This document shows positions 1-64,000 of a stretch of 64,000 bases of DNA, piece after piece. Both the position numbers and the translations under genes were made by a program. The stretch is from Dehalococcoidia bacterium. GTDB taxonomy: Bacteria; Chloroflexota; Dehalococcoidia; Lucifugimonadales; UBA3495. Position 1 is the first letter of the stretch. Each line of letters begins with the position of its first letter. Below the pieces are notes generated by a model. It saw only the letters and a list, made by a program, of their open reading frames with translations, ran no database searches and had not been told where the DNA came from. Location of the stretch: assembly GCA_965220245.1 (NCBI GenBank), contig CBDCPI010000008.1, forward strand, positions 265,264 to 329,263. Direction: 5' to 3'.

Positions 1-1100
1 TAGCCGAAGTCTTGGAGTGTTATGTTGACCCGGGGTTCCGGGCCAGATTGCCCGAACTGGAGCCTTACAAGGTCCCGGCAGGCCGCCCCGGGGACGGCGA
101 GACCCAAAACCACGTCTATCGGGTAGGCACTAAGCTTTACAAGAGAATCTTGGGCCAAGCCGGGTACGATGACCAGTTTACCGGCCGGGCCACCACTTGG
201 CGGGGCTCCAAGCAACCGCGGCCCGGGGTTAATGATGACAACGCCGAGAACCGGGTCAAGGACATGGACGACGAGGGGGCCGACGTTCACTTCCTGATAC
301 CCAGTTCTTGGAATAGTGTGGTGGGACTGGACGACGTTGACTTGGAACTGGGGCTGGTCCGCGCTTTCCACCGGCACATGTCCGACTTCTGCGGCCAGTA
401 CCCGGACCGCCTGAAGGGAATGATTTTGGCGTCTGGCCGGTCGGTGGAGGATGCGGTCGGCGAAATCCGGCGGTGGGGCGACTCCAAGTGGGCGGTGGCG
501 GTCATGCCCTTGCTGCCCGAGGGTATGCCGGCCGACCACCCGGACTTGGAACCCGTCTGGCAAGCCGCTACGGAACACGACTTGGCAATAGCCCATCACA
601 GTTTCACTTGGAACCCGCCCTACTTCCCCGGTTATCAGGACTTGTGGGACAACATCTTTCTGGGCAGGTTGGCCTCTCACCCTTGGGGCGCCATGAGGTT
701 CATGGCCTCCTTTATCGGCTCGGGTGTCATGGACCGGTACCCCGATATACGCATGGGGGTGTTGGAAGGCGGCTTCGGCTGGCTGCCCTTCTGGACTAGG
801 CGGATGGATGAGCAAGCGTCCTACGTCGGCGGCACCGCCGAGTTGCAGCGTAACTGCAACGAATATATTACCGGGGGCCGTTTCTTTTGCAGCATAGAGA
901 TGCACGAGGGCGAAGACATGTTCAACATGGTCACCAATTTCCTCGGTGACCACGTGCTCATGTTCGCCTCCGACTTCCCCCACTCCGAATGCAGGTTTCC
1001 GGAGTCGGCGGACTACGTCCTGGCTTGGTCCAGCCTCAACGAGCAGACCCGAAGGAAACTAATGTGGGACAACGCCGCCCGGTTCTATAAACAGACTTAG
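1..1100 (+). CDS. Amidohydrolase-2 (ACMSD/LigW-like) family metal-dependent hydrolase, probably 5'-partial
   Basis: The frame is open from the window edge; the track ORF is 12-1100. It has the C-terminal motif LMFASDFPHSE typical of this TIM-barrel family. The N-terminal HxH metal motif is absent, so the true start probably lies upstream. TAG stop at 1098-1100. Confidence 0.7.
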   Translation, partial: AEVLECYVDPGFRARLPELEPYKVPAGRPGDGETQNHVYRVGTKLYKRILGQAGYDDQFTGRATTWRGSKQPRPGVNDDNAENRVKDMDDEGADVHFLIPSSWNSVVGLDDVDLELGLVRAFHRHMSDFCGQYPDRLKGMILASGRSVEDAVGEIRRWGDSKWAVAVMPLLPEGMPADHPDLEPVWQAATEHDLAIAHHSFTWNPPYFPGYQDLWDNIFLGRLASHPWGAMRFMASFIGSGVMDRYPDIRMGVLEGGFGWLPFWTRRMDEQASYVGGTAELQRNCNEYITGGRFFCSIEMHEGEDMFNMVTNFLGDHVLMFASDFPHSECRFPESADYVLAWSSLNEQTRRKLMWDNAARFYKQT

Positions 1101-1112
1101 GAGGGTACGGCC

Positions 1113-2081
1113 ATGGCTAAGAACATCGCAATCTGCGTCGGGACCATCGGCGCCGGACTCTGGCGAAGCGCCGACGGCGGGGACAATTGGGCTAGGGCTA
1201 AAGGCATTTGGGGAGATACCCGCGTCTTCGCGGTAACCGTACACCCCGCCAACGAGAACGTCATCTTTGCCGGGACCGACGAGGGCATCTTCCGCAGCGA
1301 CGATAAGGGGGCCAGCTTTGAACATCTGCCTTCGCCCATGGACTCGCTGCACGTGTGGCGGATGGCCCCGGACCCGGTAGACCCGGAAGTGATTTTCGCC
1401 GGGACCTGCCCTTCGGCCTTGTTCCGCTCCCGGGACGGCGGCGGCCATTGGGAAAAGCTGGCGGTCGACCTAGCCGAGACCTGCCCCAACGTCCGCTTGC
1501 CTCGCGTCACCGCCCTTGAGGTTGATCCCACCGACCACAACATTGTTTGGGCCGGTGTCGAGGTTGACGGCGTCCGGCGCAGCGTGGACGGCGGAGACAC
1601 TTGGACCCGGATTGACGGCGGGTTGAACGACCCCGATATTCATGGCATGGCGATTAGTCCCGCCGGTCCCAAGACGGTGCTCACCAGCACTCCCGGCGAA
1701 GTGTTTGCCAGCACCGACACCGGCGAAAGCTGGCAGGGCTTGGGGGTCCGCCAACACTTTTCCTTGCGCTACTGCCGGGAGATTACGGTGAAGAAGAACG
1801 ACGCCAACGTCCTGTTCGTGGCCGCTGGCGATTCGCCCTTCGGCGTAACCGGGAACATCCAGCGTTCCAAAGACCGGGGTCACACCTGGGAGCAGCTATC
1901 CCTGCCGGTGGAACCCAACACCCCTATGTGGGCCTTTGCCACCCACGAGGCCGACCCGGAGTTGGTCTTGGCTTGCAGCCATTACGGCGAGATCTATTCC
2001 AGCAGCAATGGCGGCGACCGCTGGGACAAACTGCCCCGGGAATTCACCGAAATCAGGAGCATGGCCTGGACGCCGAACTAA
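1113..2081 (+). CDS. BNR/Asp-box repeat beta-propeller protein (sialidase/Ycf48-like fold)
   Basis: Six SxDxGxTW-type Asp-boxes: SADGGDNW, SRDGGGHW, SVDGGDTW, STDTGESW, SKDRGHTW, SSNGGDRW. GGAGGG ribosome-binding site lies 6 nt upstream of the ATG. Confidence 0.75.
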   Translation: MAKNIAICVGTIGAGLWRSADGGDNWARAKGIWGDTRVFAVTVHPANENVIFAGTDEGIFRSDDKGASFEHLPSPMDSLHVWRMAPDPVDPEVIFAGTCPSALFRSRDGGGHWEKLAVDLAETCPNVRLPRVTALEVDPTDHNIVWAGVEVDGVRRSVDGGDTWTRIDGGLNDPDIHGMAISPAGPKTVLTSTPGEVFASTDTGESWQGLGVRQHFSLRYCREITVKKNDANVLFVAAGDSPFGVTGNIQRSKDRGHTWEQLSLPVEPNTPMWAFATHEADPELVLACSHYGEIYSSSNGGDRWDKLPREFTEIRSMAWTPN

Positions 2082-2146
2082 GCCCCGAGACTGGTGAACG
2101 AATCCGCTCATCTGAAACCATTTACGAAAAGGCGAGGAGGAAAACC

Positions 2147-2749
2147 GTGGCCGAAGCCGTAGAGGTTACTGTCTGGTACGACTACACTTGACCCTTCTGC
2201 TATATCGGCCTGGCCAGGCTCGACAAAGTAGCTGAAGAACATCCCATCAAGATAGACCGCAAGGCTTACTTGCTCCAGCCTGACCGTCCTCTGGAAGGGG
2301 AGCCCCGCCGCCTGTTCGATGGGGAGACCGAGACGGAACTCAACCCAGCGATGCAAGAGCGTGCCCGGGGCGTAGGCTTGGTGATGCGCCGCCCCCGGTG
2401 GTCGCCCAACACGGTGAGGGCCCAGGAGGCCACCATTTACGCCAAGGAGCAGGGCAAGGACGGCCAGTTCCATCACTTGGTCGCCGCGGCTTATTGGGAG
2501 AACAGTGCCGACATCGCCGACTTGGGCGCCCTGAAGGGCCTCGCGGAAGCGAGCGGCTTGGACTGGGAAGAACTGTCGCCGCTCTTGGAATCCGGGCATT
2601 ACCGGGACCAAGTGCTTCAAGACTACCAAGCCGCCAGGGAGACCGGAGTTTCCGGGACACCTACTTACTTGATCGCGGGTGAGCTCTTGAGGGGCGATGT
2701 CAGTCTGGAAGACCTACAAGCAGCGGTGGCGCAAGCCCGACAAGGGTAG
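2147..2749 (+). CDS. DsbA/FrnE-like thiol:disulfide oxidoreductase with in-frame TGA (candidate Sec) in a UxxC motif
   Basis: GTG at 2147 lies 6 nt after GGCGAGGAGG. It reads VAEAVEVTVWYDYT-TGA(2189-2191)-PFCYIGLARLDKV and runs in frame into track ORF 2270-2749. The TGA sits where DsbA/FrnE proteins carry the first Cys of CP[WF]C. Confidence 0.7.
2205..2223 (+). promoter_or_regulatory. Candidate SECIS-like hairpin downstream of the DsbA-like TGA
   Basis: tcgGCCTggccAGGCtcga forms a 7-bp stem with one bulged t and a GGCC loop. It starts 14 nt after the TGA. Found by eye, not scored. Confidence 0.35.
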
Positions 2750-2757
2750 CAACGGGT

Positions 2758-5070
2758 TCATTCCCCGGCGTGCAGAGCGCGCCAAATCTTTTCGGGGGTC
2801 AAAGGGGTGTCAATGTGCCGCACTGCCGAGCCGGACAGGGCGTCCATGACCGCATTGGTTACCGCCACGGGAGCGGCCACCGTGGGGAGTTCACCGATGC
2901 CCTTGGCTCCCAAGGGATTTAGCGGCGACGGAGTCTCGATCATGTCCAGAACAATGTTGGGAAACTCGTCGGCAAAGGGAATCGCGTAGTCCATAAAACT
3001 GGCGGTCAAAGGCTGACCCTCCGGGCTGTAGACCATTCCCTCGGTCAGCGCTTGCCCTACCCCTTGCGCGATGGCCCCGTGGACTTGGCCATCGACCAAG
3101 GTGGGATTGATGATGCGCCCGCAGTCATGCACCGCTGCATAGTGGACAATCTTGACCTCACCCGTGTTCCGGTCCACCTCTACCACTGCCACGTGGGCGG
3201 CAAAGGCGAAGGGAGTGCGCGGCAGCGTAAAGGTGCCGCTGAAGTCCAAGCCAACGCTCACCTCTGGGGGAAGGCTTTCTTCGCTATAGGCCGCCGCCGC
3301 TACCTCGGAAAACGCTAAAGTCCGTTCCGGAGCGCTGCCCGCATAAACTTCGCCCGGCCCAAACACCACCTCATCCGGCGAACACCGGAGCAAGGGCGCG
3401 GCCACCAAGGACAGCTTCTCCCGGGCCTCTTGCAACACCACGTGCAGCGCGTTGGCCCCGGCCACGGTGCCCCGGCTGGCGGCGGTGCCGTGCCCGCTGG
3501 GGACGATGGCAGTGTCGCTATGCAACACCTGTACCGCCGCCGGGTCGACCCCCAACTCCCGGCTCACCAACTGGGCGAAAGACGTTTCGGTGCCCTGCCC
3601 GTGGGGCGACAGCCCGGTGTAGGCGGTAACGCTGCCCGATGCGTCAATTTCGACCCGGGCGTACTCGGTGAGGAAGTGCCCTCCTCCCCCGGAGGCCTTT
3701 ACTACCGTCGCCAAGCCAACGCCCAGCAGGGGCTCGTCGGCTCCCTGCTGCCGTGACTTCTCCCGCCAAGCCTGGTAGTCCGCCAGCTCCAAGACCCGGT
3801 CCATCCCCCGCTCGTAGTCTCCCGAATCGTAGGTAAGGCCGGTGGGGGTCTCGTGAGGAAAGCCGTCGTTGGGAATAAAGTTCTTGCGTCTGACCTCGAC
3901 CGGGTCCAACCCCAAGTCCCAGGCGATCAACTCTACGGTGCGCTCCATGCAGAAGGCCGATTCCGGCCCGCCGGCGCCGCGGTACGGTCCGGTAGGCGGC
4001 TTGTTGGTCAATGCGCCCTTCACTTCAACCTGCATCGCCGGGGTCTTGTACGGTCCGGCGATGCGTTGGCCGGCCAACATGGGGACCGCAGCCGTGGCGG
4101 ATAGGAAGTAGGCCCCCAGGTCGGCCACGATCTGCACTTTCATCCCGAGGATAGTCCCATCCTCAGCCGCCGCGGCTTCTACGTCCACCGTATGGCCCCG
4201 GGCTTGGAACGCCAGCATGTTCTCTTGCCGGTCTTCCAACCACTTGATTGGCCGCCCCAGTTGGATGGCTAGGTAAGGGACCAGGATCTCTTCCGGGTAT
4301 ACCGCGCCTTTTTCGCCAAAGCCGCCGCCAACGTCCGGGGCGATGACCCGCACCTTGGCTTGCGGGCGGCCCAACTGGCTGGCTATCTGTTCCCAGACCT
4401 CATGGGGTTCTTGGGTCGAGTCCCAAACCGTGAGCATATCGTCTTGGCGTTGATAGTGCGCCGCTACACCTCGGGGCTCCAACGGCGCTGGCGCCAGTCG
4501 CTGCACCTCATATCGTTGGCTGACGACCCGGTCCGCCTTGGAGAAGGCAGCATCCAGCTCGCCCCCCTCCCGAAAGAGGTGCATCCCCAAGTTGTTGCCC
4601 ATCTCGGCGTGAATCGGCGTGGCGTTGTCCTGCAACGCTGCGAAAGGGTCCGATAGTGCGGGCAACGGCTCATACTCGACGTTCACCAGTCCTGCGGCGT
4701 CCTGGGCCAATTCTGGGGTTTCCGCAACTACAATGGCGACCGCTTGGCCTACATAACAGGCCCGGTCACCGGCTAACACCGGCTGCCCTGGGCCGTTCAT
4801 CACCAGAATCGACTCGTCCGCCCACAGCGGCATCGTCGGAATCGGGGTCAGCACCCCGTCGAGATCGGCCCCGGTATACACCGCAGCTACTCCAAGGAGG
4901 GCCTCGGCCTCGGCGCCGTCGATGCTGCGAATCAAGGCGTGAGCGTGAGGGCTGCGGACCACGACGGCATGAAGCAATTCGGGTAGCTGAATATCGGCCA
5001 CAAACGACCCGGCTCCCACCAGAAGCCGGTGGTCTTCAAAGCGAGTCATAGCTTGTCCTGAAGTGCTCAC
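2758..5070 (-). CDS. Xanthine dehydrogenase/CO dehydrogenase-family molybdopterin-binding large subunit
   Basis: 770 aa. The N-terminus MTRFEDHRLLVGAGSFVADI and the overall layout are typical of CoxL/XdhB-like subunits. GGAGG lies 7 nt upstream of the GTG at 5070. TGA stop. Confidence 0.8.
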   Translation of the reverse strand: MSTSGQAMTRFEDHRLLVGAGSFVADIQLPELLHAVVVRSPHAHALIRSIDGAEAEALLGVAAVYTGADLDGVLTPIPTMPLWADESILVMNGPGQPVLAGDRACYVGQAVAIVVAETPELAQDAAGLVNVEYEPLPALSDPFAALQDNATPIHAEMGNNLGMHLFREGGELDAAFSKADRVVSQRYEVQRLAPAPLEPRGVAAHYQRQDDMLTVWDSTQEPHEVWEQIASQLGRPQAKVRVIAPDVGGGFGEKGAVYPEEILVPYLAIQLGRPIKWLEDRQENMLAFQARGHTVDVEAAAAEDGTILGMKVQIVADLGAYFLSATAAVPMLAGQRIAGPYKTPAMQVEVKGALTNKPPTGPYRGAGGPESAFCMERTVELIAWDLGLDPVEVRRKNFIPNDGFPHETPTGLTYDSGDYERGMDRVLELADYQAWREKSRQQGADEPLLGVGLATVVKASGGGGHFLTEYARVEIDASGSVTAYTGLSPHGQGTETSFAQLVSRELGVDPAAVQVLHSDTAIVPSGHGTAASRGTVAGANALHVVLQEAREKLSLVAAPLLRCSPDEVVFGPGEVYAGSAPERTLAFSEVAAAAYSEESLPPEVSVGLDFSGTFTLPRTPFAFAAHVAVVEVDRNTGEVKIVHYAAVHDCGRIINPTLVDGQVHGAIAQGVGQALTEGMVYSPEGQPLTASFMDYAIPFADEFPNIVLDMIETPSPLNPLGAKGIGELPTVAAPVAVTNAVMDALSGSAVRHIDTPLTPEKIWRALHAGE

Positions 5071-5195
5071 CCGATACCTCCTCGCCGCCCGGCATTTGTG
5101 GGTCTGGAGAATCTCTGGCCCAGCGACGGCCCTATTATATCAACCCTATCTATGTCGGGCTCAGATGTGATTTGGCTTGGTGCTCAACTAGGCAG

Positions 5196-5346
5196 TGTTG
5201 ACATTTGCGATATGAGGCTATCCGGTAATCCCCTCTCGTCATTCCCGCGAAAGCGGGAATCTAAAAACGCTATCAGCCAGTCAGGTTCTCTCCTGTTTGA
5301 GTTCCTGGATTCCCGCTTTCGCGGGAATGACAGGAAAATGTCAACA
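5196..5346. repeat. MITE-like palindromic element, long copy (TIR TGTTGACATT/AATGTCAACA) with two internal GC hairpins
   Basis: The ends match the compact copy at 6856-6937. Internal hairpins are cgtcATTCCCGCgaaaGCGGGAATc (5237-5262) and ggATTCCCGCtttcGCGGGAATgacagg (5307-5334). Confidence 0.6.
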
Positions 5347-5370
5347 GAACCTAATTCCGGCCCCCTAACC

Positions 5371-5515
5371 CGTCATTCCGGCCTTGAGCCGGAATCCAGA
5401 AGTGTTTGCAACCGGCAACGCCTGTCCTGAGGCTCTCCTGAGCACGGTCGAAGGGCTTGTCGAAGGGTTCCTTTTCCTTGGCATTTCTGGATTCCCGCCT
5501 GCGCGGGAATGACGG
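5371..5515. repeat. Second hairpin-pair element, long copy
   Basis: It runs from cgtcATTCCGGCcttgaGCCGGAATcc to ggATTCCCGCctgcGCGGGAATgacgg. It is collinear with 9404-9502 but carries an internal insertion of about 50 bp. Confidence 0.55.
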
Positions 5516-5565
5516 TTGGGCTTCAGAATGTCTTAAAGGGACCATCATTCGAATACCGGATGTGG

Positions 5566-5603
5566 CTCTCAGTGAATTCGCCTCATCAACTCTGAACAGT
5601 TAC
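5566..5603. repeat. Partial right half of the GTAACAGTTCAGA-TIR element family
   Basis: ctctcagtgaattcgcctcatcaactctgaacagttac matches the right ends of the elements at 12958-13059 and 39782-39883. Confidence 0.45.
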
Positions 5604-5684
5604 TTGAACCAGGGTGCCTCGCGGTAAAGGTGATGGTATAGTAGGGGAGTCCTGGCCGGAAGCGGCAGAAACGGAGGTATCCTG

Positions 5685-6851
5685 GTGGATTCCATTCTTA
5701 TAGTTGGCGCCGGGGTCTTTGGCGTCACCGCCGCGCTGGAACTGCGGCGCCGGGGCTACGCGGTCACTCTGGTTGACCCGGGCCCGATACCCCATCCATT
5801 GGCTCCATCCAACGACGTCAGCCGCATGGTGCGCATGGACTACGGCGACGACGAACTGTATGTCGAACTGTGCGCCGAGGCGATACAAGGGTGGCACGCT
5901 TGGAACCGGCGTTGGAATGAGGAAGTCTACCACGAAGACGGCATCCTCATCGCCAGCAGCCAACCGATGACTCCCGGTTCCTTTGAGTACGACAGTTTCG
6001 CCTGCCTGAGCCAGCGAGGCTACGACCTACAACGAATAAACTCGGGCTGGTTGGGGGAACGCTCCTCCCACTGGGACAGCAACAAATACGTGGATGGCTA
6101 TTTCAATCCCCGGGCCGGTTGGGCCGAGGCCGGGAGGGCCGTAGCCTTATTGGCGGCGGAGGCCAAGGCCAGCGGCGTGGAAGCAATAACGGGAGTCAAC
6201 GTAACCGGAGTTGTTGAAAACGGCTCCCAGGTTACCGGAGTGGCCACGGCGGAAGGAAACAGGATAAGCGCCGACTTGGTGGTGATGGCGGCTGGTGCTT
6301 GGACACCCGCACTGCTGCCCCAACTTGCCGACGTGATGGAGCCGGTGGGCCAGCCTATTTTCTACCTCAAGCCGGAGGGTCCCGGTGCATTCCAGGGCCG
6401 GAATTTCCCGCCTTGGGCCGCCGATGTGCCCCGCACCGGCTGGTACGGATTCCCCGCCAACCGGGACGGCATAGTCAAGATAGCCAACCACGGGCCGGGG
6501 CGGCCCTCCAGACCCAGCGAGTCGCGGGACCTTACGCTGCAAGAAACTGACCGTTTCCGGAAGTTCATCAACGACAACCTTCCTTCCCTTGCCGAAGCCC
6601 CAATCGTTAACCGCCGGTTGTGTTGGTACTGCGACACTTGGGACGGCAATTTCTGGGTGGGTCACGACCCGCAACGGTCCGGCTTGGTGGTGGCCACCGG
6701 CGGCAGCGGCCATGCTTTCAAGTTCGCGCCGGTGTTAGGCCAAGTCATTGCCGACGCCGTCGAGCGAGTCGACACCCCTTACACCCGCCGCTTCGACTGG
6801 CGACCCCGGGGCGAGGCCAAAGCCGAAGCCCTCCGGTATACTGGTGATTAG
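5685..6851 (+). CDS. FAD-dependent oxidoreductase (DAO/sarcosine-oxidase-like)
   Basis: N-terminal Rossmann motif ILIVGAGVFGVTAALELRRRGYAVTLVD. GGAGG lies 7 nt before the GTG start. Confidence 0.75.
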   Translation: MDSILIVGAGVFGVTAALELRRRGYAVTLVDPGPIPHPLAPSNDVSRMVRMDYGDDELYVELCAEAIQGWHAWNRRWNEEVYHEDGILIASSQPMTPGSFEYDSFACLSQRGYDLQRINSGWLGERSSHWDSNKYVDGYFNPRAGWAEAGRAVALLAAEAKASGVEAITGVNVTGVVENGSQVTGVATAEGNRISADLVVMAAGAWTPALLPQLADVMEPVGQPIFYLKPEGPGAFQGRNFPPWAADVPRTGWYGFPANRDGIVKIANHGPGRPSRPSESRDLTLQETDRFRKFINDNLPSLAEAPIVNRRLCWYCDTWDGNFWVGHDPQRSGLVVATGGSGHAFKFAPVLGQVIADAVERVDTPYTRRFDWRPRGEAKAEALRYTGD

Positions 6852-6855
6852 GGTG

Positions 6856-6937
6856 TGTTGATATTGCGATATGAGGCGATCCAGCAACTCCATATCGTCA
6901 TTCCCGCGAAAGCGGGAATGACAGGAAAATGTCAACA
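6856..6937. repeat. MITE-like palindromic element, compact copy (82 bp)
   Basis: TIR tgttgatatt / aatgtcaaca around the hairpin cgtcATTCCCGCgaaaGCGGGAATgacagg. Same family as 5196-5346. Confidence 0.6.
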
Positions 6938-6993
6938 GAACCTAGTTTCTGGACAAATGGCGCAACGCAGGACTAACCAAAGGAGAAGTTATT

Positions 6994-7197
6994 GTGAGTT
7001 CATCAGTCCCGGAAGAGGTCTCCCTGGAAAGATTCAAGATGTTGGCGGAATTGGCAGGGTTGGGAATGACGGACCAAGAGATGGAGGACCTTAAACCTCT
7101 GTACGACCTGCATTATGAGTACGTCAAGCAGTTGCACTCTCTTAACTTCGGGGCCGAAGAGAGCGCAGTCTCCTTCCAACCCGACTGGCCCGCTTGA
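6994..7197 (+). CDS. GatC-like small protein (AtzG-like partner of the downstream amidase)
   Basis: 67 aa. LERFKMLAELAGLGMTDQEMEDLKPLYDLHYEYVKQLHSLNF resembles the GatC helix pattern. AAAGGAG ribosome-binding site with a GTG start. It lies 30 nt upstream of the amidase gene. Confidence 0.5.
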   Translation: MSSSVPEEVSLERFKMLAELAGLGMTDQEMEDLKPLYDLHYEYVKQLHSLNFGAEESAVSFQPDWPA

Positions 7198-7227
7198 TCT
7201 ATTCCAATAGGTGTTGAGAGGCAGAAA

Positions 7228-8634
7228 ATGGCTGACACTACTACGGATCTACATTTCCTGACTATCCGGGAAGCAAGCGACTTGCTCCGCCGCCAAGAGC
7301 TATCCCCGGTGGAACTCACCCGCGCTATGTTGGACCGCATCGATGCCACCGACGGCCAGCTTCATTCTTTCGTTACCCTATTGCGGGACGAGGCCTTGGA
7401 GCAGGCCAGGACCGCCGAGGCCGAGATTCTCAGCGGCAGCTACAAAGGGCCTCTGCACGGCATTCCCATCGCCTTAAAGGACCTTTACGATACCGCCGGA
7501 GTGCGCACCGCGTCGGGCTCTCGGGTCGACCTAGCGCGGGTGCCCACTGAGGACTGCACGGCCTACGCTAGGCTCAAGGCCGCTGGCACGGTGCTGCTGG
7601 GCAAGCTGGCGATGCACGAGTTCGCCTTGGGCGGCCCGGACTGGACCACTCCCTTCGAGCCGGCGCGCAACCCTTGGAACCTGGACCACATCACCGGAGG
7701 CTCCTCCAGCGGCTCCGGTTCGTCCGTGGCCGCCGGACAGGCTATGGGAGCGTTGGGCTCCTGCACCGGCGGTTCTATCAGGGGCCCCGCCTCCCTGTGC
7801 GGGATTGTGGGGCTGAAAGCGACCTACGGCCGGGTAAGCCGGGCCGGGGTGGTGACCCTTAGCTGGTCCCAAGACCATTGCGGCCCCATGACTTGGACCG
7901 TGGAGGACACCGCCTACATGCTCCAAGCCATGGCCGGGTACGACCCCAAGGACCCCACCACCAGCACAGCGCCCGTTCCCGACTACTCCCGGTCTTTGAG
8001 AGAGGACGTCAGGGGCCTTACTATCGGGGTGCCCCGCCACTTCTTCTTCAGTGACGACCCCCACGTCAATCCTGAGGTAGTGTCTACGGTCGAGAGAGGG
8101 TTGGAGGCGCTGCAGGAGTTGGGGGCCAACCTGCAAGAGGTGACGATCCCCAGCCTGGAATACGTTCGCCCGGCCAATGTGGTGATTATGCTCAGTGAGG
8201 CCTATGCCTACCACGAGCCCAATCTAAAGGCCCGGGCGGAAGACTTTGGGGAGATTGTCCGGGGCCGCTTTCGTATCGGCGGGATGCTCAACGCCAGCGA
8301 CTACCTTCAAGCCCAACGGTGCCGCCAGTGGATCAAACGGGAGGTCGCGGAGGTCATGCGGGGGGTGGACTTGTTGGTCACTCCGACCATGACCCAGCCA
8401 GCGGCGGCCTTTGAAGGCTACGATCCCGCCAGTACGGTGCGGGGGCCGAGCTTCACCGCCCCCTTCAACGTTACCGGGCTGCCGGCCATTTCCGTGCCCT
8501 GCGGCTTCACGGTCAACGGGTTGCCCATCGGTATGCAGATCGTCGGCAAGCCTTTCGACGAGCCCGCGGTACTACAAGCGGCCTACACCTATCAGCAGTA
8601 CGCCCGCTGGTACGACCGCCGCCCGCCCATCTAG
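7228..8634 (+). CDS. Amidase-signature family amidase (GatA/AtzE-like)
   Basis: 468 aa with the signature GGSSSGSGSSVAAG and the KDLYDTAGVRT region. Confidence 0.85.
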   Translation: MADTTTDLHFLTIREASDLLRRQELSPVELTRAMLDRIDATDGQLHSFVTLLRDEALEQARTAEAEILSGSYKGPLHGIPIALKDLYDTAGVRTASGSRVDLARVPTEDCTAYARLKAAGTVLLGKLAMHEFALGGPDWTTPFEPARNPWNLDHITGGSSSGSGSSVAAGQAMGALGSCTGGSIRGPASLCGIVGLKATYGRVSRAGVVTLSWSQDHCGPMTWTVEDTAYMLQAMAGYDPKDPTTSTAPVPDYSRSLREDVRGLTIGVPRHFFFSDDPHVNPEVVSTVERGLEALQELGANLQEVTIPSLEYVRPANVVIMLSEAYAYHEPNLKARAEDFGEIVRGRFRIGGMLNASDYLQAQRCRQWIKREVAEVMRGVDLLVTPTMTQPAAAFEGYDPASTVRGPSFTAPFNVTGLPAISVPCGFTVNGLPIGMQIVGKPFDEPAVLQAAYTYQQYARWYDRRPPI

Positions 8635-8693
8635 GCCCGGCGGAAACACGCCCTAAAACTACTGATGCGTGAACAATTACCTAAACCATTCTT

Positions 8694-8790
8694 CGTCTTT
8701 CCGGCCTTGAGCCGGAATCCAGAAATTCTGAGGACAAGAACGTAGCTGACGGAGAGCGGTCCTGGTTTCCGTCCTTCGCCGGAATGACGG
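8694..8790. repeat. Pair of GC hairpins of the ATTCCGGC family
   Basis: cgtctTTCCGGCcttgaGCCGGAAtccag at 8694-8722 and ggtTTCCGtccttCGCCGGAAtgacgg at 8764-8790. Confidence 0.5.
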
Positions 8791-8822
8791 AGGAGAGGAC
8801 AGTTTAGAAACTTATTCACGTA

Positions 8823-9365
8823 TCAGTAATAGCCGCCGGTCACTTCTTGTAAGGCAGCCCGGTAATATTCATATGCCCGGTGGCTAAAGCAGACGAAAGT
8901 TACCCGTTCAATCGCGGCCTCGGCCTTTAGGATGGCCGTAGTTTCGGACAAGGCGATCCGGGTGGCCCGCTCCAGGGGAAACCTGTAAGCTCCGGTGCTG
9001 ATGGCCGGGAAGGCGATGGTGCGAATTTGGCACCGCACCGCCAACTCCATACAGCTTTGGGAGCACCGGGCCAGCAACTGGTTCTCCCCTTGATCGCTGT
9101 CCTGCCAGACGGGGCCAACGGTGTGGATAACGTATTTGGCGGGCAGGTCCCACCCTTGGGTAATTTTGGCTTCACCGGTGGGACAGCCGCCCAGCCTGCG
9201 GCACTCCTCCAGCAATTTCGGTCCCGCCGCCCGGTGGATGGCCCCGTCCACGCCCGCGCCTCCTAGAAGGGAACTATTGGCGGCGTTTACCACGGCGTCA
9301 ACCTGCTGTGCTGTGATGTCACCTTGGACTATTTCTACCCGGTCCCGCATTCGCTTCTCCGCCAT
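8823..9365 (-). CDS. Macro-domain protein (O-acetyl-ADP-ribose deacetylase/YmdB-like)
   Basis: IVQGDITAQQVDAVVNAANSSLLGGAGVDGAIHRAAG. The start was trimmed to the ATG at 9365 because the first 35 codons of the track ORF translate a repeat element. Confidence 0.8.
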   Translation of the reverse strand: MAEKRMRDRVEIVQGDITAQQVDAVVNAANSSLLGGAGVDGAIHRAAGPKLLEECRRLGGCPTGEAKITQGWDLPAKYVIHTVGPVWQDSDQGENQLLARCSQSCMELAVRCQIRTIAFPAISTGAYRFPLERATRIALSETTAILKAEAAIERVTFVCFSHRAYEYYRAALQEVTGGYY

Positions 9366-9403
9366 AGGCCCTAACGTTTCTATGGAACTGTTCAGACTTG
9401 ATA

Positions 9404-9502
9404 CGTCATTCCGGCCTTGAGCCGGAATCCATAAGCGTTTGCAACCAGCAAAGTTCCTTTTCCCTGGCATTTCTGGATTCCCGCCTGCGCGGGAATGACG
9501 GG
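9404..9502. repeat. Hairpin-pair element, compact copy
   Basis: It runs from cgtcATTCCGGCcttgaGCCGGAATcc through gtttgcaacc and ttccttttcc to ggATTCCCGCctgcGCGGGAATgacgg. Same family as 5371-5515. A solo aactgttcagacttga TIR lies next to it at 9386-9401. Confidence 0.55.
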
Positions 9503-9575
9503 AGGAGCCGATTAAGATATTTACTCAAGCATCAGTAAATGAAGCAATTCCGCTCAGGGTGAGCGGCGCCGGGAC

Positions 9576-10178
9576 CTAAACCAACTGGAAGTGGGCCTCG
9601 GTGGGGATGCAAGCCTCGCCGTTGATCGGGACCATGTCCTGTGGACAGGCGGAAAAAGCCACTACACAGTCCATCTCCGCGCGCAACACTATATAGTCTC
9701 CCGGCTTGGAGGGTGGCGGCTCAAAAGTCAGTGTGCCGTCGGCGCCCACTGGAATGTTCATAAAGAGGTTCCACGGACTGGGAGTTTCCGGCGCCGCAAG
9801 ACCTAATTCGGCCAACGCCGCTGCCAGATTGTCGGTGCAGTTGTCGTGGTACTCGATACAACCCAACTGCTCATACCGGTACCGGTCGCAAGCCGCCAGC
9901 AACGTATCGTGGATACCCGGAGACGAGTCCTCCACTACGGTTAGAATGGCCCGACGATGATTAGTGACCATACTGTCGCTGACGCTCGCCATCAGCTTCG
10001 CCAAGGCAGTCCGGCTGTGTTCCATGGACATAAATTCCGCCATTAGGTGATGGTTGAACACCCAAGTGTCGATCACCTGCTGGCCGTGGGTGTTTACTAC
10101 CTTGACCTGTTGCCCGGAGCTAAGGGCGACCGCCTTACCTCTCCGGGCCGGAATCGTGATGAGCGGAGATTCAGCCAT
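9576..10178 (-). CDS. DUF1989 (urea-carboxylase-associated) family protein
   Basis: 200 aa. The pattern VVNTHGQQV ... DNCTDNL ... VVAFSACPQD is typical of DUF1989. Confidence 0.65.
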   Translation of the reverse strand: MAESPLITIPARRGKAVALSSGQQVKVVNTHGQQVIDTWVFNHHLMAEFMSMEHSRTALAKLMASVSDSMVTNHRRAILTVVEDSSPGIHDTLLAACDRYRYEQLGCIEYHDNCTDNLAAALAELGLAAPETPSPWNLFMNIPVGADGTLTFEPPPSKPGDYIVLRAEMDCVVAFSACPQDMVPINGEACIPTEAHFQLV

Positions 10179-10197
10179 TATGGACGCCTTCTAACCA

Positions 10198-10446
10198 CTA
10201 TAAGCCCAACCTGCGTAAGTCTTCCTCCGTCCAGCTTGCCTGTTCCTGCAGCATAATTCTCAGCAGCCGGATTGAGAAAGTGTCTCCGGAACGATGGTAG
10301 GAAACAGTAACCAATCTACCATCGTTGTGATAGTAGTGCTGATGACTACCCTTCTGCCTAATCAACTCAAACCCGTCCCTGCGAAGTGCACGGATAATTT
10401 GGCGGGCGCTCAATGATCGCAGTCGCGAGAAATCAATCTCGCTCAT
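10198..10446 (-). CDS. hicA: HicA-family type II toxin (mRNA interferase)
   Basis: 82 aa with RALRRDGFELIRQKGSHQHYYH. Overlaps hicB by 4 nt. Confidence 0.75.
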   Translation of the reverse strand: MSEIDFSRLRSLSARQIIRALRRDGFELIRQKGSHQHYYHNDGRLVTVSYHRSGDTFSIRLLRIMLQEQASWTEEDLRRLGL

Positions 10447-10685
10447 ACAGTTACAGCGATCCGTTCCTCCGGCAGCAAGACCATCTCATCCGGCGCCTGC
10501 GGAATAGTCATGCCAAGTTCAATCATGCTTTCGAGAACCATCTCAAGCACTTCTTGGATGTTTTTGAATGCCTCTTCGCGGGTGTAGCCCCAAGTGGCAG
10601 CGCCCTGTTTTACCAGCGCTGGACAGAGCGCAATCCAACGATCCTCATCAGGTTCTACCATCACGCGAAACTGATAGGTTTTCAT
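10443..10685 (-). CDS. hicB: HicB-family antitoxin
   Basis: 80 aa. The opening YQFRVMVEPDEDRWIALCPAL ... GYTREEAFKNIQEVLEM is HicB-like. Confidence 0.7.
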   Translation of the reverse strand: MKTYQFRVMVEPDEDRWIALCPALVKQGAATWGYTREEAFKNIQEVLEMVLESMIELGMTIPQAPDEMVLLPEERIAVTV

Positions 10686-10710
10686 CGCAATTCACTTCCG
10701 GCGCGACTAA

Positions 10711-11657
10711 GCGCCTATCCTAAAAACAGAATTCGAGCTAAACTAGTGGTATGACGAAAGCGAAGGAACCCAAGCCGCCACGACCGAAGCGCGCCGGCCC
10801 AGCGGCGCCGGTCAACCCCACCACCGGCTCCTTTCAGGTATCCGATGAACTGTGGGAAGTGCTGGCCCCGTTGCTTCCCCGGCGGGTGAACACTCATCCC
10901 CGGGGCGGAGGCCGTCCCCGGGTCCCGGACCGGACCTGCGCCAACGGCATATTCTACGTGCTGCGCACCGGCTGCCAATGGAAAGCCCTGGATGCCACGG
11001 GCATTTGCTCCGGATCCACCGCCCATCTGCGCTTCCAGGAGTGGGCCGCCGCCGGGGTGTTCCTGGAGCTGTGGCGGGCGGGCCTGCAAGAGTACGATGA
11101 ATTGAAGGGTCTGGACTGGAGTTGGCTGAGCATGGACGGGGCGATAACCAAATCCCCCCTGGGCGGGAAAAAAACCGGCCCCAACCCCCACGGACCGGGG
11201 CAAGAGCGGGGTCAAACGCAGTCTGTTGACCGAAGCTGAGGGCATCCCGGTGGGGCTGGCGGTGGACGGAGCCAACCGCCACGACATGAAACTGGTGCGG
11301 GCTACGCTGGACAGTTTCCCGGTGCCGCGCCCGGCGCCCACTCCGGAGCGTCCCCAAGGTCTGTGCCTGGACAAGGGCTATGACTATGAGGAGGTGCGCC
11401 GAACCCTGGAGGAATTCGGCTTCACCGCCCACATCCGCAGCCGGGGCGAGGAGGCCCAGGCCATCAAAGCCCAGGCCATCAAAAAGGAGGCTGGCTTCAA
11501 AGCCCGGCGCTGGGTGGTGGAACGCACCCACAGTTGGATGAACCGCTTCCGGCGCATTCTGGTGCGCTGGGACAAGTTTCCCAGAAACTACATCGCCTTT
11601 CTTCATTTCGCCTGTGCCCTTATTGCTTTCAGGGCTGCCGGATTATTAGGATAGGCT
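10711..11657 (+). mobile_element. IS5-family (IS427/IS1031-like) insertion sequence, copy 1
   Basis: Imperfect TIR GCGCCTATCCTAA / TTAGGATAGGCT. CTAA direct repeats at 10707-10710 and 11658-11661. The transposase is in two frames: orfA 10751-11239 (ELWEVLAPLLP ... GIFYVLRTGCQWKALD) and orfB, in the +1 frame, running to 11654. Near-identical to 59218-60164. Confidence 0.85.
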
Positions 11658-11661
11658 CTAA

Positions 11662-11806
11662 TATTACAACGACGCTTCCTCAATTTGGTCAGGCATTGGC
11701 CGGAAATCACGCCGCGGAAGGCAAGGCAACCAAGCTGTCAAGCATGTGGGCAGGTCGCCATGAAGAAGTCCTCAAGGTCCTATTCTTGTGAACCGTCGTT
11801 GTAATA
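11662..11806. mobile_element. MITE derived from the IS701-family element (same TIRs, no transposase)
   Basis: 145 bp. The ends tattacaacgacg / cgtcgttgtaata are identical to the TIRs of the IS at 51973-53430. Flanked by CTAA at 11658-11661 and 11807-11810. Confidence 0.7.
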
Positions 11807-11864
11807 CTAAGAGGGTGTGTGAAATAGGGTGTTAAGTTGGCTTGAGGCTATTGTCACACACCCT

Positions 11865-12752
11865 TTAAGACTTTTGCCGGGGATGGCGGCTGGCGAAGTC
11901 GTCTGCGATTTGGTCGAAGGTGCGGAACTCGACTCCGGGGTGGTTCCTAATATAGTTGGTCAACCGCTCCAGCATTAGCAAGACCTGGGGGCGTCCACTG
12001 ACGTCGGGGTGGATGGTGATCGGGAAGACGGCCTCGTCGTACTCCCGGTATACATAATCGAACTGGTCCCGCCAGATCTCCTCGATGTCCCTCGGGTTGA
12101 CGAAGCCGTGGCTGTTGGGCGACTTTTTGATGAACATCATGGGCGGCAGGTCATCCAGGTACCAGTTGGCGGGGATTTCGATTAAGTCAGTCTCCCGGCC
12201 TCGAACCAAGGCCCTCATCCAATAGTCGGCCGGTTCGGAATAGTCGATCTTGGTCCACTGGTCACCTACGCGCACGTAATAGCACTCAAAGTCCTTGTGC
12301 ATCAGGCTATGGTCATACTTGATGCCGTGCTTTAACAGCAGTTCATTAGTGACGTGGCTGAACTCCCACCAAGGGGCAACGTAACCGGTGGGCCGACGGC
12401 CGGTCAACCGGGTAACCAGGTCGATGCACCGGGTCAACACCGCCTCTTCCTGCTCGGGCGTCATGGCTATCGGGTTCTCGTGGGAGTAGCCGTGCAGTCC
12501 CACCTCGTGCCCGCCATCGACAATCATCCGGGCTTGCTGGGGAAAGGTCTCTATGGAGTGGCCCGGTATGAACCAGGTGGTCTTGATCCCCAGTTTGTCA
12601 AAGAGCTTGAGCAAACGCGGTGTCCCGACCTCTCCGGCAAACATGCCGCGGGAAATATCGTCGGGAGAGTCCTCGCCTCCGTAGGACCCGAGCCACCCGC
12701 CGACTGCATCAAGGTCTATGCCAAAAGCGCATAGAATCTGCTTGCTAGTCAT
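11865..12752 (-). CDS. Polysaccharide deacetylase (NodB-homology) family protein, PuuE-allantoinase-like
   Basis: 295 aa with FIPGHSIE and GLHGYSHE motifs. A 10-bp inverted repeat (gggtgtgtga / tcacacaccc) lies just downstream at 11813-11864. Confidence 0.7.
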
Positions 12753-12957
12753 GGCCTCTCCTTACTTCCTCATCCGGCGCCCAACTTGGAGGAAGCCCTG
12801 CAACTCCGGACCCGGCGTGTGTGAGTCCGCCCAAGGAGGTTTCCAGTTTCTTCTTCAGGTTCTTCAGGGCTGGCGACTACAGTCCGGTTATCCAAGACGC
12901 TTAGTCGCGCCGAGTGTAGCAGCGGCCCCAAATTCGCGTCAAGGAATTAAGCTTTAG

Positions 12958-13059
12958 GTAACAGTTCAGAGTTGATGGTCTCACTGATACGGAACCGCTC
13001 ACCCTGAGCGCAGCGCAGCGGAGTCGAAGGGCCGATTCCCCTCAAGTCTGAACAGTTAC
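12958..13059. mobile_element. 102-bp MITE with TIR GTAACAGTTCAGA and an 8-bp target-site duplication
   Basis: TIRs are gtaacagttcagagttga and tcaagtctgaacagttac. AGCTTTAG occurs on both flanks (12950-12957 and 13060-13067). A second, inverted copy lies at 39782-39883. Confidence 0.7.
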
Positions 13060-13151
13060 AGCTTTAGGCTCCGGGGCCTTTTCAACAACTTTAATCTACT
13101 TATAATACCGGTGTAAGGCGTTTAAGCCCTTTCAACTCTGAAGGAGCAACA

Positions 13152-14135
13152 ATGGAATACCGTACGTTGGGTAGGACCGGGTTGAACCTATCCCAAGTCG
13201 CTTTTGGTTGTGGAGACGTGGGCGGTCTAATGGTGCGGGGAGAACCGGCGGAGCAGGCGCGGGCGGTTGCCCGGGCGCACGAGTTGGGCATCAATTACTT
13301 TGATACTGCGCCTTCCTACGGCAATGGCCTATCCGAGACCAACCTTGGCCTGGCCCTAAAGGAGCTTAACGCCGAGGTGTACGTCGGGACCAAGGTGGGT
13401 CTGACGCTGAACGACCGGCAAGACATACGCGCTGGCATCTTCAATTCAATGGACCGCAGTCTGCAACGCTTGGGCATGGACAGCGTGGACTTGATTCAAC
13501 TGCACAACCGCCTGCGGGCTACCCCCGACGGGAATCAGCCCGACTTGACCGCCGAGGAGGTCTTGGGCCAAGTCGTCGAGGCATTTCAGGACTTGCGTAC
13601 TCAAGGCAAGGTCCGGTACTTCGGCCTTACCGGATTGGGGGATACCGGGACGCTGCACCAAGTGATTGACGCTCAGGCCTTAGACACCGTTCAGGTCTGC
13701 TATAACCTGCTTAATCCCTCCGCAGGGAACAGCGTCCCGGAAGGGTATTACGGGCAAGACTACGGCAGGCTAATAGACCGGGCGGCGGCCAATGGGACCG
13801 GAGTAATCGGCATCAGAATCATGGCGGCCGGCGCTCTCAGCGGAGTCAGCGACCGCCATCCGGTTGCTATTCCGTCGGTTGCCCCGATCGGCACCGGCCC
13901 GGACTATGCTGAAGACGTGCGCCGGGCCTCCCGTTTCCGGTTTATGGTGGACGATGGCACTGTCGAAAGCCTGGTCGAAGCCGCACTCCGTTTTGTACTC
14001 AGCAAACCGGGACTGACTACCGCACTGTTAGGACTGTCTAGTTTGGAGCAGTTGGAGCAAGCGGTCCGGTGGGCCCAAAAGGGCCCATTACCGGCTTCCG
14101 CCCTGCAGCGAGTTATCCAAGAAGGCCCTGAATAG
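13152..14135 (+). CDS. Aldo/keto reductase
   Basis: 327 aa. The pattern MEYRTLGRTGLNLSQVAFG ... GINYFDTAPSYGNG is AKR-like. GAAGGAG ribosome-binding site. Confidence 0.85.
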   Translation: MEYRTLGRTGLNLSQVAFGCGDVGGLMVRGEPAEQARAVARAHELGINYFDTAPSYGNGLSETNLGLALKELNAEVYVGTKVGLTLNDRQDIRAGIFNSMDRSLQRLGMDSVDLIQLHNRLRATPDGNQPDLTAEEVLGQVVEAFQDLRTQGKVRYFGLTGLGDTGTLHQVIDAQALDTVQVCYNLLNPSAGNSVPEGYYGQDYGRLIDRAAANGTGVIGIRIMAAGALSGVSDRHPVAIPSVAPIGTGPDYAEDVRRASRFRFMVDDGTVESLVEAALRFVLSKPGLTTALLGLSSLEQLEQAVRWAQKGPLPASALQRVIQEGPE

Positions 14136-14161
14136 GACCGGCCCTCCTGACCAAGACCCGA

Positions 14162-14578
14162 TTATGCCGAAGCGGCCAAGCCGACAGCCTCGATACCCGC
14201 TCTGGCCGCATCCTCGTCTTCCTGGGCGGTCCCGCCGCTGCCACCTACCGCCCCCACCAACTCGTTGCCCCGGTAAACGGGCAGGGCTCCTTGGCCGGGG
14301 ATCATGTGCCCGCCTTCCATGGCCATCAGCCCGCGAAAGACCGGCGCTTGGGCGTTTTCCGTTAAGTCGCCGCTGGGCCGTCCAAAGCAGGCCGCGGCTA
14401 CCGCCTTGGCGCGGGAGATTGGCGGAGTCCGCCAGGACGCTCCGTCGGTCCGGAACATTGCTATCAAGTCACCCCTGGGGTCTACGACTGATACGCTCAT
14501 CCTAGCGCCCATTTCCAAGACCTTGGCTTTGGCCGCCACCAGAATCTGCTCCGCTTCTGCCAGTGTCAACGATGCCAT
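14162..14578 (-). CDS. GlcG/HbpS-like (DUF336) haem-binding protein
   Basis: 138 aa. The C-terminal region GNELVGAVGGSGGTAQEDEDAARAG is typical of DUF336. Confidence 0.7.
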   Translation of the reverse strand: MASLTLAEAEQILVAAKAKVLEMGARMSVSVVDPRGDLIAMFRTDGASWRTPPISRAKAVAAACFGRPSGDLTENAQAPVFRGLMAMEGGHMIPGQGALPVYRGNELVGAVGGSGGTAQEDEDAARAGIEAVGLAASA

Positions 14579-14675
14579 CGACTATCCTCCAATTCCACTT
14601 ATAAACTATCTCAAATCATAGCCTGAGTGGGATTCCGCGTTACGCAAAGATAGGCAGGCGCATCACGCCATGAGA

Positions 14676-15407
14676 TTAGGGGAGAACCTCCAGAGAGGGG
14701 CCGGAGAGAGCCGCGTCTTTGACGGTGTAGCTGCCCGGAGTTTTTTGGGTAATGATGTCCAACAATGATGCAGCGTCGTGAGCTGCGACGCTCTCCAAGC
14801 CCAAACGGGTGCTGGAGTTCACTTCTCCGATCACCTTGAAGGTGATCGTAGCCACCGCGCCGTTGCCGCTGATACCATTCGCGTCAACCACCGCCGCCCA
14901 GACTGCCCCCGGTGTCTGGGTGCTGGCCTCCAAGAGAGCCGCCCCAGCCAGTGGACCCGGTTCTACGGTGAGGACTTGCAGCACAGCGGGGTCGTAGACC
15001 AACACAAACTCCAGGCTGCCTATGTTCTTCGCACCCTCCAGATGGACCGGTACCGCGATCTCCGCAGGGAGTACGGGAGTCGGCTCTGGCGTAGGAGTGG
15101 GTGATGGGTCCAGTGCCGGGGGTTTGGTAGGCGCCGGTATGGGTGTTGGCGCCAGAGTTGGGGTAGGACTAGGCGCCGGAGTGGGGCTGGGAGTTGCGGT
15201 CGAGGTCAACGTTGGGGTAACCTCCGCATTAGCCGCCGCCGGTGGGGAACCCGGTGGGCTGGCCGCACCGGCATCGCCGCCGCCAATCACGCCCGAAGCG
15301 TATAGGGAGACGGCCAGTACGCCGGCGATGACCATACCGCCCAATATCCATTTGTAGTTGCTAGTTATCGCAATCCAGGCTACGCTCAGGTACCACTTCA
15401 TACCCAC
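14676..15407 (-). CDS. Membrane-anchored cohesin-domain protein with a Pro/Thr linker
   Basis: It has an N-terminal TM segment, then a PT-rich linker (TPSPTPAPSPTPTLAPTPIP), then a cohesin-like module (VPVHLEGAKNIGSLEFVLVYDPAVLQV ... ATITFKVIG). It starts 4 nt after the upstream gene's stop. An alternative ATG lies at 15401. Confidence 0.6.
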   Translation of the reverse strand: MGMKWYLSVAWIAITSNYKWILGGMVIAGVLAVSLYASGVIGGGDAGAASPPGSPPAAANAEVTPTLTSTATPSPTPAPSPTPTLAPTPIPAPTKPPALDPSPTPTPEPTPVLPAEIAVPVHLEGAKNIGSLEFVLVYDPAVLQVLTVEPGPLAGAALLEASTQTPGAVWAAVVDANGISGNGAVATITFKVIGEVNSSTRLGLESVAAHDAASLLDIITQKTPGSYTVKDAALSGPSLEVLP

Positions 15408-15410
15408 ACC

Positions 15411-18308
15411 CTACTCAGGCTTGGCCTTAATCAAGATTTGCCGGACATCCTGCGTCGTCACACTTCCGTCCCCGTCTAGGTCCAACACCGGGGTTTCCGG
15501 GGCAAGGCCTGCCGACGCCTTAAGCGCGATCAAGGCATCGAGGGCCGTGATCCGGCCATCGCCGTTGCCATCGCCAACCGTGGGCTGCCCGATAGTCAAG
15601 TGCCCCTCTCTCAATTGGAGCGGAATCTGCGCCCCGCTGGTGTCACCGGCCAACACGTCGGTGAAATTCAGCAAACTGGTAGTGTCCAGTTCACCGATGG
15701 CCCCGAATTCCACACCTACCACCGGACCGCCGTCCCCAAACCCGTCGGGCGCCGCAAATCCCACCCGCACCACACCGGCAACGTCATAGTTGTAGCTAAA
15801 AGTTGCCGGAGATAACCGGGGGCCTTTGGACACCCTGATTACTTCCAATACTGCCGGGTCGTAGTGGAGCGTAAAACCAACGCTGCTGAGACCCCCGGTC
15901 TCCACCAGGGACACCGGGACCACCACTTTTCCTCCCGGGGCGACGATGCGTGGTTCCACGATTAAACCGGGACCAGGTGGAACGGGAGTTTCGCTGTCAG
16001 TAGGGGCTACCGTATCCGCCGGCGCCGGCGGTATGGGGTCGGTCGTGGAGTCAACCAGACCATCTCGGGTAGTAACCGTTATTTGATAAGTCCCCACGGG
16101 GTTTTCAATATGTTGGTCCCCGGTGACGGCGACCAGGTAGGTCCCGGTTACGGGCGCAAGCCATTCCAGCGTGTTCCCCTGTCCAAAGTTGGACTTGGTA
16201 TAGCCCGCTTGGTCTTGAGTCAAGAATAGGTGCACAGCCGGCGCCGTCCCCAACTGCACTTGGACCACATACTCCTCGCCGCGCTCCCCGTCGAAAGCAA
16301 AGTAGTCCGTATCGTCGGCTGGGCTGATAGCGGCGGCAGTTGCATTGCCGACAAAGATAGGAGTTGCCTGCGCTGGGGAATCATCATGCCGGTCCCCCAA
16401 AGCCGTATCCGCTTCAATCTTGAGAGAGTAGGCCCCCAAGGGGTCCTGGACCGCAGGTGAGGCGGTTACCTCCACGGCATATACTTCATCATCGGGCGCG
16501 ATCCACATTACGCTGGCGCCATCGCCGTAGTTACTGGCTTCAGCGGGACCATCGCTGTACTGGTAGACAGCTAACGAGACCGCCTCAGCAGTATCGTAGC
16601 TTAGTTGGAAATCGTACCGGACCCCTCGGGTGGCCCGAAACCTAAAGTAGTCCTTATCCTTCAAGGGGCTGATCGACCCTTGATAAGTCGTGCCAAATTC
16701 TACCTGGGTAGCTGAAACTTTGGTGTCGCCATGGCGGTCCTTCAGCTCATCATTTCCCTCTACCGTGATCGTATAAGTGGCGATCTGACCGGTGCTTCGG
16801 ACTGCGCTGGAGACAGCCACATAGTATCTACCGACGCTTTGGGCGGTCCAGTTGACCTGGGAGCCTATGCCCCTGTTGGAGTGCACCGTTTTGCCATTGG
16901 CCGCTAGGATCTTTATGTCCACCGGGAAGTCCGAAGTGAATGCCACAGCGATGGAGTAGCTGGCGCCGCGCTTGGCGGTAAAGGAGAAATAGTCTAGATC
17001 ATCAGCGGGGCTTATGGCGCCCGACACCTCGTTGCCCAGTTGGACTCGGCTGGCCGATTGACGCAGGTGTGAATGTCTGTCTTCGAAGTCAGGGTCAGCA
17101 TCGACCACCAGGGAGTAGGTGCCCACTGAGGTTCGGACTTGAGCCGACCCGGACACCACGATAAAGTAGGTCTTGGTAGCCGGAGCCACCCAGTCCAAGG
17201 TGGTGCTGATGCCGCTATTGGAGGCAATGTGTTGCCCGCCGGTCCCCTCTATGGCTAACTCGATGCCGGCTAACTCGATGCCTTGGGCATCGCCCAAATT
17301 CGCGGTGATACTGTACTTTATTCCTCTGGATGCTCGAAAAGAGAACACATCCCGGTCGCCCTCTGGACTGATGGCTCCCTGGTGCGCGTTGCCGAAACGC
17401 ACGATGGTAGCGCCGGCTTGGGAGCCGTCGTGCCGGTCTTCGTAGTCGCTGTCGGCGTTGAGGGAGAGTGAATAGGTGCCGACCGAGTCCTCAACCCGGT
17501 TAGACCCTGACACCATAACGTAGTACGTGCCTGAGGATGGTGCGACCCACACCAGTCCCGGTCCCGCGCCGTTGCTTGACTCTTCTTTGCGGCCGCGAGA
17601 GTCGATGAGGGCAACCTCGACCCCTTCCGCAGTACCCAATTGGAGGTCGACCGTATATCTAACACCCCTTGACGCTTGAAAGGAGAAATAATCTCGGTCG
17701 TCGGCCCCGTGCTTGGTGCCGATCACGGGTTGGTTGGACCAAGGGCTGATTGCGCCCCGGTAAACGTTGTCGATGCTGATGGAGGTAGCGTTGGTCTTAG
17801 CGTCGCTGTGACGGTCCTCCAGGGACTTATCCTCAGTGGACGACAACAAGTAGGAGCCCAGGTAGGCAGACCCGTCGGGGGCGTCGCTCCTGACGCCCGA
17901 GATTTCTATAAAGTAGGTGTCAGTAGTGCGGGCGATCCATTGGACCTTGATCTGGTCCTCGTTCTCTCCGGGGAGCCTCACTTGGCCAGGCGAAAATTTC
18001 AAACCCCTGGCTTCGGAATTCACTACTTCGATCCTGGCGTCATAGACCCCTTTTAGGTCCAAAACGAAGGAATAGCGGACCCCGCGTTGCACTGAAAAGG
18101 AGAAATAATCGACATCCGGCTCATCGGCGGTAGGGTCGATCTTGCCGCCGACCAGACGCCCATCGTTATAGATGGTCGTCGCTTCTGCCGGAGAGTCGCC
18201 GTGATCGTCGTCGGCAAACACCGATGGAGTGGTATTAAGTAGGAGAAAAACCGAAGCGATGACCAGCGCTATCAACGCTAGTCCAGATGGGGTAGCCAGT
18301 TTGTGCAT
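15411..18308 (-). CDS. Secreted protein with six PPC-like repeats, a cohesin module and a C-terminal dockerin
   Basis: It has a signal/TM segment. Six repeats of about 110 aa follow the pattern [ED]DRH.D ... A ... G.ISP..D.DYFSF.A.RG..Y. Next come a PT linker and a cohesin-like module (GFTLHYDPAVLEV). The C-terminus has two dockerin-type Ca-binding repeats (GDGNGDGRITALDAL and LDLDGDGSVTTQDV). The start was set at the ATG at 18308, after GGAGGGG. Confidence 0.7.
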   Translation of the reverse strand: MHKLATPSGLALIALVIASVFLLLNTTPSVFADDDHGDSPAEATTIYNDGRLVGGKIDPTADEPDVDYFSFSVQRGVRYSFVLDLKGVYDARIEVVNSEARGLKFSPGQVRLPGENEDQIKVQWIARTTDTYFIEISGVRSDAPDGSAYLGSYLLSSTEDKSLEDRHSDAKTNATSISIDNVYRGAISPWSNQPVIGTKHGADDRDYFSFQASRGVRYTVDLQLGTAEGVEVALIDSRGRKEESSNGAGPGLVWVAPSSGTYYVMVSGSNRVEDSVGTYSLSLNADSDYEDRHDGSQAGATIVRFGNAHQGAISPEGDRDVFSFRASRGIKYSITANLGDAQGIELAGIELAIEGTGGQHIASNSGISTTLDWVAPATKTYFIVVSGSAQVRTSVGTYSLVVDADPDFEDRHSHLRQSASRVQLGNEVSGAISPADDLDYFSFTAKRGASYSIAVAFTSDFPVDIKILAANGKTVHSNRGIGSQVNWTAQSVGRYYVAVSSAVRSTGQIATYTITVEGNDELKDRHGDTKVSATQVEFGTTYQGSISPLKDKDYFRFRATRGVRYDFQLSYDTAEAVSLAVYQYSDGPAEASNYGDGASVMWIAPDDEVYAVEVTASPAVQDPLGAYSLKIEADTALGDRHDDSPAQATPIFVGNATAAAISPADDTDYFAFDGERGEEYVVQVQLGTAPAVHLFLTQDQAGYTKSNFGQGNTLEWLAPVTGTYLVAVTGDQHIENPVGTYQITVTTRDGLVDSTTDPIPPAPADTVAPTDSETPVPPGPGLIVEPRIVAPGGKVVVPVSLVETGGLSSVGFTLHYDPAVLEVIRVSKGPRLSPATFSYNYDVAGVVRVGFAAPDGFGDGGPVVGVEFGAIGELDTTSLLNFTDVLAGDTSGAQIPLQLREGHLTIGQPTVGDGNGDGRITALDALIALKASAGLAPETPVLDLDGDGSVTTQDVRQILIKAKPE

Positions 18309-18546
18309 GTCCGCCCTCCCCTCCAATTCCACCCGGCCCTGGCGCTACCGCCGCGGACATTGACCCTTCTGGGTCTTAGTTTGGGTGCATCGAGTCGGCC
18401 TAATTACCCAGGATGCCGAGCGTTTAGGATGCGCTAGACAGAATTATAGATGCCCGCCACGGACCGGTTCAACTGTATGGAATGCGGATTATTAGCAAAA
18501 CCGCGAGACTTTCCATCCGGAGCCACCCTTGGCCGGCGACAGTTTT

Positions 18547-20112
18547 CTAGTCCCGACCGTAGACGCCGGTAGCCGGGTAGAAGGCGTACCAACCGAACCA
18601 GAAAGCGGAACGGCCGGGGAGGCGCCGCAAAGGCACCGTAGGGTCTCCGTGCCGGGCCAGGGCGTCTTCCTCCAAACGCCACCTTAGGCCGTCATCGTCG
18701 ATGAGAAACACGGACCCTTCTTCTCCTTGCTCGGTCTCCAGCCTAACAAAGGTCTGGCCGGAACGCTGGTAGGCCCGAGGGCCGCCGCCAAGCGGAGTGA
18801 CCAATACCAAGTCCACCCCGCCTATGGAATCGTTAATAACGGCAGTTTCCTCTAGGACCCCTTGGGGATAAGCCTTGGCTTGCCCGTTGAAATCAAGGCC
18901 GAATACCCTGGACTTGGCCGTCAACAGGTCACTTCTTTCCGGCACCGGAAACATCGTCTTGGCGCTTTGCCGATAGGAGGTGTAAATGGAGCCGGGGTCG
19001 GACTCGGGACGGTAGGCCCGCGGCGGGTAAACCCCGGTGCGGACATCCAACACGGTGGTATCCGGATGGGTTGCCAGCCAGTCGGCCCAAGTGGTCAACG
19101 CGACGGGCAAGACCTCTAGGGTGATACCGCTCCCCGCCAACTCGCCAACGACGGGCTTACCTCTGAATTGATGCCAAAGGGAATTGGCGCCTTTGTCGTA
19201 CATTAGCTTGTTGCTCCGGTAGAGCCACCCGGAGGTCCCGAACTGTAGCACTTCGCCGTTTATTTCGGTGGAATACACGATTCCAGAGCCGCAGAGGGTT
19301 CAATAGGCCAAAGCAAAGGGTACCCCGCCCAGTACGTCGTTCGCCATCTCGTGGGCATTCAGGATGCGGAGCGGGTACGCCCGGTGTTCACCGTTGATGG
19401 ACACCCCGAATACCCGGTCGGTGGGCTCCAAGAAGTCCGCGTCCTCCGGCGGCAGCACCGGCGGGTTGTTCAACTCCGGTATGCCGTCCTTGGCCACCCC
19501 GCCCCAAACGATTTCTTCCAAGCGAATCTCGGTCTTCACGCCCTGATAGAGGAAGCTCCCCAGCCCCGGATCGATTAACGAGTAGAGGTCCCCTTTCCAA
19601 GCGTCATATCCTTCCGGGGCTTGGACCTGCGGGTTCCGGCCCAGCCACTCTATCCACCAAGCCCAATCGGTCCGCTCGGGAGCAATAACAATGGTTTCCG
19701 GCCCTTCCAGAAGTTTATTGATGAATGAGGCTACGTTAATCCTTCCCTCAGCCTCGGATTGAAACCGCATGAATTCGAGGAGCACCGGAATGAAAGACAG
19801 GTTGCCAGCGGCAACCATCTTCTCCGCAATGGCGGCCACGTTTCCGTCAATGGTCGCTCGCATTAGCTGGGTAGGGTCATCTGGAAGCTCGGGAGTCGGC
19901 TGAATTCCCGCAGCGGTCAAGGCCTCGGAATCAGGACTTGCCGAAGTCGGAGCCAGCGTAGTCGTTGGGGCCAAAGTGGCAGTGGGAGCAGGGACGAAAT
20001 TGGCCGTGGGGCTCGAGGTGGGTCCCGGCATCCCGGTGGCCGACGGGGTGCAGGCGGCGGTCAACAGCAGCGCCGCCGCCAAGAATATGAGCACTCTAAA
20101 AGGGGAGTTCAA
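18547..20112 (-). CDS. DUF3179-family lipoprotein with in-frame TGA (candidate Sec) in the conserved CPLC motif
   Basis: Track ORFs 19300-20112 and 18547-19278 are in one frame. The junction reads GGVPFALAY-TGA(19302-19300)-TLCGSGIVYSTEING. DUF3179 hallmarks lie on both sides: KDGIPEL ... HRAYPLRILNAHEMANDV upstream and a FWFGWYAFYPATGVYG tail downstream. The N-terminus is lipobox-like (LLLTAAC). TTG start after AAGGAG. Confidence 0.75.
19269..19285 (-). promoter_or_regulatory. Candidate SECIS-like hairpin downstream of the DUF3179 TGA
   Basis: In mRNA sense, tGGAATcgtgtATTCCa forms a 6-bp stem with a CGUGU loop. It starts 15 nt after the TGA. Found by eye only. Confidence 0.3.
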
Positions 20113-20115
20113 AAG

Positions 20116-20273
20116 CCCCTTCTCCTTGGGGAGAAGGCTGGGATGAGGGGAAATTCCCGACGACGGCCAAGGTAATTCACAGCTAGAACGCCCCTCACCC
20201 TAGCCCTCTCCCCACGGGAGCTGACAGGGGTAGATATTTGTTTGCTCCGTCGTTCCGGCGTAGGCCGGAACCC
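20116..20273. repeat. Composite GC-rich palindromes
   Basis: ccccttctccttggggagaaggctgggatgagggg pairs imperfectly with cccctcaccctagccctctcccca at 20191-20214. A hairpin cgtcGTTCCGGCgtagGCCGGAACcc lies at 20248-20273. Confidence 0.45.
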
Positions 20274-20512
20274 AGGTGGGTGGGGGCGCACCCTCCAGAT
20301 GTTCAGAGTATCTGCGTGTACCGGCTAACCCAGTTGTAGTTCACCTCCTCTATCAGAGGTAACACCAGTGTACAGCATTCCGTTTCTCTTGCTGGCGAGG
20401 AGGTATACGCAGGGGATTTTTCCGGGTTGCGGGAAGAGTATGTCATACCGCTGGTTCTGCCTCGTAATCATTCGAAGGTAGCCCCGGCGAAGGTAGTCCC
20501 GGCCCCGCCCCT

Positions 20513-20539
20513 GGGTTCCGGCCTGCGCCGGAACGACGG
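20513..20539. repeat. GC hairpin of the same family
   Basis: ggGTTCCGGCctgcGCCGGAACgacgg. Confidence 0.45.
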
Positions 20540-20629
20540 AATGCGGATACCTACCCCTGTAAGCCCAAAGGGAGAGGGAACTTTGCACACACCCTCTAAA
20601 GCAACGGATGGGCCGGGAAGCACTCTGGT

Positions 20630-22045
20630 TCAAATCTGTCGCCGGTCCCGTCTTCGGTCAATGATGCGCCGGGCTTTGAACTGGGTACGCTCGAACTCCC
20701 CCGCAGGCTTCAACTCCACCGCGACGCCCACACCGATGGCGCGCCTAAGATCGGCCGCAATCCGTTCCCGCAGCGGCTCCAAGGCCGCCGGGTCGTATTC
20801 CCGGTCCGAATAGGACTCTGCATTGACCTCGGTCTGCACCGTCAGGCGGTCTAGCTGACCGCTCTCTCTTTCCAGCACCAATCGAAACTCGCCGCCGAAC
20901 TCCTTCATTCCCCTTAGAATATCTTCGATGCGGGAAGGAAAAACGTTCTGGCCGCGGACGATAATCATGTCGTCGGTCCGGCCGTAGATGCCCAGAGTCA
21001 AGGTGGGATAAGTCCGTCCGCAGGGGCAGTCCACCATGTCCCAGCGGGCGATGTCTCCCGACCAATAACGTATCATGGGTTGGGAAGTCCGCTCCAGATG
21101 GGTATAGACCGGAACGCCTTCCGCGCCCAAGGGCAATGGCGCCTTGCTATTGGGGTCAACCATCTCGGTGTAGACCAGGTCGTTCCACAGGTGCATCCCT
21201 TGGTCCAAGTGTCGGCAACCGGCGTTGGTCATCCAAGGCGTCATTTCCGCCATGGTGCCCATGTCCACCACGTAGCAATCGTAGGTATCCTCGATTTGAC
21301 TACGGGTTGAGGGGACGCTGGCGCCCGGCTCGCCGGAGAAGAACATGAACCGAAACCCGAAGTCGGTGCGCGGGTCCAGCCCCATGCTTTTGGCCACCTC
21401 CGCTAGGTACAGAGCATAGGACGGGGTGGCGTACAACGCGGACGGCTTTAACATGGCGGCCCACTCCGCCGCCCGCTCCGTCTGTCCCGGTGCGCCGCTG
21501 CCAAAGGGGAAGCAGGTTGCGCCCAGCCGCTCTGCCCCTACCAACGCTCCCCAACTGCCGATATACAAGCTAAAGACGGCGGCCACCATTACGATGTCGC
21601 CGGGGCGCAAGCCGGCGGCCCATAGGATGCGGGCATGGGCCTCGCCAATGCGGCCCCAGTCGTCCCGGCCGATGCCGAAGACGGTGGGCCTGCCGGTGGT
21701 CCCGGAGGTGCCGTGGACCCGGAAGACTTCTTGCTCAGGGATGCAAAGAAACCGCCCGTAAGGAGGATATAATTCCTGCTCTCGCCGCACCTCTTCTTTG
21801 GTCAGGATGGGCAACCGGGCCAACTCCTCAAAACTGGAGATGTTAGTGGGGTCGACCGGGGCGTCACGGTAGAACTCACGGTAAAACCCGGAGTTGACAA
21901 AGGCGTAGCGTACCTGGCTCCGCAGCTTTTCCAGAATAATCAGGTCACGCTGCTCCGGAGGCATGGTCTCCGGCTCCGGATCCCAGTACTCGGAGTTTGC
22001 CTCCGGGATAAAGCCGGGCGAATAGCGGGGCGGCCACTCCATCAT
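20630..22045 (-). CDS. Phenylacetate-CoA ligase (PaaK)/coenzyme F390 synthetase-like adenylating enzyme
   Basis: FYREFY ... HGTSGTTGRPT ... GSGAPG pattern. The start was trimmed to the ATG at 22045, after GAGAGG, because the first 38 codons of the track ORF translate a repeat (gtcaccctgagcgacagcgaagggtc). Confidence 0.7.
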   Translation of the reverse strand: MMEWPPRYSPGFIPEANSEYWDPEPETMPPEQRDLIILEKLRSQVRYAFVNSGFYREFYRDAPVDPTNISSFEELARLPILTKEEVRREQELYPPYGRFLCIPEQEVFRVHGTSGTTGRPTVFGIGRDDWGRIGEAHARILWAAGLRPGDIVMVAAVFSLYIGSWGALVGAERLGATCFPFGSGAPGQTERAAEWAAMLKPSALYATPSYALYLAEVAKSMGLDPRTDFGFRFMFFSGEPGASVPSTRSQIEDTYDCYVVDMGTMAEMTPWMTNAGCRHLDQGMHLWNDLVYTEMVDPNSKAPLPLGAEGVPVYTHLERTSQPMIRYWSGDIARWDMVDCPCGRTYPTLTLGIYGRTDDMIIVRGQNVFPSRIEDILRGMKEFGGEFRLVLERESGQLDRLTVQTEVNAESYSDREYDPAALEPLRERIAADLRRAIGVGVAVELKPAGEFERTQFKARRIIDRRRDRRQI

Positions 22046-22244
22046 CCCCAGCGCCTCTCTCGGCAGGAACATGGGGGAATCATCGCGCAGGGTCTTTCGA
22101 TTGTCACCCTGAGCGACAGCGAAGGGTCTAAAGTCCCTGCCTTCATGCCGCCGGAACATTTTAGATTCTTCGTCGCAAGCTCCTCAGAATGACCGGGCCT
22201 GGAGGTCTGCATCTCCTTAACATCGAGAACCGAATGACCCTGCA

Positions 22245-22658
22245 TCATCGCGGTTGCAGCCGGTCGTAAATAAAATCGATCATGGCCTGAGTGAAAGTCC
22301 CCACCGGAAAAACGCCGTCGACGCCCATTGCTTGCAATGGCTCGACATCGTCCTCGGGGATGGTGCCCCCCACCAACAACAGCACATCGGTCAATCCCTG
22401 CTCGCTCAAGGCTTGGGTCAACCGGGGAATCAACCGCATGTGGGCCCCGGAGAGGATGCTGATTCCCACCGCATCGGCGTCTTCTTGCAGCGCCGCTTGG
22501 GCCACTTGTGCGGGGGTTACCCGCATACCCAGGTACACTACCTCCATGCCCGCATCCCGCAGGGCCCGCGCGACGACTTTGACGCCTCGGTCGTGGCCAT
22601 CCAGTCCCAGCTTGGCCAAGAGGACTTTGGGAATTAAGTTAGACGAGTTTCCAGTCAC
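22245..22658 (-). CDS. Methylmalonyl-CoA (acyl-CoA) mutase, cobalamin-binding small subunit
   Basis: 137 aa with the B12-binding motif [29 protein letters not shown]. Confidence 0.85.
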
Positions 22659-22699
22659 CGGACTCGGTCTCCCGAATTCATAGCTCTGCCCGTTCCAGC

Positions 22700-24349
22700 C
22701 TAAAACACGCCCGGGTCCACGTACTCCCCGTATACGTCCCGGAGGGCTCCCATAACCTCGCCCTCGGTGGCGGACACCTCCACCGCCTCCAGCACTAAGG
22801 GCATCAGGTTTTCATCCCGCTGCGCTGCTTTGGATAACCGGTGCAGGGCGTCGGCAACGAGGCTGGGGCTGCGGGTCTCCTTGACTTTGGCCAAGCGGGC
22901 TATTTGCCGGTGTTCCTCCGCCGGATCGAAGTGGAATAGCTCCAGAGGGCGTTGCGCCTCAGACTGGTACTGATTGAGCCCCACGACTACTTGCTCGTTG
23001 GACTCGATGCGCCGTTGATATTCATAAGAAGCCCGGGCGATCTCCCGCTCAATATACCCGGTGGAGATGGCTTGCAGCATCCCCTCGTATAGGGACCCGG
23101 AGCCCAAGCCGTCAATGGTTTCGATGTACTCGGAAGCCTTCTCTTCCATCGCATTGGTCAGCGACTCCAGAAACATAGAGCCGCCCAGCGGGTCCACCGT
23201 GCTGGCCACACCGGACTCGTGGGCCAGAATAAGCTGGGTAGCCAGAGACATCCGCATGGCTTCTTCAGAGGGTATGTCGTAGGCTTCGTCGTAACCGCTA
23301 ACGTGCAGCGATTGGGTGCCGCCCAGCACCGCCGCCAACGCTTGGAACGCCCCCCTAACGATGTTGTTCTGGGGGTCTTGGCGCATCAACGTCGAGCCCA
23401 AGGTCTGGGTATGGAACCGCAGCCGCATGGACTCGGGCCTTGTAGCGCCATAACGGTCTTTCATTATCCGGGCCCACATGCGCCGCGCCGCCCGGAACTT
23501 GGCCACCTCTTCGAAGAAGTCGTTGTGGCAGCCGAAGAAGAAGGATAGCCTTGGAGCGAAGCTGTCTACCGGAAGGTCCCGTTTCAGAGTGGACTCCACG
23601 TAGGCCATTCCCTGAGCCAAGGTGAAAGCCAACTCTTGGACCGCATCGGACCCGGACTCCCGGGTGTGGTAGCCGGAGATAGAGACGGTATACCAATTGG
23701 GTACGTGGCGGGTGTAGAACTCGATAATGTCGGTGGTGAGCTTGAGAGACGGCCCCGGGCCCAAAGCAAAGGTCTTCTGGCCGTGGAACTCCTTCAAAGA
23801 GTCGTTTTGGGTGGTCCCCCGAAGGGCTTCCCAGCCTACTCCCCGCTTCCGGGCCGTGGCCAAGAACATGCTCAGCATGACGATAGCGGGATGATTGATG
23901 GTCAAGGACACGCTAACCTGGTCCATGGCTATGCCATCGAAGAGGTCGTGCATGTCTTGCACCGTGTCCACGGCGACTCCCAACCGGCCTACCTCACCCT
24001 CGGCTAGTTCATGGTCAGAGTCGTAGCCGGTCAAGGTGGGGTGGTCGAAGTCGGTGCTTATACCTGTCTGGCCGTGCTCCAGTAAAAAACGGTAGCGCTG
24101 ATTGGTGGCTTGGGCCGTGCCAAAGCCAGCGATCTGCCGCCGGGTCCACAAACGCCCCCGGTACATATTGGGATAGGGGCCGCGGGTAAAGGGGTAGGCG
24201 CCGGGCTCGCCCAAGTCCCGGTCGTAATCAAGGGCGGCAGCGTCTACCTTGGAGTAGAGACCCTTGACCTCTAATCCTGATAGAGTCCGGCCCGACAGGG
24301 TCCGGTAGTCGGCGGGCTGTGCTTCCGGCCCACCCGGGTTGGCTACCAT
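22700..24349 (-). CDS. Methylmalonyl-CoA (acyl-CoA) mutase, catalytic large subunit
   Basis: About 549 aa with [28 protein letters not shown] ... [14 protein letters not shown] at 24349 after GAGAGGA. The track's alternative GTG is at 24370. Confidence 0.85.
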
Positions 24350-24460
24350 AGTCTTGTCCTCTCTTATCACTGGCTTATGCCGCCTGAGCCGTCAGGGCCT
24401 CTTCATTTTCCGCATTCCGGGCCAGAACGACTTGACAGAGACAGAACCGACGCATCCCGC

Positions 24461-24574
24461 CGTCGTCCCGGCGAAAGTCGGGACCCAGGACTGCTAAGAC
24501 AACTGCGACGTTCCTCGTTGCAAATCCGGGGTCCCGGGGGACATTCTGGATTCCGGCTCAAGGCCGGAATGACG
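24461..24574. repeat. Two GC hairpins
   Basis: cgtcGTCCCGGCgaaaGTCGGGACcc at 24461-24486 and ggATTCCGGCtcaagGCCGGAATgacg at 24548-24574. Confidence 0.45.
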
Positions 24575-24588
24575 AGCAGGCGCCGGTG

Positions 24589-25467
24589 CTATCCCAACCG
24601 CACGTATTTGTCCACGCTCTTCTCTGCGGTTAGGGCCAAGTAAAGGTCTCCGTGGGCGTCGACCCAAGAGCCGTGGGCCGAGCGGGACGCCCAACGGGCC
24701 AATACGTTGCCTTCTCCATCCAAGACGCTCATCTGAGGCGGCTTACCGTCTTCGGGGCGCTCGCTGGTGTAGAACATCCCCTCCGAGTCTTGGGAAATGT
24801 CCAGCGGGCGTTGCATGTCGGTCCACATAGTTATGTAGTTGCCATCGGCGTCAAAGACCTGCACCCGGCTGTTTTCCCGGTCGCATACGTAGACTCGCCC
24901 ATCTTGGCCCACCAAGAGGCTGTGGGGCAGGTGGAACTGGTTCGCCCCTCCTTTGCCCGGTTCTCCCCAAGAGGAGATCAGGGACCCATCGCTGGAGAAG
25001 CGGTGGACTCGGGCGTTCCGGTACCCGTCGGAAACGTACAATTCACCCGATGGAGCCGGGACCAACTCAGTCAAGTAGTTGAAGGGGCCGGCCGCACGAG
25101 GCGCAACCTCGCCAGCGACCTCGCAGCCAGTGTCGGAGTAGACGCCGTGGGTGCCGATAATCTGGAGGGGCCGCCCGTCTAGGGTGTACTTCATAGCTAC
25201 CGAGCCCTCCCGGTCGGTGAGGTACACGATGTCGTCGGCAATATAAATACCGTGGGGATTGACGAAGTTGCCATTTCCCCAAGAACCCACAAAGTTGCCC
25301 TCCCGGTCAAAGATGACCACCGGCGGGTCCTTCCGCTGGAAGACGTAGACCCGGTCTTGGGAGTCGGTGGCGACGGCGCTGACCGTCCCAAACTCCTCTC
25401 CTTGAGGCAGCCGGGCCCAGTCTTGCTCCAGCCGGTAAGTGTATTTACCGGTACCTACAGTAGTCAT
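24589..25467 (-). CDS. NHL-repeat six-bladed beta-propeller protein
   Basis: 292 aa with repeated [FY]V.D..N.R[VI] blades: VYVFQRKD, VYLTDREG, LYVSDGYRNARVHRF, VYVCDRENSRVQVF. AAGGAG ribosome-binding site. Confidence 0.65.
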   Translation of the reverse strand: MTTVGTGKYTYRLEQDWARLPQGEEFGTVSAVATDSQDRVYVFQRKDPPVVIFDREGNFVGSWGNGNFVNPHGIYIADDIVYLTDREGSVAMKYTLDGRPLQIIGTHGVYSDTGCEVAGEVAPRAAGPFNYLTELVPAPSGELYVSDGYRNARVHRFSSDGSLISSWGEPGKGGANQFHLPHSLLVGQDGRVYVCDRENSRVQVFDADGNYITMWTDMQRPLDISQDSEGMFYTSERPEDGKPPQMSVLDGEGNVLARWASRSAHGSWVDAHGDLYLALTAEKSVDKYVRLG

Positions 25468-25603
25468 GGCCGATCTCCTTTTGGCGTTGCGATGGGGTTA
25501 TTCCAGTCCTGGGTTGCACTCTGGGATTGCTTTGCCGCTGGCCACCATACTAACACACCGTTGAATTCGGTGGTTGAGGCGATGGCCTCGGCGGAGCCAG
25601 TCC

Positions 25604-27145
25604 CTAGCTCCGGCCGTTGTAAACGTAATGCGGCGGGCCGTCGCCGGAATGCCAAGCTTCGTAGAACCGCTCGACGAAGGGGACCAGCCGGTTTGCCATC
25701 TGCCTAGCCGCCAAGGTCGCCGGTTCCACCGACCGGGAAAACCGCTCTTTCAACTCTTGCAACACCGCGCTCTTATCGATATAGGTAAAGCGGCCGTCCC
25801 GCAGCACCACGTCGCCGTCGATGATCACCGTGTTTACATGCTGGGACTTCCCTCGATAGAGGAGGGCGTCGATCATGTTGAGGTCGGGGTCAAGGTACGG
25901 TTCCTCAATGTAAGACAAGTCCAACAACACCATGTCGGCCCGCCGGCCCTTTTCCAACGCGCCGATCTTATCTTGAAAAAAAGTGGGGCGGGCTGCGTTC
26001 ACCGTTCCCATCTTGAGCACTTGGTGGGAATTTATCGCCGGCGCGGCTATCGACGGCTGCCGGTGCAGCTTGGATAGCAAGCGCATTTCCTGAAGCATAT
26101 CATCGTCGTCGTTAATCGCGGTGCTGTCGGTCCCGACCGACACGTTCACTCCCCCGGCCAGCATCGCGTTTACCGGCGCAATCCCGTTTTTTAGCCGCAA
26201 GTTCGAGCTGGCGTTGTGGCAGACGGTGGCATTGTTGCCGGCCAGCAATTCGATGTCGGCGTCGGTCAGCCAGACCGAATGCGCACAGGACACCTCCGGC
26301 CCCAAGAATCCCAGGTCTTCCAAGTGGGCCACCGGGGTCTTGGACCAAGTCCGCATCCCGTACTCTTTCTGGTAGAAGCTCTCCACCAAGTGGATGTGGA
26401 TTCCGGCCTGGTACCTGTTGGCGTAGTCTTTGGTCTGCTCCAGAAAACTGTCGGACACCCACTGGACATTGCTGGGGCTGAGCAAAACGGTGCACTTGCC
26501 GTTTGGGTCGGCCCCATACTCCCCGTGCATCTTCTCAAACAACCGGAAATAGTCCGCCATGGGCAGGTCCACCGCGGCCAAGTACTGTCTGACTCCGGCA
26601 GCCAAGTCCGTAGGCAGGCCCGACAGGAAGCCCTCGTCGTCGCCATAGACCACCCGGTTCCGCTCCCGGAAATAGACCGAAAAGGCAGTCCGCATTCCCG
26701 CGTCTCCAAAGGCCCGGAGAATCTCCTCCAAGTCGTCATCCAGTCCGGTAACCGGGGTCTGGGGATGGTTGTACATGACCGTGGTGGTGCCCGACTCGAT
26801 CATCTGCATGGCCGTGTAGAGGGTCACCAAGTAGTTGTCGTAGGGACGCTGGCCCCAACCGGCGAGGATCCAGGTCTCCAAGCAGTCGTCGACGCTGCCC
26901 AGTTGAAAGGTGGTCACACCCCTGCCGTGGTGGTGAGTGTTGACTAAGCCGGGGAACACCACAAAATTGGGGCCGCCCACCACTTCATCGACTTGAGCGG
27001 ACTGCCGAAGATTCTCGTAAGGCCCAACGTCCACGATGACGCCGTCCTGCTGCAACACCGCGCCGTCAGAAATCACGGTACTTCCGGCAGCGTCATCGCC
27101 GGCCCGGCATATCACGTACTTACCACGGATGAGGGATGAGGCCAT
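25604..27145 (-). CDS. Amidohydrolase, TRZ/ATZ / aminohydrolase SsnA-like subgroup
   Basis: FPGLVNTHHHG metal motif and an AHSVWL region. The start was set at the ATG at 27145, 6 nt after GGAGGTG. Confidence 0.75.
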   Translation of the reverse strand: MASSLIRGKYVICRAGDDAAGSTVISDGAVLQQDGVIVDVGPYENLRQSAQVDEVVGGPNFVVFPGLVNTHHHGRGVTTFQLGSVDDCLETWILAGWGQRPYDNYLVTLYTAMQMIESGTTTVMYNHPQTPVTGLDDDLEEILRAFGDAGMRTAFSVYFRERNRVVYGDDEGFLSGLPTDLAAGVRQYLAAVDLPMADYFRLFEKMHGEYGADPNGKCTVLLSPSNVQWVSDSFLEQTKDYANRYQAGIHIHLVESFYQKEYGMRTWSKTPVAHLEDLGFLGPEVSCAHSVWLTDADIELLAGNNATVCHNASSNLRLKNGIAPVNAMLAGGVNVSVGTDSTAINDDDDMLQEMRLLSKLHRQPSIAAPAINSHQVLKMGTVNAARPTFFQDKIGALEKGRRADMVLLDLSYIEEPYLDPDLNMIDALLYRGKSQHVNTVIIDGDVVLRDGRFTYIDKSAVLQELKERFSRSVEPATLAARQMANRLVPFVERFYEAWHSGDGPPHYVYNGRS

Positions 27146-27209
27146 GTCTTTCACCTCCGGCTGGGGTATCAAGGGCAATTATACTGGATTCGCGAGGGCA
27201 CAGGTTAAT

Positions 27210-27563
27210 ATGGTATTCTTGGAGGGAACTATAGACCATTTTACCGTTGAAACCCGTCGACTACGCCGGGAATATGACGCACTGCCCAAAAGACCATCGC
27301 ACGGGCAATCTACGCTGGAGCGGCATTCTTCTATCCGCCCTGAATGGATTATGCGTATCATCAAGCAACCTTACGACCGATGGGAGCAAGTTATGCCTGA
27401 TGGGGAGCGCCGAACAATTCTTGTTGGGCGAGTGCCACAATTCAGTCAGTGGATTACGGTAGTATTCGTAGGAACCGTGAGCACCGGCGAGTTGCTTACT
27501 GCCTATCCAGACAGAAGGCTGGAAAGAAGATATGGAGGAAGGCCGTGGAAGAACGTGCAGTAA
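27210..27563 (+). CDS. Small DUF4258-like protein (putative toxin of a two-gene module)
   Basis: 117 aa from the first ATG that does not overlap the divergent amidohydrolase. The C-terminal pattern ITVVF ... LLTAYPDR resembles DUF4258. The call rests on weak similarity. Confidence 0.35.
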   Translation: MVFLEGTIDHFTVETRRLRREYDALPKRPSHGQSTLERHSSIRPEWIMRIIKQPYDRWEQVMPDGERRTILVGRVPQFSQWITVVFVGTVSTGELLTAYPDRRLERRYGGRPWKNVQ

Positions 27564-27838
27564 ATCACCGGGAACTAGAATCTCTGCCGGATGTCGTAGT
27601 TTCCTATTGGCCCGAGGAGCGTAGATTATCCATACAAGCAGGAAATCCGGTCTGGGTGGATGAAGGTGAACAGGTCGCGAATGGCTTGACAGCTTTTTAC
27701 GATAAGGAAGGTAGTTTGGTGGCGATTGATTTGGACTCTGCCGAATTACTGCTCAAACCGTTCTTGGATGCTGCCCGAAGGGCAACTGACACCCTCCCAG
27801 CGGAAGTGAATGACCCGGAGCCAACCCCATCACCGTAG
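27545..27838 (+). CDS. DUF2283-like small protein (putative partner/antitoxin)
   Basis: GTG at 27545 lies 5 nt after GGAGGA and overlaps the upstream gene by 19 nt. VVVSYWPEERRLSIQ ... FYDKEGSLVAIDLDSAELLL matches the DUF2283 pattern. Confidence 0.45.
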   Translation: MEERAVNHRELESLPDVVVSYWPEERRLSIQAGNPVWVDEGEQVANGLTAFYDKEGSLVAIDLDSAELLLKPFLDAARRATDTLPAEVNDPEPTPSP

Positions 27839-27880
27839 AAGGTAGGATTGTATATAGTTCCCAAAAGTTGGAGGTACCTG

Positions 27881-28732
27881 ATGCCCGGACTGGAAGGCAA
27901 AGTAGCCCTAATTACCGGAGCCGGCGGCATGAGGGGCGTGGGGCGCGCCACCGCTTTGAAGCTGGCCGGCCTTGGCGCCGACGTGGCCTTGACCGATGTG
28001 CAACGGGAAACGGAGGACCTGCCGCCGGCCGAGGTCAGGCTTGGCTGGAGGAGCATCGACTCGGTGGGCGAGGAGGTAGCCGCACTGGGACGGCGCAGTC
28101 TCCAAGTGTATTGCGACTTGAGCCGCGAGGAGCAGATCGAGGCCATGGTGGAGCAGGTCGTGGACCACTTTGGGCATATAGACATCCTGGTCAACAATGC
28201 CCGGGCAATTATCGGGCGGGACAAAGTGCCGGTGACCGAGTTGGCAAAGGAGGTCTGGGACCACTTTCTGACCATCAATACGACCGCCGTCTTCCTGTGT
28301 ACCCAGATGGTTGGCCGGGAGATGATTCGAGTGGGGAACGGCGGACGCATCGTTAACATCGCCTCGAATGCGTCCAAGCAAGCCAGCGCCACCGGCGCCG
28401 CCTATTCCGCGTCGAAGTTTGCCGTCCTGGGGCTAACCCAAGCGTCGGCTCTAGACTTGGCGCCATACCACATAACGGTGAACGCCGTGTGTCCCGGCCC
28501 CATCAACACCGACCGGATGAGTTATTGGGAGCGGGACCGGGCCGAGGAACTGGGCATCTCCCATGAAGAGTTCCGGGGGCGAATTGTGGAAGGAGCGGGC
28601 CGCTCCTCGCCCTTGGGACGCATCGCCGAGGCGGAAGACATCGCCAACATGGTGGCCTTCCTAGCCTCCGACGACGCCAACTTCATCACCGGGCAAGCCT
28701 ACAACGTCAACGGCGGCGTCCTATTTCATTAG
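27881..28732 (+). CDS. SDR-family oxidoreductase (FabG-like)
   Basis: GKVALITGAGGMRGVG, NNA, and YSASK catalytic motifs. GGAGGT lies 5 nt before the ATG at 27881. Confidence 0.85.
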   Translation: MPGLEGKVALITGAGGMRGVGRATALKLAGLGADVALTDVQRETEDLPPAEVRLGWRSIDSVGEEVAALGRRSLQVYCDLSREEQIEAMVEQVVDHFGHIDILVNNARAIIGRDKVPVTELAKEVWDHFLTINTTAVFLCTQMVGREMIRVGNGGRIVNIASNASKQASATGAAYSASKFAVLGLTQASALDLAPYHITVNAVCPGPINTDRMSYWERDRAEELGISHEEFRGRIVEGAGRSSPLGRIAEAEDIANMVAFLASDDANFITGQAYNVNGGVLFH

Positions 28733-28783
28733 GGCCAGTCCATTAACGATATGGGCGGCGCCTCTAAGCTGGACTTTGTACAT

Positions 28784-29303
28784 TCAAGCGGCGTAGGAAA
28801 GCAAGTCTACGATGCGGTTGAATAATGGTGTCGGGACTTTCGTGATTTCAGGTTCGATATCCGACATGGAAAAACTTCCAGAGGCCCGCCGGAGGTCCTT
28901 TCTGACCAGGGCGATTGCACCGGCAAAGGTGGGCAGGGGCTTGGCATACCAAGCGGCCGTCCGGGGAAGTGGAGCAATTCCAAGACAGCGTAGCTGCTGT
29001 CCGCCACCAGCACCGGGGGCGGTGGGGCAGCCACCGGCGCAGTTGGAGGATGATCCGGCGAGCCCAGTCGGTGAGCTTCTGGTGAGCCCGCCCCCTTTTC
29101 CGGTAATATCGTTCCGAAGGCGCCAGGGGCGCCAGAAAAGGCAATACCCAAGTCCGGCTGGCCAGGGTATGGTGGTCCGCCACGGCAAGCTGATCCAGCG
29201 CAGGCCGCTGGCCTTTACGAAATGGCTCCCGCCGGAGGGCACTCGGTCGCGGTATATTCCCTTTGCCTTGACCCGCTGACCCCACCGCATGTCCGCCGAA
29301 CAC
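28784..29303 (-). pseudogene. Decayed C-terminal remnant of a DDE transposase (IS4/IS701-like)
   Basis: Transposase-like sense appears in three successive frames: ...SERYYRKRGRAHQKLTDWARRIILQLRRWLP, then VLVADSSYAVLELL, then PTFAGAIALVRKDL. No N-terminal half and no TIRs were found. Confidence 0.5.
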
Positions 29304-32300
29304 TCAGCCGTTCGGCGGACTGGCGATGTAATCGCGGGCGGCGTTCTCAGCCTCGGTCGCTAGGGCGGCAATGTTGGGAACGGACTCTTCGCGGCCGAGC
29401 CGGACGAACAGGTAAACCACCTCGGACACGGGGCGGCCGGTGGCCCGGTTGACCGCCAAGGCGTAGGCCCCGGCTTGCATCCGGTAGTTTTGCAGGCGGG
29501 CTGCGGTCTGGTCGGCGTCCACGTCGTCGGTCTTGTAGTCCACTACAACCAGGTGCCCGTTTTCCTCGAAGAGCAGGTCGATGAAACCCTCCAAGACAGC
29601 GCCGCCTTCGAGGGGTATTCCAAGGGGGACTTCGCGCCAGTACCTGGTTGAATTGACGGCCCGCTGCACTATATCGCTGGCGATTGCCTTCCGGACCAAC
29701 TGGGCGACTTCGGCGCGGCGGTGGGGAATGCCCTCCGCCGTGGCCTGGGCGTTGGCGGTGTCGTCGATACCCGAACCGGTAGCCAAATCTATGGTCTGGA
29801 GCACCGAGTGGACGGCCCGTCCAACCTCGCTGCTGCCGCGCCCCCGCTTCCAAGGCTCATCGGACTCGGACTCCTCCTTGTCCACGCTGGCCAGGCGGGT
29901 AGCGGCGATGGATGTTGGGGCGCTGTTGGCCTTAATCAGGGCCGCTCGCGCCTTGGTCCATTGCTCCCGCTCTTCCAGTGAGTGGCTCTCCGGGTCGATG
30001 CCGTCAGCGCCGGATTCATCGGCTACCTTGGGGGGCAACTCGTGGGGCTGTGCCCTTTGCCACAGGTAGTCGCCGCCCTCGGCGAAGTCGGCTACCCGAT
30101 GGGCCAAGCTAATGCCCCTATCCCGGCGGTACATGCTGACGGCCAAGTGGTCGCGGGCCCGGGTAGCGGCGACGTAAAGCAGCCGGACAGCCTCTTCTTG
30201 CTCTAAGGCCCGCTCGAGGCTGAGGGCATCCGCATATCCGGGGGTCTCAAAACGGGAGCCCTCCGACCCAGCTCTGGCCTCGATGCTACCGTTCGTTCGC
30301 TCGAAAATAACGGGTCTGGAACCTCCGGTCCGGGATAAGTCGCTGTTAATCCGGGTCAGGATGACGATGGGGAATTCCAAGCCTTTAGCGGCGTGGACGG
30401 TCATAATCCGAACAGCGTCTTCGTCGGCGTCGGGACTCGCTGCTTCGGCGACTCGGGCGTTTTCGTCGCGTCGGCGGTCCATCCACTCGATGTAGCCGCG
30501 AAGCGATTCGCCCCCGGCGGCCACGAATCCGCGGGCTTGGTCGACCATGAACCGGTAGCGCCGCCAGTGCTCCCGGGTCCGCGGGTGGTCGAGGGCAAGC
30601 TGCATCAGATGCCGCTCCCGGATAAACCGGTCGATGAGGTGGGCTACCGAGTCCCAGTTCCGCGCCGCGTGATACCCGCGCAGCTTTTCCAATCCTTGGG
30701 AGACCGGGCCGCCAACCGGCCCGTGGAGTGTCAAATAGTCGAACCGGCTCCCGGCCTGATGAAATTCCAGCAGCTCCACGTCGGAGCAAGCAAAGGCCGG
30801 CGAGCGGAGCGCGGCGACAATCGCCACCTCGTCCGAAGGGTCGTCGATGGCCCGCAGGCAGTTCATCAGGTCGCGGACTTCCTGGGTGTGGAATACCAGA
30901 GACGCGCCCTCCATCCGGTAGGGCGCGTCCGCCGCTTCCAGCGCGTTCTCCAAGCTGGAGAGGCCGGTGCGGGCCCGCAGCAGAAGACAGATGTCCCGAA
31001 ATTCGGCGGGGCGGTAGCACTCTTGGCCCTCGGCCTCGGTCTTCTCCCGGTCCAGCACCTGCCAGCCATCCTCGACAATGTTCCGCAGCAGACGAGATAT
31101 GGCTTCGTCCTCTTGCCGCCTGACCTCAGCCGCACTGGCGCTTACGACGACATCGCCCAGCCGCCACACGGCGGGTCTGGGCTTGCCTTCGCCGCTGCCG
31201 CGCCCCTGCTTCCAAGGCTCACCTTCCCACCGGTGGACTATTGGTTCATAGCCGGGCTGGGTTTCTCCCTCCGCCATCCATGGACCAAAAATGTGGTTGA
31301 CCCACTCCGCCACCGGCTGCTGCGAGCGGAAGTTCTGGACCAGTTGGACGATCTCCCCGCCCATCTGCTCGCGCAACCCGGCGACTTGGCGGATGTCGGC
31401 ACGCCGAAAGCGGTAGATGGACTGCTTGGGGTCGCCTACCACGAACAGCTTGCCGCGTTCCGGGGTGATGTTTTGCCACTGGCGCGGCCGATCACCGGCC
31501 GCGCCGCCCAAAGGCGCATCTTCGGACAAGAACAAGGCGATTTCGGCCTGGATGGGGTCGGTGTCTTGGACCTCGTCGATCAGCAGGTGGGTGAAGCGCT
31601 GCCGGAAGTAGTCCCGCACCGCAAGGTTGTCCCGCAGCAGGTCCCGGGCCCAGACTAGCAGGTCATGGTAATTGGCGCGGCCCTGACGCTTGCGGCCGGC
31701 CGCGTAATCGAGGGCAAAACCGCGCAATTCCTGCAACAGGTGAGATAGCGCGGACTGCCGCACCGCCGCTATTTCATCATCCACTGCGGTCCGGACTTCC
31801 TTGACCAAGGCTTTAAGTTGCGTGCAGGCATTGGCACCGGTCTTCGAGTCTTTCCGCCAATCGGCCGTGCGGCCCCGGTTGCCGGGCGGCCAGAGAAGCC
31901 TCGTAAGTTGGAGGTAGCTGTCCGGCTCATCGGAAGGCGCTTTTCCCAGTCCCACCGCGATGCGAAGCAATCTCTGGACACCGGCATATAACGGGTCATC
32001 GTCTCTCAGGTCCGAATATTGGCAGAGCCTAGCGAGTTCATCGGACTCACTGAGGAGCCGGTCTGCCGCCGCGGCCTCGGGCATGAGAGCTTCGGCGATG
32101 TGATAGGACTCCAGCAGATCGTAGTTTTGGTGAAATTCCAGAGCTATATTCCGTAGCTGGTCCGGACTGAGTCCCATGGTGAAAGCCAATCGCAGGTCCA
32201 GGATGGTCTCGTCACGGCGCATCGCGCCGTCCAGCCAGTCCCGCCACCGCTCCTCGAAAGCCAACTCCCCCGCTATTTCGTCCATAATTTCGAATTCGGG

Positions 32301-32687
32301 CGGGAGTCCGGCCTCCAAGGGGCGCTCTTGCAGGATAGCCGCCGCAAAGCCATGCAACGTTTGGATCGAGGCAAGATCCAAGCCCTGCAAAGCGCGGCGG
32401 GCGCTTTCCTGCTCTGGTGGGCTGAGGGACTCGTCGGCCCCCGCCTTCTCCAGTCCCTCACGAATCCGGTGGCCCAACTCGGCGGCGGCAGCCTCGGTGA
32501 AGGTGATAGCCGCAATGCCGCCGATGGACGCCCGCCCGGTAATGACCAGCCTTAGCATCCGGCCCACCAAGCTGGAGGTCTTGCCGGTACCGGCGCCGGC
32601 CTCGACGAACAGCGTCTCGTCCAGTCGGTCGAGAATCTTCTCCCTGGCGCTTTGGTCTTGAGGCTGGAATGGGCCTGCCATGCTCAC
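29304..32687 (-). CDS. addA: UvrD/Rep-type helicase fused to a PD-(D/E)XK nuclease (AddA/AdnB-like)
   Basis: 1127 aa with Walker A FVEAGAGTGKTS, LLIDEVQDT, VGDPKQSIYRFRRA and the C-terminal nuclease motif VVDYKTD. The start overlaps the stop of the upstream gene. Confidence 0.8.
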   Translation of the reverse strand: MSMAGPFQPQDQSAREKILDRLDETLFVEAGAGTGKTSSLVGRMLRLVITGRASIGGIAAITFTEAAAAELGHRIREGLEKAGADESLSPPEQESARRALQGLDLASIQTLHGFAAAILQERPLEAGLPPEFEIMDEIAGELAFEERWRDWLDGAMRRDETILDLRLAFTMGLSPDQLRNIALEFHQNYDLLESYHIAEALMPEAAAADRLLSESDELARLCQYSDLRDDDPLYAGVQRLLRIAVGLGKAPSDEPDSYLQLTRLLWPPGNRGRTADWRKDSKTGANACTQLKALVKEVRTAVDDEIAAVRQSALSHLLQELRGFALDYAAGRKRQGRANYHDLLVWARDLLRDNLAVRDYFRQRFTHLLIDEVQDTDPIQAEIALFLSEDAPLGGAAGDRPRQWQNITPERGKLFVVGDPKQSIYRFRRADIRQVAGLREQMGGEIVQLVQNFRSQQPVAEWVNHIFGPWMAEGETQPGYEPIVHRWEGEPWKQGRGSGEGKPRPAVWRLGDVVVSASAAEVRRQEDEAISRLLRNIVEDGWQVLDREKTEAEGQECYRPAEFRDICLLLRARTGLSSLENALEAADAPYRMEGASLVFHTQEVRDLMNCLRAIDDPSDEVAIVAALRSPAFACSDVELLEFHQAGSRFDYLTLHGPVGGPVSQGLEKLRGYHAARNWDSVAHLIDRFIRERHLMQLALDHPRTREHWRRYRFMVDQARGFVAAGGESLRGYIEWMDRRRDENARVAEAASPDADEDAVRIMTVHAAKGLEFPIVILTRINSDLSRTGGSRPVIFERTNGSIEARAGSEGSRFETPGYADALSLERALEQEEAVRLLYVAATRARDHLAVSMYRRDRGISLAHRVADFAEGGDYLWQRAQPHELPPKVADESGADGIDPESHSLEEREQWTKARAALIKANSAPTSIAATRLASVDKEESESDEPWKRGRGSSEVGRAVHSVLQTIDLATGSGIDDTANAQATAEGIPHRRAEVAQLVRKAIASDIVQRAVNSTRYWREVPLGIPLEGGAVLEGFIDLLFEENGHLVVVDYKTDDVDADQTAARLQNYRMQAGAYALAVNRATGRPVSEVVYLFVRLGREESVPNIAALATEAENAARDYIASPPNG

Positions 32688-35600
32688 TCATCCTCGGCGG
32701 TAGCAAGTTCCGCGTAGGGCCGGACGGCGCTATCGCCGGACTTCCGCTGCCATAAAAGGTCACGCTTGGAGGGGCACAGCGCGTCGAAGTCACAGTACTT
32801 GCAGTTGGCAAAAGAGCCGCGATCGGCATTGCCCGGATTGGCCGGGAAGACGCCGGCGTCAATGCCGGAGACGATCAGGGACATGGTCCGGTCGAATTCG
32901 TCCTTGACGTCCGCCAAGCGCATCGGAGACTTGGGAGCCATTGAGAATCCGCCCCGGTTGCTGATGAACCAGTAAGCAGAATTGACATCCACATCCTCGC
33001 TCAAACCGCTTTGGACCGCCAGCGAGTAGATGGCCAGTTGAAGGCGCTGCCCGGCCTGTATCGGGTCTTTGTCCATGCCGGTGTAGCCAGATGAACTGCC
33101 GGTCTTGTAGTCGCGCACCAGCGCCTTGCGCCCGTCGGGAGACACGTCGACGCGGTCGATGTAGCCGCGGAACTCGATCCTGTCCGTATTGGGAAGCGTA
33201 ATGGCTGCGGCCGGCCATCCTCCGGCCACCCCGAACCCGGCCTCCAGCCAGGCCGGGGTGACGCCGTGTTCGTATCTGAGCCTAGAGTCTTCTTCCAAGA
33301 ACCGGTGCAGGTCGGCTCGAATATTGGCTTTGTCCATCTGCCACATCAGGTCTCGGCCGGTCATGCCGCGGGACTCGACCTCGTCGAACCTTGCCTCGGC
33401 AATCTCCATCAAGCGACGCCGGTGAGCATCATTCCATGCCTGGTCCGGCCGGGGCGCCGTGTTTTGATTGATGGCCTCGCCAACGAAATTTTCCAGAATG
33501 GCGTGTACCAGTGTCCCCCGGTCCACTGGCGAGAGGGATAAGCGGTCTTCGGGCTTTTCCACGGCGCGCAACCCCAGCACTCGCGACAGAAAGTAGCTGA
33601 ACGGACACGTGGCCCAAGCCTCTAGGCTGGTGGCCGACAAGGGCCGACGGGGCGCCAACCGGGGCTGGTTAACGATGGCGTCGGCCACGTTCCCGTCCCA
33701 GAGAGTGAAGGCGCCGCCGTAGCGCAGCCGGGCCAGTTGCACCGGCTTGGCGAGAGGCCCGTCGCCCGCCGCCATTGGATGCCGGTCCAGGCTGGCGCCT
33801 GATTTCTGCCACGCCCTCATCGAGTCCAAGTCGTAGTCGTGCAGGTCGGCGACGGAGGTCCGGTCGACGCCGTCCAGCGACTTGTCCATTGAGCCAAGGA
33901 TGGTCAGCCAGGGTTGCGAGGCCAGCCCACCCAACGTCGATGGGTAAACGGCTTGGCCGCTGAGATTCGAGGCCCGTTCCAAGAACCAGCGGGACGGGTG
34001 CTGCTCGCGTCCGCCTATGGGGTCGGAGGCGGGGCAGGACAGCCACCGCACCGGTGCCGAGTGCAGGGCGGCCAAGAACGTGTACCGTTCCTCGCTGGCC
34101 CGGTAGTCCCGCAGCGGTAGACCGGCCCCGCTGCCTTGCCCTGATTGAGACGAGGCGGCGCGGGCGCGCTCCGGCAGCAAGGAGTCGTCCCGCTGCGGCG
34201 GCGGAAACGCCCCCTCGACCAGGCCCACGATATGGACCACATCAAAGCTCATCCCGGCTGCCGCCCCCACCGGGGCTACGAACACGCCGCGGCCCGTCTC
34301 CCCGATGCGGCCCGGAGATACTTGCAGCGCCTCCTGAAAGACCTGCTCAAATGCGGCAAAGTCGGGCTGAACGTCGACAAAGTCCGCATGGCCGACTTCC
34401 GATAGGATTTCACTCACCTGACGGTGAGCGGCGTGGCCGGTTTCCGGAGCATCGGGGCCAAGGTCGAGATAGCGGTCCAACAGGCCGCTGGCCCATCCGG
34501 CAAGACCGCCCCAAGTGTTGTCGCCGCTGGGCGGTGTTGTATCTCCGGCCAGTGTCTCGACGAAGTCCTGCAACTCCCGGGCCGCCTTGGCCCGGTATCG
34601 AATGCCCTCTATCTGGTGCTCGGACAGCTCGCCGCGTGTCGGCGCGTTAGCCGCTGCCTGCTCCAGACCTTCTGCGAAACTGTGGAGCCGCTGCGTCCAT
34701 TGGTCCCGTCCGCCGACCACACCGGCGTCCCGGGATATTGCATCCCAAAGGCTGGGGTTGATTTTGCGGCCAGCCGACCCAACTGGGCAGCCAGTAAGCC
34801 AAGCCATGACCTCGTCGCGCATAAAACCGCCCTGGCACAAACGCAGCAGGCCGGTCAGCGCACGTCCGGCGCCGGTGCTGGCCAGGGTGGCGGGGTTGGG
34901 CCCGGTGATAGGAATCCCGGCCAGTTTCAATTCCTCCAGTAGCTGGACGCCGTAGGGCTCCCGGCTGCGGTATAGCAGGGCCATGCGATGGAAGGGGACT
35001 CCGGCGTCCGCCTGCTGGACAATGTGGCGTATCGCGCTGCGTATTTCTTGGTGGGGGTCGGGCGCCACCAGCAGCGTCTCCCAGTCCAGCGTCTCACAGT
35101 CCGAGGAAGGAACTCCGTCGTCGTCTCGCAACCGCTCCGGCCGCTGGCCACTGGCCACCAGCCACTGGGATTGCGCCGGCCCGAATATGTGGGCCAACCG
35201 CTCCGCCACCAAATGCGCGGGCGCGTCGGCGGACTCGTCGCCAGTCAAGTCGAGGTACACCGAGCACTGCCCTGCCGCCGCAAGTGCTTCAATCAACGCC
35301 ATTTCGCCACGGGTGAGGCGGCGCACCTTGTAAAACACGACGAATCCCAAGTCGGCCAGGCCAAGCGAGTGGCTGCTTCTCACCGCCTCGGCGGCGGCGA
35401 GGGCCAGGTCTTCCCGGTCGTAGAAGCCGGTGGCCGTGCGCTCCCGGAAGGCCCGGTAGAGCCGCACCACCTCGGCGCGCAGACCGTCCTCGCCTTCCAG
35501 AATAGCGAGGGCATCCTCGGAGACCGGCCGCAGTTCGCGGAAGGTGCGCGCCAGGCTGCGAATGGTCGAAGGGTGAAGACGCTGCTCGCGGAGAGGGCCG

Positions 35601-35962
35601 GCCGCTTGGGCGCACACTGCTCGCACCGATGCGCTTTCAAGGACCGGCGTTAGCGGGCGCCGTCCTTGGGCGGCCAAAGCCGGGGCCGCCAGTAGCTCGG
35701 CTAGGCGGGGCAGCACCATAAATCGCACGTTACACAGGCCGGAGCGCCCCAGCTCTCGCCGCAGCTCAAGGTTGGCAAAGCCCGACGGCCCGATCACCGT
35801 TACCGGCCGCAGCGGGTCACCCCGTTGCAGCGATGCCACCGCCTCGCCCAACGCTTCGTTGGCTTGGCCGCGGTTGGTTTGGTCTCCGTTTGTTTGATCA
35901 ATGAAAAACAGCCCGGCGCCGTCGCGTCTCTCGGTTGCCTGCCCATTTCCAGTATTACTCAT
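32684..35962 (-). CDS. addB: AddB-like PD-(D/E)XK nuclease subunit with Fe-S cysteines
   Basis: 1092 aa. It has WATCPFSYF, the nuclease motif VRDYKTG, and a CKYCDFDALCP cluster. The Walker A is degenerate. Confidence 0.7.
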   Translation of the reverse strand: MSNTGNGQATERRDGAGLFFIDQTNGDQTNRGQANEALGEAVASLQRGDPLRPVTVIGPSGFANLELRRELGRSGLCNVRFMVLPRLAELLAAPALAAQGRRPLTPVLESASVRAVCAQAAGPLREQRLHPSTIRSLARTFRELRPVSEDALAILEGEDGLRAEVVRLYRAFRERTATGFYDREDLALAAAEAVRSSHSLGLADLGFVVFYKVRRLTRGEMALIEALAAAGQCSVYLDLTGDESADAPAHLVAERLAHIFGPAQSQWLVASGQRPERLRDDDGVPSSDCETLDWETLLVAPDPHQEIRSAIRHIVQQADAGVPFHRMALLYRSREPYGVQLLEELKLAGIPITGPNPATLASTGAGRALTGLLRLCQGGFMRDEVMAWLTGCPVGSAGRKINPSLWDAISRDAGVVGGRDQWTQRLHSFAEGLEQAAANAPTRGELSEHQIEGIRYRAKAARELQDFVETLAGDTTPPSGDNTWGGLAGWASGLLDRYLDLGPDAPETGHAAHRQVSEILSEVGHADFVDVQPDFAAFEQVFQEALQVSPGRIGETGRGVFVAPVGAAAGMSFDVVHIVGLVEGAFPPPQRDDSLLPERARAASSQSGQGSGAGLPLRDYRASEERYTFLAALHSAPVRWLSCPASDPIGGREQHPSRWFLERASNLSGQAVYPSTLGGLASQPWLTILGSMDKSLDGVDRTSVADLHDYDLDSMRAWQKSGASLDRHPMAAGDGPLAKPVQLARLRYGGAFTLWDGNVADAIVNQPRLAPRRPLSATSLEAWATCPFSYFLSRVLGLRAVEKPEDRLSLSPVDRGTLVHAILENFVGEAINQNTAPRPDQAWNDAHRRRLMEIAEARFDEVESRGMTGRDLMWQMDKANIRADLHRFLEEDSRLRYEHGVTPAWLEAGFGVAGGWPAAAITLPNTDRIEFRGYIDRVDVSPDGRKALVRDYKTGSSSGYTGMDKDPIQAGQRLQLAIYSLAVQSGLSEDVDVNSAYWFISNRGGFSMAPKSPMRLADVKDEFDRTMSLIVSGIDAGVFPANPGNADRGSFANCKYCDFDALCPSKRDLLWQRKSGDSAVRPYAELATAEDE

Positions 35963-36054
35963 ACAGGGATTGTACCCCTTCGACGGCCCTTTTGACGCCC
36001 AGGGCGCAAGCTAGAACAGGGTCTTTCGATTCTTAATGCAGGTAGCAGAACCAT

Positions 36055-36125
36055 AGAGGCAACCACAAGGGTTGCCTCTACAAGGTAACGCGCCGCCGGG
36101 CGTAGGGGCAGCCCTTGTGGCTGCC
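36055..36125. repeat. Two inverted copies of a GCARCCACAAGGGYTGC hairpin
   Basis: agaGGCAACCacaaGGGTTGCCtct at 36055-36079 and GGCAGCCcttgtGGCTGCC at 36107-36125. Confidence 0.45.
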
Positions 36126-36195
36126 TTGGTCTGGGAACCGAAAGGCCCTGCAAGCAAGAGAGGGCTTTGAGGCTTGGGGGTAAGGTGTCAATGCG

Positions 36196-36945
36196 TCACA
36201 GAGGCAATACTGCCCCGGCTTCCCGCAGCCGCTGGCGCCGTTGCTGGACGTCCGGCATCACTTGGGCCACCAGGTCCCAGAAATTCCTTGAGTGGTTCTT
36301 GACCTTCAGGTGGGCCAATTCATGGACGACCACGTACTCGATGAGTGCGGGCTCCAGCATCATGAGCCGCCAGTTGAAACGCAGCGTGCCGTCGGCGGCG
36401 CAACTTCCCCAGATTTGGCGCTGGTCACGGATCAGAAGCCGGGGTTTGATCACGCTTCCAAAGGCGGGCAACCACTCATCGACGCTGGCCTGCAATCGCA
36501 CGGCGGCCTTGGCGCGGTACCACTCTATAATACTCCGGCGCAGGCGTTCATAGCGCTCGCTGTCGGGGATAGCAGCCGGCATGGTCACCCGGAATTGCCA
36601 GTGGTCGAAGCGCACCTCCGGTGACCGGACAGTGTCGCTTTGCTCGATGATAAGCCGAACGTTGCGGCCCAAGTACGGTAGCGTCTCGCCGCTGACCAAG
36701 GGCTTCGGCGCGGCCCGGAGCACCGCCTCCTTGGTGTGCTCGAGAATCCAAGGCGCACGCTTGCGGACGATCTCCCGCAGTTCGCTGTCCGGTGTCGCCG
36801 CGGGAGCCGCTACCTGCACGCCATCGCCATCCACGGTGATCTGGACCGTTTTCTTGCGCCGCGCGCTGCGCCGGACCTGGTACTCGATGGTAGTACCGCG
36901 GAAGCGGATGCAGTCTCGGGAAAACGGTTGCCCGGCGGCGTCCAA
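36196..36945 (-). CDS. DUF45/YgjP-like (M48/SprT-like) zinc metallopeptidase
   Basis: 249 aa with the HExxH motif YVVVHELAHLKVKNHSRNFW. Confidence 0.75.
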   Translation of the reverse strand: MDAAGQPFSRDCIRFRGTTIEYQVRRSARRKKTVQITVDGDGVQVAAPAATPDSELREIVRKRAPWILEHTKEAVLRAAPKPLVSGETLPYLGRNVRLIIEQSDTVRSPEVRFDHWQFRVTMPAAIPDSERYERLRRSIIEWYRAKAAVRLQASVDEWLPAFGSVIKPRLLIRDQRQIWGSCAADGTLRFNWRLMMLEPALIEYVVVHELAHLKVKNHSRNFWDLVAQVMPDVQQRRQRLREAGAVLPL

Positions 36946-36950
36946 GCGGC

Positions 36951-37403
36951 TCAGCCCCGTGCCTCACGCAGCAACCGGAATGCCGTCGAACCTAGCAAGA
37001 GCGGCAGCGTCGAGTCGCTGAGGACCCATACAAGCGGTTGGGTGGTCACTGGCTCGGACCACTCGACGCCGACCCAGTTCCAGAGGACCGCCGCCAGAAG
37101 CGCACCGGAAAAATAGAAAACGCCGTTCGCCTCCAGATACTCTCGGGTAATCGATTGGTCGGCCTTCTCGGCGTCCAGCCGGCGCTTCCGGGCGAAGGCG
37201 AGGAGCAGCACCATCGACAATCCGGCCACCATAATCGGATCGATGACGCGCCACGCGGTGAGCACCCCGCCCTGCAAGTCCGGATCATAGAACTGGGTTC
37301 CGATAAAGTGCACCAGCACTGTCCCGGCCAAGCAAAGCATGAAGACAGCGGCAAGCCGCTTCACCAAGGGCGAATTCAGAATATCCATGAGGAGTCCCTC
37401 CAA
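36951..37403 (-). CDS. Small integral membrane protein (about 4 TM), unknown function
   Basis: 150 aa with hydrophobic segments: AAVFMLCLAGTVLV, IMVAGLSMVLLLAF, FYFSGALLAAVLW, LPLLLGSTAF. It lies 5 nt upstream of the DUF45 gene. Confidence 0.5.
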   Translation of the reverse strand: MEGLLMDILNSPLVKRLAAVFMLCLAGTVLVHFIGTQFYDPDLQGGVLTAWRVIDPIMVAGLSMVLLLAFARKRRLDAEKADQSITREYLEANGVFYFSGALLAAVLWNWVGVEWSEPVTTQPLVWVLSDSTLPLLLGSTAFRLLREARG

Positions 37404-37524
37404 CTGGGCCTACGTTCCATTGAACTGGCAGTCAAATTGTAGGGCACCGAAGAATGGTGTGGCGTCAAAGCCTTGAAAGTTGGTGGCAGGGAGGTCTGGA
37501 TACTCCGTCAAGGGGGCTCCGAGG

Positions 37525-37584
37525 CGCCCGGATAACTCTTTGAGCCTCTTGGGACTCAACTGGTATACTCAAAGAGTTCGGGCG
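37525..37584 (+). promoter_or_regulatory. Long inverted repeat enclosing a candidate extended -10 promoter upstream of ptuA
   Basis: The left arm cgcccg(gat)aactctttgag (37525-37544) pairs with the right arm ctcaaagagttcgggcg (37568-37584). This gives 17 bp of pairing with a 3-nt bulge. Within it are TTGAGC (37540-37545), an 18-nt spacer, and TGgTATACT (37561-37569). Confidence 0.35.
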
Positions 37585-37640
37585 CCGGACAGGGTCACGA
37601 AATTCATGCACCTATGGACGAGGCCAAAGGGGCTATTACC

Positions 37641-38951
37641 ATGCACATACTACACATACAAATCGTAGATCTGCCACCGCTGGAATATGTGCGCTTCAAT
37701 TGCGACGAACGGGTGAACCTCTTCATCGGCCCAAATGCGACCGGTAAGAGCACTATCCTCCGAGCAATTAACAGTTTAGACTCCGTGGACAAGGACTCGC
37801 TCCCCGAAGATGTTGGCTTCGAATTCTACCACTCCAACGACCAAGCCAGATCATTTTTCGTGGAAGCGACCCCCGATTGGTTGTGGGATACTTCGCGCCC
37901 TACCCAGGCGCCATGGGACGAGGTTCCTCTCTTGTACATACCTGCTACCCGGGTCAACCTGCCGGGAGTAGACATTTACGACAAGACAATCGACAGGATG
38001 GAGAACGACGAGGCTAATGCTCCACTGAAAGACCTGTTTGATACAGACTCCGGGATCTTCGACGGCCAATACGTAGAACTGGCGATAGAACGGCTTCGTG
38101 AGATAATGACTGGAAATCGGAGCCAAGAGACCCAGCTCAGAAAAGCTGTGCAAGTCGGTTATTCTTGTGCCCAGTCCATTTGTCTTGAAGTAATACACGA
38201 TGATATGCCACACACCTACGTTGAGCTGAGAGACGAGGACGACGATGAAGAGGGATTCCATGTAACGGAAAGGATTGTCCACTATGACATGGGAATCGGG
38301 ACCACCGACGATATTTTGGGAGAACCCTTATACGCCGGCGCCTTGAGTTCAGGGACGCAAGGCACTCTTTTGTGGGTCTGGGCCTTGGCCCTCAAAATGG
38401 TGAACAACTATGGTTGGACAGAGGGTTGGGAAAAGAAGCCAGCCATCCTGCTGATTGACGAGATAGAGAACCACCTGCATCCAACCTGGCAGCGGCGGGT
38501 TATCCCGGCGTTGCTGGAGCATTTTCCGGGGTTGCAGATATTCGCCACTACCCACTCGCCCTTTGTGGTGGCCGGGCTGAAAGCCGGACAGGTACACCTG
38601 CTGAAACGGGACGAAAACGGTCGCGTCACCGCCACGACCAACACCAAGGATGTTGTTGGCTGGACGTCGGACGAGATTCTGCGGACGATGATGGGCGTGG
38701 ACGACCCGACGGACGATGCAACGGCGGCGGCGGCGCGGGAGTTGCGGCAACTGCGCAAGGAAGGGCCGCGGAATGCCCTGGAAGAGGAGGAACGACGGCA
38801 GGAGCGGATTCAGGAGTTGCGGCAGCACGTAGACCGGGACTTGCTGGCCGGCGGTCCAATGGCGGCGCGGCGCGAGCTATTCGAGCAGCAATTCGCCGAA
38901 GCGTTGGAGAAATACCGGCAATCGAAGAACATTAACCAAGAAAACGGTTAA
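37641..38951 (+). CDS. ptuA: AAA/ABC-type ATPase, Septu PtuA-like
   Basis: Walker A LFIGPNATGKST, Walker B LLIDEIENHLHP and ATTHSPFVV. The HNH gene follows immediately. An alternative start lies at 37614. Confidence 0.6.
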   Translation: MHILHIQIVDLPPLEYVRFNCDERVNLFIGPNATGKSTILRAINSLDSVDKDSLPEDVGFEFYHSNDQARSFFVEATPDWLWDTSRPTQAPWDEVPLLYIPATRVNLPGVDIYDKTIDRMENDEANAPLKDLFDTDSGIFDGQYVELAIERLREIMTGNRSQETQLRKAVQVGYSCAQSICLEVIHDDMPHTYVELRDEDDDEEGFHVTERIVHYDMGIGTTDDILGEPLYAGALSSGTQGTLLWVWALALKMVNNYGWTEGWEKKPAILLIDEIENHLHPTWQRRVIPALLEHFPGLQIFATTHSPFVVAGLKAGQVHLLKRDENGRVTATTNTKDVVGWTSDEILRTMMGVDDPTDDATAAAARELRQLRKEGPRNALEEEERRQERIQELRQHVDRDLLAGGPMAARRELFEQQFAEALEKYRQSKNINQENG

Positions 38952-38954
38952 CTG

Positions 38955-39512
38955 TTGCACTCGGTACGACGCTCTCCGGAACCCGACTTTTTCGCCGGAC
39001 TCATTGCTGTGCATACGGAATGGGACGCTCTGGAACCCTCAGACCGTCCGCGCATACGTCGGGCGTTGGAGCGAGATTTTGGGCAAATTTGCGCCTACTG
39101 TGAGCAGCTTTGCCAACTACCAACCCGGTCCGGTGAATCTGCCAACGACGCAACTATCGACCACTTCCGCCCACGCCGCCGGTTTCCGGACCTATGGCTC
39201 GACTGGCTAAACTTGATACATGCCTGTCACAGATGCAATCAGGCTAAAGGAGGAAGCTGGCCCGGTTACGACGATGCGGAGATCAACAATAGGCTGACTG
39301 CCTTGAATCCTCGGTATACGCCGGTATCGGAGTACGTCAGTCCAAACGCGGTCAACAGTCGGCGGCCGGCGCGTGAATTCTTTGGTTTCGATGTTGTGAC
39401 CGGCGAGATTGCACCCGCAGAGCAACTTGACCCAGTGGAGTGGTCAATGGCCCGCAGGACTATCAGGGACATCGACTTGAACGACAGCGAACTGGGAGAA
39501 AACGATCCTTAA
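38955..39512 (+). CDS. ptuB: HNH endonuclease (TIGR02646-like), Septu PtuB-like
   Basis: CAYCEQ ... TIDHFRP ... LIHACHRCNQAKG. TTG start 3 nt after the ptuA stop. A coding-looking tail of about 67 codons continues in the +1 frame to 39702. Confidence 0.6.
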   Translation: MHSVRRSPEPDFFAGLIAVHTEWDALEPSDRPRIRRALERDFGQICAYCEQLCQLPTRSGESANDATIDHFRPRRRFPDLWLDWLNLIHACHRCNQAKGGSWPGYDDAEINNRLTALNPRYTPVSEYVSPNAVNSRRPAREFFGFDVVTGEIAPAEQLDPVEWSMARRTIRDIDLNDSELGENDP

Positions 39513-39781
39513 TCACCTATGGAACCAGCGTCTGGACCACCTTGACTTGGTGTCACAGAGGCTCGACGCTTTGGAGGATTTTGATTCGAAAGTCCAGATA
39601 ATGTTCGAGTTCATGTTGCCGGATAAACCCTTTTCCGCGTTTATTTTCGCTTACTTTACAGGCCGCTTTCCTCCGCTTGGCCAACTGTTCCAGCAGCATT
39701 GACGCCCGGATTCGCTTGGCGCGAATTTCTCCGTTAGGCCGGAGGCTGTCGAAAGGTCTATCTACCTACCCCCGCCCGTCC

Positions 39782-39883
39782 GTAACTGTTCAGACTTGAG
39801 GTGAATCGGCCCTTCGACTCCGCTGCGCTGCGCTCAGGGTGAGCGGTTCCGTGTCAGTGAGCCCACCAACTCTGAACGGTTAT
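39782..39883. mobile_element. Second copy (inverted) of the GTAACAGTTCAGA-TIR MITE
   Basis: gtaactgttcagacttgaggtgaatcggcccttcgactccgctgcgctgcgctcagggtgagcgg ... aactctgaacggttat is the reverse complement of the 12958-13059 family. No intact target-site duplication is visible. Confidence 0.6.
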
Positions 39884-40087
39884 GCTCGCTCAAGCAACTG
39901 GATTTTGTACCTGGCCAAGGTGTACATTACCCTCAAACGCAACTTCGATGTCCTCTAGGGGCAGGCGGACTGGCAATAGCAGCGTACCCCACTTTTTCTT
40001 CCAAGTTGGAGGTCCCGGTGTACCTACGGCGGCGCCGGTCCGATCACCCGGTTGTCAGCCCAATAGCAACCGCAGGAGGGAACGATT

Positions 40088-41095
40088 ATGACCCCTGGAA
40101 ACCATCAGACCTACGTCTACGTCGGGGCCGAAACGAGCGGCCTGTACCGGCTGTCCCCCGGCTCCCACCAGTTGGAGGAGTTGACTAACGGGCTGCCCGA
40201 GGCCCCGAAAGTACCGAGTGTAGCCATTCATCCGGACAATCCGGAAGTGATATTTGCCGGCACTCAGGACGGCCCCTATCGCAGCACCGACCGGGGCGAT
40301 CATTGGGAAAGGTTGGACTACCCCGCCAACGGTGAGCCGGTGTGGTCCTTCCTGTTCCGTCCCGGTGACCCCTCCACCATGTACCTGGGTACGGCCCCCG
40401 GCCAGATATACCGCAGCACCAACGGCGGCGACTCGTGGCAAAAGCTAAACTCAACCATGGGCTCCAACGAATGTGTCATGGGCTTCCCCACCAGGGTAAT
40501 CGCCTTGGCCGCCGACCCCAGCCGTCCCGACGACCTTTACGCGGGCCTGGAGGTTGCCGGCGTCATTCGAAGCTCCGACGGCGGTGACACTTGGGACGAG
40601 ATCACCGGCAGCCTGGCCCCGGCGGAAGGCACCCTCGACCTGCACGGCGTGCAGTGCAGCAGCGCGTCCCCGGGCACGGTGTACATCGCCACCCGCAATG
40701 GGCCCTTTATTGGACTGGACCTTGGGCCGGACCGCGGCCGGGAGTGGGTCCCGGTGGACTTCGGCCGGTTCTCCGCCATCACCTACACCCGCGACCTCCG
40801 CGTTGCGCCCAACGACCCCAACACGATGTTCGTGTCCATTGGCGCTGCTGCCCGCAGTTCCCAGGGCGCGCTATACCGCAGCCGCGACTTGTTCCAGACC
40901 TTCGAACGGGTGGACCAAGGCATCACCGCCGACGCCACCATGATGGCGGTTGCCGTGGACCCGCGGGCGCCGGAGAGCATCTTCTGCATCGCCCGCGACG
41001 GGCAAGTCTTCGGGACCCTGGACGACGGTAACTCCTGGACCACTTATCAGCTACCGGATACGGCCAAAGAGCTTCGCGGCTTGGCGGTAGGGTAG
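40088..41095 (+). CDS. BNR/Asp-box repeat beta-propeller protein (paralogue of 1113-2081)
   Basis: Asp-boxes STDRGDHW, STNGGDSW, SSDGGDTW and LDDGNSW. AGGAGGG ribosome-binding site. Confidence 0.7.
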   Translation: MTPGNHQTYVYVGAETSGLYRLSPGSHQLEELTNGLPEAPKVPSVAIHPDNPEVIFAGTQDGPYRSTDRGDHWERLDYPANGEPVWSFLFRPGDPSTMYLGTAPGQIYRSTNGGDSWQKLNSTMGSNECVMGFPTRVIALAADPSRPDDLYAGLEVAGVIRSSDGGDTWDEITGSLAPAEGTLDLHGVQCSSASPGTVYIATRNGPFIGLDLGPDRGREWVPVDFGRFSAITYTRDLRVAPNDPNTMFVSIGAAARSSQGALYRSRDLFQTFERVDQGITADATMMAVAVDPRAPESIFCIARDGQVFGTLDDGNSWTTYQLPDTAKELRGLAVG

Positions 41096-41169
41096 CCTGG
41101 AACAGTGTGGGCCAAATTGGCTCGCGCGGCCTTTAGACCCCCAGCCTTCTGACCCAAGAGAGGTGCCAG

Positions 41170-42066
41170 ATGCCCATTGAGCAGGTTTCCCCGGAACTGG
41201 AACGTATCGCATCGGTTGGCGAGCCCATCGAAGAGTTGGCCAGCGGCTTCGGCAACGAGACCGGCCCCGCCGAAGGGCCGCTGTGGTGGAAGGAGGGGGA
41301 CTACCTCCTTTTCAGCGACATCGGCAACAATCGCCGGATGAAGTGGAGCGCCAGCGAAGGTGTGACCCTCGCGCAGGAACCGACCAACCACGCCAATGGG
41401 CTTACCCGGGACCTTCAGGGCCGGTTGGTGGCCTGCGACCGCACGCCCAGCGTCCGGCGCACCGAGCCCGACGGCAGCACCACGGTCATCGCGGCCCGCT
41501 ACCGGGGGCTAAGCTTGAACCGCCCGAACGACGTGGTAGTAAAGTCCGACGGCAGCATCTACTTCACCGACCCTGGAGCCCCTGCTCCGGGGATGGCCTT
41601 GGACTTCGCTGGGGTCTACCGGGTGTCCCCGGACTTGGGCACCCTTACCTTGCTGGTGAAGGACTTTGTGACCCCCAACGGCCTGGCTTTCTCCCCCGAC
41701 GAGAGCGTCCTGTACGTCAACGACACCCGCCGGATGCACATCCGGGCCTTCGACGTGCAACCCAATGGCACGCTGGCTTTGGCCAGCGACCGGGTGTTCT
41801 GCGACGTGAGAGGCTCCGGTCCCGGATTCCCCGACGGGATGAAGGTGGACTCGGAAGGCAACGTTTACTGCGGCGGCTCCGGCGGTATCTGGATCATCGG
41901 CCCCTCGGGCAGGCATCTGGGCACCATCGCCCACGGCAAGGCAGAAACCACCAACATGGCTTGGGGAGGCCCGGACTGGACGACCCTTTTCTTCACCTCC
42001 TGGCACACCTTGGGCCGAGTTCAGCTAAAGGTCCCCGGAGTCCCCGTCCCTCCGGCAACGCCCTGA
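41170..42066 (+). CDS. SMP-30/gluconolactonase/LRE-family lactonase
   Basis: EGPLWW ... FSDIGNNR ... RPNDVVV ... YFTDP ... PNGLAFSPDE ... PDGMKVD pattern. Confidence 0.8.
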   Translation: MPIEQVSPELERIASVGEPIEELASGFGNETGPAEGPLWWKEGDYLLFSDIGNNRRMKWSASEGVTLAQEPTNHANGLTRDLQGRLVACDRTPSVRRTEPDGSTTVIAARYRGLSLNRPNDVVVKSDGSIYFTDPGAPAPGMALDFAGVYRVSPDLGTLTLLVKDFVTPNGLAFSPDESVLYVNDTRRMHIRAFDVQPNGTLALASDRVFCDVRGSGPGFPDGMKVDSEGNVYCGGSGGIWIIGPSGRHLGTIAHGKAETTNMAWGGPDWTTLFFTSWHTLGRVQLKVPGVPVPPATP

Positions 42067-42130
42067 GACCGCGGGGGATGCCCAAAAACTCCGGCTAGAA
42101 ACGATTGACAGGGTCCACTCAAGGAGTCGT

Positions 42131-43057
42131 ATGCCCAGGTTAGCCGCCGACCAGTACGTGACTAAAGTCAAAAGGCCCGACGACATCGACCAGTTCTGGG
42201 ATGATGTGCTGGCGGAGACCGCCAGGATTCCCTTGGACCCGGAGGTGGTCTACGACCCACTGCGGTCGAGCGAAGAAATCGACGTCTACGAGGTCTTTTA
42301 CACCAGCCTCGACCGGGTGCGCATCGCGGGATGGTATGCCCTGCCCAAGCAGCGGGACGGTCTTCTGCCGGGGCTGCTACAAGTCCCGGGATACAACATG
42401 GAGCCGCTGGTGCCGAAGGTCTGGGCGCGGAAGAATTACGCGGCGTTCAGCGTTGCCCCGAGGGGGAAGCTGCGCAGCAACCGCCAGTTTAACCCTGGGT
42501 ATCCCGGATTGCTTACCTACGGCATAGTGGACCGTAACACCTATTCCTACCGTGGTTTTTATATGGATGCCTGCCGGGCCGTGGAGTTCCTCTTGGGGCG
42601 GGAAGAAGTGGACAATAGCAGAATCGGCGTGACCGGACATAGCCAGGGTGGCGGCCTGACCGTTTCTACTGCTGCCCTGCGGCCCGAGATCAAGGCTGCG
42701 GCTGCGGGCGCTCCGTACCTCTGCGGGTACCTGGACGCCATCGAGCTGACCGATGCCTACCCCTATCAGGAGATTAACGACTATCTGAGGATGAATCCCG
42801 GCAGCCGGCAGCAGGTGGAAGACACTCTAGCCTACTTCGATGGCATCAACCTGGCCCACCGGATTAGCTGCCCGATAATCGTCAGTGTGGGGCTCCAAGA
42901 CAGCACCTGCCCGCCGGAAACCGGCTTTGCCATGTTCAACGCCATCGCCAGCACCGACAAACGGATGTACGCCTACGACGGCCACGGACACGACGCCAAT
43001 AACCACCAGCACGAGGCTATCATAGATACCTTCCTCGCCAAACACCTGAAGCCTTAG
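42131..43057 (+). CDS. Acetylxylan esterase / cephalosporin-C deacetylase (CE7, AXE1)
   Basis: The triad context is intact: GVTGHSQGGG, GLQDSTCPPETGF and YDGHGH. Confidence 0.8.
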   Translation: MPRLAADQYVTKVKRPDDIDQFWDDVLAETARIPLDPEVVYDPLRSSEEIDVYEVFYTSLDRVRIAGWYALPKQRDGLLPGLLQVPGYNMEPLVPKVWARKNYAAFSVAPRGKLRSNRQFNPGYPGLLTYGIVDRNTYSYRGFYMDACRAVEFLLGREEVDNSRIGVTGHSQGGGLTVSTAALRPEIKAAAAGAPYLCGYLDAIELTDAYPYQEINDYLRMNPGSRQQVEDTLAYFDGINLAHRISCPIIVSVGLQDSTCPPETGFAMFNAIASTDKRMYAYDGHGHDANNHQHEAIIDTFLAKHLKP

Positions 43058-43070
43058 CGGACTTGACGAT

Positions 43071-43988
43071 ATGACCACATTGAGCGGAGCAAAGCCGGAC
43101 GGTTTCGATACCTACTGGCAAGCAACCCTAGAAGAACTGGCCAAGCTGCCGGCCGCCCCGGAGGTGGAGGAGATTCCGTTGCGGTCGACGGATTTTGCGA
43201 CTGCCTACGGCGTGCGCCTCACGTCCATCGGCCCCTACCGGATATTTGCCTATCTGAGCATTCCGCGAGGCAACGGACCCTTTCCGGCCAAGTACTTCCT
43301 GCCCAATTACGGAAGCGTGGTGGACTTGGTGCCCCAGGGCACTTCCAACGGTCAACGCGCGCAATACATCACCTTCTCCGTTAGCGTGCGGGGGCAGCGG
43401 CGGGCGGACCAGCCCTATGCCGCCAGTTTCCCCGGGCTGCTCACTGACGGCATCTCCGCCCCGGCTACCTACATCTACCGGGGCATTGTGGCCGACTGCT
43501 GCCGCGGCCTGGAGTACTTGGCCGGTCGGCCCGAAGTGGATGGGACACGGATAGCGGCTATCGGCACCGACTTGGCCCTGACAACTGCCGCCCTGGGCCC
43601 GCAGATTACCCACGTTGTTTGCACTCCAACCCTTTTTTATGCAACGGCAGACTTAGCCCAGCGCACCGGGGCCTACCCGCTGGAGGAAATCAACGACTAC
43701 CTCCGGCTGCATCCGTCCCAGCAGGAACAGGTGCGCCACACCCTGTCCTACTTCGATCTCAGATGGTTCGCGCCTCAAGTCGACGCCACGCTACTGCTGA
43801 TGGCGGGTGCGGATGGCACGGCGTTGGACGCCGCTGCTCTTGACCCCTTGGCCCAAGCCGTCAAGGGTCCCTCCGAAGTGCACAAGTCGGAACTCTCCGG
43901 CTACAAGGACGGCGTGTACGTCGAGGAATGGTTGGCTCGCCAGTTTGGCCTAGCGGCTCCCATCCTGCCTCCCCACTGGCAGCCTTAG
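43071..43988 (+). CDS. AXE1-like paralogue lacking the Ser-His catalytic residues
   Basis: Collinear with 42131-43057, but GHSQG is replaced by GTDLA and no C-terminal His motif is present. Confidence 0.6.
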   Translation: MTTLSGAKPDGFDTYWQATLEELAKLPAAPEVEEIPLRSTDFATAYGVRLTSIGPYRIFAYLSIPRGNGPFPAKYFLPNYGSVVDLVPQGTSNGQRAQYITFSVSVRGQRRADQPYAASFPGLLTDGISAPATYIYRGIVADCCRGLEYLAGRPEVDGTRIAAIGTDLALTTAALGPQITHVVCTPTLFYATADLAQRTGAYPLEEINDYLRLHPSQQEQVRHTLSYFDLRWFAPQVDATLLLMAGADGTALDAAALDPLAQAVKGPSEVHKSELSGYKDGVYVEEWLARQFGLAAPILPPHWQP

Positions 43989-44003
43989 CGAGATGCTGAC
44001 GTC

Positions 44004-44783
44004 ATGCCCTTCTTAACCCTTCCGGGAGTGGACCTGTGGTACCAGGACACCGGCGGCCCCGGTACTCCGGTGGTCTTCTTGCACGCCGCTTCGGGGACCG
44101 CCGAAAGCTGGGGGCATCAGTTGCCCGCCTTCACGCCGGCCGGCTACCGGTGCATCACCTACGACCGGCGCACCTGGGGGAGGTCCCGGCCCACCAGCCC
44201 CGACGATCAGCCGGGCTTCGTGGGAGACGACCTCCATGGACTGGTTGAGAGACTGGGCTTGGAGCGTTTCCACTTGGTGGCTACGGCGGCGGGTGGCATC
44301 GCCGGGCTGGACTACGCGCTGGACCATCCGGAGCATGTCCGCAGCCTGGTGGCGGCTAACAGCATCGGCGGCGTGCAGGACCCGGACTACCTGGAGGTCC
44401 AGAACAGGCTTCGACCGCCGGAGATACAGCAACTCCCAGTAGAGTTGCGCGAGCTTGGCCCCTCGTACCGGGGTACCGACCCGGAGGGCGCCGCCCGCTG
44501 GTTGGAGATCGAGTTGGCCAGCCGCCCTTATGGGAGGGCGCCCTCGCAGCCTTCACGCGACCCGATCACCTACGCCAGGTTGCAGACCATGCGCGTCCCG
44601 GTGCTGGTGCTGGTGCTGTCGGGAGAGGCGGACCTTCTCTCACCTCCGGCGCTGATGCGGATGCTGGCGGCCCATATCCCCGCCTCTCGTTTCGTCTCGC
44701 TCCCCGATGCGGGACACGCGGGTTTCTGGGAGAGACCGCAGATCTGGAATGGCCTAGTCTTGGAATTCATCGGCCAGCACTAG
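44004..44783 (+). CDS. Alpha/beta-fold hydrolase-like protein (nucleophile position is Ala)
   Basis: It has the HG-type N-terminus VVFLHAASG. The nucleophile elbow reads LVATAAGGIAG instead of GxSxG. Asp (GEADLL) and His (DAGHAGFWE) are retained. The stop TAG at 44781-44783 coincides with the IS630 insertion site. Confidence 0.6.
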   Translation: MPFLTLPGVDLWYQDTGGPGTPVVFLHAASGTAESWGHQLPAFTPAGYRCITYDRRTWGRSRPTSPDDQPGFVGDDLHGLVERLGLERFHLVATAAGGIAGLDYALDHPEHVRSLVAANSIGGVQDPDYLEVQNRLRPPEIQQLPVELRELGPSYRGTDPEGAARWLEIELASRPYGRAPSQPSRDPITYARLQTMRVPVLVLVLSGEADLLSPPALMRMLAAHIPASRFVSLPDAGHAGFWERPQIWNGLVLEFIGQH

Positions 44784-46016
44784 TAGTCCATCAGTGTTGT
44801 ATTGATGGGTATAGGGACTTAAGTTTGATGCGGGCGTCTGCGGTGGTGAACCGCCAGTCTACCCGCACCGTGTCCCGGTTGCGCTGACCTTGCCATGCTT
44901 CTATCTCCCGCCGAAGGGTGCTTTGGTCTGGAATGCGGCGGTTCAGGCATTGGCGTGCCAGCACCCCGATTTCGATCTCGGCCATATTCAGCCAACTCCC
45001 ATGCTTGGGCGTGTAGTGGATCTCCAACCGTTCGGCGATGCGTCGCGCTTCGGCGGGTTCAAACGCTTGGTACAGCGAGGCCGGATGATGGGTGTTCAGG
45101 TTGTCCATCACCAGCACTATCCGGTCCTTGTCAGCGTAGTCCACGTCCACCAGTTGCTTGACCACCCACGCCCAATCGGCTTTCGTGCGCTGCTCCGTCA
45201 CTTCCACCCGGCGCCATCCCTCCAACGGCGCGAACAGCATGAACAGGTTGCTCACCCCGTTGCGTTCGTATTCATAATCAAAAGCGCCTGCCGCTCCAGG
45301 GCGGGGCGGGCGCGGCAGGCGCTTTTCCTTCACCTGCTGTTTGCTGGTCTCGTCCAGGCACACCAGAACTTCGTTGTCCCTATATTGGCGATGGTAGACT
45401 TCCAGCACGTCCTCCATCGCGCACACGAACTCCGAACTGCCTTCCGGCGGGATGCACCAGCACTCTTTCAGCCAAGGCTTGAGTTCGTTTTTTTGAGCGT
45501 TTGGCGCACCGTTTCGGTGCTGATGCTCTCCACTATCTCGCATTCGATCAGCCGGTCCGCCAACAATTTCAGCGTCCAACTTACCCGGCCCTCCGGCGGT
45601 TGGGAGCAGGCCAATGCAACCAGATGGGCCTCTCCCTGACCGTCCAGCTTCTTCTGGCGGCGGTTAAGTTGCACTCTGCGTCCCAAGGCCGCTTCAACCC
45701 CCTCCTCCACGCAACGGCGGCGCACCCGTTCCACCGTCGCACCGCCAATCCGGAGGGACCGGGCAATTTCCTCGTCCTTCATGGCCCCGTCACCTTGGGC
45801 CTCATCACTCAGCAGCAAGATGCGGGCGTGGGTCTGCTTGTAGGCCGCCACCCGCCCCCGGGACACCAGCGCCAGTAGTTCCTCTTGCTCCTCCGCACTC
45901 AGTTTGACCCGGTATTTCTTCACCGACATCCCCTCCTCCCACGCCCCAATCCTCTTGGTCCTATGCCTGGTAGAATACACCCGGCCAGTCCTCAATTCAA
46001 AACTGTTAGGCTACTA
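44781..46016 (-). mobile_element. IS630-family insertion sequence, copy A (1236 bp including TA flanks)
   Basis: TIR TAGTAGTCCATCA / TAGTAGCCTAACA with TA at both ends. orfA is 45468-45995 (HTH) and orfB is 44791-45579 (DDE). They are linked by a -1 frameshift at the T7/A7 run 45488-45494. It is diverged from copies B and C. Confidence 0.85.
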
Positions 46017-46221
46017 GGCCGCGAACGGGTCCGTATTGGGGTGTACTGAAACCTTTTTGTCCAGCTTGGTTGGCCTGAGTGCACGGTAGGTGGTACTGTC
46101 TTCGAGATGTGGCTGGGGCACGATTAACCCACTGACGACTTCTGTCCAAATAACGGGGTCCACCTCAGCTATGGAGTACGCCCCGTCCTTGATATCTCAA
46201 AATGCGGTGTATTTCGCATCT

Positions 46222-47358
46222 TAGTTAACTGATGTTACGCAGCCTTAAGGAGTTGGAGTTCATCGAAAGCATGGCGAATGGCCGTGAGATAGAGCCGGGC
46301 TCTCAAGGCAAAGTGGTTCATTCCATGCTTCAACCGGAGTCCTTCCAACCGGAAGGCCGCATAGATGGACATGAAACAGTGGTTGCTCTGAGTGCGCTCC
46401 GTCCGGGTAGGCGACTTGGCCAGGGCGGCATTGGACTTGAGCGTCTTATGAAAGGTCTCCACTTTCCACCGTTTCTGGCAGATCCCGCAGATGGTTGGTC
46501 CATCACAGTCCAGATCGCTTGAGGCCAGATACAATGTCCCGGTGCTGCCATCCTTGTTTGTAAAGACCTGGCGAACGAGTTGGACCGGAAAATCCAACCC
46601 CCTCAGCCAGCACTGCACCGCTTGGTGTTCCGGCAACTCCAGCGAGTCTATGCGGGAGAAGTTGCCCTGAAGTTTCCCTTCATAGCTCAGTGCTGCCGTC
46701 CGGTTCGGCTTGAGTGCAACAACGAAATGCCGGTCCAGTTCCTGGCGTATGAAATCCAGGTTCTCCTTGGCGGCAAGCCAGCTGTCAGCCAGCACGTAGC
46801 GGTATTGCAACTGATTGCGCTGGCAGACTCGCAGCATCCGGCGCATGAGTTCGTTCTTGGTGACCTCGCTCTTGCGCTTGAGCCTGCCGGTCTTCTCATC
46901 GTGGTACACCAGCGGCTTTCGGACCAGTTCGTAGGCCACGGGAACCGCTGCATCCCCGGCGTAGTACACGCAGTTGAGCAGGTTGATCCCCTTGACGGAA
47001 CGGTTCTTGCTATGGTCGAAATGCCAGCTAATCAGTTCGTTCTCGTCCGTATAGGGCTTTTCCTCGATGGTGTCATCGAAGATCAGCGCCCCGTCCGGGT
47101 CTTCGATGGCGCGCACCATTGGCTTGACCTGTTGCCACAGGGTTTTGGAGTCATAGTCTGCCCTAGATAGAAAGCGCGTTACCTGGTCATGGCTGACCGC
47201 CCCTTCCACTGTGGATGACAACCCGTGTGGATGACAACCCGGTGGCGGTGGTGGCGCCAAAGGAACTCAACAGGTAATCGGTGTACAGTTCTAACATCTG
47301 TTTATCCATGGCTCTAATCTACCATTTCCCTCAACCTGTGCGTAACATGAGTTACTTA
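46222..47358 (-). mobile_element. IS4/IS701-like superfamily IS with an inactivated transposase
   Basis: TIR-like ends are ttagttaactgatgttacgc (from 46221) and gcgtaacatgagttacttat (to about 47358). The transposase runs from 47309 to 46235 (SHDQVTRFL ... IFDDTIEEKPYTDENELISWHFDH). It is broken by a 16-bp tandem duplication at 47210-47241. The ends are approximate. Confidence 0.65.
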
Positions 47359-48034
47359 TTGTATACTCAATATCTTTGTCTACTTCAGCCCAAATGTCCA
47401 AGGCAAGTTGCACGTCGCTACCGACCAAGCTTGGGAGCACATGTTCTCGCCATGTCCCCAACTCAGGGCTGTTCCCATCTCGTTCGTTGGCTATTCTACA
47501 TGCCAGCCGCATTTCCAAGGCTGACGGAAAGCCCCACCACCATTGGTATGTTATCCCCTCTTCCGTTTGAGGGAGCCTGAACCCGAAGTCTCTCAATTTC
47601 GCAATGACGCACAAAGACGGAATCTTGACCTGCCCCGAGTTACGTAGCTTTAACCGTTCATTTGCCCAGCCTTCAATGAAATCCGTCCACCTTGATCCGT
47701 CCGTTCCAATACGATGGACGTAGAGCAAATCCGGTAGTCCATCACAACGCAGCAGGTTTTCGATGTTTCGCCTAGTCCAATCCGAAGCCCAAAAAGCATT
47801 CATTGCTTCCGAGCTGGCGGTCAATGGGTCTGATTGCCCAGGGTCAGTCAGTTCGCAAAACGAAAAGCCTGCCATCAGGCCGAGTCGGTTGCGAACGAGG
47901 CGCCCCACCATCTCCCGGCTCAGGTTATCGGGCAATAGGACAATTACCAAATTCTGGCCGACACCCCTTGCGATGGCGTCCAAGAACGTTTGAGCAGATG
48001 GAAGCGAGTAAGCTATTTCCTCTAAGTCCATCAT
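47359..48034 (-). CDS. Orphan protein X3, third gene of the disrupted operon; 3' end cut by the IS
   Basis: The first 225 codons are native (MMDLEEIAYSLPSAQTFLDAIARGVGQNLVIVLLPDNL...). The last 22 codons of the track ORF are IS sequence. All three frames of the far flank (46221 downward) close within about 20 codons. I recognised no family. Confidence 0.45.
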
Positions 48035-48059
48035 TCAGTGCCTATCTACGCATTTGAAG

Positions 48060-49142
48060 GGCTTTGTTGCATGAATATTGGCAGCACATGAAATGTCCCG
48101 ACACCCTTTGAATCGAGCTATGCTACTCGATAGCTATCCGGCATTCCCAAGTGGGTCATCCGATTCAAAGCGGCACACTTTACCTTGGCTTCCACCTTCT
48201 GCTGCGGTAACTTCCTGGCCTGAAGATAGGAACCAAAGATGGTCTTGAACCGAAACATGGCAGTCTCGGCCAGGGAACGCCGATGATAGCCCGACTCTTG
48301 TTTCCACCGCTTACGTCCTACCTTCCGAATCCTTCTCAGGTTCTCGTCCCGCACCAGGGGCGGGGCGGCACAGTTCCCATGCTGCCAGATACGGGCATCC
48401 TTTCGAGGTGGAATTGCTACCCGCCTGACACCTCTGACAGCGCAGCCCTCATATACCTTCCTTTTGTCGTAGGCCCCATCGCCACCCACCTGCTCCACTG
48501 ACTCGGTGCTCTGGTCCAGAAGTTCGGGCACCGCTCCCGCATCGTCCAGGCTGGCCTCGCTCAGTACCACGGCCTGGATCTCCTGGGTTTCACTGTCCAC
48601 GCTTAGATGGAGCTTCCTCCAGGTGCGCCGTTTGGTATAGCCATGCTGACGCACCTTCCATTCTCCCTCCCCAAAGACTTTCAACCCGGTGCTGTCCAGT
48701 ACCAGGTGCAAGGGCCCAGCAGCTTTCCTGAGCAAGGAAACCCCCAGGCGCTTGGCGCGCTTGCAGAGGGTGGTATAGTCCGGCACCGGCAAATCCCACT
48801 CCAGCAAGTGAAACACGGACCGGAGAAACCCTTCGGCAGCCCTCAGGGTCAAGTGGAAGACGCTGCGCACCATCAACAGACACTGGATTGCTCCATCGGA
48901 ATACTGAAACTGCCCACCGCGCTTTCGGGGGCCGTCGGGCTTCCAGGCCCCAATATCCTCTTCGCTGGTCCATAGGGTTATTGAACCCCGCTGGACCAGG
49001 CTTTCGTTGTAGTCATGCCAGTTACGTATCCGATACTGGGATTTCCTGGTGGTGGTGCGTTTCTTGGGACGAGCTTTGGAGGCTTGCGGTGTTCGCTTCA
49101 TGCCTCCAGCTTAACACTACCTCCCATTCATTCAACAAAGCC
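48060..49142 (-). mobile_element. IS5-family, IS903-group insertion sequence
   Basis: The terminal repeats GGCTTTGTTGCATGAAT / GGCTTTGTTGAATGAAT match the classic IS903 inverted repeat GGCTTTGTTGAATAAAT. The single 327-aa transposase is at 48118-49101. No 9-bp target-site duplication is detectable. Confidence 0.75.
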
Positions 49143-49535
49143 ATAAAGGACTATTCCGGCGTTTTGCCCACTCTGGGCCAGGCGTCGGATTGCAGTATTG
49201 TGCCTGAGCCGATCTGGACGAGCGTCTTCCCATAGGCAAAATACATGGAAAATTCCTTTGGCTAGGGAGCCAAACAACGGAGCCCCTTTGACTCCTTCGA
49301 CTGCGCTCGGGTCCGACTCGAATGTAAAGTGAACCCACCCGTTGTTATTTCCTTCGTCATGGCGGGTAAACTGGTGCTCGTTTTCATATGGCAACCCAAG
49401 AAAGCGCAGGATGGTGCCTACACGATTCTTCGACGTGGGTCCGGTTCGGTCACGAGGTCTCTCTTTCCTTAGTTCGATCCAAGACTCGACTGCTTGCAGG
49501 GTCTCTTTAGATTGGGGGTTCTCCGTAACCACCAT
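49143..49535 (-). pseudogene. Orphan small protein X2, interrupted near its 3' end by the IS903-group element
   Basis: 131 native codons (MVVTENPQSKETLQAVESWIELRKERPRD ... GIVLY) followed by IS-encoded GFVE*. Across the IS, the frame closes within 5-8 codons just before the X3 ATG at 48034. Confidence 0.45.
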
Positions 49536-50287
49536 GACGGCTACCGCACTCCTGCCTTAAGTTCTTGGGCCAGATTGTTCAAACCATTGCTGTCCTGAGC
49601 GTGAATCTTCGGGTTGCCTATCTTTTCATAGAATTGCAAGAATTCCTCCAAGGGGAGGAGTTCGGCACCTTCCCGGGTAGTTCGGCCAACTGAAACTTCT
49701 TCCCCTGAATGGTGATTCCTGAGCCGGCTAACGCATTCTTCCACGACCCTGATGTCCAAGGAATCTGTGCTACTTGCCTTCTCAAAGGTGGAACTGACCT
49801 CCTTCAAGAAATCCCCATTCAAGTCGAGATCTCCTTCTGACTCTTGCATCAGAGATTGCCACTCTTCCAAGAGTTCTTGCCGCCGCTGCATTCGCTCCAC
49901 TTGTAGTTCGTTCTTGATTGCCTCAAGAGCATCATATACAGGCCTGAAGTTGAGGACTGCCTCTACGTCCAAGTCTCCCAAAGTGTTCTGGAGTTTATTC
50001 CACTGGGATCCTTCAAATTCGATTACTCCATCTTTCTCAGCCTGGTCAACAGCAGCCTGAGTCAGTTCAATAGCTGCTCTGAGTGTATTCTTCTCGGTAG
50101 TAAGCTCCGCCATGTACCTGTTCTTGTTGTGGTCCAATGACTCCTTGGGCATTCCCGACATCAAGAGGCCGGAAAATCGGAAATCCCGGTGATCCATACG
50201 GCTCTGTAGTGCGGCTTCCAAAGAAACGCTTCCTTGGCGCAAGCCTGCTATGGCCCTAGCCAAATCCACCAAAGAGTCCTCTGACGC

Positions 50288-51523
50288 TAGTAGTCCAACA
50301 TCTTTGAATTGAGTACTGAGCAAGTGTATTCTACCAAGCATAGGGCGAAGAGGATTGGGGCGTGGGAGGAGGGGATGGCGATGAAGAGATACCGGGTCAA
50401 GCTGAGCGCGGAGGAGCGGCAGGAACTGAAGGCATTGGTGTCCCGTGGCCGGGTGGCGGCTTACCAGCAGACCCACGGGCGTATCCTGCTGCTGAGTGAT
50501 GAGTCCCATGCGGACGGGGGCATGAAGGATGAAGACATTGCCCGGGTTCTCCAGATTGGCCGTGCGACGGTGGAACGGGTGCGCCGCCGTTGCGTGGAAG
50601 AGGGTCTGGAGCGGGCCTTGGGGCGCAAGGAGCAACTGAACCGGAGGCAGAAGCGGTTGGACGGTCAAGGAGAAGCCCACCTGATTGCCTTGGCCTGCGC
50701 TGAACCGCCAGAGGGCCGGGCCAGTTGGACGCTGAAACTGTTGGCCGACCGACTGGTCGAATGCGAGATAGTGGAGAGCATCAGCCCTGAAACAGTGCGC
50801 CAGACGCTCAAAAAAACGAACTCAAGCCTTGGCTGAAAGAGTGCTGGTGCATCCCGCCGCAAGGCAGCGCCGAGTTCGTCTGTGCGATGGAAGACGTGCT
50901 GGAAGTCTATCAGCGCCAGTATGCGGACAACGAAGTTCTGGTCTGTCTGGACGAGACCAGCAAGCAACAGGTGAAAGAGACGCGCCGGCCGCGGCCGGCC
51001 CAGCCTGGGGCGCTGGGCTCCTACGATTACGAATACGAGCGCAACGGGGTGAGCAACCTGTTCATGTTGTTCGCTCCGCTGGAAGGGTGGCGCCGGGTGG
51101 AAGTGACGGACCGGCGCACCAAAGCCGATTGGGCCCGGGTGGTCAAGCAACTGGTGGACGAGGACTACCCGCACAAGGACCGTATTGTGCTGGTGATGGA
51201 CAACTTGAACACCCACCACCCGTCCTCGCTGTACGAGGAATTTGAACCTGCCGAAGCACGGCGCATCGCCGAACGGTTGGAGGTCCACTACACTCCCAAG
51301 CATGGCAGTTGGCTGGATATGGCCGAGATTGAAATCGGGGTGCTGGCCCGCCAATGCCTGGACCGCCGTATTCCCGATCAAAGCGCTCTGCGGCGGGAGG
51401 TGGGAGCGTGGCAGCAACGGCGCAACCGGGACGGCATACGAGTGGACTGGCGCTTTACCACCGAGGATGCGCGCATCAAACTGAAGTCCCTTTACCCATC
51501 AATCCAACACTGATGGACCACTA
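50288..51523 (+). mobile_element. IS630-family insertion sequence, copy B
   Basis: TA-flanked, with TIR TAGTAGTCCAACA / TGATGGACCACTA. orfA is 50309-50836 and orfB runs to 51513. They are linked by a -1 frameshift at A7 (50810-50816), giving LKKNELKPWLKECWCIPP. Differs from copy C by only a few SNPs. Confidence 0.9.
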
Positions 51524-51972
51524 GTAGGCCCGCATCATCAATCTCAATAAACGGCACCCAAAGTAGCCATCTCGAAATGGCCGTTTCTAGTTGCTCAAAT
51601 TCACCAGTTGAGTTCGCCGTCGACCTTCCAAGCGAATTGATTAACTCGAGGCCACTAACGATTGGTAGCGGTTCCTCAGGTGATTCGTGCTGGAAGTCGA
51701 CGTTCAGGTAGTCAGCCAACTGCCGCAGCGAGCGCGTCGCACATTTTGCAGCAGCGGCAAGGCCTTGTGGGGTCCCTTCGGACCCCAATTCGCGCAATGC
51801 TTCAAACACTGTAGGGCACTCAGCTTGGATCTGGGACCGCAGGATTGAAACCTGTTTTGTAGCCGTCTATCTAACCTTCCTGGTCGCGTCGAAGCTTCAC
51901 GGGATACAAGGTTGCACCAAGTCGTTGCCCGGTCCTTAGCCTCTTCAATTCTCTTTATAAGCCAATCCCTAG

Positions 51973-53430
51973 TATTACAACGACGGTTCAAGGAGGGACG
52001 TGTGGGGAGGCACGAAGGGCGGCTCGACGCTTGGCATGGGAGTGTCTGGCCCGCTCGTTGCATTCTTGCGTCTCCTCCAGCCACCGCAGCAGTTCAGCCG
52101 GCCCGAACCGTTCCCGGGGCAGCATCTCCCGCACCACCCGGTAGACCTGCGGTCTCGTGATCCGGGGCATCTTTTCCCCCCCAAGCCTGTTGCAGGCTCA
52201 GGAGAAACGCTCCGCCCAGCAGGCACAGGGCGACGTGATGATGCCATCCCGCCCAGGTGCGGGTCTCGTACTCGTCCAGCCCCACGTTGCTCTTTTCCGT
52301 CTCGAACTCCGTTTCTATGCGCCACCGGGAGCCACCCACGTATGCCAGGGTCTCCAGGGGAGTATCCTCCGGATCGTTGGACAGGTAGTAGCGGGGCTCG
52401 CTGCCGTCCAGGTTCCGGCGGTAAATGGCCCAGTGGATTTCGCCAGGCTTCCGCCTGCTGGTTGGACGCACCCTCTGAGCGCTGAACAGGTAGCTGCGGG
52501 GACCCTGGCTTCCCTCGGCCACCGTAATCTCACGCCAGGCCTCCTCCGGCAATTCATCGCTGCGCTGCTCCATGGTCCGGCGCTGACCGTCTCGCAACTT
52601 GGGTTTGCGGGGACGCCCGAATCCCTGATGCTCCGGCCTGGTCCAGGCTGGCTCCAGCGGCCAGACCGTGGTGCCGCCGGGAACGTCCAGCACGTAGCGC
52701 ATCCCCAGCGCCGCCAGTCCCTCACGGAAGGACGGCGACATCCCGAAGGCGTCGTCCCCCGCAACCCATCCGGCCCTCAGATGTCCCCGCTCCAAGGCCC
52801 GCTCCACCATCTTCAGCGCCAATTGGGTCTTCGACTGGTAGCCCTGCCTCTCCTCCGGAACCCCCGCCGCCTCACACCGGTCTTGGTCCGAGGTCCAGCT
52901 CTCCGGCAGATAAAGCCGTTTGTCCACCAGGGCCCGTCCCAGCGGGCTGACGTAGGCGAGGAACATTCCGGCCTGGCAGCTGGCCACCTTGCCCAGCCTC
53001 CCGCAATACTGACGGGCCACTCCCACGGACTTCCTGCCCTGCTTCGGGAAGTCGCTGCCGTCCAGCACCCACACCGCATCCGGATGTCCCAGCCGGGGTC
53101 CCAAGTACTCTTGAAGGCGTCCTATGACTGTGTCGTCATCCCAGGGGGATTCAGCGAGAAACCGCTGCATCACCCTGGCTGACGCCGGAACCGTCTCCGA
53201 CAGATTCTCGGCGTTGCGCCGCTCCCCGGACTGTACCAGGAGAGCCTGGAGGTAATGGCGGCTGTGGTCCCGCGCTTCCCTGCGGCCAAACAGCGGAGCG
53301 AAGTAAGCGTGAAAATCCTGAAAGGTCCCGTACACCTGCTCGAAAACCGCAGCATCCACTTCCCTGCCTCACTTGCCCAAGCCTTCCCCAACTACCCCGT
53401 CATCCTATCATCCCAACCGTCGTTGTAATA
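51973..53430 (-). mobile_element. IS701-family insertion sequence
   Basis: TIR tattacaacgacggtt / aaccgtcgttgtaata. CTAG direct repeats at 51969-51972 and 53431-53434 fit YTAR. The 421-aa transposase is at 52094-53359 (LDGSDFPKQGRKSVGVARQYCGRLGKVASCQAG). Confidence 0.8.
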
Positions 53431-54917
53431 CTAGCATTGCCAACGATATCTCCTTGTCTGGAAGGCCGACCTCCTATTAAGTTCTCTGCCTGGTTGATAA
53501 CTTCGGCGTACCGATCCCGATTGAGACCATCGATGTAGCTCTGCACTGTGTTGACCTGGTCCCTCATGTCTTGCGAAAAAGGCGTCAACATTTGGTAAAG
53601 AACACCTTCTCCGCAAAGGTATTGCCATGCTCTTACAGCCCTGGAAAAATTGGTCTGATATTTAGGGGCTTCCTCCAACCACTTTCGAGCCTCTGCGCTT
53701 GCCTCCACAATCAAGCCTTGGAGCCGCTGCAGACCCTCATCGCCAGTGATGTGCTCCGGGCGTAGGGAATTCCCTGCGGCGGCGAACACTCTAATCGGAG
53801 ATACGATTGATTCGATAGCTGGCAGGCAACGAGGGGAGGAAAGCCACGCGAGAAGATTCGTTTCGGGAGCTATTAGTGTTGGCAAGAGGCCTGCAGACAG
53901 CCGAAGCAAAGTTTGTGCGTCGTCGTCGTCAATGGCTTCGAATTCGCCTACTATGTCAAATAAGTCCCCCACGTACGTATCAGAATCTGAGGAGAGCCAG
54001 CGCCCTCCTTGCAAAGCTTTCAACACTTGAGGTGGGACGGGCGGATTCGACCCCTGAGCGATCATTGACCTCGCGACCCAGTAGGCTCCTGCCAAGTCGT
54101 CCTGCGCTACGAGATCCCAAAGGATCGACGGGACATCATGGACAGGGTGTCGCTTGGCGAAAACCGTGTAAGTTCGCGTCGTTTCGTTGTCTTCCGCCGT
54201 AACCATAACGTGCAAGGCTAAGTTGTCCTTCCCTAGAGCATCCCCGGCAATTACAAAGCTACCATCATCGGACAATGAGCTATCGACTGTCGTACCGTCA
54301 GACAGAACAGCGGCCAAAACAACAGTAGCCTCTGCATGGGCAGTTTCAGGGACAATGGTCAAACTGTCCAACTCTTCAGGCAAGTCTACGTTAATTTGGT
54401 TATCTCCCGGAGGAAATTCCAAGGGCGTTTCTTGCAGGTGCAGCCTCTCAAGGCTGGCATTGCTGCTTCGGGTGGGGGCCACCAAACTGTTCGGTGCCCG
54501 AGTTACGGCCAACTTGTAGGTTTCGCTGTATACGGGATCTTCAACGACAATGTTGATGGAGATGACAGTCTGGCCGACAACGAGATTCGAGACAACGAAC
54601 GTTCCGTGGTCGGATTCCAATTCTTCGATAATTTCGCCATTTGGTGTTAGAACGGCTACCTCGAAGGTGACGTCCACATGATCTGACTCTGGTGTAATGG
54701 CTAGCGATTCTACCGCATTGTTCAAATTTATCGTGTAGTTCGTCTGCGTTGGGCTAAAGTCCAAAGTCCCTACGGATAGCCCAATTGTGGACAGGCGCTC
54801 AGTGTTGTTGGGTTCCTGTTCCGCGATACGAACCTGGTGATCCGGTGTCGACTCAACTGGGTCTTGAAATACAGCATCCGCTGTCGTCAGCGCCTTATCC
54901 AATTCTGATTTGAGATC

Positions 54918-56153
54918 TAGTAGTCCAACATCTTTGAATTGAGTACTGAGCAAGTGTATTCTACCAAGCATAGGGCGAAGAGGATTGGGGCGTGGGAGGA
55001 GGGGATGGCGATGAAGAGATACCGGGTCAAGCTGAGCGCGGAGGAGCGGCAGGAACTGAAGGCATTGGTGTCCCGTGGCCGGGTGGCGGCTTACCAGCAG
55101 ACCCACGGGCGTATCCTGCTGCTGAGTGATGAGTCCCATGCGGACGGGGGCATGAAGGATGAAGACATTGCCCGGGTTCTCCAGATTGGCCGTGCGACGG
55201 TGGAACGGGTGCGCCGCCGTTGCGTGGAAGAGGGTCTGGAGCGGGCCTTGGGGCGCAAGGAGCAACTGAACCGGAGGCAGAAGCGGTTGGACGGTCAAGG
55301 AGAAGCCCACCTGATTGCCTTGGCCTGCGCTGAACCGCCAGAGGGCCGGGCCAGTTGGACGCTGAAACTGTTGGCCGACCGACTGGTCGAATGCGAGATA
55401 GTGGAGAGCATCAGCCCTGAAACAGTGCGCCAGACGCTCAAAAAAACGAACTCAAGCCTTGGCTGAAAGAGTGCTGGTGCATCCCGCCGCAAGGCAGCGC
55501 CGAGTTCGTCTGTGCGATGGAAGACGTGCTGGAAGTCTATCAGCGCCAGTATGCGGACAACGAAGTTCTGGTCTGCCTGGACGAGACCAGCAAACAGCAG
55601 GTGAAAGAGACGCGCCGGCCGCGTCCGACCCAGCCTGGGGCGCTGGGCTCCTACGATTACGAATACGAGCGCAACGGGGTGAGCAACCTGTTCATGTTGT
55701 TCGCTCCGCTGGAAGGGTGGCGCCGGGTGGAAGTGACGGACCGGCGCACCAAAGCCGATTGGGCCCGGGTGGTCAAGCAACTGGTGGACGAGGACTACCC
55801 GCACAAGGACCGTATTGTGCTGGTGATGGACAACTTGAACACCCACCACCCGTCCTCGCTGTACGAGGAATTTGAACCTGCCGAAGCACGGCGCATCGCC
55901 GAACGGTTGGAGGTCCACTACACTCCCAAGCATGGCAGTTGGCTGGATATGGCCGAGATTGAAATCGGGGTGCTGGCCCGCCAATGCCTGGACCGCCGTA
56001 TTCCCGATCAAAGCGCTCTGCGGCGGGAGGTGGGAGCGTGGCAGCAACGGCGCAACCGGGACGGCATACGAGTGGACTGGCGCTTTACCACCGAGGATGC
56101 GCGCATCAAACTGAAGTCCCTTTACCCATCAATCCAACACTGATGGACCACTA
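54918..56153 (+). mobile_element. IS630-family insertion sequence, copy C
   Basis: Same ends and TA flanks as copy B. orfA is 54939-55466 and orfB runs to 56143. Confidence 0.9.
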
Positions 56154-57388
56154 AACTAAAGCCAAGGTGGGATGTACATATGGCCGGTGGTGGGGATCGG
56201 TACGAGGGTTACGCGGGAGCCCCTCTGCTCTTGATTGCAGGATGGTCCGGCAGCGGCGCTTGACCTCCTCTTTCCGCCCGGCCAGCCCATCGAAGAAGTT
56301 CCCGACCCTCTCCTGAACCAGTTCCTTGGTCCCCAAGCACAGATTTCCGGTGGCCTCCTCTCTCGCCCAGCCCCAGATGGCCTCGTCAGCGTTGAAGTCC
56401 GGGCTGTATCCCGGCAGGTTCACCAGCCGCAGGTTCACTCCGGGCTTGCCCAGCCATTCCCGCACCGCGTATCCCCGGTGGGCCGGCGCGTTGTCCCAGA
56501 TCACGTTCAGCCGACCGCTGTGCCTCTCCCTCAACTGCTCCAGGAAGGCTGCCGACGTTCCTGAGTTGCTGTTCCCCTCCAGTTCCATCCACTCCACCTG
56601 GCCGGTCTCCAGGCACACCGCCGAATAGTAGCTGGCCTTCTCTCCGTAGCGCGGGCTAGTCGAGTCCACCAAGGCTGGCTCTCCCCGGAGCACCCATTTG
56701 CCCCGCAGTTCGGCGTCCGCACGGAAATGGGCCTCGTCGGCGAAGAATATCTTTTCCCCGGATTCTTGAGATTGGAATGCCAAGGCGGCGTACTCCTCCA
56801 CGAAGGCCTCCCGTTTCTCCGCATCAGCCTTGAGCAGACGCTTTTTGGGGCGCTTGAACGCGAATCCCAGACGGTGCAGATAGTTCAGGCAAGAGCTGCG
56901 GCTCAGGCTGATACTGAAGCGCTCCGAGGCAAACAGCCGCACCACCTTCCAGTTCCAGTTGGCCATGACGATGCCCGACTTGGCGGGCAACTCCTGCACC
57001 GCGGCACTCAACGCCGCCTGCTGCGCCTCTTCGAGGGCGGGGGGGAACCACCGGACTGCTCGAAGATCAGGGCCGCCGGACCTCCCTCGCTGAAGGCGGT
57101 GGCCCATCTGCCGATGGTGTGAGCATCCCGGCTCAGTGCATGGGCGGTGGCCGAGGCGGTCATGTTCCGGCACAGGAGCCACAGAGCGTGCCACCGTTCT
57201 CTTTCCCGAGGCGTCGGCGCCAGGTACATCCTGCTGCGCACACCAGCCAAGTCCAACTGCCACCGTTCCAAGTCCGGTCTTATCCCCCTCATACCCATCA
57301 CCATCCCCACTCAGTCTGTTCCCCGTCCTGACGCTATACCTCCCTGATTCTAGCCAACGTATATGCAGGTTTCACCTTGGCTTTGGTT
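56154..57388 (-). mobile_element. IS630-family insertion sequence, copy D (distinct lineage)
   Basis: TIR AACTAAAGCCAAGG / AACCAAAGCCAAGG with TA on both sides (56152-56153 and 57389-57390). orfA is 57008-57310 and orfB is 56151-57263. They are linked by a -1 frameshift at the C7/G7 run 57039-57045. Confidence 0.8.
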
Positions 57389-58501
57389 TAGTATGCTCCG
57401 AGTATCCGCGTCATGCTCCCCTCTCAGACGTTGTGTTTCGCTGAAAGAGGATCCCATCTTGGGAGCAGGATCATATCCCTTTAAGAATCCGCCAAACTGT
57501 GTCAATGTCTCGCGAATGTGGGCCACTTCTGCCGAGGACGAGCTAACGGGGACCTCCCAGTTACTCAAATCAAGCTCCAAGTACTCCAACAAACTGGAGA
57601 ATTGAAGCAAATCAGCAATGATTGCATTGAGTGCTTGGACAGCCGCGACCGACTCGCGGTCGTCATTTTTCCTATCGACGATATCGTTAACCGAAGATAC
57701 GAAATCAGGGACATCGGCGAACCACTCCGGAGCATCAGAAGGCAGAAGTTCCAAGAAGCGGAGTGCTTGCGCAAGAGCGTCTTTGTTCATCGAGTCCGCC
57801 TCAACTTTTGATTCGGCTTTACTGCCAGTAGGGATCTTGTCTGCCGCAAAGCATAGCATCAGGGCCACGTCATCTTGACTTAAGTCCCCGTGAACAGCCA
57901 GGACGCCTTCTTGTTCGGACTTCCAGTCGTCTTCCGACCACGTTCCTCTGAACCTATAGGCAACAAAATCAAGGTATTCGACGTCCATGTCCCTGCTGTA
58001 AAGGTAACGTTTAACGATAGCGTACAGGGTCTCCTGAGACGCAAACCAAGCGTGTAAGACCGCGTTGGCCAGTGGCTCTGAACGGACCAATTGGTCAATG
58101 ATACGGTGTTTAAGAAGCGGAGCCGGTGCGATTGCCGGCTGCTTGGGAAACTGTGGCACTTTTACGGCAGAGTTGATCGCGGCGTCGAGCTCACGATGCA
58201 CTTCGTTAGGCAATTCAGCCTTATGATTGAGAACGTGAACTACAATAGACTCCTCGAATTCCTGAGGCATCAGATCAAGGAGTGACATGTGCCGTAAGTC
58301 TGTTGGCATCTTCGGGCTGCGCTCAGCCATCAGGCATAGCTCGCTTTCCTGGGGGCCGCTTCATTGACTTCCCCGACTTCCCCAGAGGTTCAACTCTCGA
58401 AGGATTATCGCAAGGCGGATTTTGTTTGGCAATGAGACGGACCGTCTTCAGGTCACTCCTGCGCAACGGTTAGCAGTTTTCCCACAGCGGTTTCCACGGC
58501 T

Positions 58502-59035
58502 TTACCCTCCAGCGATGTGCGCAGCCACGTCCGCAACGGCGGCGTGCAATCCCTGATCAGGGTCGAACCTTGGGATGGGCAGCCTCCACAGGCGCTTGTG
58601 CAAGTCCCGTGCCCCAAACAGGCCCCTCGTCATAAGCGGTGTCACAGCATCTCTTAGCGCGGCGCTGTTAATGATTGCCAGCAGATAGTTGGCTTCATCT
58701 ATGTCCCGGCAAGGAATCCAAAACAGCACATTTTCTACCAGGGCGGTGTTGTCATGCAAAATGGCCGCACTGGGCTCACCTGATTTTGAGTACACCACTC
58801 TCACTTGCCCGTCGTCAAAGTTTCTTTGCCATTCCAACTGCGATGACAGCTTATGTAGATAGTCCAGTTGCCCCAGAAGGTTTAGTCTGTTGACCGGCGC
58901 CTTGTTGTCCTCCCACAATCCGCTAACCGTCTGCCAACGCTCTCGCATCCTTCGTTCCAGACTCCCCAACCTGATGCCGCCGAGGCCGTTGTCATCAGCA
59001 AGTATAGCAGGATCCCCGCGCTTCAGGGGGAGCAA
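58502..59035 (-). pseudogene. C-terminal fragment of a DNA-methyltransferase/type IIG R-M-like protein
   Basis: The N-terminal side is cut by the MITE at 59038-59217. The tail FWIPCRDIDEANYLLAIINSAALRDAVTPLM ... LWRLPIPRFDPDQGLHAAV resembles C-terminal regions of large SAM-dependent DNA methylases. The resemblance is from memory only. A further coding-looking tail lies in another frame after 58502. Confidence 0.3.
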
Positions 59036-59037
59036 AG

Positions 59038-59217
59038 CCTTAAGTGGTCAGGGCAACCGCATTCTAAATTACACATTCGTCACTCCCGCGAAAGCAGGAA
59101 TCCAGAGACCGCAATGTAGCGCAATTGGGAACCGCACCGGCGATTTCAGGCAATAGATTCCTGCTTTCGCGGGAATGACGGGAGCGATCTAATTAGAATG
59201 CGGTTGCCCTGCTTAAG
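59038..59217. mobile_element. 180-bp MITE with TIR CTTAAG..CAGGGCAACCGCATTCTAA
   Basis: The ends cagggcaaccgcattctaa (59049-59067) and ttagaatgcggttgccctg (59193-59211) are perfect inverted repeats. Two ATTCCCGC-type hairpins lie inside (59078-59103 and 59156-59181). Confidence 0.6.
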
Positions 59218-60164
59218 AGCCTATCCTAATAATCCGGCAGCCCTGAAAGCAATAAGGGCACAGGCGAAATGAAGAAAGGCGATGTAGTTTCTGGGAAACT
59301 TGTCCCAGCGCACCAGAATGCGCCGGAAGCGGTTCATCCAACTGTGGGTGCGTTCCACCACCCAGCGCCGGGCTTTGAAGCCAGCCTCCTTTTTGATGGC
59401 CTGGGCTTTGATGGCCTGGGCCTCCTCGCCCCGGCTGCGGATGTGGGCGGTGAAGCCGAATTCCTCCAGGGTTCGGCGCACCTCCTCATAGTCATAGCCC
59501 TTGTCCGGGCACAGACCTTGGGGACGCTCCGGAGTGGGCGCCGGGCGCGGCACCGGGAAACTGTCCAGCGTAGCCCGCACCAGTTTCATGTCGTGGCGGT
59601 TGGCTCCGTCCACCGCCAGCCCCACCGGGATGCCCTCAGCTTCGGTCAACAGACTGCGTTTGACCCCGCTCTTGCCCCGGTCCGTGGGGGTTGGGGCCGG
59701 TTTTTTTCCCGCCCAGGGGGGATTTGGTTATCGCCCCGTCCATGCTCAGCCAACTCCAGTCCAGACCCTTCAATTCATCGTACTCTTGCAGGCCCGCCCG
59801 CCACAGCTCCAGGAACACCCCGGCGGCGGCCCACTCCTGGAAGCGCAGATGGGCGGTGGATCCGGAGCAAATGCCCGTGGCATCCAGGGCTTTCCATTGG
59901 CAGCCGGTGCGCAGCACGTAGAATATGCCGTTGGCGCAGGTCCGGTCCGGGACCCGGGGACGGCCTCCGCCCCGGGGATGAGTGTTCACCCGCTGGGGAA
60001 GCAACGGGGCCAGCACTTCCCACAGTTCATCGGATACCTGAAAGGAGCCGGTGGTGGGGTTGACCGGCGCCGCTGGGCCGGCGCGCTTCGGTCGTGGCGG
60101 CTTGGGTTCCTTCGCTTTCGTCATACCACTAGTTTAGCTCGAATTCTGTTTTTAGGATAGGCAC
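59218..60164 (-). mobile_element. IS5-family (IS427/IS1031-like) insertion sequence, copy 2, inverted relative to copy 1
   Basis: Near-identical to 10711-11657; the coding differences are R to Q in orfA and L to P in orfB. orfA is 59636-60124 and orfB is 59221-59649. The flanks, in IS orientation, are CTAA and CTTA, so they do not match. Confidence 0.85.
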
Positions 60165-60390
60165 TTAGAGGTAACGGTATTGACCCCTTCAGGGAAGGAA
60201 CTCGCTAGATTCTGTGAACACGAACCGAGTTTAGAATATTTATCATGTTTCGCCAGATATCTAGAAACACAGAATTGTAGCCTGAAACTGGCTCCGATAA
60301 TTAGCGTGACCCCGGACGGGAGAATGCAGTTCTATGAAAGGGAGTTGCGTACCTTGTGATAAGGATCCTGAGAGTTGAGGTATCCTCACC

Positions 60391-63300
60391 ATGGCCACGA
60401 CTAATGCTAAGCGTCTAATCGAAGTCGCCTTCCCCCTGAAGCAAGTCTCCTTGGATTCGGTGCATGAGAAGAACGTGCGGCATGGGCACATCTCCACCCT
60501 GCACATCTGGCCGGCGCGGCGTCCCTTGGCGGCGTCGCGGGCCGCGCTGATTGCCACGCTGCTGCCGGACCCGGGCGATGCTGAGGAGCGCAAGGACATC
60601 CTGGAGCGCATGGCGGGACGGGTCACCGAAAAAGTGGAGCGCAAGCGCGTCAACGGCCGGATGGTCGAGAAGGTGAAGGAGGAGACGGCCGGGGGCATCC
60701 TACATTGGGGGCGTGAGAATGGGCCGGACCTGGAGTGGTTTCGCAACCAAATCCGCGAAGCCTACGGCGGGCGGGCGCCCAAGGTGCTGGACCCCTTTGC
60801 CGGCGGCGGCGCCATCCCCCTAGAGGCCATACGCCTGGGCTGCGAAGTAACCGCCATGGACATCAACCCGGTAGCTTGGTTCATCCTCAAATGCACCCTC
60901 GAATACCCGCAGAAGCTGGCGGGCCAGACTCGCCCCTTGCCGGAGTTTGCCCTGGCCGACCGGGAGTTCATGGAGGCGTTCCTGAAGGCGAAGGGCTTCA
61001 AGGGGGCCAGGCTGCGGACGTTCCTCGAACGCCTCGGACACGGTAAGGGTGAGGGGCGTCAACTCGGGGAGTTGTCCCAATACGATTCGATAGCCGAAGC
61101 AGACCTGGCCTGGCACGTGCGGGCCTGGGGTTGGTGGGTGCTGGCCCGCGCCCGTCGGGAGTTGGCTTCCTGCTATCCCACCTACGCCGAGTTTCAACCC
61201 TTGACTCCTACCGGAGACGAAGAACGACGCCCCTTGTGGCTCCTTGACCTGGACGAAAACGGCGTTGCCCAACTCGACCCGCTCAACGCGGAGTTCGACG
61301 ACTCCTACCTCAAGGGCCCTCGCAACCCGCGTTGGGTTGCCAAGCCCACGGTGGCCTACCTCTGGGCGCGCACCGTGTCCTGCAAGCAATGCCGGGCCAC
61401 GCTGCCCCTGCTCAAGACCCGTTCCGTTGGCTGTGCAAGAAGGACAACAAGCGCGTCCTTCTGGCGATGGAGCCGAACTCGGACCGGACCGGCGTTACCT
61501 TCGCCGTACAGCCCGATGTGCCCCAACACGGCGGCAACACGGCGCAGCGGCGGGAGCACGATAAGCGCATTGGGGCAGGAACCATGTCCCGGACCGGCGC
61601 AACCTGCCCCTGCTGCGGCGCAATTATGACCATGAGCGACATTCGCTATGAAGGGCAAGCCGGGCGTCTGAGTGCGGTTATGACTGCCGTAGTGGTGGAT
61701 GGCGTTAAGGGCAAGGAAGACCGCTTGCCGATGAACCACGAAATCGAGGTGGCTGAGGTAAGCGAGGAGCAGCTTCAAACCCTTTATGCAGAAATCCCTT
61801 TCGGGCTGCCGGAGGAACCTTTGCCCAGCAAAGAGGCTCTCGGATTTCGTGTCCCACTATATGGCTTCGACACTTGGCGCAAGCTGTTCACAAACCGGCA
61901 GCTATTGGCATTAGCCAACTTCCTAAAGAGTTCGGAAGCCACCGAGCTAATGATCCAGCCAACTAAGGATCAGGAGATATGGTCAGAGAGCATAGATGCT
62001 TGTTTGGCATCGATGTTAGACCGCCTTGCGAATCAAAACAGCGCTATTTGCCGTTGGCATAACAACGGAGAAAAGGTCGAAGGGACGTTTTCCAGGTTTG
62101 CTCTGCCGATGGTTTGGGACTTTGTGGAAACGAATCCGTTGGGATTGGCCACGGGTGGTTATCTGAGTGCGTTGGAATGGGTTTCACGAGTAGTCTCACA
62201 CGCTTGTTCAGCGGCAGACGTTTCTCCCAAGTCTGAAGCCCTTTGTCAGAGCGCTTTAGAATCATTAGGTCAGAAGGTTGACATTATCCTAACTGATCCA
62301 CCCTATTACGACGCCATTCCTTACTCAGACTGTATGGACTTTTTCCATGTTTGGCTTCGACGAGCGACACACGGGCTTTCTCCTGAAATGGACGCCGCGT
62401 TTCAGGAACCCCTTGGCCCCAAATGGAATCATGACACCCGCGACGGCGAGTTGATTGACGATGCCAGCCGGTTCGACGGCAACAGAACACTATCAAAGAA
62501 GAACTACGAAGACGGGATGGCCCGTGCGTTCCAAGCCTGCCACGCTACGTTGCAACCCGACGGGCGGCTTGTGGTAGTGTTCGCCAACAAGCAGCCCGAT
62601 GCGTGGGAGACGTTGGCGGCTGCCTTGATACGCGCCGGATTCGTCGTTGATGGTTCTTGGCCCATCCAAACAGAAATGGGTACTAGGACTCGTGCAATGA
62701 CCTCAGCAGCCCTGGCTTCCTCTGTCTGGCTGGTCTGCCAGAAGCGGCCTCCGGGCTCTCCTGGATGGGATAACATCGTCTTGGGCGAGATGCGGGAGAA
62801 CGTCACTCAGAAGCTGCGTGACTTCTGGGACGCCGGGATTCGCGGCCCCGACTTCGTTTGGGCCGCCACCGGCCCCGCGCTGGAAGCCTTCAGCAAGCAC
62901 CCGGTGGTCAAGAAGGCAAACGCTCCCGACGATGTTATGACTGTTTCGGAGTTCCTGCGCGAGGTGCGGCGGATGGTGGTCGATTTCGTCGTGGGCCGGG
63001 TGCTGACCAAGGGCGGTGAGGAGACGGTGACCGGCCTTGACGACGTGACAACCTACTACCTGCTGCACCGCAACGACTTCGGCCTTGAGGATGCGCCAGT
63101 GGGCGGCTGCATCCTCTACGCACTGTCCTGCAACCTCTCCGACTCGGCGCTGGTGAACCAGCACGACCTTCTGGCACAGTCCAGGAACGGCTCGACAGCC
63201 AACGACCTCGAAGACGACGCCTCCGAGGATGATGAGGGCGAGGACGACAGCGAAGGCGGAAGCGGCGCAAAGGTCAAGCTCAAGCCTTGGCACCGGCGCC

Positions 63301-63599
63301 GGGGACGCAGCCTCGGCTTGGAAGCGCCGGGAGGGCGGACCGCGCCCCTTATCGACCAGGTACACAAGTTGATGCACCTCTGGCGGGCAGGCGACCAGGT
63401 CCGAGTTAACGAGTATCTGGACAGCCGGGGCCTCCAACGCAACGCCCTGTTCCACCAGCTATTGCAGGCGCTCATCGAACTGGCCCCCGCCGGCTCCGAC
63501 GAGCGGACCATCCTGGAAGCCCTGAGCAACCACGCCGCCGCCCACGGCGACGTGCGCGCGCCACGCTACCGGCAACCCCGGCTGGGAGAGTCGTCATGA
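60391..63599 (+). pseudogene. DUF1156-family DNA methyltransferase (defence-island associated), frameshifted
   Basis: The N-terminus KRLIEVAFPLKQVSLDSVHEKNVRHGHISTLHIWPARRP is DUF1156. It has SAM motif I VLDPFAGGGAIPLEA and motif IV ILTDPPYYD. The reading passes from frame 1 to frame 3 at 61420-61422 (LLKTR | FRWLCKKDNKRV), consistent with loss of 1 nt. Confidence 0.7.
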
Positions 63600-64000
63600 T
63601 AACCTCGGTCTGCATGGTCAACTTCAAGAACTTCGCCGACGAAACGCTGAAAGTCGGCCCCTTCGCTGAAAGTCGGCCCCTTCACGGTAATCGTGGGGGC
63701 CAACGCCAGCGGCAAAAGCAACATCCGCGACGCCTTCCGCTTCCTCCACGGCATCGGGCGCGGCTACACCCTCGCGGAGATTCTGGGGGGTAAGTATGGC
63801 CCGGGCGGGCAGAGGGAGTGGGCGGGGATTCGGGGGGCGCCTAATGAGGTGGTTCGCTTCGAGAAGCGTTACCCTTATGAGTCTTCTACGTTCACCATTC
63901 ACTTGGAACTAGATCTGGGAGGAGAAAAGGCGGCCTCTCTGATTAAGGTGGAACTCAATCCGAAATCAGGGTTCGCGGTGTTGGAAGAAGATCTGAAGAC
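63596..64000 (+). pseudogene. AAA (AAA_15/21-like) ATPase, 3'-partial, disrupted by a 19-bp tandem duplication
   Basis: ATGA start/stop overlap with the DUF1156 gene. MITSVCMVNFKNFADETLKVGPF is followed by the duplication, then by TVIVGANASGKSNIRDAFRFLHGIG (Walker A) in the shifted frame, which stays open to the window end. Confidence 0.65.

Follow-up and report, generated by a model that had tools for sequence, protein, structure and literature searches.

Between positions 2147 and 2749 of the 64-kb stretch of Dehalococcoidia DNA analysed here (below, the window), an in-frame TGA interrupts what otherwise reads as a gene for a DsbA-like protein. The question raised by this locus is whether the TGA ends translation, leaving a shorter protein encoded downstream, or whether it is decoded, and then as which amino acid. 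An earlier note on this DNA, made from the letters alone, had proposed a candidate selenoprotein with selenocysteine (Sec) at the nucleophilic position.

One reading frame runs through the TGA into a DsbA-like protein

The frame starts with GTG at 2147 and the strong GGAGG claimed upstream of it is present as part of GAGGAGG. It reads VAEAVEVTVWYDYT up to the TGA and PFCYIGLARLDKVAEEHP... behind it, and is free of stops from there to a TAG at 2747-2749, which confirms the in-frame continuation and gives 200 codons including the Sec codon plus the stop. The coordinates and the motif of the earlier note were right, but its N-terminus, given as VEVTVWYDYT, was abbreviated; the frame reads VAEAVEVTVWYDYT-TGA-PFCYIGLARL, with 14 codons before the TGA. 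A further start at 1928 is in frame, yet it overlaps the preceding BNR gene, and the homologues start 14-16 codons before the TGA. As had been foreseen for a standard ORF caller, the mechanical ORF list gives just 2270-2749, a protein of 159 aa with a TTG start and without the motif. The features are collected in Table 1.

Table 1. Positions of the features discussed in the text, numbered along the window
Feature	Position	Strand	Basis or remark
Shine-Dalgarno-like GAGGAGG	2134..2140	+	6 nt upstream of GTG; read from sequence
Complete selenoprotein CDS (predicted), FrnE/DsbA-like	2147..2749	+	translation, Pfam DSBA, FrnE alignment, 80 homologous loci
In-frame TGA, predicted selenocysteine codon, residue 15	2189..2191	+	Cys in homologue P0006 and in FrnE
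TGC, Cys18, second (resolving) residue of U-P-F-C	2198..2200	+	translation
SECIS-like hairpin	2204..2224	+	folds, RNAalifold, pair counts on 81 sequences, frozen synonymous sites
CCT, Pro172 of G-T-P loop (cis-Pro loop)	2660..2662	+	aligns with FrnE G-V-P
Molybdopterin gene, CoxL/aldehyde-oxidase-type	2758-5070	minus	between selenoprotein gene and oxidase in the window
FAD-dependent amine oxidase, sarcosine/N-methyltryptophan oxidase type (DAO family)	5685..6851	+	Pfam DAO 1e-50
Second TGA-interrupted gene, DUF3179	TGA 19300-19302	minus	Pfam match across TGA

When the TGA is translated as Cys, the read-through protein matches Pfam DSBA (PF01323) with 112.2 bits (cutoff 25.6), and the match spans residues 7-194 of the protein and positions 2-190 of the 191 in the profile. 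The 159-aa ORF alone reaches 71 bits and begins at profile position 60. The roughly 40 extra bits are therefore contributed by sequence ahead of the called start, active site included, and the upstream similarity is significant, as the comparison of 112 bits for the read-through protein with 71 bits for the truncated ORF indicates.

The alignments place the TGA in the column of the catalytic first Cys of the CxxC motif, as the earlier note had expected of PF01323 and FrnE homologues. In FrnE (PDB 5cnw), matched with an E-value of 4e-14 over residues 3-196, IACPWCYIG stands against YT-U-PFCYIG, the motif being CPWC. A full-length homologue with Cys (P0006; 202 aa, 62% identical to the window protein) reads VTVWQDYTCPFCYVSLGRLD, with YTCPFCYV opposite YT-TGA-PFCYIG of the window. 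Cys18 is the sole Cys of the window protein, so that U15 and C18 (U15-P-F-C18) are its only redox pair; the Cys at this codon (+3 relative to the TGA) is invariant in 80/80 homologues. G170, T171 and P172 do not vary in the homologue alignment either. In thioredoxin-fold oxidoreductases the cis-Pro loop lies opposite the active site.

The fold was assessed on the Cys homologue P0006 as a proxy. Its AlphaFold2 model (pLDDT 92.4, pTM 0.87) has the CPFC motif (residues 17-20) preceding or starting a helix at 18-34. The best PDB matches of this model in Foldseek were FrnE (TMq 0.74-0.78) and S. coelicolor SCO1869 (0.80), followed by kappa-GST/HCCA isomerases and cytosolic DsbM/Rv2466c-type reductases. 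The window protein is accordingly modelled, through this proxy, with a thioredoxin fold that carries an inserted helical domain. By inspection there is no apparent signal peptide, as about 7 residues precede strand beta1 in the window protein and in the homologues (MTTSTAVSVTVWYDYT...). Judged by its sequence the protein falls within the DSBA superfamily, where it is of the cytoplasmic FrnE type. In NCBIfam no model covers the protein, the sole hit being NF041057 with 36.5 bits against a cutoff of 190, and annotation pipelines fail to rescue the gene because such a model is missing.

The TGA and a downstream RNA element are conserved

A scan in which each GTDB species was represented by a single genome yielded 80 loci, all from MAGs of Dehalococcoidia/Chloroflexota, SAR202 included, with 52-72% protein identity. 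The TGA stands in the same column in 79/80 of these species-representative loci, which is far beyond chance. In 76/80 the frame reads W[YQHF]DY[TA]-TGA-P[FYW]CY[VI]G, and three further loci have TGA-PHCYIG. The remaining locus (L070) has CGA in this column plus a frameshift and is a pseudogene or an error-laden assembly. The 80 loci also show that homologues align upstream of the TGA and not only from 2270, one of the outcomes on which the earlier note had made its proposal depend.

The entropy of each codon position was computed over 80 sequences, with codons numbered relative to the TGA. At codons -10 to -6 the third position is the most variable one in every codon (1.45-1.94 bits, with positions 1 and 2 at 0-1.27 bits), a pattern which indicates coding under purifying selection upstream of the supposed stop. 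From codon -3 to +11 the third position drops to 0-1.1 bits and positions 1 and 2 are low as well, so synonymous sites are constrained here. From codon +12 onward the third position returns to 1.65-1.85 bits (1.2 at +15), with mixed values at positions 1 and 2, as in normal coding sequence.

Codon choice in the constrained stretch also differs from that in the remainder of these genes. At Thr(-1), 76/80 sequences use ACT, a codon that makes up 14.6% of the Thr codons elsewhere in the same 80 genes; Leu(+7) is CTG in 79/79, compared with 52% of Leu codons elsewhere; Arg(+9) is AGG or AGA in 79/80, compared with 12.7% AGR among 1111 Arg codons elsewhere; and Leu(+10) is CTC or CTG only. Because of this skew we take the synonymous sites to be under constraint for about 45 nt around and behind the UGA, which is the footprint that a SECIS element within a coding region should leave.

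This stretch contains a hairpin that begins 13 nt past the TGA. Its core stem is formed by 2208-2211 and 2216-2219 and closes a GGCC loop at 2212-2215. In the window's own fold the lower stem pairs 2205-2207 with 2221-2223 and U2220 is bulged, so that the GC hairpin reported before at 2205-2223 is about right and can be extended to 2204-2224; the outermost positions 2204 and 2224 are A and C, unpaired in the window, and G-C in most homologues. The loop starts 20 nt past the UGA and has a G first. For bSECISearch a spacing rule of 16-37 nt is reportedly applied. Both the spacing of the hairpin and its small G-rich loop match the published description of bacterial SECIS elements (PMC1088965).

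In an alignment of 81 sequences, with the T of the TGA as column 1, RNAalifold predicted the pairs 19-32, 20-31, 21-30, 22-29 and 23-28, which enclose a loop of four bases that is GGNN in almost all sequences; the location of the hairpin does not change from one sequence to another. Pair 21:30 is compensatory, with CG in 68, UA in 6 and UG in 3 distinct sequences, and pairs 20:31 and 22:29 never vary. The lower stem occurs in two registers which track the Val codon. Sequences with GUC form pairs 18:34 and 19:33 with U32 bulged, and sequences with GUG together with the CUGGAC clade form pair 18:33 (GC 27, CG 9). For the continuous register the number of paired cells, the changes on both sides and the covariation score were above all 500 shuffles; it is 92% paired, and all slid registers were worse (15-77%). 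The bulged register was weak in control (a) (29/500).

Covariation in the stem comes from few pairs, as most stem positions are invariant and hence uninformative. The folding energy of the hairpin, -7.9 to -11.8 kcal/mol over 40 nt, was no better than that of dinucleotide shuffles (z -0.05 to -1.8). Rfam gave no match in the window at gathering thresholds and, for 2100-2320, no relevant one at E<=10. As a conserved hairpin with one covarying pair, the element is consistent with what is expected of a bacterial SECIS element.

Selenocysteine and the other readings of the UGA

TGA is an ordinary stop in this DNA. It ends 25/57 greedy ORF calls in the window and terminates 22/80 of the DsbA-like genes themselves, which rules out a global reassignment. 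The two genuine TGA stops named as examples in the earlier note, at 2758-2760 on the minus strand and at 42064-42066, are indeed gene ends, and both genes are full-length Pfam matches. ARAGORN found no tRNA gene, and so no tRNA-Sec, in the 64-kb window or in 60 related loci. Of the 57 window ORF calls, 49 were scanned with Pfam (the set without six of the shortest ones and an antisense artefact), and none of them matched SelA, SelB or SelD.

A second TGA-interrupted gene is present in the window. The minus-strand ORF 19300-20112 ends in TGA and continues in frame into 18547-19278, and the fused DUF3179 protein covers the Pfam profile from 1 to 292 of 292 in a single stretch across the TGA. It reads ALAY-U-TLCGSG, and full-length homologues (51-62% identical) have ALAYCTLCGSG. 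The closest homologues (64-100% identical) are fragments of 218-248 aa that start just past the motif, and one homologue (P0124) has Trp in the equivalent column. Downstream of this TGA lies a GGAAU-CGUGU-AUUCC hairpin. The published list of selenoprotein families includes DUF3179 with UxxC/T (PMC13188914). In a six-frame scan for TGA with Cys-containing motifs only the DsbA-like and the DUF3179 genes were found in the window; other matches were out-of-frame, Arg/Pro-rich noise.

For related organisms the use of Sec has been published. BSepDB takes only species with >=2, that is at least two, Sec-pathway genes, and its top ten by selenoprotein number include Dehalococcoidia bacterium UBA1141 with 49 genes and isolate 10f4566d-... 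with 46 (PMC13326102). UBA1141 is the best hit among our loci (L001) and the isolate ranks eighth (L008); both have the TGA. Together with the second selenoprotein-type gene, these Sec-using relatives speak indirectly for a Sec machinery in the window's organism.

These data bear on the reading in which the UGA is read through as something other than Sec, either by a near-cognate tRNA for Trp or Cys or by local or lineage-specific recoding, with the hairpin as a generic stimulator. The inserted amino acid cannot be told from sequence alone, a Trp does occur at the equivalent column of the DUF3179 homologue, and the 64-kb window yielded no Sec machinery. Against this stand the coincidence of the codon with the catalytic CxxC cysteine, classically a site of Sec/Cys exchange, and a downstream hairpin whose spacing and small G-rich loop fit the bacterial description (PMC1088965). 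In addition, the Sec pathway is present, alongside dozens of selenoproteins, in relatives that carry this gene (PMC13326102), and the motif would be inactive with Trp or Gly in place of the nucleophile. We consider such a non-Sec read-through highly improbable.

Termination at the TGA would leave as the real product a truncated, motif-less DsbA-like protein started from TTG 2270 or ATG 2384, and the upstream similarity would then be a decaying remnant. The databases seem to agree with this at first sight. A protein search gave 209 homologues, and when the best 120 were examined for length, 119 were called at 121-182 aa, N-terminally truncated and beginning just past the motif; P0006 was the only full-length one among them. 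That TGA is a normal stop in this genome and that the energy of the hairpin is unexceptional also fit termination. However, purifying selection at the protein level acts across 80 species on the 26 codons between the TGA and TTG 2270 as well as on the 14 that precede the TGA. Nor is there a conserved downstream start, since the candidate starts differ between species (MGLGRLD, MLAKEL, MAERHP, MRRP), and a thioredoxin fold that lacks beta1 and the start of the active-site helix would be no functional domain. Termination is thus an extremely improbable explanation.

A sequencing or assembly error or a recent pseudogene, with TGC or TGT as the true codon, would need a single-base change only, and L070 does have CGA in this column together with a frameshift, but this explanation is effectively refuted, as the window gene has no other disruptions, the TGA recurs in 79/80 species, and an error is excluded by its presence on four further metagenome contigs. 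These contigs (L081-L084) come from four JGI metagenome samples and carry a 121-aa fragment (P0025) that is 100% identical to the window gene; over 1.9-3.1 kb they share 99.6-99.97% identity with the window, with 1-7 SNPs, and all read ...TACACT TGA CCCTTCTGC...

The selenoprotein reading of the earlier note is thus supported, all sequence-level tests that were run being favourable. With a probability of about 0.9 we regard 2147-2749 as a single Sec-encoding gene for a cytoplasmic thiol-disulfide oxidoreductase of the FrnE/DsbA family, with selenocysteine as the nucleophile. For the insertion of Sec, the redox direction and the substrate we infer the following course. Translation would be initiated at GTG 2147, and at UGA 2189 the hairpin 13-35 nt downstream, with its GGNN loop and bulged U, would recruit SelB-GTP-Sec-tRNA(Sec). 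Sec would be inserted instead of termination and the ribosome would continue to TAG 2747. In the folded protein the selenolate would face the cis-Pro loop (T171-P172) from the N-terminal end of helix alpha1, where it could attack a substrate disulfide or another oxidised thiol to give a selenenylsulfide, which Cys18 would resolve. Compared with Cys, Sec would offer higher nucleophilicity and resistance to over-oxidation.

Gene neighbourhood and relation to known systems

Downstream of the selenoprotein gene lies an amine oxidase gene (Table 1), whose best NCBIfam hit is N-methyl-L-tryptophan oxidase with 192 bits, below the cutoff. In 50/80 loci the selenoprotein gene is followed, on its own strand, by a homologue of this DAO-family oxidase, and in 41 of them 11-85 nt separate the two genes. 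In UBA1141 and the isolate 10f4566d-... (L001 and L008) the oxidase gene is 2.4-2.7 kb further downstream, an arrangement like that of the window. Upstream, a BNR/Sortilin-type gene like that of the window is present in 24 species.

The operon-like pairing with an H2O2-producing oxidase may, speculatively, point to a linked role, for example in repair or protection of the oxidase's thiols or in handling of its product. A more far-reaching idea, which we hold to be unlikely, is that the protein of this clade, in which Sec is fixed in 79/80 species and Cys forms are rare, is not just a further Sec variant of a housekeeping disulfide oxidoreductase but a near-obligate selenoenzyme and the dedicated partner of a co-transcribed flavoprotein of the sarcosine/N-methyl-amino-acid oxidase type. 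If it were true, the two genes would form a module that ties selenium to the oxidation of methylated amines or dissolved organic matter, e.g., through a selenol-based peroxide or thiol repair step or a kappa-GST-like isomerase, and would give the DsbA-like selenoprotein a new functional context.

The main practical value of the locus is in annotation, as homologues are stored as truncated "DsbA family proteins" without the active site (119 of the best 120). Beyond this it offers a case study, with a set of 80 species, a fixed Sec codon, a synonymous-site footprint that delimits the SECIS element and a conserved flavoenzyme neighbour. These data could guide functional work on why Sec is retained here.

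Among solved structures the best sequence match is FrnE of D. radiodurans (DR_0659; PDB 5cnw, 5cp1, 5xwh), a cytoplasmic disulfide oxidoreductase/isomerase. FrnE lacks a signal peptide, as by inspection the window protein does, and both have a CPxC-type motif at the start of alpha1, a cis-Pro loop and a helical insertion domain. They are about 25% identical, and FrnE has Cys where the window protein would have Sec. The C-terminal tail of FrnE is absent as well: the FrnE chain has 260 residues and the alignment ends at 216-217, whereas the window protein ends at 200. A cysteine of this tail is documented by a C239S mutant entry, and the tail presumably acts through a CxxxxC motif. As it has no tail with additional redox cysteines, the window protein is not a FrnE in the strict sense. 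Nor is it a classical periplasmic DsbA, since inspection revealed no N-terminal signal peptide.

The fold is also that of kappa-class glutathione transferases and 2-hydroxychromene-2-carboxylate isomerases (1r4w, 2imd, 3fz5; TMq 0.71-0.74 with the P0006 model), and 2imd was matched by sequence as well (E 5e-4). This branch is cytoplasmic and acts on small molecules rather than in protein folding. Instead of a CxxC dithiol, kappa-GST/HCCA isomerases rely on glutathione and an active site of the Ser/Tyr type, whereas in the window protein the U-x-x-C redox pair is complete. A weaker resemblance, over the C-terminal half, exists to NF041057 (Rcas_1661 family thioredoxin-like (seleno)lipoprotein), a thioredoxin-superfamily model from Chloroflexi; membership was rejected in view of the low score given above and the lack of a lipoprotein signal.

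The closest published counterpart is the DsbA-like selenoprotein itself. DsbA-like (COG2761) UxxC selenoproteins were described from the Sargasso Sea metagenome, with SECIS predictions, in 2005 (Zhang, Fomenko & Gladyshev; PMC1088965), from four bacterial genomes in 2006 (PMC1794560) and from 41 organisms in 2016 (PMC5029168), and a 2026 review lists "DsbA-like protein form 1, PF01323, UxxC" (PMC13188914). The family has thus been known since 2005 and the lineage is already published as selenoprotein-rich, so that the finding changes little in principle. The window protein resembles form 1 in its Pfam domain, its COG-type (FrnE-like) relation, a UxxC motif with Sec first, a SECIS-like hairpin just downstream with a G in the small apical loop, and its occurrence in marine and environmental bacteria. 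The published examples AACY01178397 and NIP15863.1 are likened to it by their description, which does not imply identity of subfamily. What sets the window gene apart from form 1, and may be new in detail, is the near-fixation of Sec (79/80 species) in a large clade of Dehalococcoidia and the presence of a flavin oxidase gene of the sarcosine-oxidase type as the conserved, usually adjacent neighbour.

Active-site variation, annotation and neighbourhood of the DsbA-like gene

The dipeptide within the UxxC motif of the predicted DsbA-like selenoprotein was compared among 80 homologous loci (L001-L080) from Dehalococcoidia/Chloroflexota, each from a different GTDB species, and was found to differ by clade (PF, PY, PW or PH). 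TGA-PHC is present in L046, L047 and L067, TGA-PWC in the subclade L068-L080 and TGA-PYC in L002 and similar loci. In thioredoxin-fold proteins the dipeptide inside the motif usually tunes the redox potential. The only locus of the 80 without the TGA is L070, which carries CGA (Arg) at the Sec column (L070:3043-3045) and is also frameshifted further downstream in the DsbA-like gene; it represents either a pseudogene or long-read assembly errors.

Mis-annotation of the gene is systematic among its 120 best database homologues (of 209), as 119 of these are stored as N-terminally truncated proteins of 121-182 aa without the active site, with start codons called at differing places. In NCBIfam no model able to rescue the gene was found.

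In 50 of the 80 species the DsbA-like gene has a conserved neighbour on its downstream side, a gene for a FAD oxidase, and in 41 of the 80 the gap is at most 85 nt. In the window, in the best-matching UBA1141 locus (L001) and in that of isolate 10f4566d-... (L008) the oxidase gene is shifted 2.4-2.9 kb away. The gene lying between the two in the window is CoxL-like, and a tblastn search of all 80 loci, with L001 and L008 among them, detected no homologue of it.

Repeats and defence genes

A 1.24 kb element occurs three times in a transposase-dense stretch (44.8-57.3 kb; DDE_3, DDE_5, DDE_Tnp_1). No Pfam match exists for the 250-aa ORF carried by its two near-identical direct copies, or for the 264-aa ORF in each copy of a 953-bp inverted duplicate. 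The latter copies enclose about 47.5 kb and could be an unclassified mobile element, an inversion site or an assembly ambiguity. The PtuA-like and PtuB-like genes form a Septu-type defence pair, which adjoins an AddAB-like helicase-nuclease pair.

Features of the window and their positions
Feature	Position	Strand or orientation	Remark
FAD enzyme, sarcosine/N-methyltryptophan-oxidase type	5685-6851	+	
953-bp duplicate	10707-11659 and 59216-60168	inverted	99.7%
Two secreted-type proteins	14676-18332	minus	cohesin, dockerin and PPC (pre-peptidase C-terminal) domains
Split DUF3179 gene	18547-20112	minus	in-frame TGA at 19300-19302
AddAB-like helicase-nuclease pair	29304-35962	minus	
PtuA-like AAA ATPase	37614-38951	+	PADLOC PtuA 1.3e-38
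PtuB-like HNH nuclease	38955-39512	+	3.5e-19
1.24 kb element, third copy	44779-46017	inverted	85%
1.24 kb element, two copies	50287-51523 = 54917-56153	direct	99.6%

The TGA-interrupted DUF3179 gene

Judged from its sequence, the DUF3179 gene is most probably a second split selenoprotein gene of the window. Its protein covers the complete PF11376 profile (1-292/292; Pfam) in a match that spans the TGA, and in the surrounding motif, ALAY-TGA-TLCGSG, full-length homologues carry Cys at the TGA column. The nearest homologues are truncated fragments. A hairpin (stem GGAAU/AUUCC, loop CGUGU) lies 3' of the TGA, and the N-terminus of the protein is lipoprotein-like (...LLLTAAC). In one full-length homologue, P0124, the Sec/Cys column is occupied by Trp (ALAYWTLCGSG; alignment A4), the codon of which is one base from TGA.

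Directly downstream lies the cohesin/dockerin/PPC protein pair, and the Logan contig L085 shows the pair and the DUF3179 gene in the same arrangement. The DUF3179 sequence in this contig is identical to that of the window. DUF3179 is a known selenoprotein family with the motif UxxC/T (PMC13188914).

Follow-up and report, generated by a model that had tools for sequence, protein, structure and literature searches.

Septu systems join an ABC-type ATPase, PtuA, to an HNH nuclease, PtuB, and have been described in the stand-alone (type I) form and as effectors of retrons (type II). The Septu complex has been characterised as a 6:2 assembly in which ATP is inhibitory (PMC12640716), and Septu has been found to cleave tRNA-Tyr (PMC13096335). 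The C-terminal domain (CTD) of PtuB forms a nine-helix bundle with two C-terminal extensions (CTEs) of PtuA, and the function of PtuB depends on PtuA (PMC12819146). In intact relatives, as proposed in the literature, PtuA would oligomerise, its paired extensions would clamp the helical C-terminal domain of PtuB, and the HNH nuclease would be kept silent by ATP binding. Phage infection would then free the activity, leading to cleavage of DNA or tRNA-Tyr and to abortive infection.

The window, a 64,000-nucleotide stretch of DNA from a Dehalococcoidia bacterium, carries such a pair of genes (Table 1). We consider it probable that this is a horizontally acquired type I Septu cassette with a ptuB gene inactivated by a frameshift, that the DUF45 and membrane-protein genes beside it are chance neighbours, and that the palindrome upstream is lineage-specific. 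The features listed in the earlier note (the ATPase motifs, an HNH gene 3 nt on, an inverted repeat and a promoter-like site) are all present in the sequence.

Table 1. Positions of the cassette features within the window
Feature	Positions	Strand	Basis and remarks
Imperfect palindrome bracketing the promoter, GGCGCCCG-gat-AACTCTTTGAG ... CTCAAAGAGTT-CGGGCGCC	37523..37586	.	repeat scan, folding
Cassette promoter block: -35-like TTGAGC (37540-37545), 18-nt spacer, extended -10 TGGTATACT (37561-37569)	37534..37572	+	consensus scan
ptuA, Septu ABC-type ATPase	37641..38951	+	436 aa, intact; homologue starts
ptuB, HNH-nuclease part	38955..39512	+	TTG start, 185 aa, premature TAA via frameshift
Frameshift site, TT versus a single T in the intact allele (GATCC[T]TAATCACC)	39508..39509	+	alignment with L003
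ptuB, remnant of the C-terminal helical domain (ancestral residues 186-248)	39510..39702	+	now in the +1 frame

Identity and spread of the ptuAB cassette

The reading of the ATPase and HNH genes as a two-gene Septu-type pair, put forward in the earlier note, is borne out by profile, PDB sequence and fold matches. More than 20 PADLOC PtuA models match the ATPase, the best of them with an E-value of 1.3e-38, and the HNH ORF is matched by the PADLOC models HNH_I-A (E 5e-20) and PtuB (E 3.5e-19). TIGR02646 scores 62.4 bits on the HNH protein, above its cut-off of 52.15, and Pfam finds AAA_21 and AAA_15 on ptuA and HNH on ptuB. The top PDB sequence match of PtuA is E. coli Septu PtuA (8ee4_A, E 1.3e-19). 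With a model of the full-length family PtuB, all 11 significant PDB fold matches (E <= 0.001) are PtuB chains, including that of E. coli Septu (8eea_G). The NCBIfam equivalogs, which were built on retron Ec78, fall far under their cut-offs (PtuA 124 against 500, PtuB 68 against 150), and the PADLOC matches to PtuA take in chiefly two parts, the segment with Walker A and residues about 235-410. The middle of the protein is peculiar to the Dehalococcoidia clade.

Database gene calls start the ATPase ORF (37614-38951) at the upstream ATG 37614, giving a protein of 445 aa. The ATG at 37641 is the better start, as 35 homologues begin MHI...; more than 1700 PtuA homologues were found, and the closest, which begin in this way, are 57-74% identical. 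The protein has a Walker A motif (GPNATGKST), an ABC signature (LSSGTQG), a Walker B motif (ILLIDEIE) and an H-loop (TTHSP). The residues G30-P-N-x-x-G35-K36, S236-x-G-T-Q240, D273-E274 and H305 do not vary across a family alignment of 36 sequences and are all kept in the window, so that the Walker A Lys, the signature, the Walker B Asp-Glu and the H-loop are intact. The same ATPase motifs are required for defence in E. coli Septu (PMC13096335). Judged by its sequence, the pair is a genuine PtuA/PtuB Septu of the stand-alone kind (type I); the system is already known, an ordinary two-gene anti-phage cassette, and phage protection by this clade is predicted.

In all 80 related loci ptuB directly follows ptuA, as it does here in one operon, at a spacing of 2-3 nt in most and of no more than about 10 nt in any. 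Apart from these two genes the loci have no conserved surroundings, their other neighbours being metabolic genes. The clade is confined to Dehalococcoidia/Chloroflexota, where Septu is common (217 relatives among species-representative genomes) and the travelling unit is minimal, made up of a promoter, ptuA and ptuB. At the nucleotide level, other loci are homologous from the promoter block to about 30 nt beyond the ancestral ptuB stop, which places the cassette at about 37534 to about 39735, between the membrane-protein/DUF45 pair and a BNR/sortilin-like gene. These homology limits, together with the GC contrast between ptuA and ptuB (55%) and the flanking genes (61-66%), indicate that the cassette was acquired horizontally, with its own putative extended -10 promoter.

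A weak 19-nt match between 37468-37486 and 39863-39881 and a suggestive MAFFT alignment prompted the idea of inverted copies of a 101-nt repeat bounding the cassette. This was rejected, the Smith-Waterman score being 18 against a shuffle mean of 16, with 18 reached by 232 of 1000 shuffles.

The premature stop in ptuB

The ptuB gene begins 3 nt past the ptuA stop, and its motif residues CxxC...DH...N...CxxCN are invariant in an alignment of 41 sequences. Position 39512, taken in the earlier note as the end of the gene, is where a 1-nt insertion brings in an early stop codon; the original reading frame ended at 39702. In a 97%-identical contig from a sister strain (L003) ptuB is uninterrupted and encodes 248 aa. 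Deletion of one T from the window sequence restores a 248-aa PtuB ending ...RFPPLGQLFQQH, as in L003 and L001. The length of PtuB in the family is 222-261 aa and the window protein halts at residue 185. A full-length PtuB with its C-terminal docking domain is found in L003 and in about 75 of the 80 relatives but not in the window.

In an AlphaFold model of a full-length PtuB homologue (pLDDT 89.9), residues 188-245 form four helices, and the model matches solved PtuB chains along its full length. By analogy with the solved complexes, the 63 lost residues correspond to the helical C-terminal domain through which PtuB docks onto PtuA. In the window genome, the +1 insertion at 39508/39509 would end PtuB at residue 185, with the HNH domain kept and the docking domain gone. 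Because the frameshift leaves the HNH domain and removes the whole PtuA-docking domain, the encoded system has most likely been inactivated recently. The extra T recurs in a separate Logan assembly (L096, run ERR13605531), which makes inactivation probable. Disrupted ptuB alleles are also present in three other family loci (L015, L039 and L042), and such recurrent knock-outs fit a cost of carrying a toxic nuclease.

Alternatively, the Septu system would be intact and functional, the extra T being a sequencing or assembly error and PtuB really having 248 aa. The sequence seems to come from a metagenome-assembled genome, and ptuB is uninterrupted in the closest strain. The out-of-frame tail shows no decay, with four synonymous changes and one non-synonymous change relative to L003 and 90% identity to L005 over 129 nt, and this apparent purifying selection on the remnant is compatible with a very recent mutation as well as with an error. 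Against an error stands the identical insertion in the Logan contig, which was assembled separately and is reported from two samples, although this contig may share reads with the window's assembly, so that the two may not amount to independent sequencing. The site is a mere TT dinucleotide with no long homopolymer, and disruption of ptuB recurs in the family. On balance, we think an error rather unlikely.

A split that is tolerated or deliberate has also been considered, in which a +1 ribosomal slip at CCU-UAA restores the frame, or the HNH part and a 51-aa tail act as separate polypeptides. A CCU codon ahead of a stop can be shift-prone, and the tail ORF (39547-39702, the longest inside the remnant) is intact. 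Close relatives, however, are all in frame and do not conserve the slip site, the tail ORF alone has no match, and an unlinked nuclease would not be recruited to PtuA, as inferred from PMC12819146; we consider such a split very unlikely.

Promoter, palindrome and divergent genes

The promoter candidate TTGAGC-18-TGgTATACT of the earlier note has gained support. The promoter-like TTGAGC-18-TATACT with its upstream TG lies at 37540-37569 and overlaps both arms of the palindrome. Of the non-coding sequence upstream, only the 39-nt block around it is conserved in other loci (87% in L008 and 85% in L020). With at most one mismatch, TGGTATACT occurs upstream of ptuA in 14 of the 81 loci against 0.57 expected, the copies lying 36-98 nt before the ATG. 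The candidate ptuAB promoter is therefore supported by a phylogenetic footprint. The intergenic region in which it lies, given earlier as 210 bp, measures about 252 bp from the ptuA start to the membrane-protein start, since homologues of the latter indicate ATG 37388.

The perfect arms of the palindrome are 11 bp long (37534-37544 and 37568-37578), and eight further pairs follow past a 3-nt bulge. Folded as DNA, it reaches -22.1 kcal/mol (z = -7.1), and none of 200 shuffles folds as well. Among the 81 family loci no other upstream inverted repeat is as long; 10 bp is reached by only 1 of 405 shuffles. The palindrome of L003 is identical save for one outer-arm base. L008 and L020 retain the left arm and TATACTCAA but not the remainder of the right arm, and the full palindrome is seen only in the window lineage (the window and L003). 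Its arms occur nowhere else in the window, and a dispersed REP-like element was rejected. An intrinsic terminator was likewise rejected, as no T-run follows on either strand and a terminator scan finds none there.

The earlier note held that the inverted repeat overlapping the promoter looks like an operator. The overlap is real and the operator role putative, the repeat being lineage-specific and the cassette encoding no DNA-binding regulator. As an operator, the palindrome would bind a dimeric host repressor on both arms, occluding the -35 and -10 and silencing the toxic ptuAB until a signal arrives. It lies far beyond chance and brackets a conserved promoter, and inverted repeats of at least 7 bp bracket the -10 in 6 of 31 promoters of the family, where 1.9 would be expected, several of the counted loci being interrelated. 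On the other hand, both half-sites in orthologous promoters together with a cognate regulator, which would mark a palindromic operator, were not found: the orthologous right arm in L008 and L020 is not complementary past CTCAA, and no HTH or other regulator is encoded in the cassette or conserved nearby. The spacing of the arms, 34 bp centre to centre, is atypical. A family-wide operator was rejected, since overall the inverted repeats ahead of the other 80 ptuA genes have the same lengths as in shuffles. We regard the palindrome as lineage-specific and possibly regulatory, and a repressor-bound operator as doubtful.

The -10-bracketing repeats are those of the window, L026, the L006/L024/L051 group and L043. 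That they are operators for a host-encoded repressor, by which the Septu cassettes of this clade are transcriptionally gated, seems improbable. If true, it would give the system, whose control has so far been seen as solely post-translational, through ATP, a further level of control at transcription.

The divergent DUF45 and membrane-protein genes had been suggested to be co-regulated accessory components. Such a four-gene system, with a DUF45 metallopeptidase and a membrane protein as Septu accessories, could draw on the shared intergenic region and on one related locus (L036) with a 60%-identical DUF45 beside ptuAB. That locus is the only one of 80 with a DUF45 gene within 10 kb of ptuAB, and in none of the 80 does the membrane protein lie within that distance. 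The DUF45 gene of L036 sits on the other flank in convergent orientation to ptuB and adjoins genes that are toxin-antitoxin-like as judged from ORF sequence only. Homologues of the membrane protein in five other contigs are found in unrelated neighbourhoods with neither DUF45 nor PtuAB, so that co-occurrence, examined from the ptuAB side and from the membrane-protein side, gave no linkage. PADLOC returned no matches for the two genes, their GC of 61-64% is host-like, and no connection between DUF45 and Septu turned up in a search of the literature. When metagenomes were scanned with DUF45, only six loci, distant or short, came back, and no empty-site comparator was obtained. A four-gene system is highly improbable, and on sequence evidence the two genes are chance host neighbours, unrelated bystanders. 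Two cautions follow for annotation, beyond which the importance of the locus is little: divergent neighbours are not to be read as system components, and a premature stop is not to be accepted as a gene end.

Comparison with retron, PARIS and type I Septu systems

The pair is extremely unlikely to be the effectors of a retron type I-A (type II Septu) with an RT and ncRNA nearby: the PADLOC ATPase_I-A and HNH_I-A scores are near those of the PtuA/PtuB models and the best PDB sequence matches of PtuB are retron PtuBs, but a scan of the large ORFs on either side (about 25.6-44.8 kb) found no RT domain, the 80 loci showed no RT cluster or conserved third gene, and the retron search gave no Rfam match or tRNA, while the retron-PtuA equivalog is far from its cut-off and PtuA, at 436 aa, has a length like that of stand-alone PtuA (465 aa), not that of retron PtuA (about 550 aa). 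The retron type I-A systems Ec78/Eco7 and Ec83/Eco4 share a homologous PtuA/PtuB effector module with the window. The nearest folds to PtuB are 9nnb_J and 9n69_F, and the same docking of PtuA-CTE and PtuB-CTD is expected. The window pair differs in having no adjoining RT or msr/msd and no N-terminal extension of PtuA, and in scoring under the NCBIfam retron cut-offs.

PARIS AriA/AriB, Gabija GajA and the OLD family have a similar ABC/AAA_21-type ATPase core, and AriA models match the window ATPase (E 2e-26 in PADLOC; AriA PDB chains at E 1e-4). The PtuA models score much better than AriA, and the partner in the window is an HNH nuclease, not a TOPRIM or DUF4435 protein.

Compared with type I Septu (E. 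coli, PDB 8EE4/8EE7/8EEA; Septu EcB88), the window PtuB is cut short before the docking domain, the central region of PtuA is clade-specific, and the similarity to E. coli PtuA is local, covering about 120 residues (234-356) at E 1e-19. The likeness lies in the architecture: one operon encodes an ABC-type ATPase of about 440 aa and, after it, a TIGR02646 HNH protein that has, in the intact family, a helical C-terminal domain. There is no RT, and E. coli Septu chains are the best PDB match of PtuA and among the fold matches of PtuB.

Identity and relatives of the ptuA–ptuB pair

In the PADLOC search that the earlier note had proposed, both genes are recognized. More than 20 PtuA models match the first ORF, an ATPase (best E = 1.3e-38), which also matches Pfam AAA_21 and AAA_15, and the second ORF is matched by PtuB (E = 3.5e-19) and HNH_I-A (E = 5e-20). 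The Pfam HNH model matches the second ORF as well, and TIGR02646 scores 62.4 bits on it, above the cut-off of 52.15. By sequence, the nearest solved structure to the ATPase is the E. coli Septu PtuA (8ee4_A, E = 1.3e-19), and the PDB sequence matches of the HNH protein are retron-associated PtuB chains. PADLOC, TIGR02646 and the PDB matches agree with the proposal of a Septu-like pair, and the ORF coordinates bear out the proposed 3-nt spacing; the two-protein identity and operon structure are established in the present analysis.

Thirty-five homologues start with MHI..., and two related loci (L001 and L002) keep the ribosome-binding context GG(A)GCTATTACC-ATGCACATA of ptuA. These comparisons put the real ptuA start at ATG 37641. 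The lengths of the membrane-protein homologues (136-147 aa) point to a start of that gene at ATG 37388. With these revised starts, the divergent intergenic region described as 210 bp becomes about 252 bp.

Searching a single genome for each species gave 217 relatives. The best 80 of these (44-72% identity), used as the locus set, all come from Dehalococcoidia, Chloroflexota or SAR202 MAGs. ptuB directly follows ptuA in 80/80 loci and has an open frame of 222-261 aa; the exceptions are two cases at contig ends and three alleles that are disrupted.

Features of the window
Feature	Position	Strand	Remarks
DUF45, YgjP-like metallopeptidase	36196-36945	-	Pfam E 9e-56
Membrane protein	36951-37388	-	no family match
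Palindrome	37523-37586		11 perfect pairs and 8 more past a 3-nt bulge
ptuA ORF as read	37614-38951	+	445 aa
ptuB ORF as read	38955-39512	+	185 aa, TTG start, 3 nt past ptuA ORF
Extra T in ptuB	39508/39509	+	GATCC[T]TAATCACC, relative to L003
101-nt intergenic repeat, full copies	39782-39882; 12959-13059	inverted to each other	95% identical
Repeat fragments	5584-5603; 9386-9401; 9551-9566		terminal inverted repeat only
1.24-kb direct duplication	50287-51523; 54917-56153		99.6% identity
Third copy of 1.24-kb repeat	44781-46017	inverted	85% identical
953-nt inverted repeat	10707-11659; 59216-60168		99.7% identity, copies ~48 kb apart

Promoter footprint and palindrome upstream of ptuA

A scan for promoter consensus sequences yields a single sigma-70-like site, TTGAGC-18-TATACT with TG in front (37540-37569), which taken alone is chance level (1 found, 1.4 expected in the region). 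Comparative data rescue this promoter candidate of the earlier note. The only upstream non-coding sequence common to the window and other loci is a 39-nt block, 37534-37572 (87% with L008, 85% with L020), and 14/81 loci have the extended -10 TGGTATACT, allowing one mismatch, at 36-98 nt ahead of ptuA, against 0.57 expected from the background rate. This footprint is established here; the cassette thus has a promoter of its own. Cassette homology with other loci spans ~37534 to ~39735.

The inverted repeat reported at the promoter is real and statistically striking, but its role as an operator is possible and unproven. The palindrome is kept in the closest strain, L003. The conserved -35 region forms its left arm, and the orthologous promoters of L008 and L020 do not keep the right arm past CTCAA. 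Upstream inverted repeats in the other 80 loci are no longer than those in shuffled sequences, and no regulator gene is encoded in the cassette. Inverted repeats of at least 7 bp bracketing the -10 occur in 6/31 loci against 1.9 expected, a mild enrichment in which several loci are mutually related.

Inverted repeats also bracket the -10 in L026, L006, L024, L051 and L043 (100 nt upstream of ptuA, ~9900-10000). Another promoter class, TGTGATAAAAT, carries repeats such as CCCCATT...AATGGGG and TTGCCCAAC...GTTGGGCAA; L043 has CGCCCG...CGGGCG around TGGTATACT.

Divergent genes and repeats around the cassette

The divergent DUF45 and membrane-protein genes had been proposed as co-regulated accessories, and this is refuted by the suggested co-occurrence check together with their host-like GC content. 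Across the 80 related loci, DUF45 is found no more than 10 kb from ptuA in 1/80 and the membrane protein in 0/80. In the sole case (L036), DUF45 is downstream and convergent, next to toxin-antitoxin-like genes as judged from ORF sequence. The membrane protein has homologues (51-60% identical) in five other contigs (four look-ups), where they neighbour carbonic anhydrase/ZnuA/Fur, glyoxalase/AAA_14 or CoA-transferase genes, with DUF45 or PtuAB nearby in 0/5 contigs. PADLOC matches neither gene. Their GC contents are 63.9% (DUF45) and 61.2% (membrane protein), the flanking genes have 64-66%, and ptuA and ptuB have 55.1% and 54.5%. Both genes lie on the strand of the AddB/AddA-like genes; they belong to the host and adjoin a cassette that was inserted.

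The AddA/AddB-like pair (29304-35962, minus strand; UvrD + PD-(D/E)XK, 1127 aa, and PD-(D/E)XK, 1092 aa) is directly downstream of these two genes on the same strand. In L036 (12266-14301), a HicB-like ORF comes after the DUF45 gene (60% identical), as does a PIN/VapC-like ORF accompanied by a small antitoxin-like partner; judged from its ORFs, this stretch resembles a small toxin-antitoxin/defence islet.

The 101-nt repeat, which looks MITE- or REP-like, has terminal inverted repeats of ~17 nt (GTAACTGTTCAGACTTGA ... TCAACTCTGAACGGTTA), and one copy lies 80 nt past the ancestral stop of ptuB. L003 has the repeat as well, but none of the other 80 ptuAB loci does, so it does not belong to the cassette. 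The 1.24-kb direct duplicates flank a DDE_5 transposase gene (52094-53359), and a cadherin-like-domain gene (53400-55310) lies between them. The 953-nt repeat, with a 264-aa ORF lacking a Pfam match in each copy, may be an unclassified mobile element.

The ptuB frameshift and the type of system

The 97%-identical strain L003 has an uninterrupted ptuB of 248 aa, ending at the equivalent of window position 39702. In the window, the extra T creates a TAA at 39510-39512 and moves the remaining gene to another frame. Its removal restores a 248-aa protein with the tail ...FSAFIFAYFTGRFPPLGQLFQQH, also kept in the L001 locus (72% related). An alignment of 41 sequences shows the window PtuB ending exactly ahead of a block with nearly invariant residues (H187, L188, R192, F219, P225, F226, S227, F229). 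In the AlphaFold model of the full-length homologue P0139 (pLDDT 89.9), residues 188-245 form four helices. Its 11 significant PDB fold matches (E <= 0.001) are without exception PtuB chains, with alignments that span the full length, and include E. coli Septu 8eea_G. In a nine-helix bundle, a pair of PtuA C-terminal extensions holds this helical C-terminal domain of PtuB between them, and PtuB action requires PtuA (PMC12819146). The truncated PtuB thus retains its HNH active site (C46, C49, H70, N86, C91, C94, N95) and lacks the domain for docking. The frameshift and what it removes are established here, and in this genome the cassette has probably been pseudogenised.

The same truncated protein is found as P0137, ending ...ELGENDP. 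The extra T is present too in the Logan assembly of run ERR13605531, whose reads may be common to the window's assembly; this copy argues against an assembler artefact. The out-of-frame remnant is undecayed, with 4 synonymous and 1 non-synonymous change relative to L003 and 90% identity to L005, so the event, if real, is recent. Disrupted ptuB alleles beside an intact ptuA are also seen in L015, L039 and L042 (~11280-12040; two frameshifts and one 148-aa truncation), which suggests repeated loss of the nuclease subunit within the clade.

Retron I-A, in which PtuAB effectors accompany a reverse transcriptase, has been rejected, with no reverse transcriptase among the large flanking ORFs scanned and an empty Rfam result. 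When all ORFs in the 21-kb loci were clustered (90 aa or longer), PtuA and PtuB were the only universal clusters. The remaining recurrent neighbours are metabolic genes common to syntenic sub-clades (by eye from representative sequences, luciferase-like monooxygenase, SDR, alpha/beta hydrolase, DUF362 and FMN-dependent dehydrogenase among them), and no reverse transcriptase was seen by eye among the recurrent ORF clusters of the 80 loci. A Pfam scan of the large ORFs flanking the pair in the window (~25.6-44.8 kb) gave the AddA/AddB-like helicase-nucleases, DUF45 and the membrane protein, a BNR/sortilin-like protein, an SMP-30 lactonase, two acetyl-xylan esterases and hydrolases. Rfam and tRNA scans gave no match. 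On the neighbour survey and the empty Rfam result, the locus is a stand-alone two-gene Septu. The NCBIfam PtuA and PtuB equivalog models, which derive from retron Ec78, score far under their cut-offs (124 against 500 and 68 against 150), so this pair and the retron effectors are not equivalogs.

In homologues, PtuA and PtuB assemble 6:2, ATP is inhibitory and DNA is nicked (PMC12640716). Cleavage of the tRNA-Tyr variable loop with an abortive-infection phenotype, and the essential role of Walker and HNH residues, have also been described (PMC13096335). The window allele would be non-functional because PtuA could neither recruit nor control its nuclease any longer, and intact members of the clade would work like the homologues in the literature. 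The cassette is an ordinary Septu, a member of an already known system.

Follow-up and report, generated by a model that had tools for sequence, protein, structure and literature searches.

In host-restricted bacteria and in those rich in insertion sequences (IS), these elements are well known to accumulate, and to nest, in accessory or defence islands that have become pseudogenised. In this study, we describe such an island (positions 44781-60164) in a 64,000-nucleotide stretch of a Dehalococcoidia contig, which was analysed as a whole and is called the window below. It resembles known IS-laden decaying islands in that several IS families are clustered in non-essential, horizontally acquired DNA, one gene has been hit redundantly, IS-associated flanking deletions are found, and genes nearby are decaying through small indels. 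It differs from them in that the insertions are unusually dense (IS make up 62% of 15.4 kb) and unusually recent. All insertions in the resident operon are absent from a 96-99% identical relative, which allows the gene to be reconstructed, to the base, as it was before they occurred.

The genes that the elements interrupt recall several described systems without matching any of them. A Swt1-like HEPN domain fused to a DUF499 AAA+ ATPase has been described (PMC3710099). Like the conflict systems that combine a STAND or AAA+ NTPase with HEPN, the third gene of the resident operon (g3) encodes both an RNxxAH motif and an AAA+-like fold; unlike them, its AAA+-like domain has no P-loop, and the operon includes a third, 1205-aa cadherin-like partner (g1). 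The order of domains in g3, AAA+-like and then HEPN, is the reverse of that in Ava_2192. The second gene (g2) shares with Avs-type STAND NTPases the Walker A and B motifs and a fold like that of archaeal Walker ATPases, ORC/Cdc6, Avs3, and NB-ARC. Next to the island, a methylase resembles HmaB of the Hma system (HmaA helicase, DUF1156 methylase HmaB, and an ATPase). However, no HmaA helicase or DUF499 HmaC gene was found within the window, the gene downstream encodes an ABC-type ATPase (PDC-M07A-like), and the methylase is a pseudogene.

RESULTS

The island carries eight full-length IS copies, four of the IS630 family, two of IS701, and two of IS5. This is the number and the span that had been claimed by an earlier sequence-only reading, here with boundaries read from the junctions. 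Together the copies measure 9546 bp, and one MITE-like element brings the total to 9709 bp, in agreement with the earlier figure of about 9.7 of 15.4 kb. The count of four families did not hold. Pfam and NCBIfam support three ISfinder-level families (IS630, IS701, and IS5), and the IS903-group and IS427-like elements that had been listed under separate names both belong to IS5; 'IS903-like' and 'IS427-like' are used here as provisional subgroup labels, with family calls taken from Pfam and NCBIfam. The statement that nearly all segments outside the IS are fragments of genes was borne out, all such segments being either short flanks or pieces of a type IIG enzyme gene and of g1, g2, and g3. The remaining 44 kb holds a single full-length IS, as had been said, but additional small MITEs are present there, namely a 101-bp MITE in two copies and, at 11662-11806, a 145-bp MITE derived from IS701. 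When the nine IS copies are placed randomly on the non-IS DNA of the window, the probability that at least eight fall in the region is 1.6e-7, or 8.5e-6 after restoring deleted DNA to the model. Moreover, 718 kb of related Dehalococcoidia loci hold roughly one homologous transposase for every 42 kb, against one per 1.9 kb here. The clustering is beyond chance. All mapped targets are a TA inside CTAG or CTA-type sites.

Membership of the IS630 family is given by a DDE_3 transposase (PF13358) with an N-terminal HTH. IS630-A (44783-46014, minus strand, 1232 bp; DDE_3 E=3e-26, HTH_32) lies between TA at 44781-44782 and TA at 46015-46016. Its transposase is encoded in two frames that meet at an A7 run, and this slippery run is retained across the divergence from IS630-B and IS630-C. 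Because IS630-A is only 85% identical to either of these at the DNA level, it is a distinct element. IS630-B (50290-51521, plus strand, 1232 bp) has a TA/TA duplication, and its target in the relative is CTAG. IS630-C (54920-56151, plus strand, 1232 bp) is 99.6% identical to IS630-B, with all five differences within 50946-50998; the two copies are separated by 3.4 kb, or by 4.6 kb when measured from start to start. IS630-D (56154-57391, minus strand, 1238 bp; DDE_3 E=1.5e-22, HTH_33; inverted repeat AACTAAAGCCAAGGTG) is another distinct IS630-family element. Each of the four copies has a TA on either side, inverted repeats could be read at every end, and the corresponding empty sites in the relative hold the TA. 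The DDE_3 transposase, the terminal inverted repeats, the TA duplication at four copies, and the CTAG-like targets are those of IS630/Tc1-mariner-type transposition. What sets the present case apart is that three distinct elements (A; B and C as one; D) occur within 12.6 kb, and that IS630-C and IS630-D stand back to back on one common TA (56152-56153), where 3 nt of the ancestral site CATACTAG are missing.

The IS701 copy (51973-53430, minus strand, 1458 bp; DDE_5, PF13546, E=9e-60) has perfect 16-nt terminal inverted repeats and is flanked by CTAG/CTAG, and its empty site is a single CTAG in three related contigs (L055, L002, and L003). The element previously labelled IS4/IS701-like (about 46230-47351, minus strand; repeat CTSATGTTACGC) keeps the second half of that label, as it matches the IS701-family model NF049921 with 325 bits (cut-off 250) and DDE_5 (PF13546) with E=5.3e-16. 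Its transposase is frameshifted by a 16-bp tandem duplication (47210-47241). By comparison of the flanks with L055, the relative mentioned above, it stands in place of about codons 229-421 of g3, a stretch of 578 bp; its flanks are that far apart in L055, so that the 4-bp target duplication can be read only for the IS701 copy.

The IS903-like element (48060-49142, minus strand; inverted repeat GGCTTTGTTG) was assigned to IS5 by NF033579 (322 bits, cut-off 140) and DDE_Tnp_1_5 (PF13737, E=7.7e-35). When its flanks were compared with L055 (positions 10393 and 11781), it was found in place of g2 codons 132-594 (approximate limits), 1387 bp in all, and the reading of its junctions gave no target-site duplication. 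The lack of a duplication, together with flanks 1387 bp apart in the relative, points to an associated deletion. Copy 2 of the IS427-like element (about 59217-60164, minus strand; DUF4096 E=2.7e-24, DDE_Tnp_1, PF01609, E=2.1e-15) is 99.7% identical to copy 1 (about 10711-11658). Both have TAA/TTA flanks, which leave the exact length of the duplication ambiguous. Copy 2 sits at CTTAG, 1 nt from the end of a 163-bp MITE-like palindromic element (59049-59211, no strand assigned) that contains two REP-like hairpins and ends in perfect 19-nt inverted repeats; this MITE-like element is present once in the window, and no clear target duplication was found when its junctions were read. The near identity of IS630-B and IS630-C and of the IS427-like pair, together with the A7 run kept between IS630-A and IS630-B/C, makes the elements look active.

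Comparison with related contigs indicates that the resident locus is a conserved operon, g1-g2-g3, which is intact in L001, L003, and L004. The ancestral cassette is self-contained and about 6.9 kb long. Once IS630-B, IS701, IS630-C, and IS630-D are excised, g1 is restored as one 1205-aa open reading frame, which aligns over 100% of its length with 16 full-length homologues (1197-1210 aa, at most 80% identity). Read on the minus strand, its segments are codons 1-313 (57392-58330; tblastn against L001 g1 residues 1-315), about codons 313-808 (53431-54919; 97.3% nucleotide identity to L055), about codons 808-956 (51524-51972), and the 3' end, about codons 957-1205 (49541-50289; from the reconstruction and tblastn against L001 g1 residues 949-1204). 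About 105 bp of conserved DNA, to 58436, lie upstream of the gene (blastn against L001, L002, and L003), and the second segment encodes two cadherin-like beta-sandwich domains (PF12733, E=5.7e-15). The third segment is frameshifted by a 1-bp deletion at about 51856/51857, CTACAAGAACAGG having become CTACAA-AACAGG in the DNA alignment with L001, L002, and L003. Thus g1 bears five lesions, four IS insertions and one 1-bp deletion; at most one of them could be the inactivating hit, and at least four are therefore redundant. On the window branch, only 8 synonymous and 13 non-synonymous changes give g1 a dN/dS of about 0.5, a value that does not discriminate between neutrality and selection.

What is left of g2 (49143-49535, minus strand) covers codons 1-131 of 602, with 84% amino acid identity to residues 1-131 of L001 g2. 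The remnant lacks the Walker A and Walker B motifs (family-alignment residues about 233-241 and 330-335), which in the family read FGGRQLGKT and MFDESD and are invariant or near-invariant. Foldseek matched g2 to 2qen (E=8.7e-8), 2fna, ORC/Cdc6, Avs3, and NB-ARC, and Pfam gave only below-threshold matches, to AAA_22 and nSTAND1. On its modelled fold, the 602-aa protein is best described as a predicted STAND/ORC-like P-loop ATPase with a winged-helix fold, an assignment that does not separate the STAND clade from ORC-like AAA+.

The g3 remnant (47352-48034, minus strand) comprises codons 1-228 of 421, with 84.6% amino acid identity to residues 1-228 of L001 g3 and 98.4% nucleotide identity to L055. 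It corresponds to the degenerate AAA+-like half, the HEPN half having been deleted. In 29 sequences the C-terminal motif R395-N396-x2-A399-H400 is invariant, and residues 299-419 are predicted to be all-helical with pLDDT above 90. The motif fits the Rx4-6H definition of HEPN, in which a polar residue follows the R (PMC3710099). HEPN_Swt1 (PF18731) was the top Pfam family in 8 of the 29 members, below threshold (best E=0.0017), and the whole-protein Foldseek output is dominated by the AAA+-like half. The C-terminal half of the 421-aa g3 is therefore probably a Swt1-like HEPN RNase domain. Neither the full-length L001 proteins nor the window fragments of g1, g2, and g3 matched PADLOC v2 at E<=0.01; the three genes had no matches in PHROGs and, except for the cadherin-like domains, no model in NCBIfam or above threshold in Pfam. 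We regard g1-g2-g3 as a putative defence-like cassette.

The sequence-only reading had proposed a search of related genomes for an ancestral state free of IS, and L055 provides it. This contig is 96.3-98.7% identical to every host remnant, lacks all six operon-internal IS, shows a single TA or CTAG at the empty positions, and is collinear with the window flanks of the operon IS. The operon has been disrupted independently in three other contigs: g1 is 5'-truncated in L055 itself, g1 and g3 are reduced to 209 and 260 aa in L054, and a g1-type gene is split by a DDE_5 IS in L056. The cassette is found in variable, defence-rich, and IS-rich neighbourhoods. Breakage in L055, L054, and L056 exceeds what passive loss would lead one to expect and would fit a cost, an observation that runs against a neutral reading.

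On the left, the island is bounded by an intact alpha/beta-hydrolase gene (44004-44783, plus strand; Abhydrolase_1 E=1.2e-23), whose TAG stop codon holds the TA used by IS630-A. Orthologues 69-86% identical to it are present in about 35 Dehalococcoidia MAGs; in 35 related genomes, the DNA downstream of the orthologue does not contain the island. The host remnants have a GC content of 52% versus 61% in the rest of the window. Host DNA at 46017-46229 (minus strand) corresponds to the sequence just past the g3 stop codon in the intact relative, 46055-46229 being 97% identical to L055:13241-13067. On the other side, a type IIG restriction-modification gene, about 85% of which is missing, is reduced to its C-terminal 178 aa (58502-59035, minus strand; PADLOC REase_MTase_IIG E=6.1e-5, profile positions 977-1045 of 1100); the fragment is 68% identical in nucleotides to a gene beside Eco57I fragments in L054. 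The DUF1156/HmaB-like DNA methylase pseudogene (60391-63599, plus strand) is frameshifted by a 5-bp tandem duplication (CCGTT twice, 61419-61428) and yields, when repaired, a 1067-aa protein matching HmaB with 381 bits (E=2.9e-114). The 5' end of the ABC-type ATPase gene (63596-64000, plus strand), which runs off the window, is frameshifted by a 19-bp tandem duplication (63645-63682), and its repaired N-terminus matches PADLOC PDC-M07A with E=4.9e-19. Elsewhere in the window, housekeeping genes and a Septu pair keep long open frames.

DISCUSSION

The region is best explained, with a probability of roughly 0.7, as a decaying, horizontally acquired defence island in which active TA/CTAG-targeting IS accumulated neutrally after inactivation. 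Of the two explanations that the sequence-only reading had offered, a tolerated sink following loss of function is thus the one that fits best, given the redundant hits in g1, the lost catalytic cores of g2 and g3, and the dead neighbouring genes. Its other proposal, selection to inactivate a costly or toxic locus, leaves the redundant hits unexplained, and it may nevertheless describe the trigger, in view of the probable HEPN effector and the disruptions in L055, L054, and L056. If the cassette were costly or autotoxic, for example through autoimmunity of an ATPase-triggered HEPN RNase, IS hits and deletions that silence it would be favoured. The invariant R395-N396-x2-A399-H400 motif of g3 and the rank of HEPN_Swt1 among its Pfam families are in keeping with such an effector; the two deletions took exactly the g2 ATPase core and the g3 HEPN half, and other copies of the operon were broken independently. 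However, once g1 had been disrupted, further hits would have brought no added benefit, yet the gene bears five lesions; unrelated adjoining genes decay as well, and of 21 database homologues of g1, 16 are full length, so that the system is commonly kept. We consider selection an unlikely account of the pile-up.

Still less probable is a hotspot driven by sequence, in which the AT-richer island would simply offer more TA, CTAG, and CTAA targets, whatever its function. Each mapped target is indeed of the TA-within-CTAG or CTA type, and the host remnants, with their lower GC content, have 35 TA and 1.9 CTAG per kb versus 30 and 1.1 elsewhere, but targets enriched 1.2- to 1.7-fold cannot account for insertions enriched roughly 20-fold, and the other 44 kb has 48 CTAG sites and only one full-length IS. 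Mis-assembly, through dispersed IS copies collapsed or chimerically joined in a metagenome assembly, had been named by the sequence-only reading as what could undo its observation, and two 99.6%-identical 1.2-kb repeats (IS630-B and IS630-C) on a metagenome-derived contig give reason to consider it. It is contradicted by intact target duplications, by an in-frame g1, and by collinearity of all flanks with a 96-99% identical contig; on either side of each IS stand contiguous parts of one gene in the right order, orientation, and frame, and both deletion junctions remain inside the operon. Mis-assembly is effectively excluded.

Under the preferred reading of a decaying island, a Dehalococcoidia chromosomal island would have carried the g1-g2-g3 cassette beside the type IIG enzyme, the HmaB-like methylase, and the ABC ATPase. 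We infer that upkeep of the cassette ended, through a first knock-out or through lost selection, and that the locus, lying in an IS-rich genome, could then take up insertions without effect on fitness. Elements with a preference for TA, CTAG, or CTAA targets would have inserted repeatedly. Four simple insertions lie in g1, one in the stop-codon TA of the neighbouring gene, and one beside the MITE, and at two further IS an adjoining deletion has taken away the g2 ATPase core and the g3 HEPN half, respectively. Insertions would also have made new targets, as seen in IS630-C and IS630-D back to back on one TA and by the IS427-like copy in or beside the MITE flanks. The near-identical IS630-B and IS630-C point to very recent, possibly local transposition. 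Taken in this way, the locus would represent ordinary genome decay, yet an unusually clean and fully reconstructable example of it.

RESULTS

Self-comparison of the window returned a pair of 1237-bp repeats that are 99.6% identical (50287-51523 and 54917-56153), an inverted third copy with 85% identity to the other two (44781-46017), and a 953-bp repeat at 59216-60168 with 99.7% identity to 10707-11659. Both the repeats and the blocks between them encode transposases. Four blocks carry the DDE_3 and HTH domains of the IS630 family, two carry the DDE_5 domain of the IS701 family (NF049921, 325 bits for one of them), and one encodes an IS5-family transposase (NF033579, 322 bits; PF13737); the IS427-like elements, with their DUF4096 and DDE_Tnp_1 pair, also belong to the IS5 family. 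By reading the junctions, we placed IS630-A at 44783-46014 and IS630-B at 50290-51521, both flanked by TA/TA; the IS701-like element at about 46230-47351, where its flanks lie 578 bp apart in the relative contig L055; IS5 at 48060-49142, with no duplication; IS701 at 51973-53430, with CTAG/CTAG flanks and perfect 16-nt repeats; IS630-C (54920-56151) and IS630-D (56154-57391), which have a TA in common; a MITE-like palindrome with perfect 19-nt repeats at 59049-59211; and IS427-like copy 2 at about 59217-60164, with TTA flanks. The sequence-only reading had counted eight IS copies from four families in 44781-60164, covering about 9.7 of 15.4 kb, and a single IS in the remaining 44 kb. The junction map agrees with both copy counts, the one outside the pile-up being full-length, and the IS elements together make up about 9.5 kb (9.7 kb with the MITE); the eight copies represent three ISfinder-level families, not four, and six distinct elements.

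An A7/T7 run marks the junction of the two transposase frames in IS630-A, B and C (45486-45492, 50810-50816 and 55440-55446), and the A7 slippery run is kept in IS630-A and in B/C despite 15% divergence. Since a single extra A would make the two frames continuous over the LKPW motif, programmed transcriptional slippage or frameshifting is suggested. The five differences that separate IS630-B from IS630-C are confined to 53 bp (50946-50998 vs 55576-55628), a patch resembling gene conversion by a third copy more than mutations scattered along the element.

The clustering of the IS elements exceeds chance. When nine copies were placed randomly on the non-IS DNA of the window, the probability of at least eight falling in the pile-up was 1.6e-7, and 8.5e-6 with the deleted DNA added back. 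Across 718 kb of loci in 35 related genomes there is one homologous transposase per 42 kb or so, as against one per 1.9 kb in the pile-up, and smaller IS clusters are present in relatives (e.g., contigs L010 and L033). Target availability adds just 1.2- to 1.7-fold in the island, and base composition as the sole cause of the pile-up was rejected on this effect size. The other 44 kb of the window contains AddAB, genes of ordinary metabolism and a Septu-like pair that looks intact (37614-39512), which lies 5 kb upstream of the pile-up and adjoins AddAB (29304-35962); its ATPase PtuA (AAA_21/AAA_15) was hit in PADLOC with E=1.3e-38, and its HNH protein PtuB with E=3.5e-19.

IS427-like copy 1 (10707-11661) sits inside the left duplication of a 145-bp MITE (11662-11806) with IS701 terminal repeats (TATTACAACGACG...) and CTAA/CTAA flanks, and copy 2 lies 1 nt from a MITE-like element, so that both copies abut a MITE end. 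Near copy 1 are a HicA-like toxin ORF (10198-10446), recognized from sequence alone, and the gene of a Macro-domain protein (8823-9470; PF01661, E=1.5e-46), which may form another small accessory patch. A MITE-like element of ~101 bp, with terminal repeats GTAACnGTTCAGA, is present in two intergenic, mutually inverted copies that are 95% identical (12959-13059 and 39782-39882). Moreover, REP-like hairpins of one family (ATTCCCGC-N4-GCGGGAATGAC and related forms) are dispersed in intergenic DNA at 5200-9530 and 59080-59185, with two hairpins lying within the MITE-like element at 59049-59211.

Excision of IS630-B, IS701, IS630-C and IS630-D, together with one copy per duplication, fuses four minus-strand fragments into one frame from 58330 to 49541, whose sole interruption is a 1-bp deletion at about 51856/57. 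The rebuilt gene, g1, encodes 1205 aa and is matched by 20 database proteins, 16 of them full-length homologues (1197-1210 aa, 99-100% query coverage, up to 80% identity) in which a cadherin-like beta sandwich is the only Pfam domain. In the homologue contigs g1 (about 1205 aa) belongs to a conserved operon with g2 (602 aa) and g3 (about 421 aa). L001, L003 and L004 carry this operon whole and L005 in part, and its variable flanks abound in IS elements and recombinases. Of g2 only codons 1-131 (49535-49143) survive in the window, and of g3 only codons 1-228 (48034-47352). At 90% identity, at least 306 public clusters exist for g2 and at least 251 for g3, all of them unnamed.

The sequence-only reading had suggested a comparison with related genomes for the IS-free state, and contig L055 (ENA ERZ25074053) provides the operon without its six IS (0/6 present), at 96.3-98.7% DNA identity to every host remnant from 46055 to 57993. 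A mis-assembly collapsing dispersed IS copies, which that reading had considered, is excluded for practical purposes by this comparison, since on either side of each IS lie adjacent pieces of one gene, with order, orientation and frame all correct. In L055 the IS701 site is a single CTAG and the IS630-B site a TA inside CTAG. The site of IS630-C and IS630-D (54918-54919 / 56152-56153 / 57392-57393) reads CATACTAG in relatives including L055 and has lost 3 nt in the window, so that C and D now have one TA in common; the g1 reconstruction is one codon shorter here (TAC or CTA lost). Two clean insertions in one TA were rejected in favor of this ancestral site minus 3 nt, and slippage between adjacent TA duplications may lie behind the double junction. 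The IS5 element stands in place of 1387 bp of g2 (L055:10394-11780), with loss of the Walker motifs, and the IS701-like element in place of 578 bp of g3 (L055:12489-13066), with loss of the C-terminal half; CTTA repeats were rejected as a target duplication of the latter because L055 reveals the 578-bp deletion. In the first 131 codons of g2 (L055:10001-10393) the L055 branch has 11 non-synonymous and 0 synonymous changes relative to the window, an excess that could be a local error in the 10x contig, a compensated frameshift or real divergence.

The Walker A (FGGRQLGKT) and Walker B (MFDESD) motifs of g2 are invariant or nearly so, and its AlphaFold model (pLDDT 83) has structural matches among archaeal Walker ATPases (2qen, E=8.7e-8), ORC/Cdc6, Avs3 and NB-ARC proteins; Pfam AAA_22 and nSTAND1 were hit below threshold only. 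In the g3 model (pLDDT 91) the N-terminal half resembles the AAA+ modules of RuvB, ORC and RFC (E about 1e-4, modest TM-scores) without a P-loop, and the C-terminal half is helical with an invariant R395-N396-x2-A399-H400. HEPN_Swt1 was the most frequent Pfam family for g3 (8/29 members, below threshold, best E=0.0017), and the motif agrees with the HEPN definition of Rx4-6H with a polar residue after R (PMC3710099). R-M-associated DUF499 proteins are a known case of Swt1-like HEPN domains in fusion with AAA+ ATPases (PMC3710099). Neither the g1-g3 fragments of the window nor their full-length relatives had a match in PADLOC or PHROGs, and against Pfam the cadherin-like domains alone exceeded the threshold; the window fragments had no NCBIfam match, and profile searches of PDB sequences with g1, g2 and g3 returned nothing meaningful. 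From domains and context we infer that g1-g2-g3 is a putative NTPase-controlled, HEPN-armed conflict system.

At the left edge of the pile-up, an intact alpha/beta-hydrolase gene ends in a TAG stop whose TA served as the target of IS630-A; the insertion is harmless, the first base of the IS, G, restoring the stop. To the right of g1 lie three more dead genes: a type IIG restriction enzyme of which the last 178 aa are left, with the MITE-like element and IS427 copy 2 directly beside them; a DUF1156/HmaB-like methylase whose frame is shifted by a 5-bp tandem duplication (61419-61428) and which, once repaired, matches HmaB with 381 bits; and an ABC-type ATPase put out of frame by a tandem duplication of 19 bp (63645-63682). 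With a 16-bp counterpart at 47210-47241, these three island frameshifts are perfect short tandem duplications and not homopolymer indels, which argues for real mutations and not sequencing errors; a characteristic mutational process is perhaps behind them. The GC content of the host remnants is 52%, compared to 61% in the rest of the window. No such island was found within 10 kb downstream of the hydrolase orthologues (69-86% identity) of about 35 Dehalococcoidia MAGs, and synteny in 35 related Dehalococcoidia genomes recovered the hydrolase neighbourhood with no ancestral state for this position. The orthologues place the source of the window in the Dehalococcoidia (Chloroflexota), and the lack of an island beside them is evidence that it is accessory; we read the stretch that starts at 44.8 kb and runs past 64 kb as a decaying accessory defence island.

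DISCUSSION

Neutral IS accumulation is the most economical account of the pile-up. Between the two possibilities that the sequence-only reading had put forward, a tolerated sink after loss of function and repeated selection for inactivation, the former is best supported, in that g1 bears five independent lesions, at least four of which fell in an already dead gene, and unrelated neighbours are also pseudogenes. The insertions in the operon are younger than the 1-4% divergence from L055, and the elements look active, as IS630-B and C are near-identical, so are both IS427 copies, and the A7 run has been kept in A and B/C. Insertions moreover create fresh targets for others: C and D lie on adjacent TAs, IS427 copy 1 lies in the CTAA duplication of the IS701-derived MITE, and copy 2 lies 1 nt from its MITE-like neighbour.

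A less likely but credible explanation of the initial event is selection against a costly system. The two deletions take out exactly the ATPase core of g2 and the probable HEPN half of g3, and the operon is independently damaged in three further contigs. In L055 unrelated DNA (L055:6300-6720) has taken the place of the 5' end of g1, leaving a gene of 1093 aa; in L054 (7561-10783) g1 is down to 209 aa and g3 to 260 aa; and in L056 (3766-8001) a DDE_5 IS splits a g1-type gene. On the window branch, polarized against L055 by means of the outgroups L001 and L003, dN/dS comes to about 0.5 with 21 changes, too few to decide. It is conceivable, and in our judgment rather unlikely, that the three genes form an undescribed system of immunity or abortive infection whose autoimmune cost makes it a recurrent target of IS knock-out, to which the damage in four independent contigs (the window, L055, L054 and L056) would then be due, the pile-up marking a toxic system and not inert DNA. 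Such a scheme would cast g2 as a STAND/ORC-like ATPase acting as sensor or switch, g3 as a Swt1-like HEPN RNase effector joined to a pseudo-AAA+ adaptor, and g1 as a partner of 1205 aa that carries cadherin-like domains.

IS graveyards are well known from accessory or defence islands that are dying, and a search of the literature for IS elements in such defence islands gave general reviews only. Taken as an IS pile-up, the locus is a textbook-quality yet unsurprising case of the dismantling of an accessory defence island, in which every step can be rebuilt, from target sites and nested insertion to IS-associated deletions and tandem-duplication frameshifts, with a near-identical IS-free allele for comparison. 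It also points to several IS630, IS701 and IS5 elements as probably active at present in this Dehalococcoidia lineage. The more interesting by-product is the conserved, uncatalogued and probably ATPase/HEPN-type cassette g1-g2-g3, to which the pile-up draws attention and which is repeatedly found broken. If the cassette proves to be a costly defence system, such loci could serve as a signature for costly immune systems.

Follow-up and report, generated by a model that had tools for sequence, protein, structure and literature searches.

Downstream of an insertion sequence (IS), the 3' part of the window (the whole 64,000-nucleotide stretch analysed here) carries what is probably the 3'-ward remnant of an Hma/Type-1 BREX-related system with nested accessory cassettes, inactivated by three events. 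The Hma system, an anti-phage system consisting of the HmaA helicase, the HmaB methylase and the HmaC ATPase, was defined by Payne et al. 2021 (PMC8565338) and has also been named the Type-1 DUF499-centred BREX-related system (PMC12839542). We label the locus an Hma / Type-1 BREX-related remnant with hmaB and nested ABC-ATPase pseudogenes, hmaA having been lost at the IS. It represents no new methyltransferase-ATPase architecture and matters little beyond its correct annotation.

Two overlapping open reading frames, 60391-61629 (412 aa) and 61332-63599, together represent one DUF1156 protein with the following features:

60391..63599, + strand: hmaB pseudogene, DUF1156 N6-adenine-type DNA methyltransferase (PADLOC HmaB, Pfam DUF1156)
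60427-60588, + strand: DUF1156 N-terminal domain of HmaB
60790-60810, + strand: motif I, DPFAGGG
61381-61392 (CKQC) and 61605-61616 (CPCC), + strand: Zn-ribbon cysteines
61419..61428, + strand: perfect 5-bp tandem duplication, CCGTT CCGTT, absent from relatives
61901..62270, + strand: hypervariable low-GC module, approximately aa 505-628 (GC content, blastn breaks, block identity)
62295-62306, + strand: DPPY (motif IV)

The product matched PADLOC HmaB (E=1e-112) and Pfam DUF1156 (2e-18) and, weakly, N6_N4_Mtase and MethyltransfD12, so that the initial annotation of a DUF1156 N6-methyltransferase from a defence system, with SAM motif I and DPPY, holds. Its reading of both frames as a single protein also stood; the size it gave, about 1,069 aa, did not, as deletion of one CCGTT copy would give an intact protein of 1067 aa. 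Homologues number in the thousands, the best 120 being full length (1040-1076 aa) and 75-85% identical, and nucleotide homology of related loci to the window starts at 60373-60391. No solved structure was related to HmaB by sequence.

The hypervariable module lies directly upstream of the DPPY motif. Its GC content is 0.49, whereas hmaB on either side of it has 0.62-0.63, and blastn alignments of hmaB to most relatives are interrupted at 61910-62268. Identity to the 120 relatives falls to 23-69% within the module, against ~0.9 in most other 40-residue blocks of HmaB. We regard it as a candidate specificity region, and its position before the DPPY motif is a modest point of wider use.

The hmaB reading frame switches where LLKTR ends (61422) and FRWLCKK starts (61422), between both halves of the Zn-ribbon. 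The break itself had been placed correctly, at 61420-61422, and ascribed to the loss of one nucleotide; alignment with seven intact relatives (L001, L003, L006, L007, L009, L010 and L077 in our numbering of related loci) instead identified the frameshift as the CCGTT duplication, missing in all seven. These relatives read ...CTCAAGAC(C/G)CG(C/T)TGGCTGTGC..., encoding LLKTRWLCKK, and the window reads ...CTCAAGACCCGTTCCGTTGGCTGTGC..., with 5 bases more. Other truncated products from the same 90% clusters that were sequenced beyond the lesion site read LLKTRWLCKK and are broken elsewhere; none carried the CCGTT lesion. Programmed frameshifting was considered and rejected, as the extra bases occur in no relative and no slippery heptamer is found at 61410-61428. 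Restored HmaB departs from only 1 of 275 invariant columns, the median for its relatives also being 1.

The gene that follows carries a lesion of the same kind:

63596..64000, continuing past the end of the window, + strand: 5' part of an ABC-type ATPase pseudogene (Pfam AAA_21/SMC_N/AAA_15, PADLOC PDC-M07A)
63646-63664 and 63665-63683, + strand: 19-bp perfect tandem duplication, GCTGAAAGTCGGCCCCTTC twice, absent from 8 relatives

Both the coupling of the two genes, in which the hmaB stop overlaps the ATPase start codon (ATGA, 63596-63599), and the breakage of the ATPase gene by exact 19-bp tandem copies had been recognised initially and were confirmed. The duplication shifts the frame 17 codons past the start, upstream of the Walker A motif; deleting one copy yields an uninterrupted N-terminus with Walker A GANASGKS at 63696-63719. 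This restored N-terminus matched Pfam AAA_21 (4.8e-9), SMC_N (5.4e-9) and AAA_15 (2.2e-7), in agreement with the AAA_15/21-like assignment made at the outset; the accompanying description as an AAA ATPase needs correction, for despite the Pfam family names it is an ABC/SMC-type P-loop ATPase and not AAA+. Against PADLOC, the 128-aa fragment matched PDC-M07A (4.9e-19) and HEC-01A (5e-13), and full-length relatives matched the same models at 4e-68 and 4.6e-37, respectively. Those relatives are 431-434 aa long (394 aa as called in the low-coverage locus L085). The fragment shows 68-83% identity to the ATPase of L003 and departs from 1 of 34 invariant columns.

Gene order was surveyed in 80 species-representative related loci, with downstream counts taken from the 54 that had at least 9 kb of downstream sequence. 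The order was always helicase-nuclease HmaA, a slot, HmaB, a slot, and DUF499 HmaC. A helicase was found upstream in 61/65 loci and DUF499 downstream in 52/54; this ATPase gene directly followed the methyltransferase gene in 16/54, and the gene for its ~190-aa partner (p190) was present in 14/54. In relatives, the helicase matched PADLOC HmaA (2.7e-162) and Pfam NOV_C (1.9e-12), and the DUF499 protein matched HmaC (2.9e-70) and Pfam DUF499 (3.8e-15). Embedded genes have been reported in 62.7% of Hma loci, ABC ATPase cassettes being the commonest (Payne et al. 2024, bioRxiv 10.1101/2024.01.29.577857), and in every Halomonas hma locus hmaB is separated from hmaC by an AAA_21 ATPase gene and one that lacks annotation (Liu et al. 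2024, PMC11232893). The gene order is thus that of a known Hma system with a known kind of nested ATPase cassette, and ordinary.

The initial annotation had proposed a variant architecture, with an AAA_15/21 ATPase replacing DUF499 as the partner of the methyltransferase. Within the window the ATPase gene is indeed the sole gene visible after hmaB, and the two overlap by ATGA, but comparison with intact loci makes this reading barely credible. The closest of them (L001, L002/L003 and L085) have hmaB, the ABC ATPase gene, the ~190-aa gene and then canonical DUF499. The ATPase gene is ATGA-coupled in L001, L002/L003, L005, L009, L034 and L077 too, and wherever downstream sequence exists it is followed by p190 and by DUF499, ~1.85-1.9 kb from hmaB. 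The two loci without DUF499 (L036 and L079) also lack a helicase match covering at least 30% of HmaA, L079 retaining only short C-terminal HmaA fragments. From relatives only, we infer that a p190 gene and hmaC follow in the window's genome; among the best 120 clusters listed in a search with the DUF499 protein, none had the window's contig as its longest contig. Duplicated gene-end fragments also occur in related loci and suggest a route by which nested cassettes are exchanged, another modest point of wider use.

DUF3780, named at first as an expected partner, belongs elsewhere: it marks the Type-2 BREX-related systems, whose helicase is an HKD-helicase (PMC12839542). It had no match in the five non-methyltransferase genes of L003 (Pfam, E<=1) or in the small gene after hmaC, and none was present among precomputed Pfam hits for L001, L002, L003 and L085. 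The helicase of the window's clade carries a NOV_C nuclease, which assigns the locus to Type-1/Hma.

Judged from its relatives, the ATPase gene heads a pair of genes that form a nested cassette between hmaB and hmaC. The second, p190, encodes a divergent DUF4276/TOPRIM-like protein that has no annotation in databases. Close p190 proteins had no Pfam match, and their sole PADLOC match was a marginal one to HEC-01B (E=0.009, one of three proteins tested); PDC-M07B models gave no match. An AlphaFold2 model (pLDDT 82) had four beta-alpha units, and Foldseek returned nothing significant from the PDB (best E=0.04). Alignment to single DUF4276 sequences with hhalign was weak (E 0.0026 to 0.3). Only individual scans of diverse family members settled what p190 is: out of 57, 24 matched Pfam DUF4276 (best 2e-07) and 4 matched RloB. 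Across the 57, E8 does not vary, and D74 and D76 are each conserved in at least 90%. Through these more distant members, p190 can be tied to DUF4276/RloB-type TOPRIM proteins, a link that is also of modest wider use. HEC-01 (Hma-embedded candidate 1) pairs an ABC ATPase with a DUF4276/TOPRIM protein; when assayed in E. coli it did not confer defence (Payne 2024, 10.1101/2024.01.29.577857).

Upstream, the locus ends at an IS:

59216..60168, - strand: IS5-family insertion sequence (inverted near-identical copy, Pfam)
59636-60124 (DUF4096, 2.7e-24) and 59221-59649 (DDE_Tnp_1, 2.1e-15), - strand: IS open reading frames (Pfam)
60165..60359, + strand: remnant of a DUF2806 (Abi-alpha-like) gene, last ~61 codons and stop (tblastn)

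An inverted copy of this IS lies at 10707-11659 (99.7% identity over 953 bp), and the truncated Hma locus is bounded upstream by the IS at 59216-60168. Exactly where it ends, the DUF2806 gene is cut: residues 231-291 of the 304-aa L007 protein matched 60165-60347 by tblastn (E=2e-7; L006 protein, E=1.3e-7). Full-length relatives of this remnant matched Pfam DUF2806 (8e-36, 1e-31 and 6e-34), and in related loci the gene occupies the slot between hmaA and hmaB. Its N-terminal part was found nowhere in the 64-kb window, nor did tblastn with a 1198-aa HmaA find a helicase there. An inversion between the two inverted IS copies was rejected as an account of where hmaA had gone, no helicase or DUF2806 N-terminal sequence being found by the other copy or elsewhere in the window.

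Apart from the lesions, the coding sequence is conserved to the degree seen in intact relatives; the damage would then be recent, or the duplications may be assembly errors. If both frameshifts were sequencing or assembly artefacts, the organism would have undamaged hmaB and ATPase genes, and the upstream truncation would be the one real lesion. Deleting one repeat copy does restore perfectly conserved proteins, and in a 15-billion-protein collection the split products were found only on the window's own 804,488-bp contig; a third perfect out-of-frame tandem duplication (16 bp, 47210-47241) in a transposase gene 14 kb away could point to a systematic error. We nevertheless consider an artefact unlikely. 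The restored 1067-aa HmaB was absent from the same collection, and all three duplications lie in dispensable genes, as expected of real mutations that selection tolerates. The locus was independently damaged by truncation at the IS, which makes decay plausible. To our knowledge, perfect 16-19-bp tandem duplications are not a usual consensus error in short-read, HiFi or nanopore data, which speaks against an artefact; consensus errors on these platforms are concentrated in homopolymers.

The same three duplications (5, 16 and 19 bp), perfect, out of frame and within 17 kb of one another, could also be read as reversible off-switches, in which loss of one copy by slippage restores function; each is exactly revertible and sits in an otherwise intact reading frame. 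A host could then turn off defence and mobile genes that are costly or toxic to itself, and the locus would be switched off rather than dead. This we hold to be highly improbable. None of the 7-8 relatives compared carries duplications at the hmaB or ATPase sites, and the window lacks hmaA, the one Hma component for which defence activity has been demonstrated (PMC11232893), so that a reactivated hmaB would not bring the system back. In that study, HmaA alone defended against T4 via its nuclease and HmaB had no detectable effect on T4 (PMC11232893).

For the preferred reading, a decayed Hma remnant, the closest loci suggest an ancestral layout of hmaA, the DUF2806 gene (slot 1), hmaB, the ABC ATPase gene with p190 (slot 2) and hmaC. 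Literature and domain content suggest that HmaB would methylate host DNA, HmaC, an ORC/Cdc6-like protein, would recognise foreign DNA, and HmaA, which in the ancestral layout joins an SNF2 helicase to a NOV_C / PD-(D/E)xK nuclease at its C-terminus, would nick or degrade it. On the same grounds, the nested ABC ATPase and TOPRIM pair may form a split OLD/Gabija-like nuclease module of the HEC-01 type, presumably co-transcribed and, in the window's clade, translationally coupled by ATGA overlaps. A truncation ending at the IS would have taken away hmaA together with most of the gene in slot 1; the 5-bp tandem duplication would have frameshifted hmaB, and the 19-bp tandem duplication the ATPase gene.

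Compared with known systems, the relatives of the locus share the methyltransferase/DUF499/helicase core with Type-2 BREX-related systems (DUF1156-type methyltransferase, DUF499, DUF3780, HKD-helicase) but differ from them in the genes of L003, which lack DUF3780, and in the helicase, which carries NOV_C and not HKD. With Hma the locus shares an HmaB (PADLOC 1e-112) whose 75-87% identical relatives lie in HmaA (SNF2 + NOV_C)/DUF499 loci of like order and strand. Unlike a working Hma system, the window has no hmaA, a frameshifted hmaB, and hmaC beyond its end, if there at all; it is a remnant.

The nested gene resembles HEC-01 and PDC-M07 in that its product is of the same broad ABC ATPase family. 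As in HEC-01, it lies nested among the hma genes and shares their strand; its position after hmaB is that of 16/54 relatives, and the partner in relatives, p190, comes from a family in which 24/57 diverse members match DUF4276. The ATPase differs from HEC-01 in fitting PDC-M07A better than HEC-01A, in its frameshifted gene, and in a partner gene outside the visible sequence. Close p190 proteins match HEC-01B only marginally (0.009) and PDC-M07B never. The hmaABC locus of Halomonas meridiana (PMC11232893) also has an AAA_21 gene and a small unannotated gene between hmaB and hmaC, likened here by position, and its hmaA-hmaB interval holds other defence genes. It differs in host group and in slot 1, which holds Septu there and DUF2806 or an OLD-family nuclease in the window's clade.

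The DUF1156 locus that closes the window belongs, as a new but decayed member, to the known Hma system (hmaA, helicase-nuclease; hmaB, DUF1156 methyltransferase; hmaC, DUF499 ATPase), and the cassette nested in it is of a known kind. ORF listing and direct translation bore out the coordinates and description in the initial annotation with one exception, the nature of the hmaB frameshift. The hmaB features (direct translation; first ORF also by ORF listing) were as follows.

60391-61629, plus strand, first hmaB ORF (412 aa)
61332-63599, plus strand, second open frame; joined with the first, one DUF1156 protein
60790-60810, plus strand, motif I (DPFAGGG)
62295-62306, plus strand, DPPY motif
61381-61392 (CKQC) and 61605-61616 (CPCC), plus strand, split Zn-ribbon

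Frame 1 (...CKQCRATLPLLKTR) has its last position, and frame 3 (FRWLCKKDNKRV...) its first, at 61422. Intact relatives read LLKTRWLCKK (DNA, ...CTCAAGACCCGCTGGCTGTGC...), and their alignment with the window (A3) identified five extra bases, a perfect tandem duplication of CCGTT at 61419-61428; because a 5-base insertion and a 1-base loss shift the frame alike, the lesion, with its two extra residues (FR), had been mistaken for a 1-nt loss. DUF1156 membership was upheld, the restored protein matching PADLOC HmaB (1e-112) and Pfam DUF1156 (2e-18); its homologue in related locus L003 matched NCBIfam "anti-phage-associated DUF1156". A protein search yielded HmaB homologues by the thousand; the 120 best are full-length proteins of 1040-1076 aa with 75-85% identity. 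Since the frameshift parts the two Zn-ribbon cysteine pairs, and motif I from DPPY, complementation between the two fragments seems unlikely. Just upstream of DPPY, HmaB aa ~505-628 (window 61901-62270) form a hypervariable low-GC module (GC, 0.49 versus 0.62-0.63 in the flanks) that is 23-69% identical to relatives, compared with about 90% for most other HmaB blocks. A near-identical allele is present in P0178/L085 (L085 being a related locus), and the module is a candidate target-recognition module swapped by recombination.

The hmaB stop codon overlaps the ATG of the following ATPase gene (ATGA, 63596-63599), as first described, and the 19-bp duplication reported in that gene was confirmed.

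63646-63683, plus strand, 19-bp tandem duplication, GCTGAAAGTCGGCCCCTTC twice (direct translation, alignment A2)
63696-63719, plus strand, Walker A, GANASGKS (translation with one repeat copy removed)

Without one copy, an ABC-ATPase N-terminus runs uninterrupted to the window end; this 128-aa fragment matched AAA_21 (4.8e-9), SMC_N (5.4e-9), and AAA_15 (2.2e-7) in Pfam and PDC-M07A (4.9e-19) and HEC-01A (5e-13) in PADLOC. None of eight relatives (alignment A2) carries the 19-bp duplication. As the 5-bp and 19-bp duplications are missing from the compared relatives, both lesions are window-specific.

Nucleotide homology to related loci starts at 60373-60391; gene remnants and mobile elements lie upstream.

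60165-60347, plus strand, DUF2806 C-terminal remnant, last ~61 residues (E about 1e-7 to 1e-8)
59216-60168, IS5-family element (953 bp), 99.7% identical to an inverted copy at 10707-11659
50287-51523, 54917-56153, and 44781-46017, three IS630-like copies (DDE_3; 99.6% and 85% identity)
58502-59035, minus strand, 177-aa C-terminal fragment of a type IIG restriction-modification enzyme (PADLOC REase_MTase_IIG, 6e-5)

Full-length relatives of the remnant match DUF2806, and its reading frame is truncated precisely where the IS5-family element ends. Each copy of that element carries, within its transposase, an in-frame tandem duplication of 15 bp (AQAIK AQAIK). Neither helicase sequence nor the N-terminal part of DUF2806 is present anywhere in the 64-kb window. 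The IS5-family pair and three IS630-like copies mark a recent IS expansion. The type IIG fragment adjoins a 326-aa ORF with no match in Pfam, PADLOC, or NCBIfam, and this region (57350-59035, minus strand) is probably debris of another defence locus. Elsewhere (29304-35962, minus strand) an AddA/AddB-like pair is encoded; both proteins have PD-(D/E)xK domains, and the 1127-aa one also has UvrD helicase domains. The other, of 1092 aa, occurs identically on a Logan contig of ERR13605531, a run that may include reads from the same organism.

The locus has been inactivated by at least three events: hmaA and slot 1 (between hmaA and hmaB) were lost at an IS, hmaB was disrupted by the 5-bp duplication, and the ATPase gene by the 19-bp duplication. 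Duplication aside, restored HmaB departs from 120 relatives in a single one of 275 invariant columns (M147I; median of 1 deviating column in leave-one-out controls on the relatives), and the ATPase fragment at 1 of 34 (R6C); with both otherwise conserved, the lesions are of recent origin or else artefacts. Scanning for perfect tandem duplications turned up a third that is out of frame, of 16 bp (TGTGGATGACAACCCG twice, 47210-47241), in the following ORF.

46235-47260, minus strand, transposase-like ORF

Removing one copy extended the ORF to a plausible N-terminus (MDKQMLELYTDYLLSSFGATTATGLS...). Together, the 5-, 16-, and 19-bp duplications suggest either slippage-type mutation or a systematic artefact of assembly. 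That three events fall within 17 kb and only in dispensable genes fits real slippage under relaxed selection, and would fit systematic assembly error as well. A single 804,488-bp NCBI/ENA contig is the only one in the protein collection to carry the split products (412 aa; 657 aa from 61626), and restored HmaB was not found. At most a few of 80 species representatives have disrupted methyltransferases (e.g., L034), so a doubly hit locus is not the norm.

Four related loci were examined closely.

L001: helicase, OLD-family ATPase-TOPRIM, DUF1156, ABC ATPase (431 aa), 190-aa gene, DUF499 (1106 aa)
L002/L003: same order as L001
L085: helicase, DUF2806, DUF1156, ABC ATPase, 188-aa gene, DUF499

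L085 is closest at the DNA level (87% across 60409-63839). In L003, the helicase (SNF2 core, C-terminal NOV_C domain) matched PADLOC HmaA (2.7e-162), the DUF499 protein HmaC (2.9e-70), and the ATPase PDC-M07A (4e-68). Eighty loci of species-representative genomes (mostly uncultured Dehalococcoidia, Caldilineaceae, Latescibacterota, Binatia, Poribacteria, and Proteobacteria), mapped by tblastn, had one invariant order: helicase, slot 1, methyltransferase, slot 2 (between hmaB and hmaC), DUF499. Among loci with enough flanking sequence, the helicase was upstream in 61 of 65 and DUF499 downstream in 52 of 54; this ABC ATPase lay directly 3' of the methyltransferase in 16/54, and the ~190-aa gene (p190) was present in 14/54. 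One cluster of methyltransferase-to-DUF499 gaps, at 1851-1886 bp, matches the ATPase-p190 two-gene cassette. The relatives suggest a source among uncultured, largely sponge- or sediment-associated lineages, but methyltransferase identity of 70-80% across several phyla clearly points to horizontal transfer of the system.

Slot 1 of L001 (3223-5115), L002/L003 (8076-10004), and L022 (8082-9986) holds a 630-642-aa OLD-family ATPase-TOPRIM nuclease in place of DUF2806, giving such loci both a fused and a split ATPase-TOPRIM module. Related loci also have, within slot 1, additional short pieces duplicated from the 5' end of hmaB (aa ~8-55) and the 3' end of hmaA (aa ~1085-1190), some forming an hmaB-5'/hmaA-3' junction.

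L038 7693-7839, 10001-10375; L045 9983-10099; L048 6451-6561
L059 7977-8069; L065 6966-7091; L075 3920-4334
L068 8481-8765; L016 7994-8060; L032 4520-4582, 6761-6820

Such copies are the scar expected if homologous recombination on conserved gene ends stacks or swaps nested cassettes.

The p190 gene, located beyond the window, is known from relatives alone.

L003 14496-15068 and L001 9586-10158, p190 gene (both outside the window)

Close members had no Pfam match, and of the PADLOC models only HEC-01B was hit, marginally (E=0.009, one of three proteins tested). The AlphaFold2 model (pLDDT 82; four beta-alpha units) had no significant neighbour in the PDB. Profile searching across 1.84 billion representative proteins gave a family of 637 clusters; among 57 diverse members, 24 individually matched Pfam DUF4276 (best, 2e-07) and 4 matched RloB. 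Invariant E8 follows strand 1, while D74 and D76 (>=90% conserved) follow strand 3, which is the TOPRIM pattern; C172 is likewise invariant. Because HEC-01B belongs to DUF4276 (supplement of Payne 2024, bioRxiv 10.1101/2024.01.29.577857), we infer that ATPase and p190 form a HEC-01-type split ATPase-TOPRIM module, a putative function; HEC-01 gave no defence in the assays of that study.

The helicase, methylase, and ATPase operon was named Hma by Payne et al. 2021 (PMC8565338), and HmaA alone protects E. coli from T4 via a PD-(D/E)xK nickase (Liu et al. 2024, PMC11232893). Genes are embedded between hma genes in 62.7% of Hma loci, 96.7% of the embedded genes lying on the host system's strand; the commonest are ABC ATPases with TOPRIM, NERD, or PIN partners (HEC-01 to HEC-03) (Payne et al. 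2024, bioRxiv 10.1101/2024.01.29.577857); all Halomonas hma loci carry an AAA_21 ATPase gene and an unannotated gene between hmaB and hmaC (PMC11232893). The initial annotation suggested a possible variant architecture with the ATPase, as far as the window shows, in place of DUF499. Judged by that annotation's own check of the downstream genes, the suggestion fails in every informative relative, and a replacement was rejected, intact loci showing ATPase, p190, then DUF499. Given published nested ATPase genes between hmaB and hmaC and DUF499 in the relatives, the methyltransferase-then-ATPase order in the window is the published nested arrangement of Hma, renamed the Type-1 DUF499-centred BREX-related system in a 2026 BREX survey (PMC12839542). 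DUF3780, initially named as a usual partner, is placed by that survey in the Type-2 subtype, the one with an HKD-helicase, and is not expected in the window's hmaB clade.
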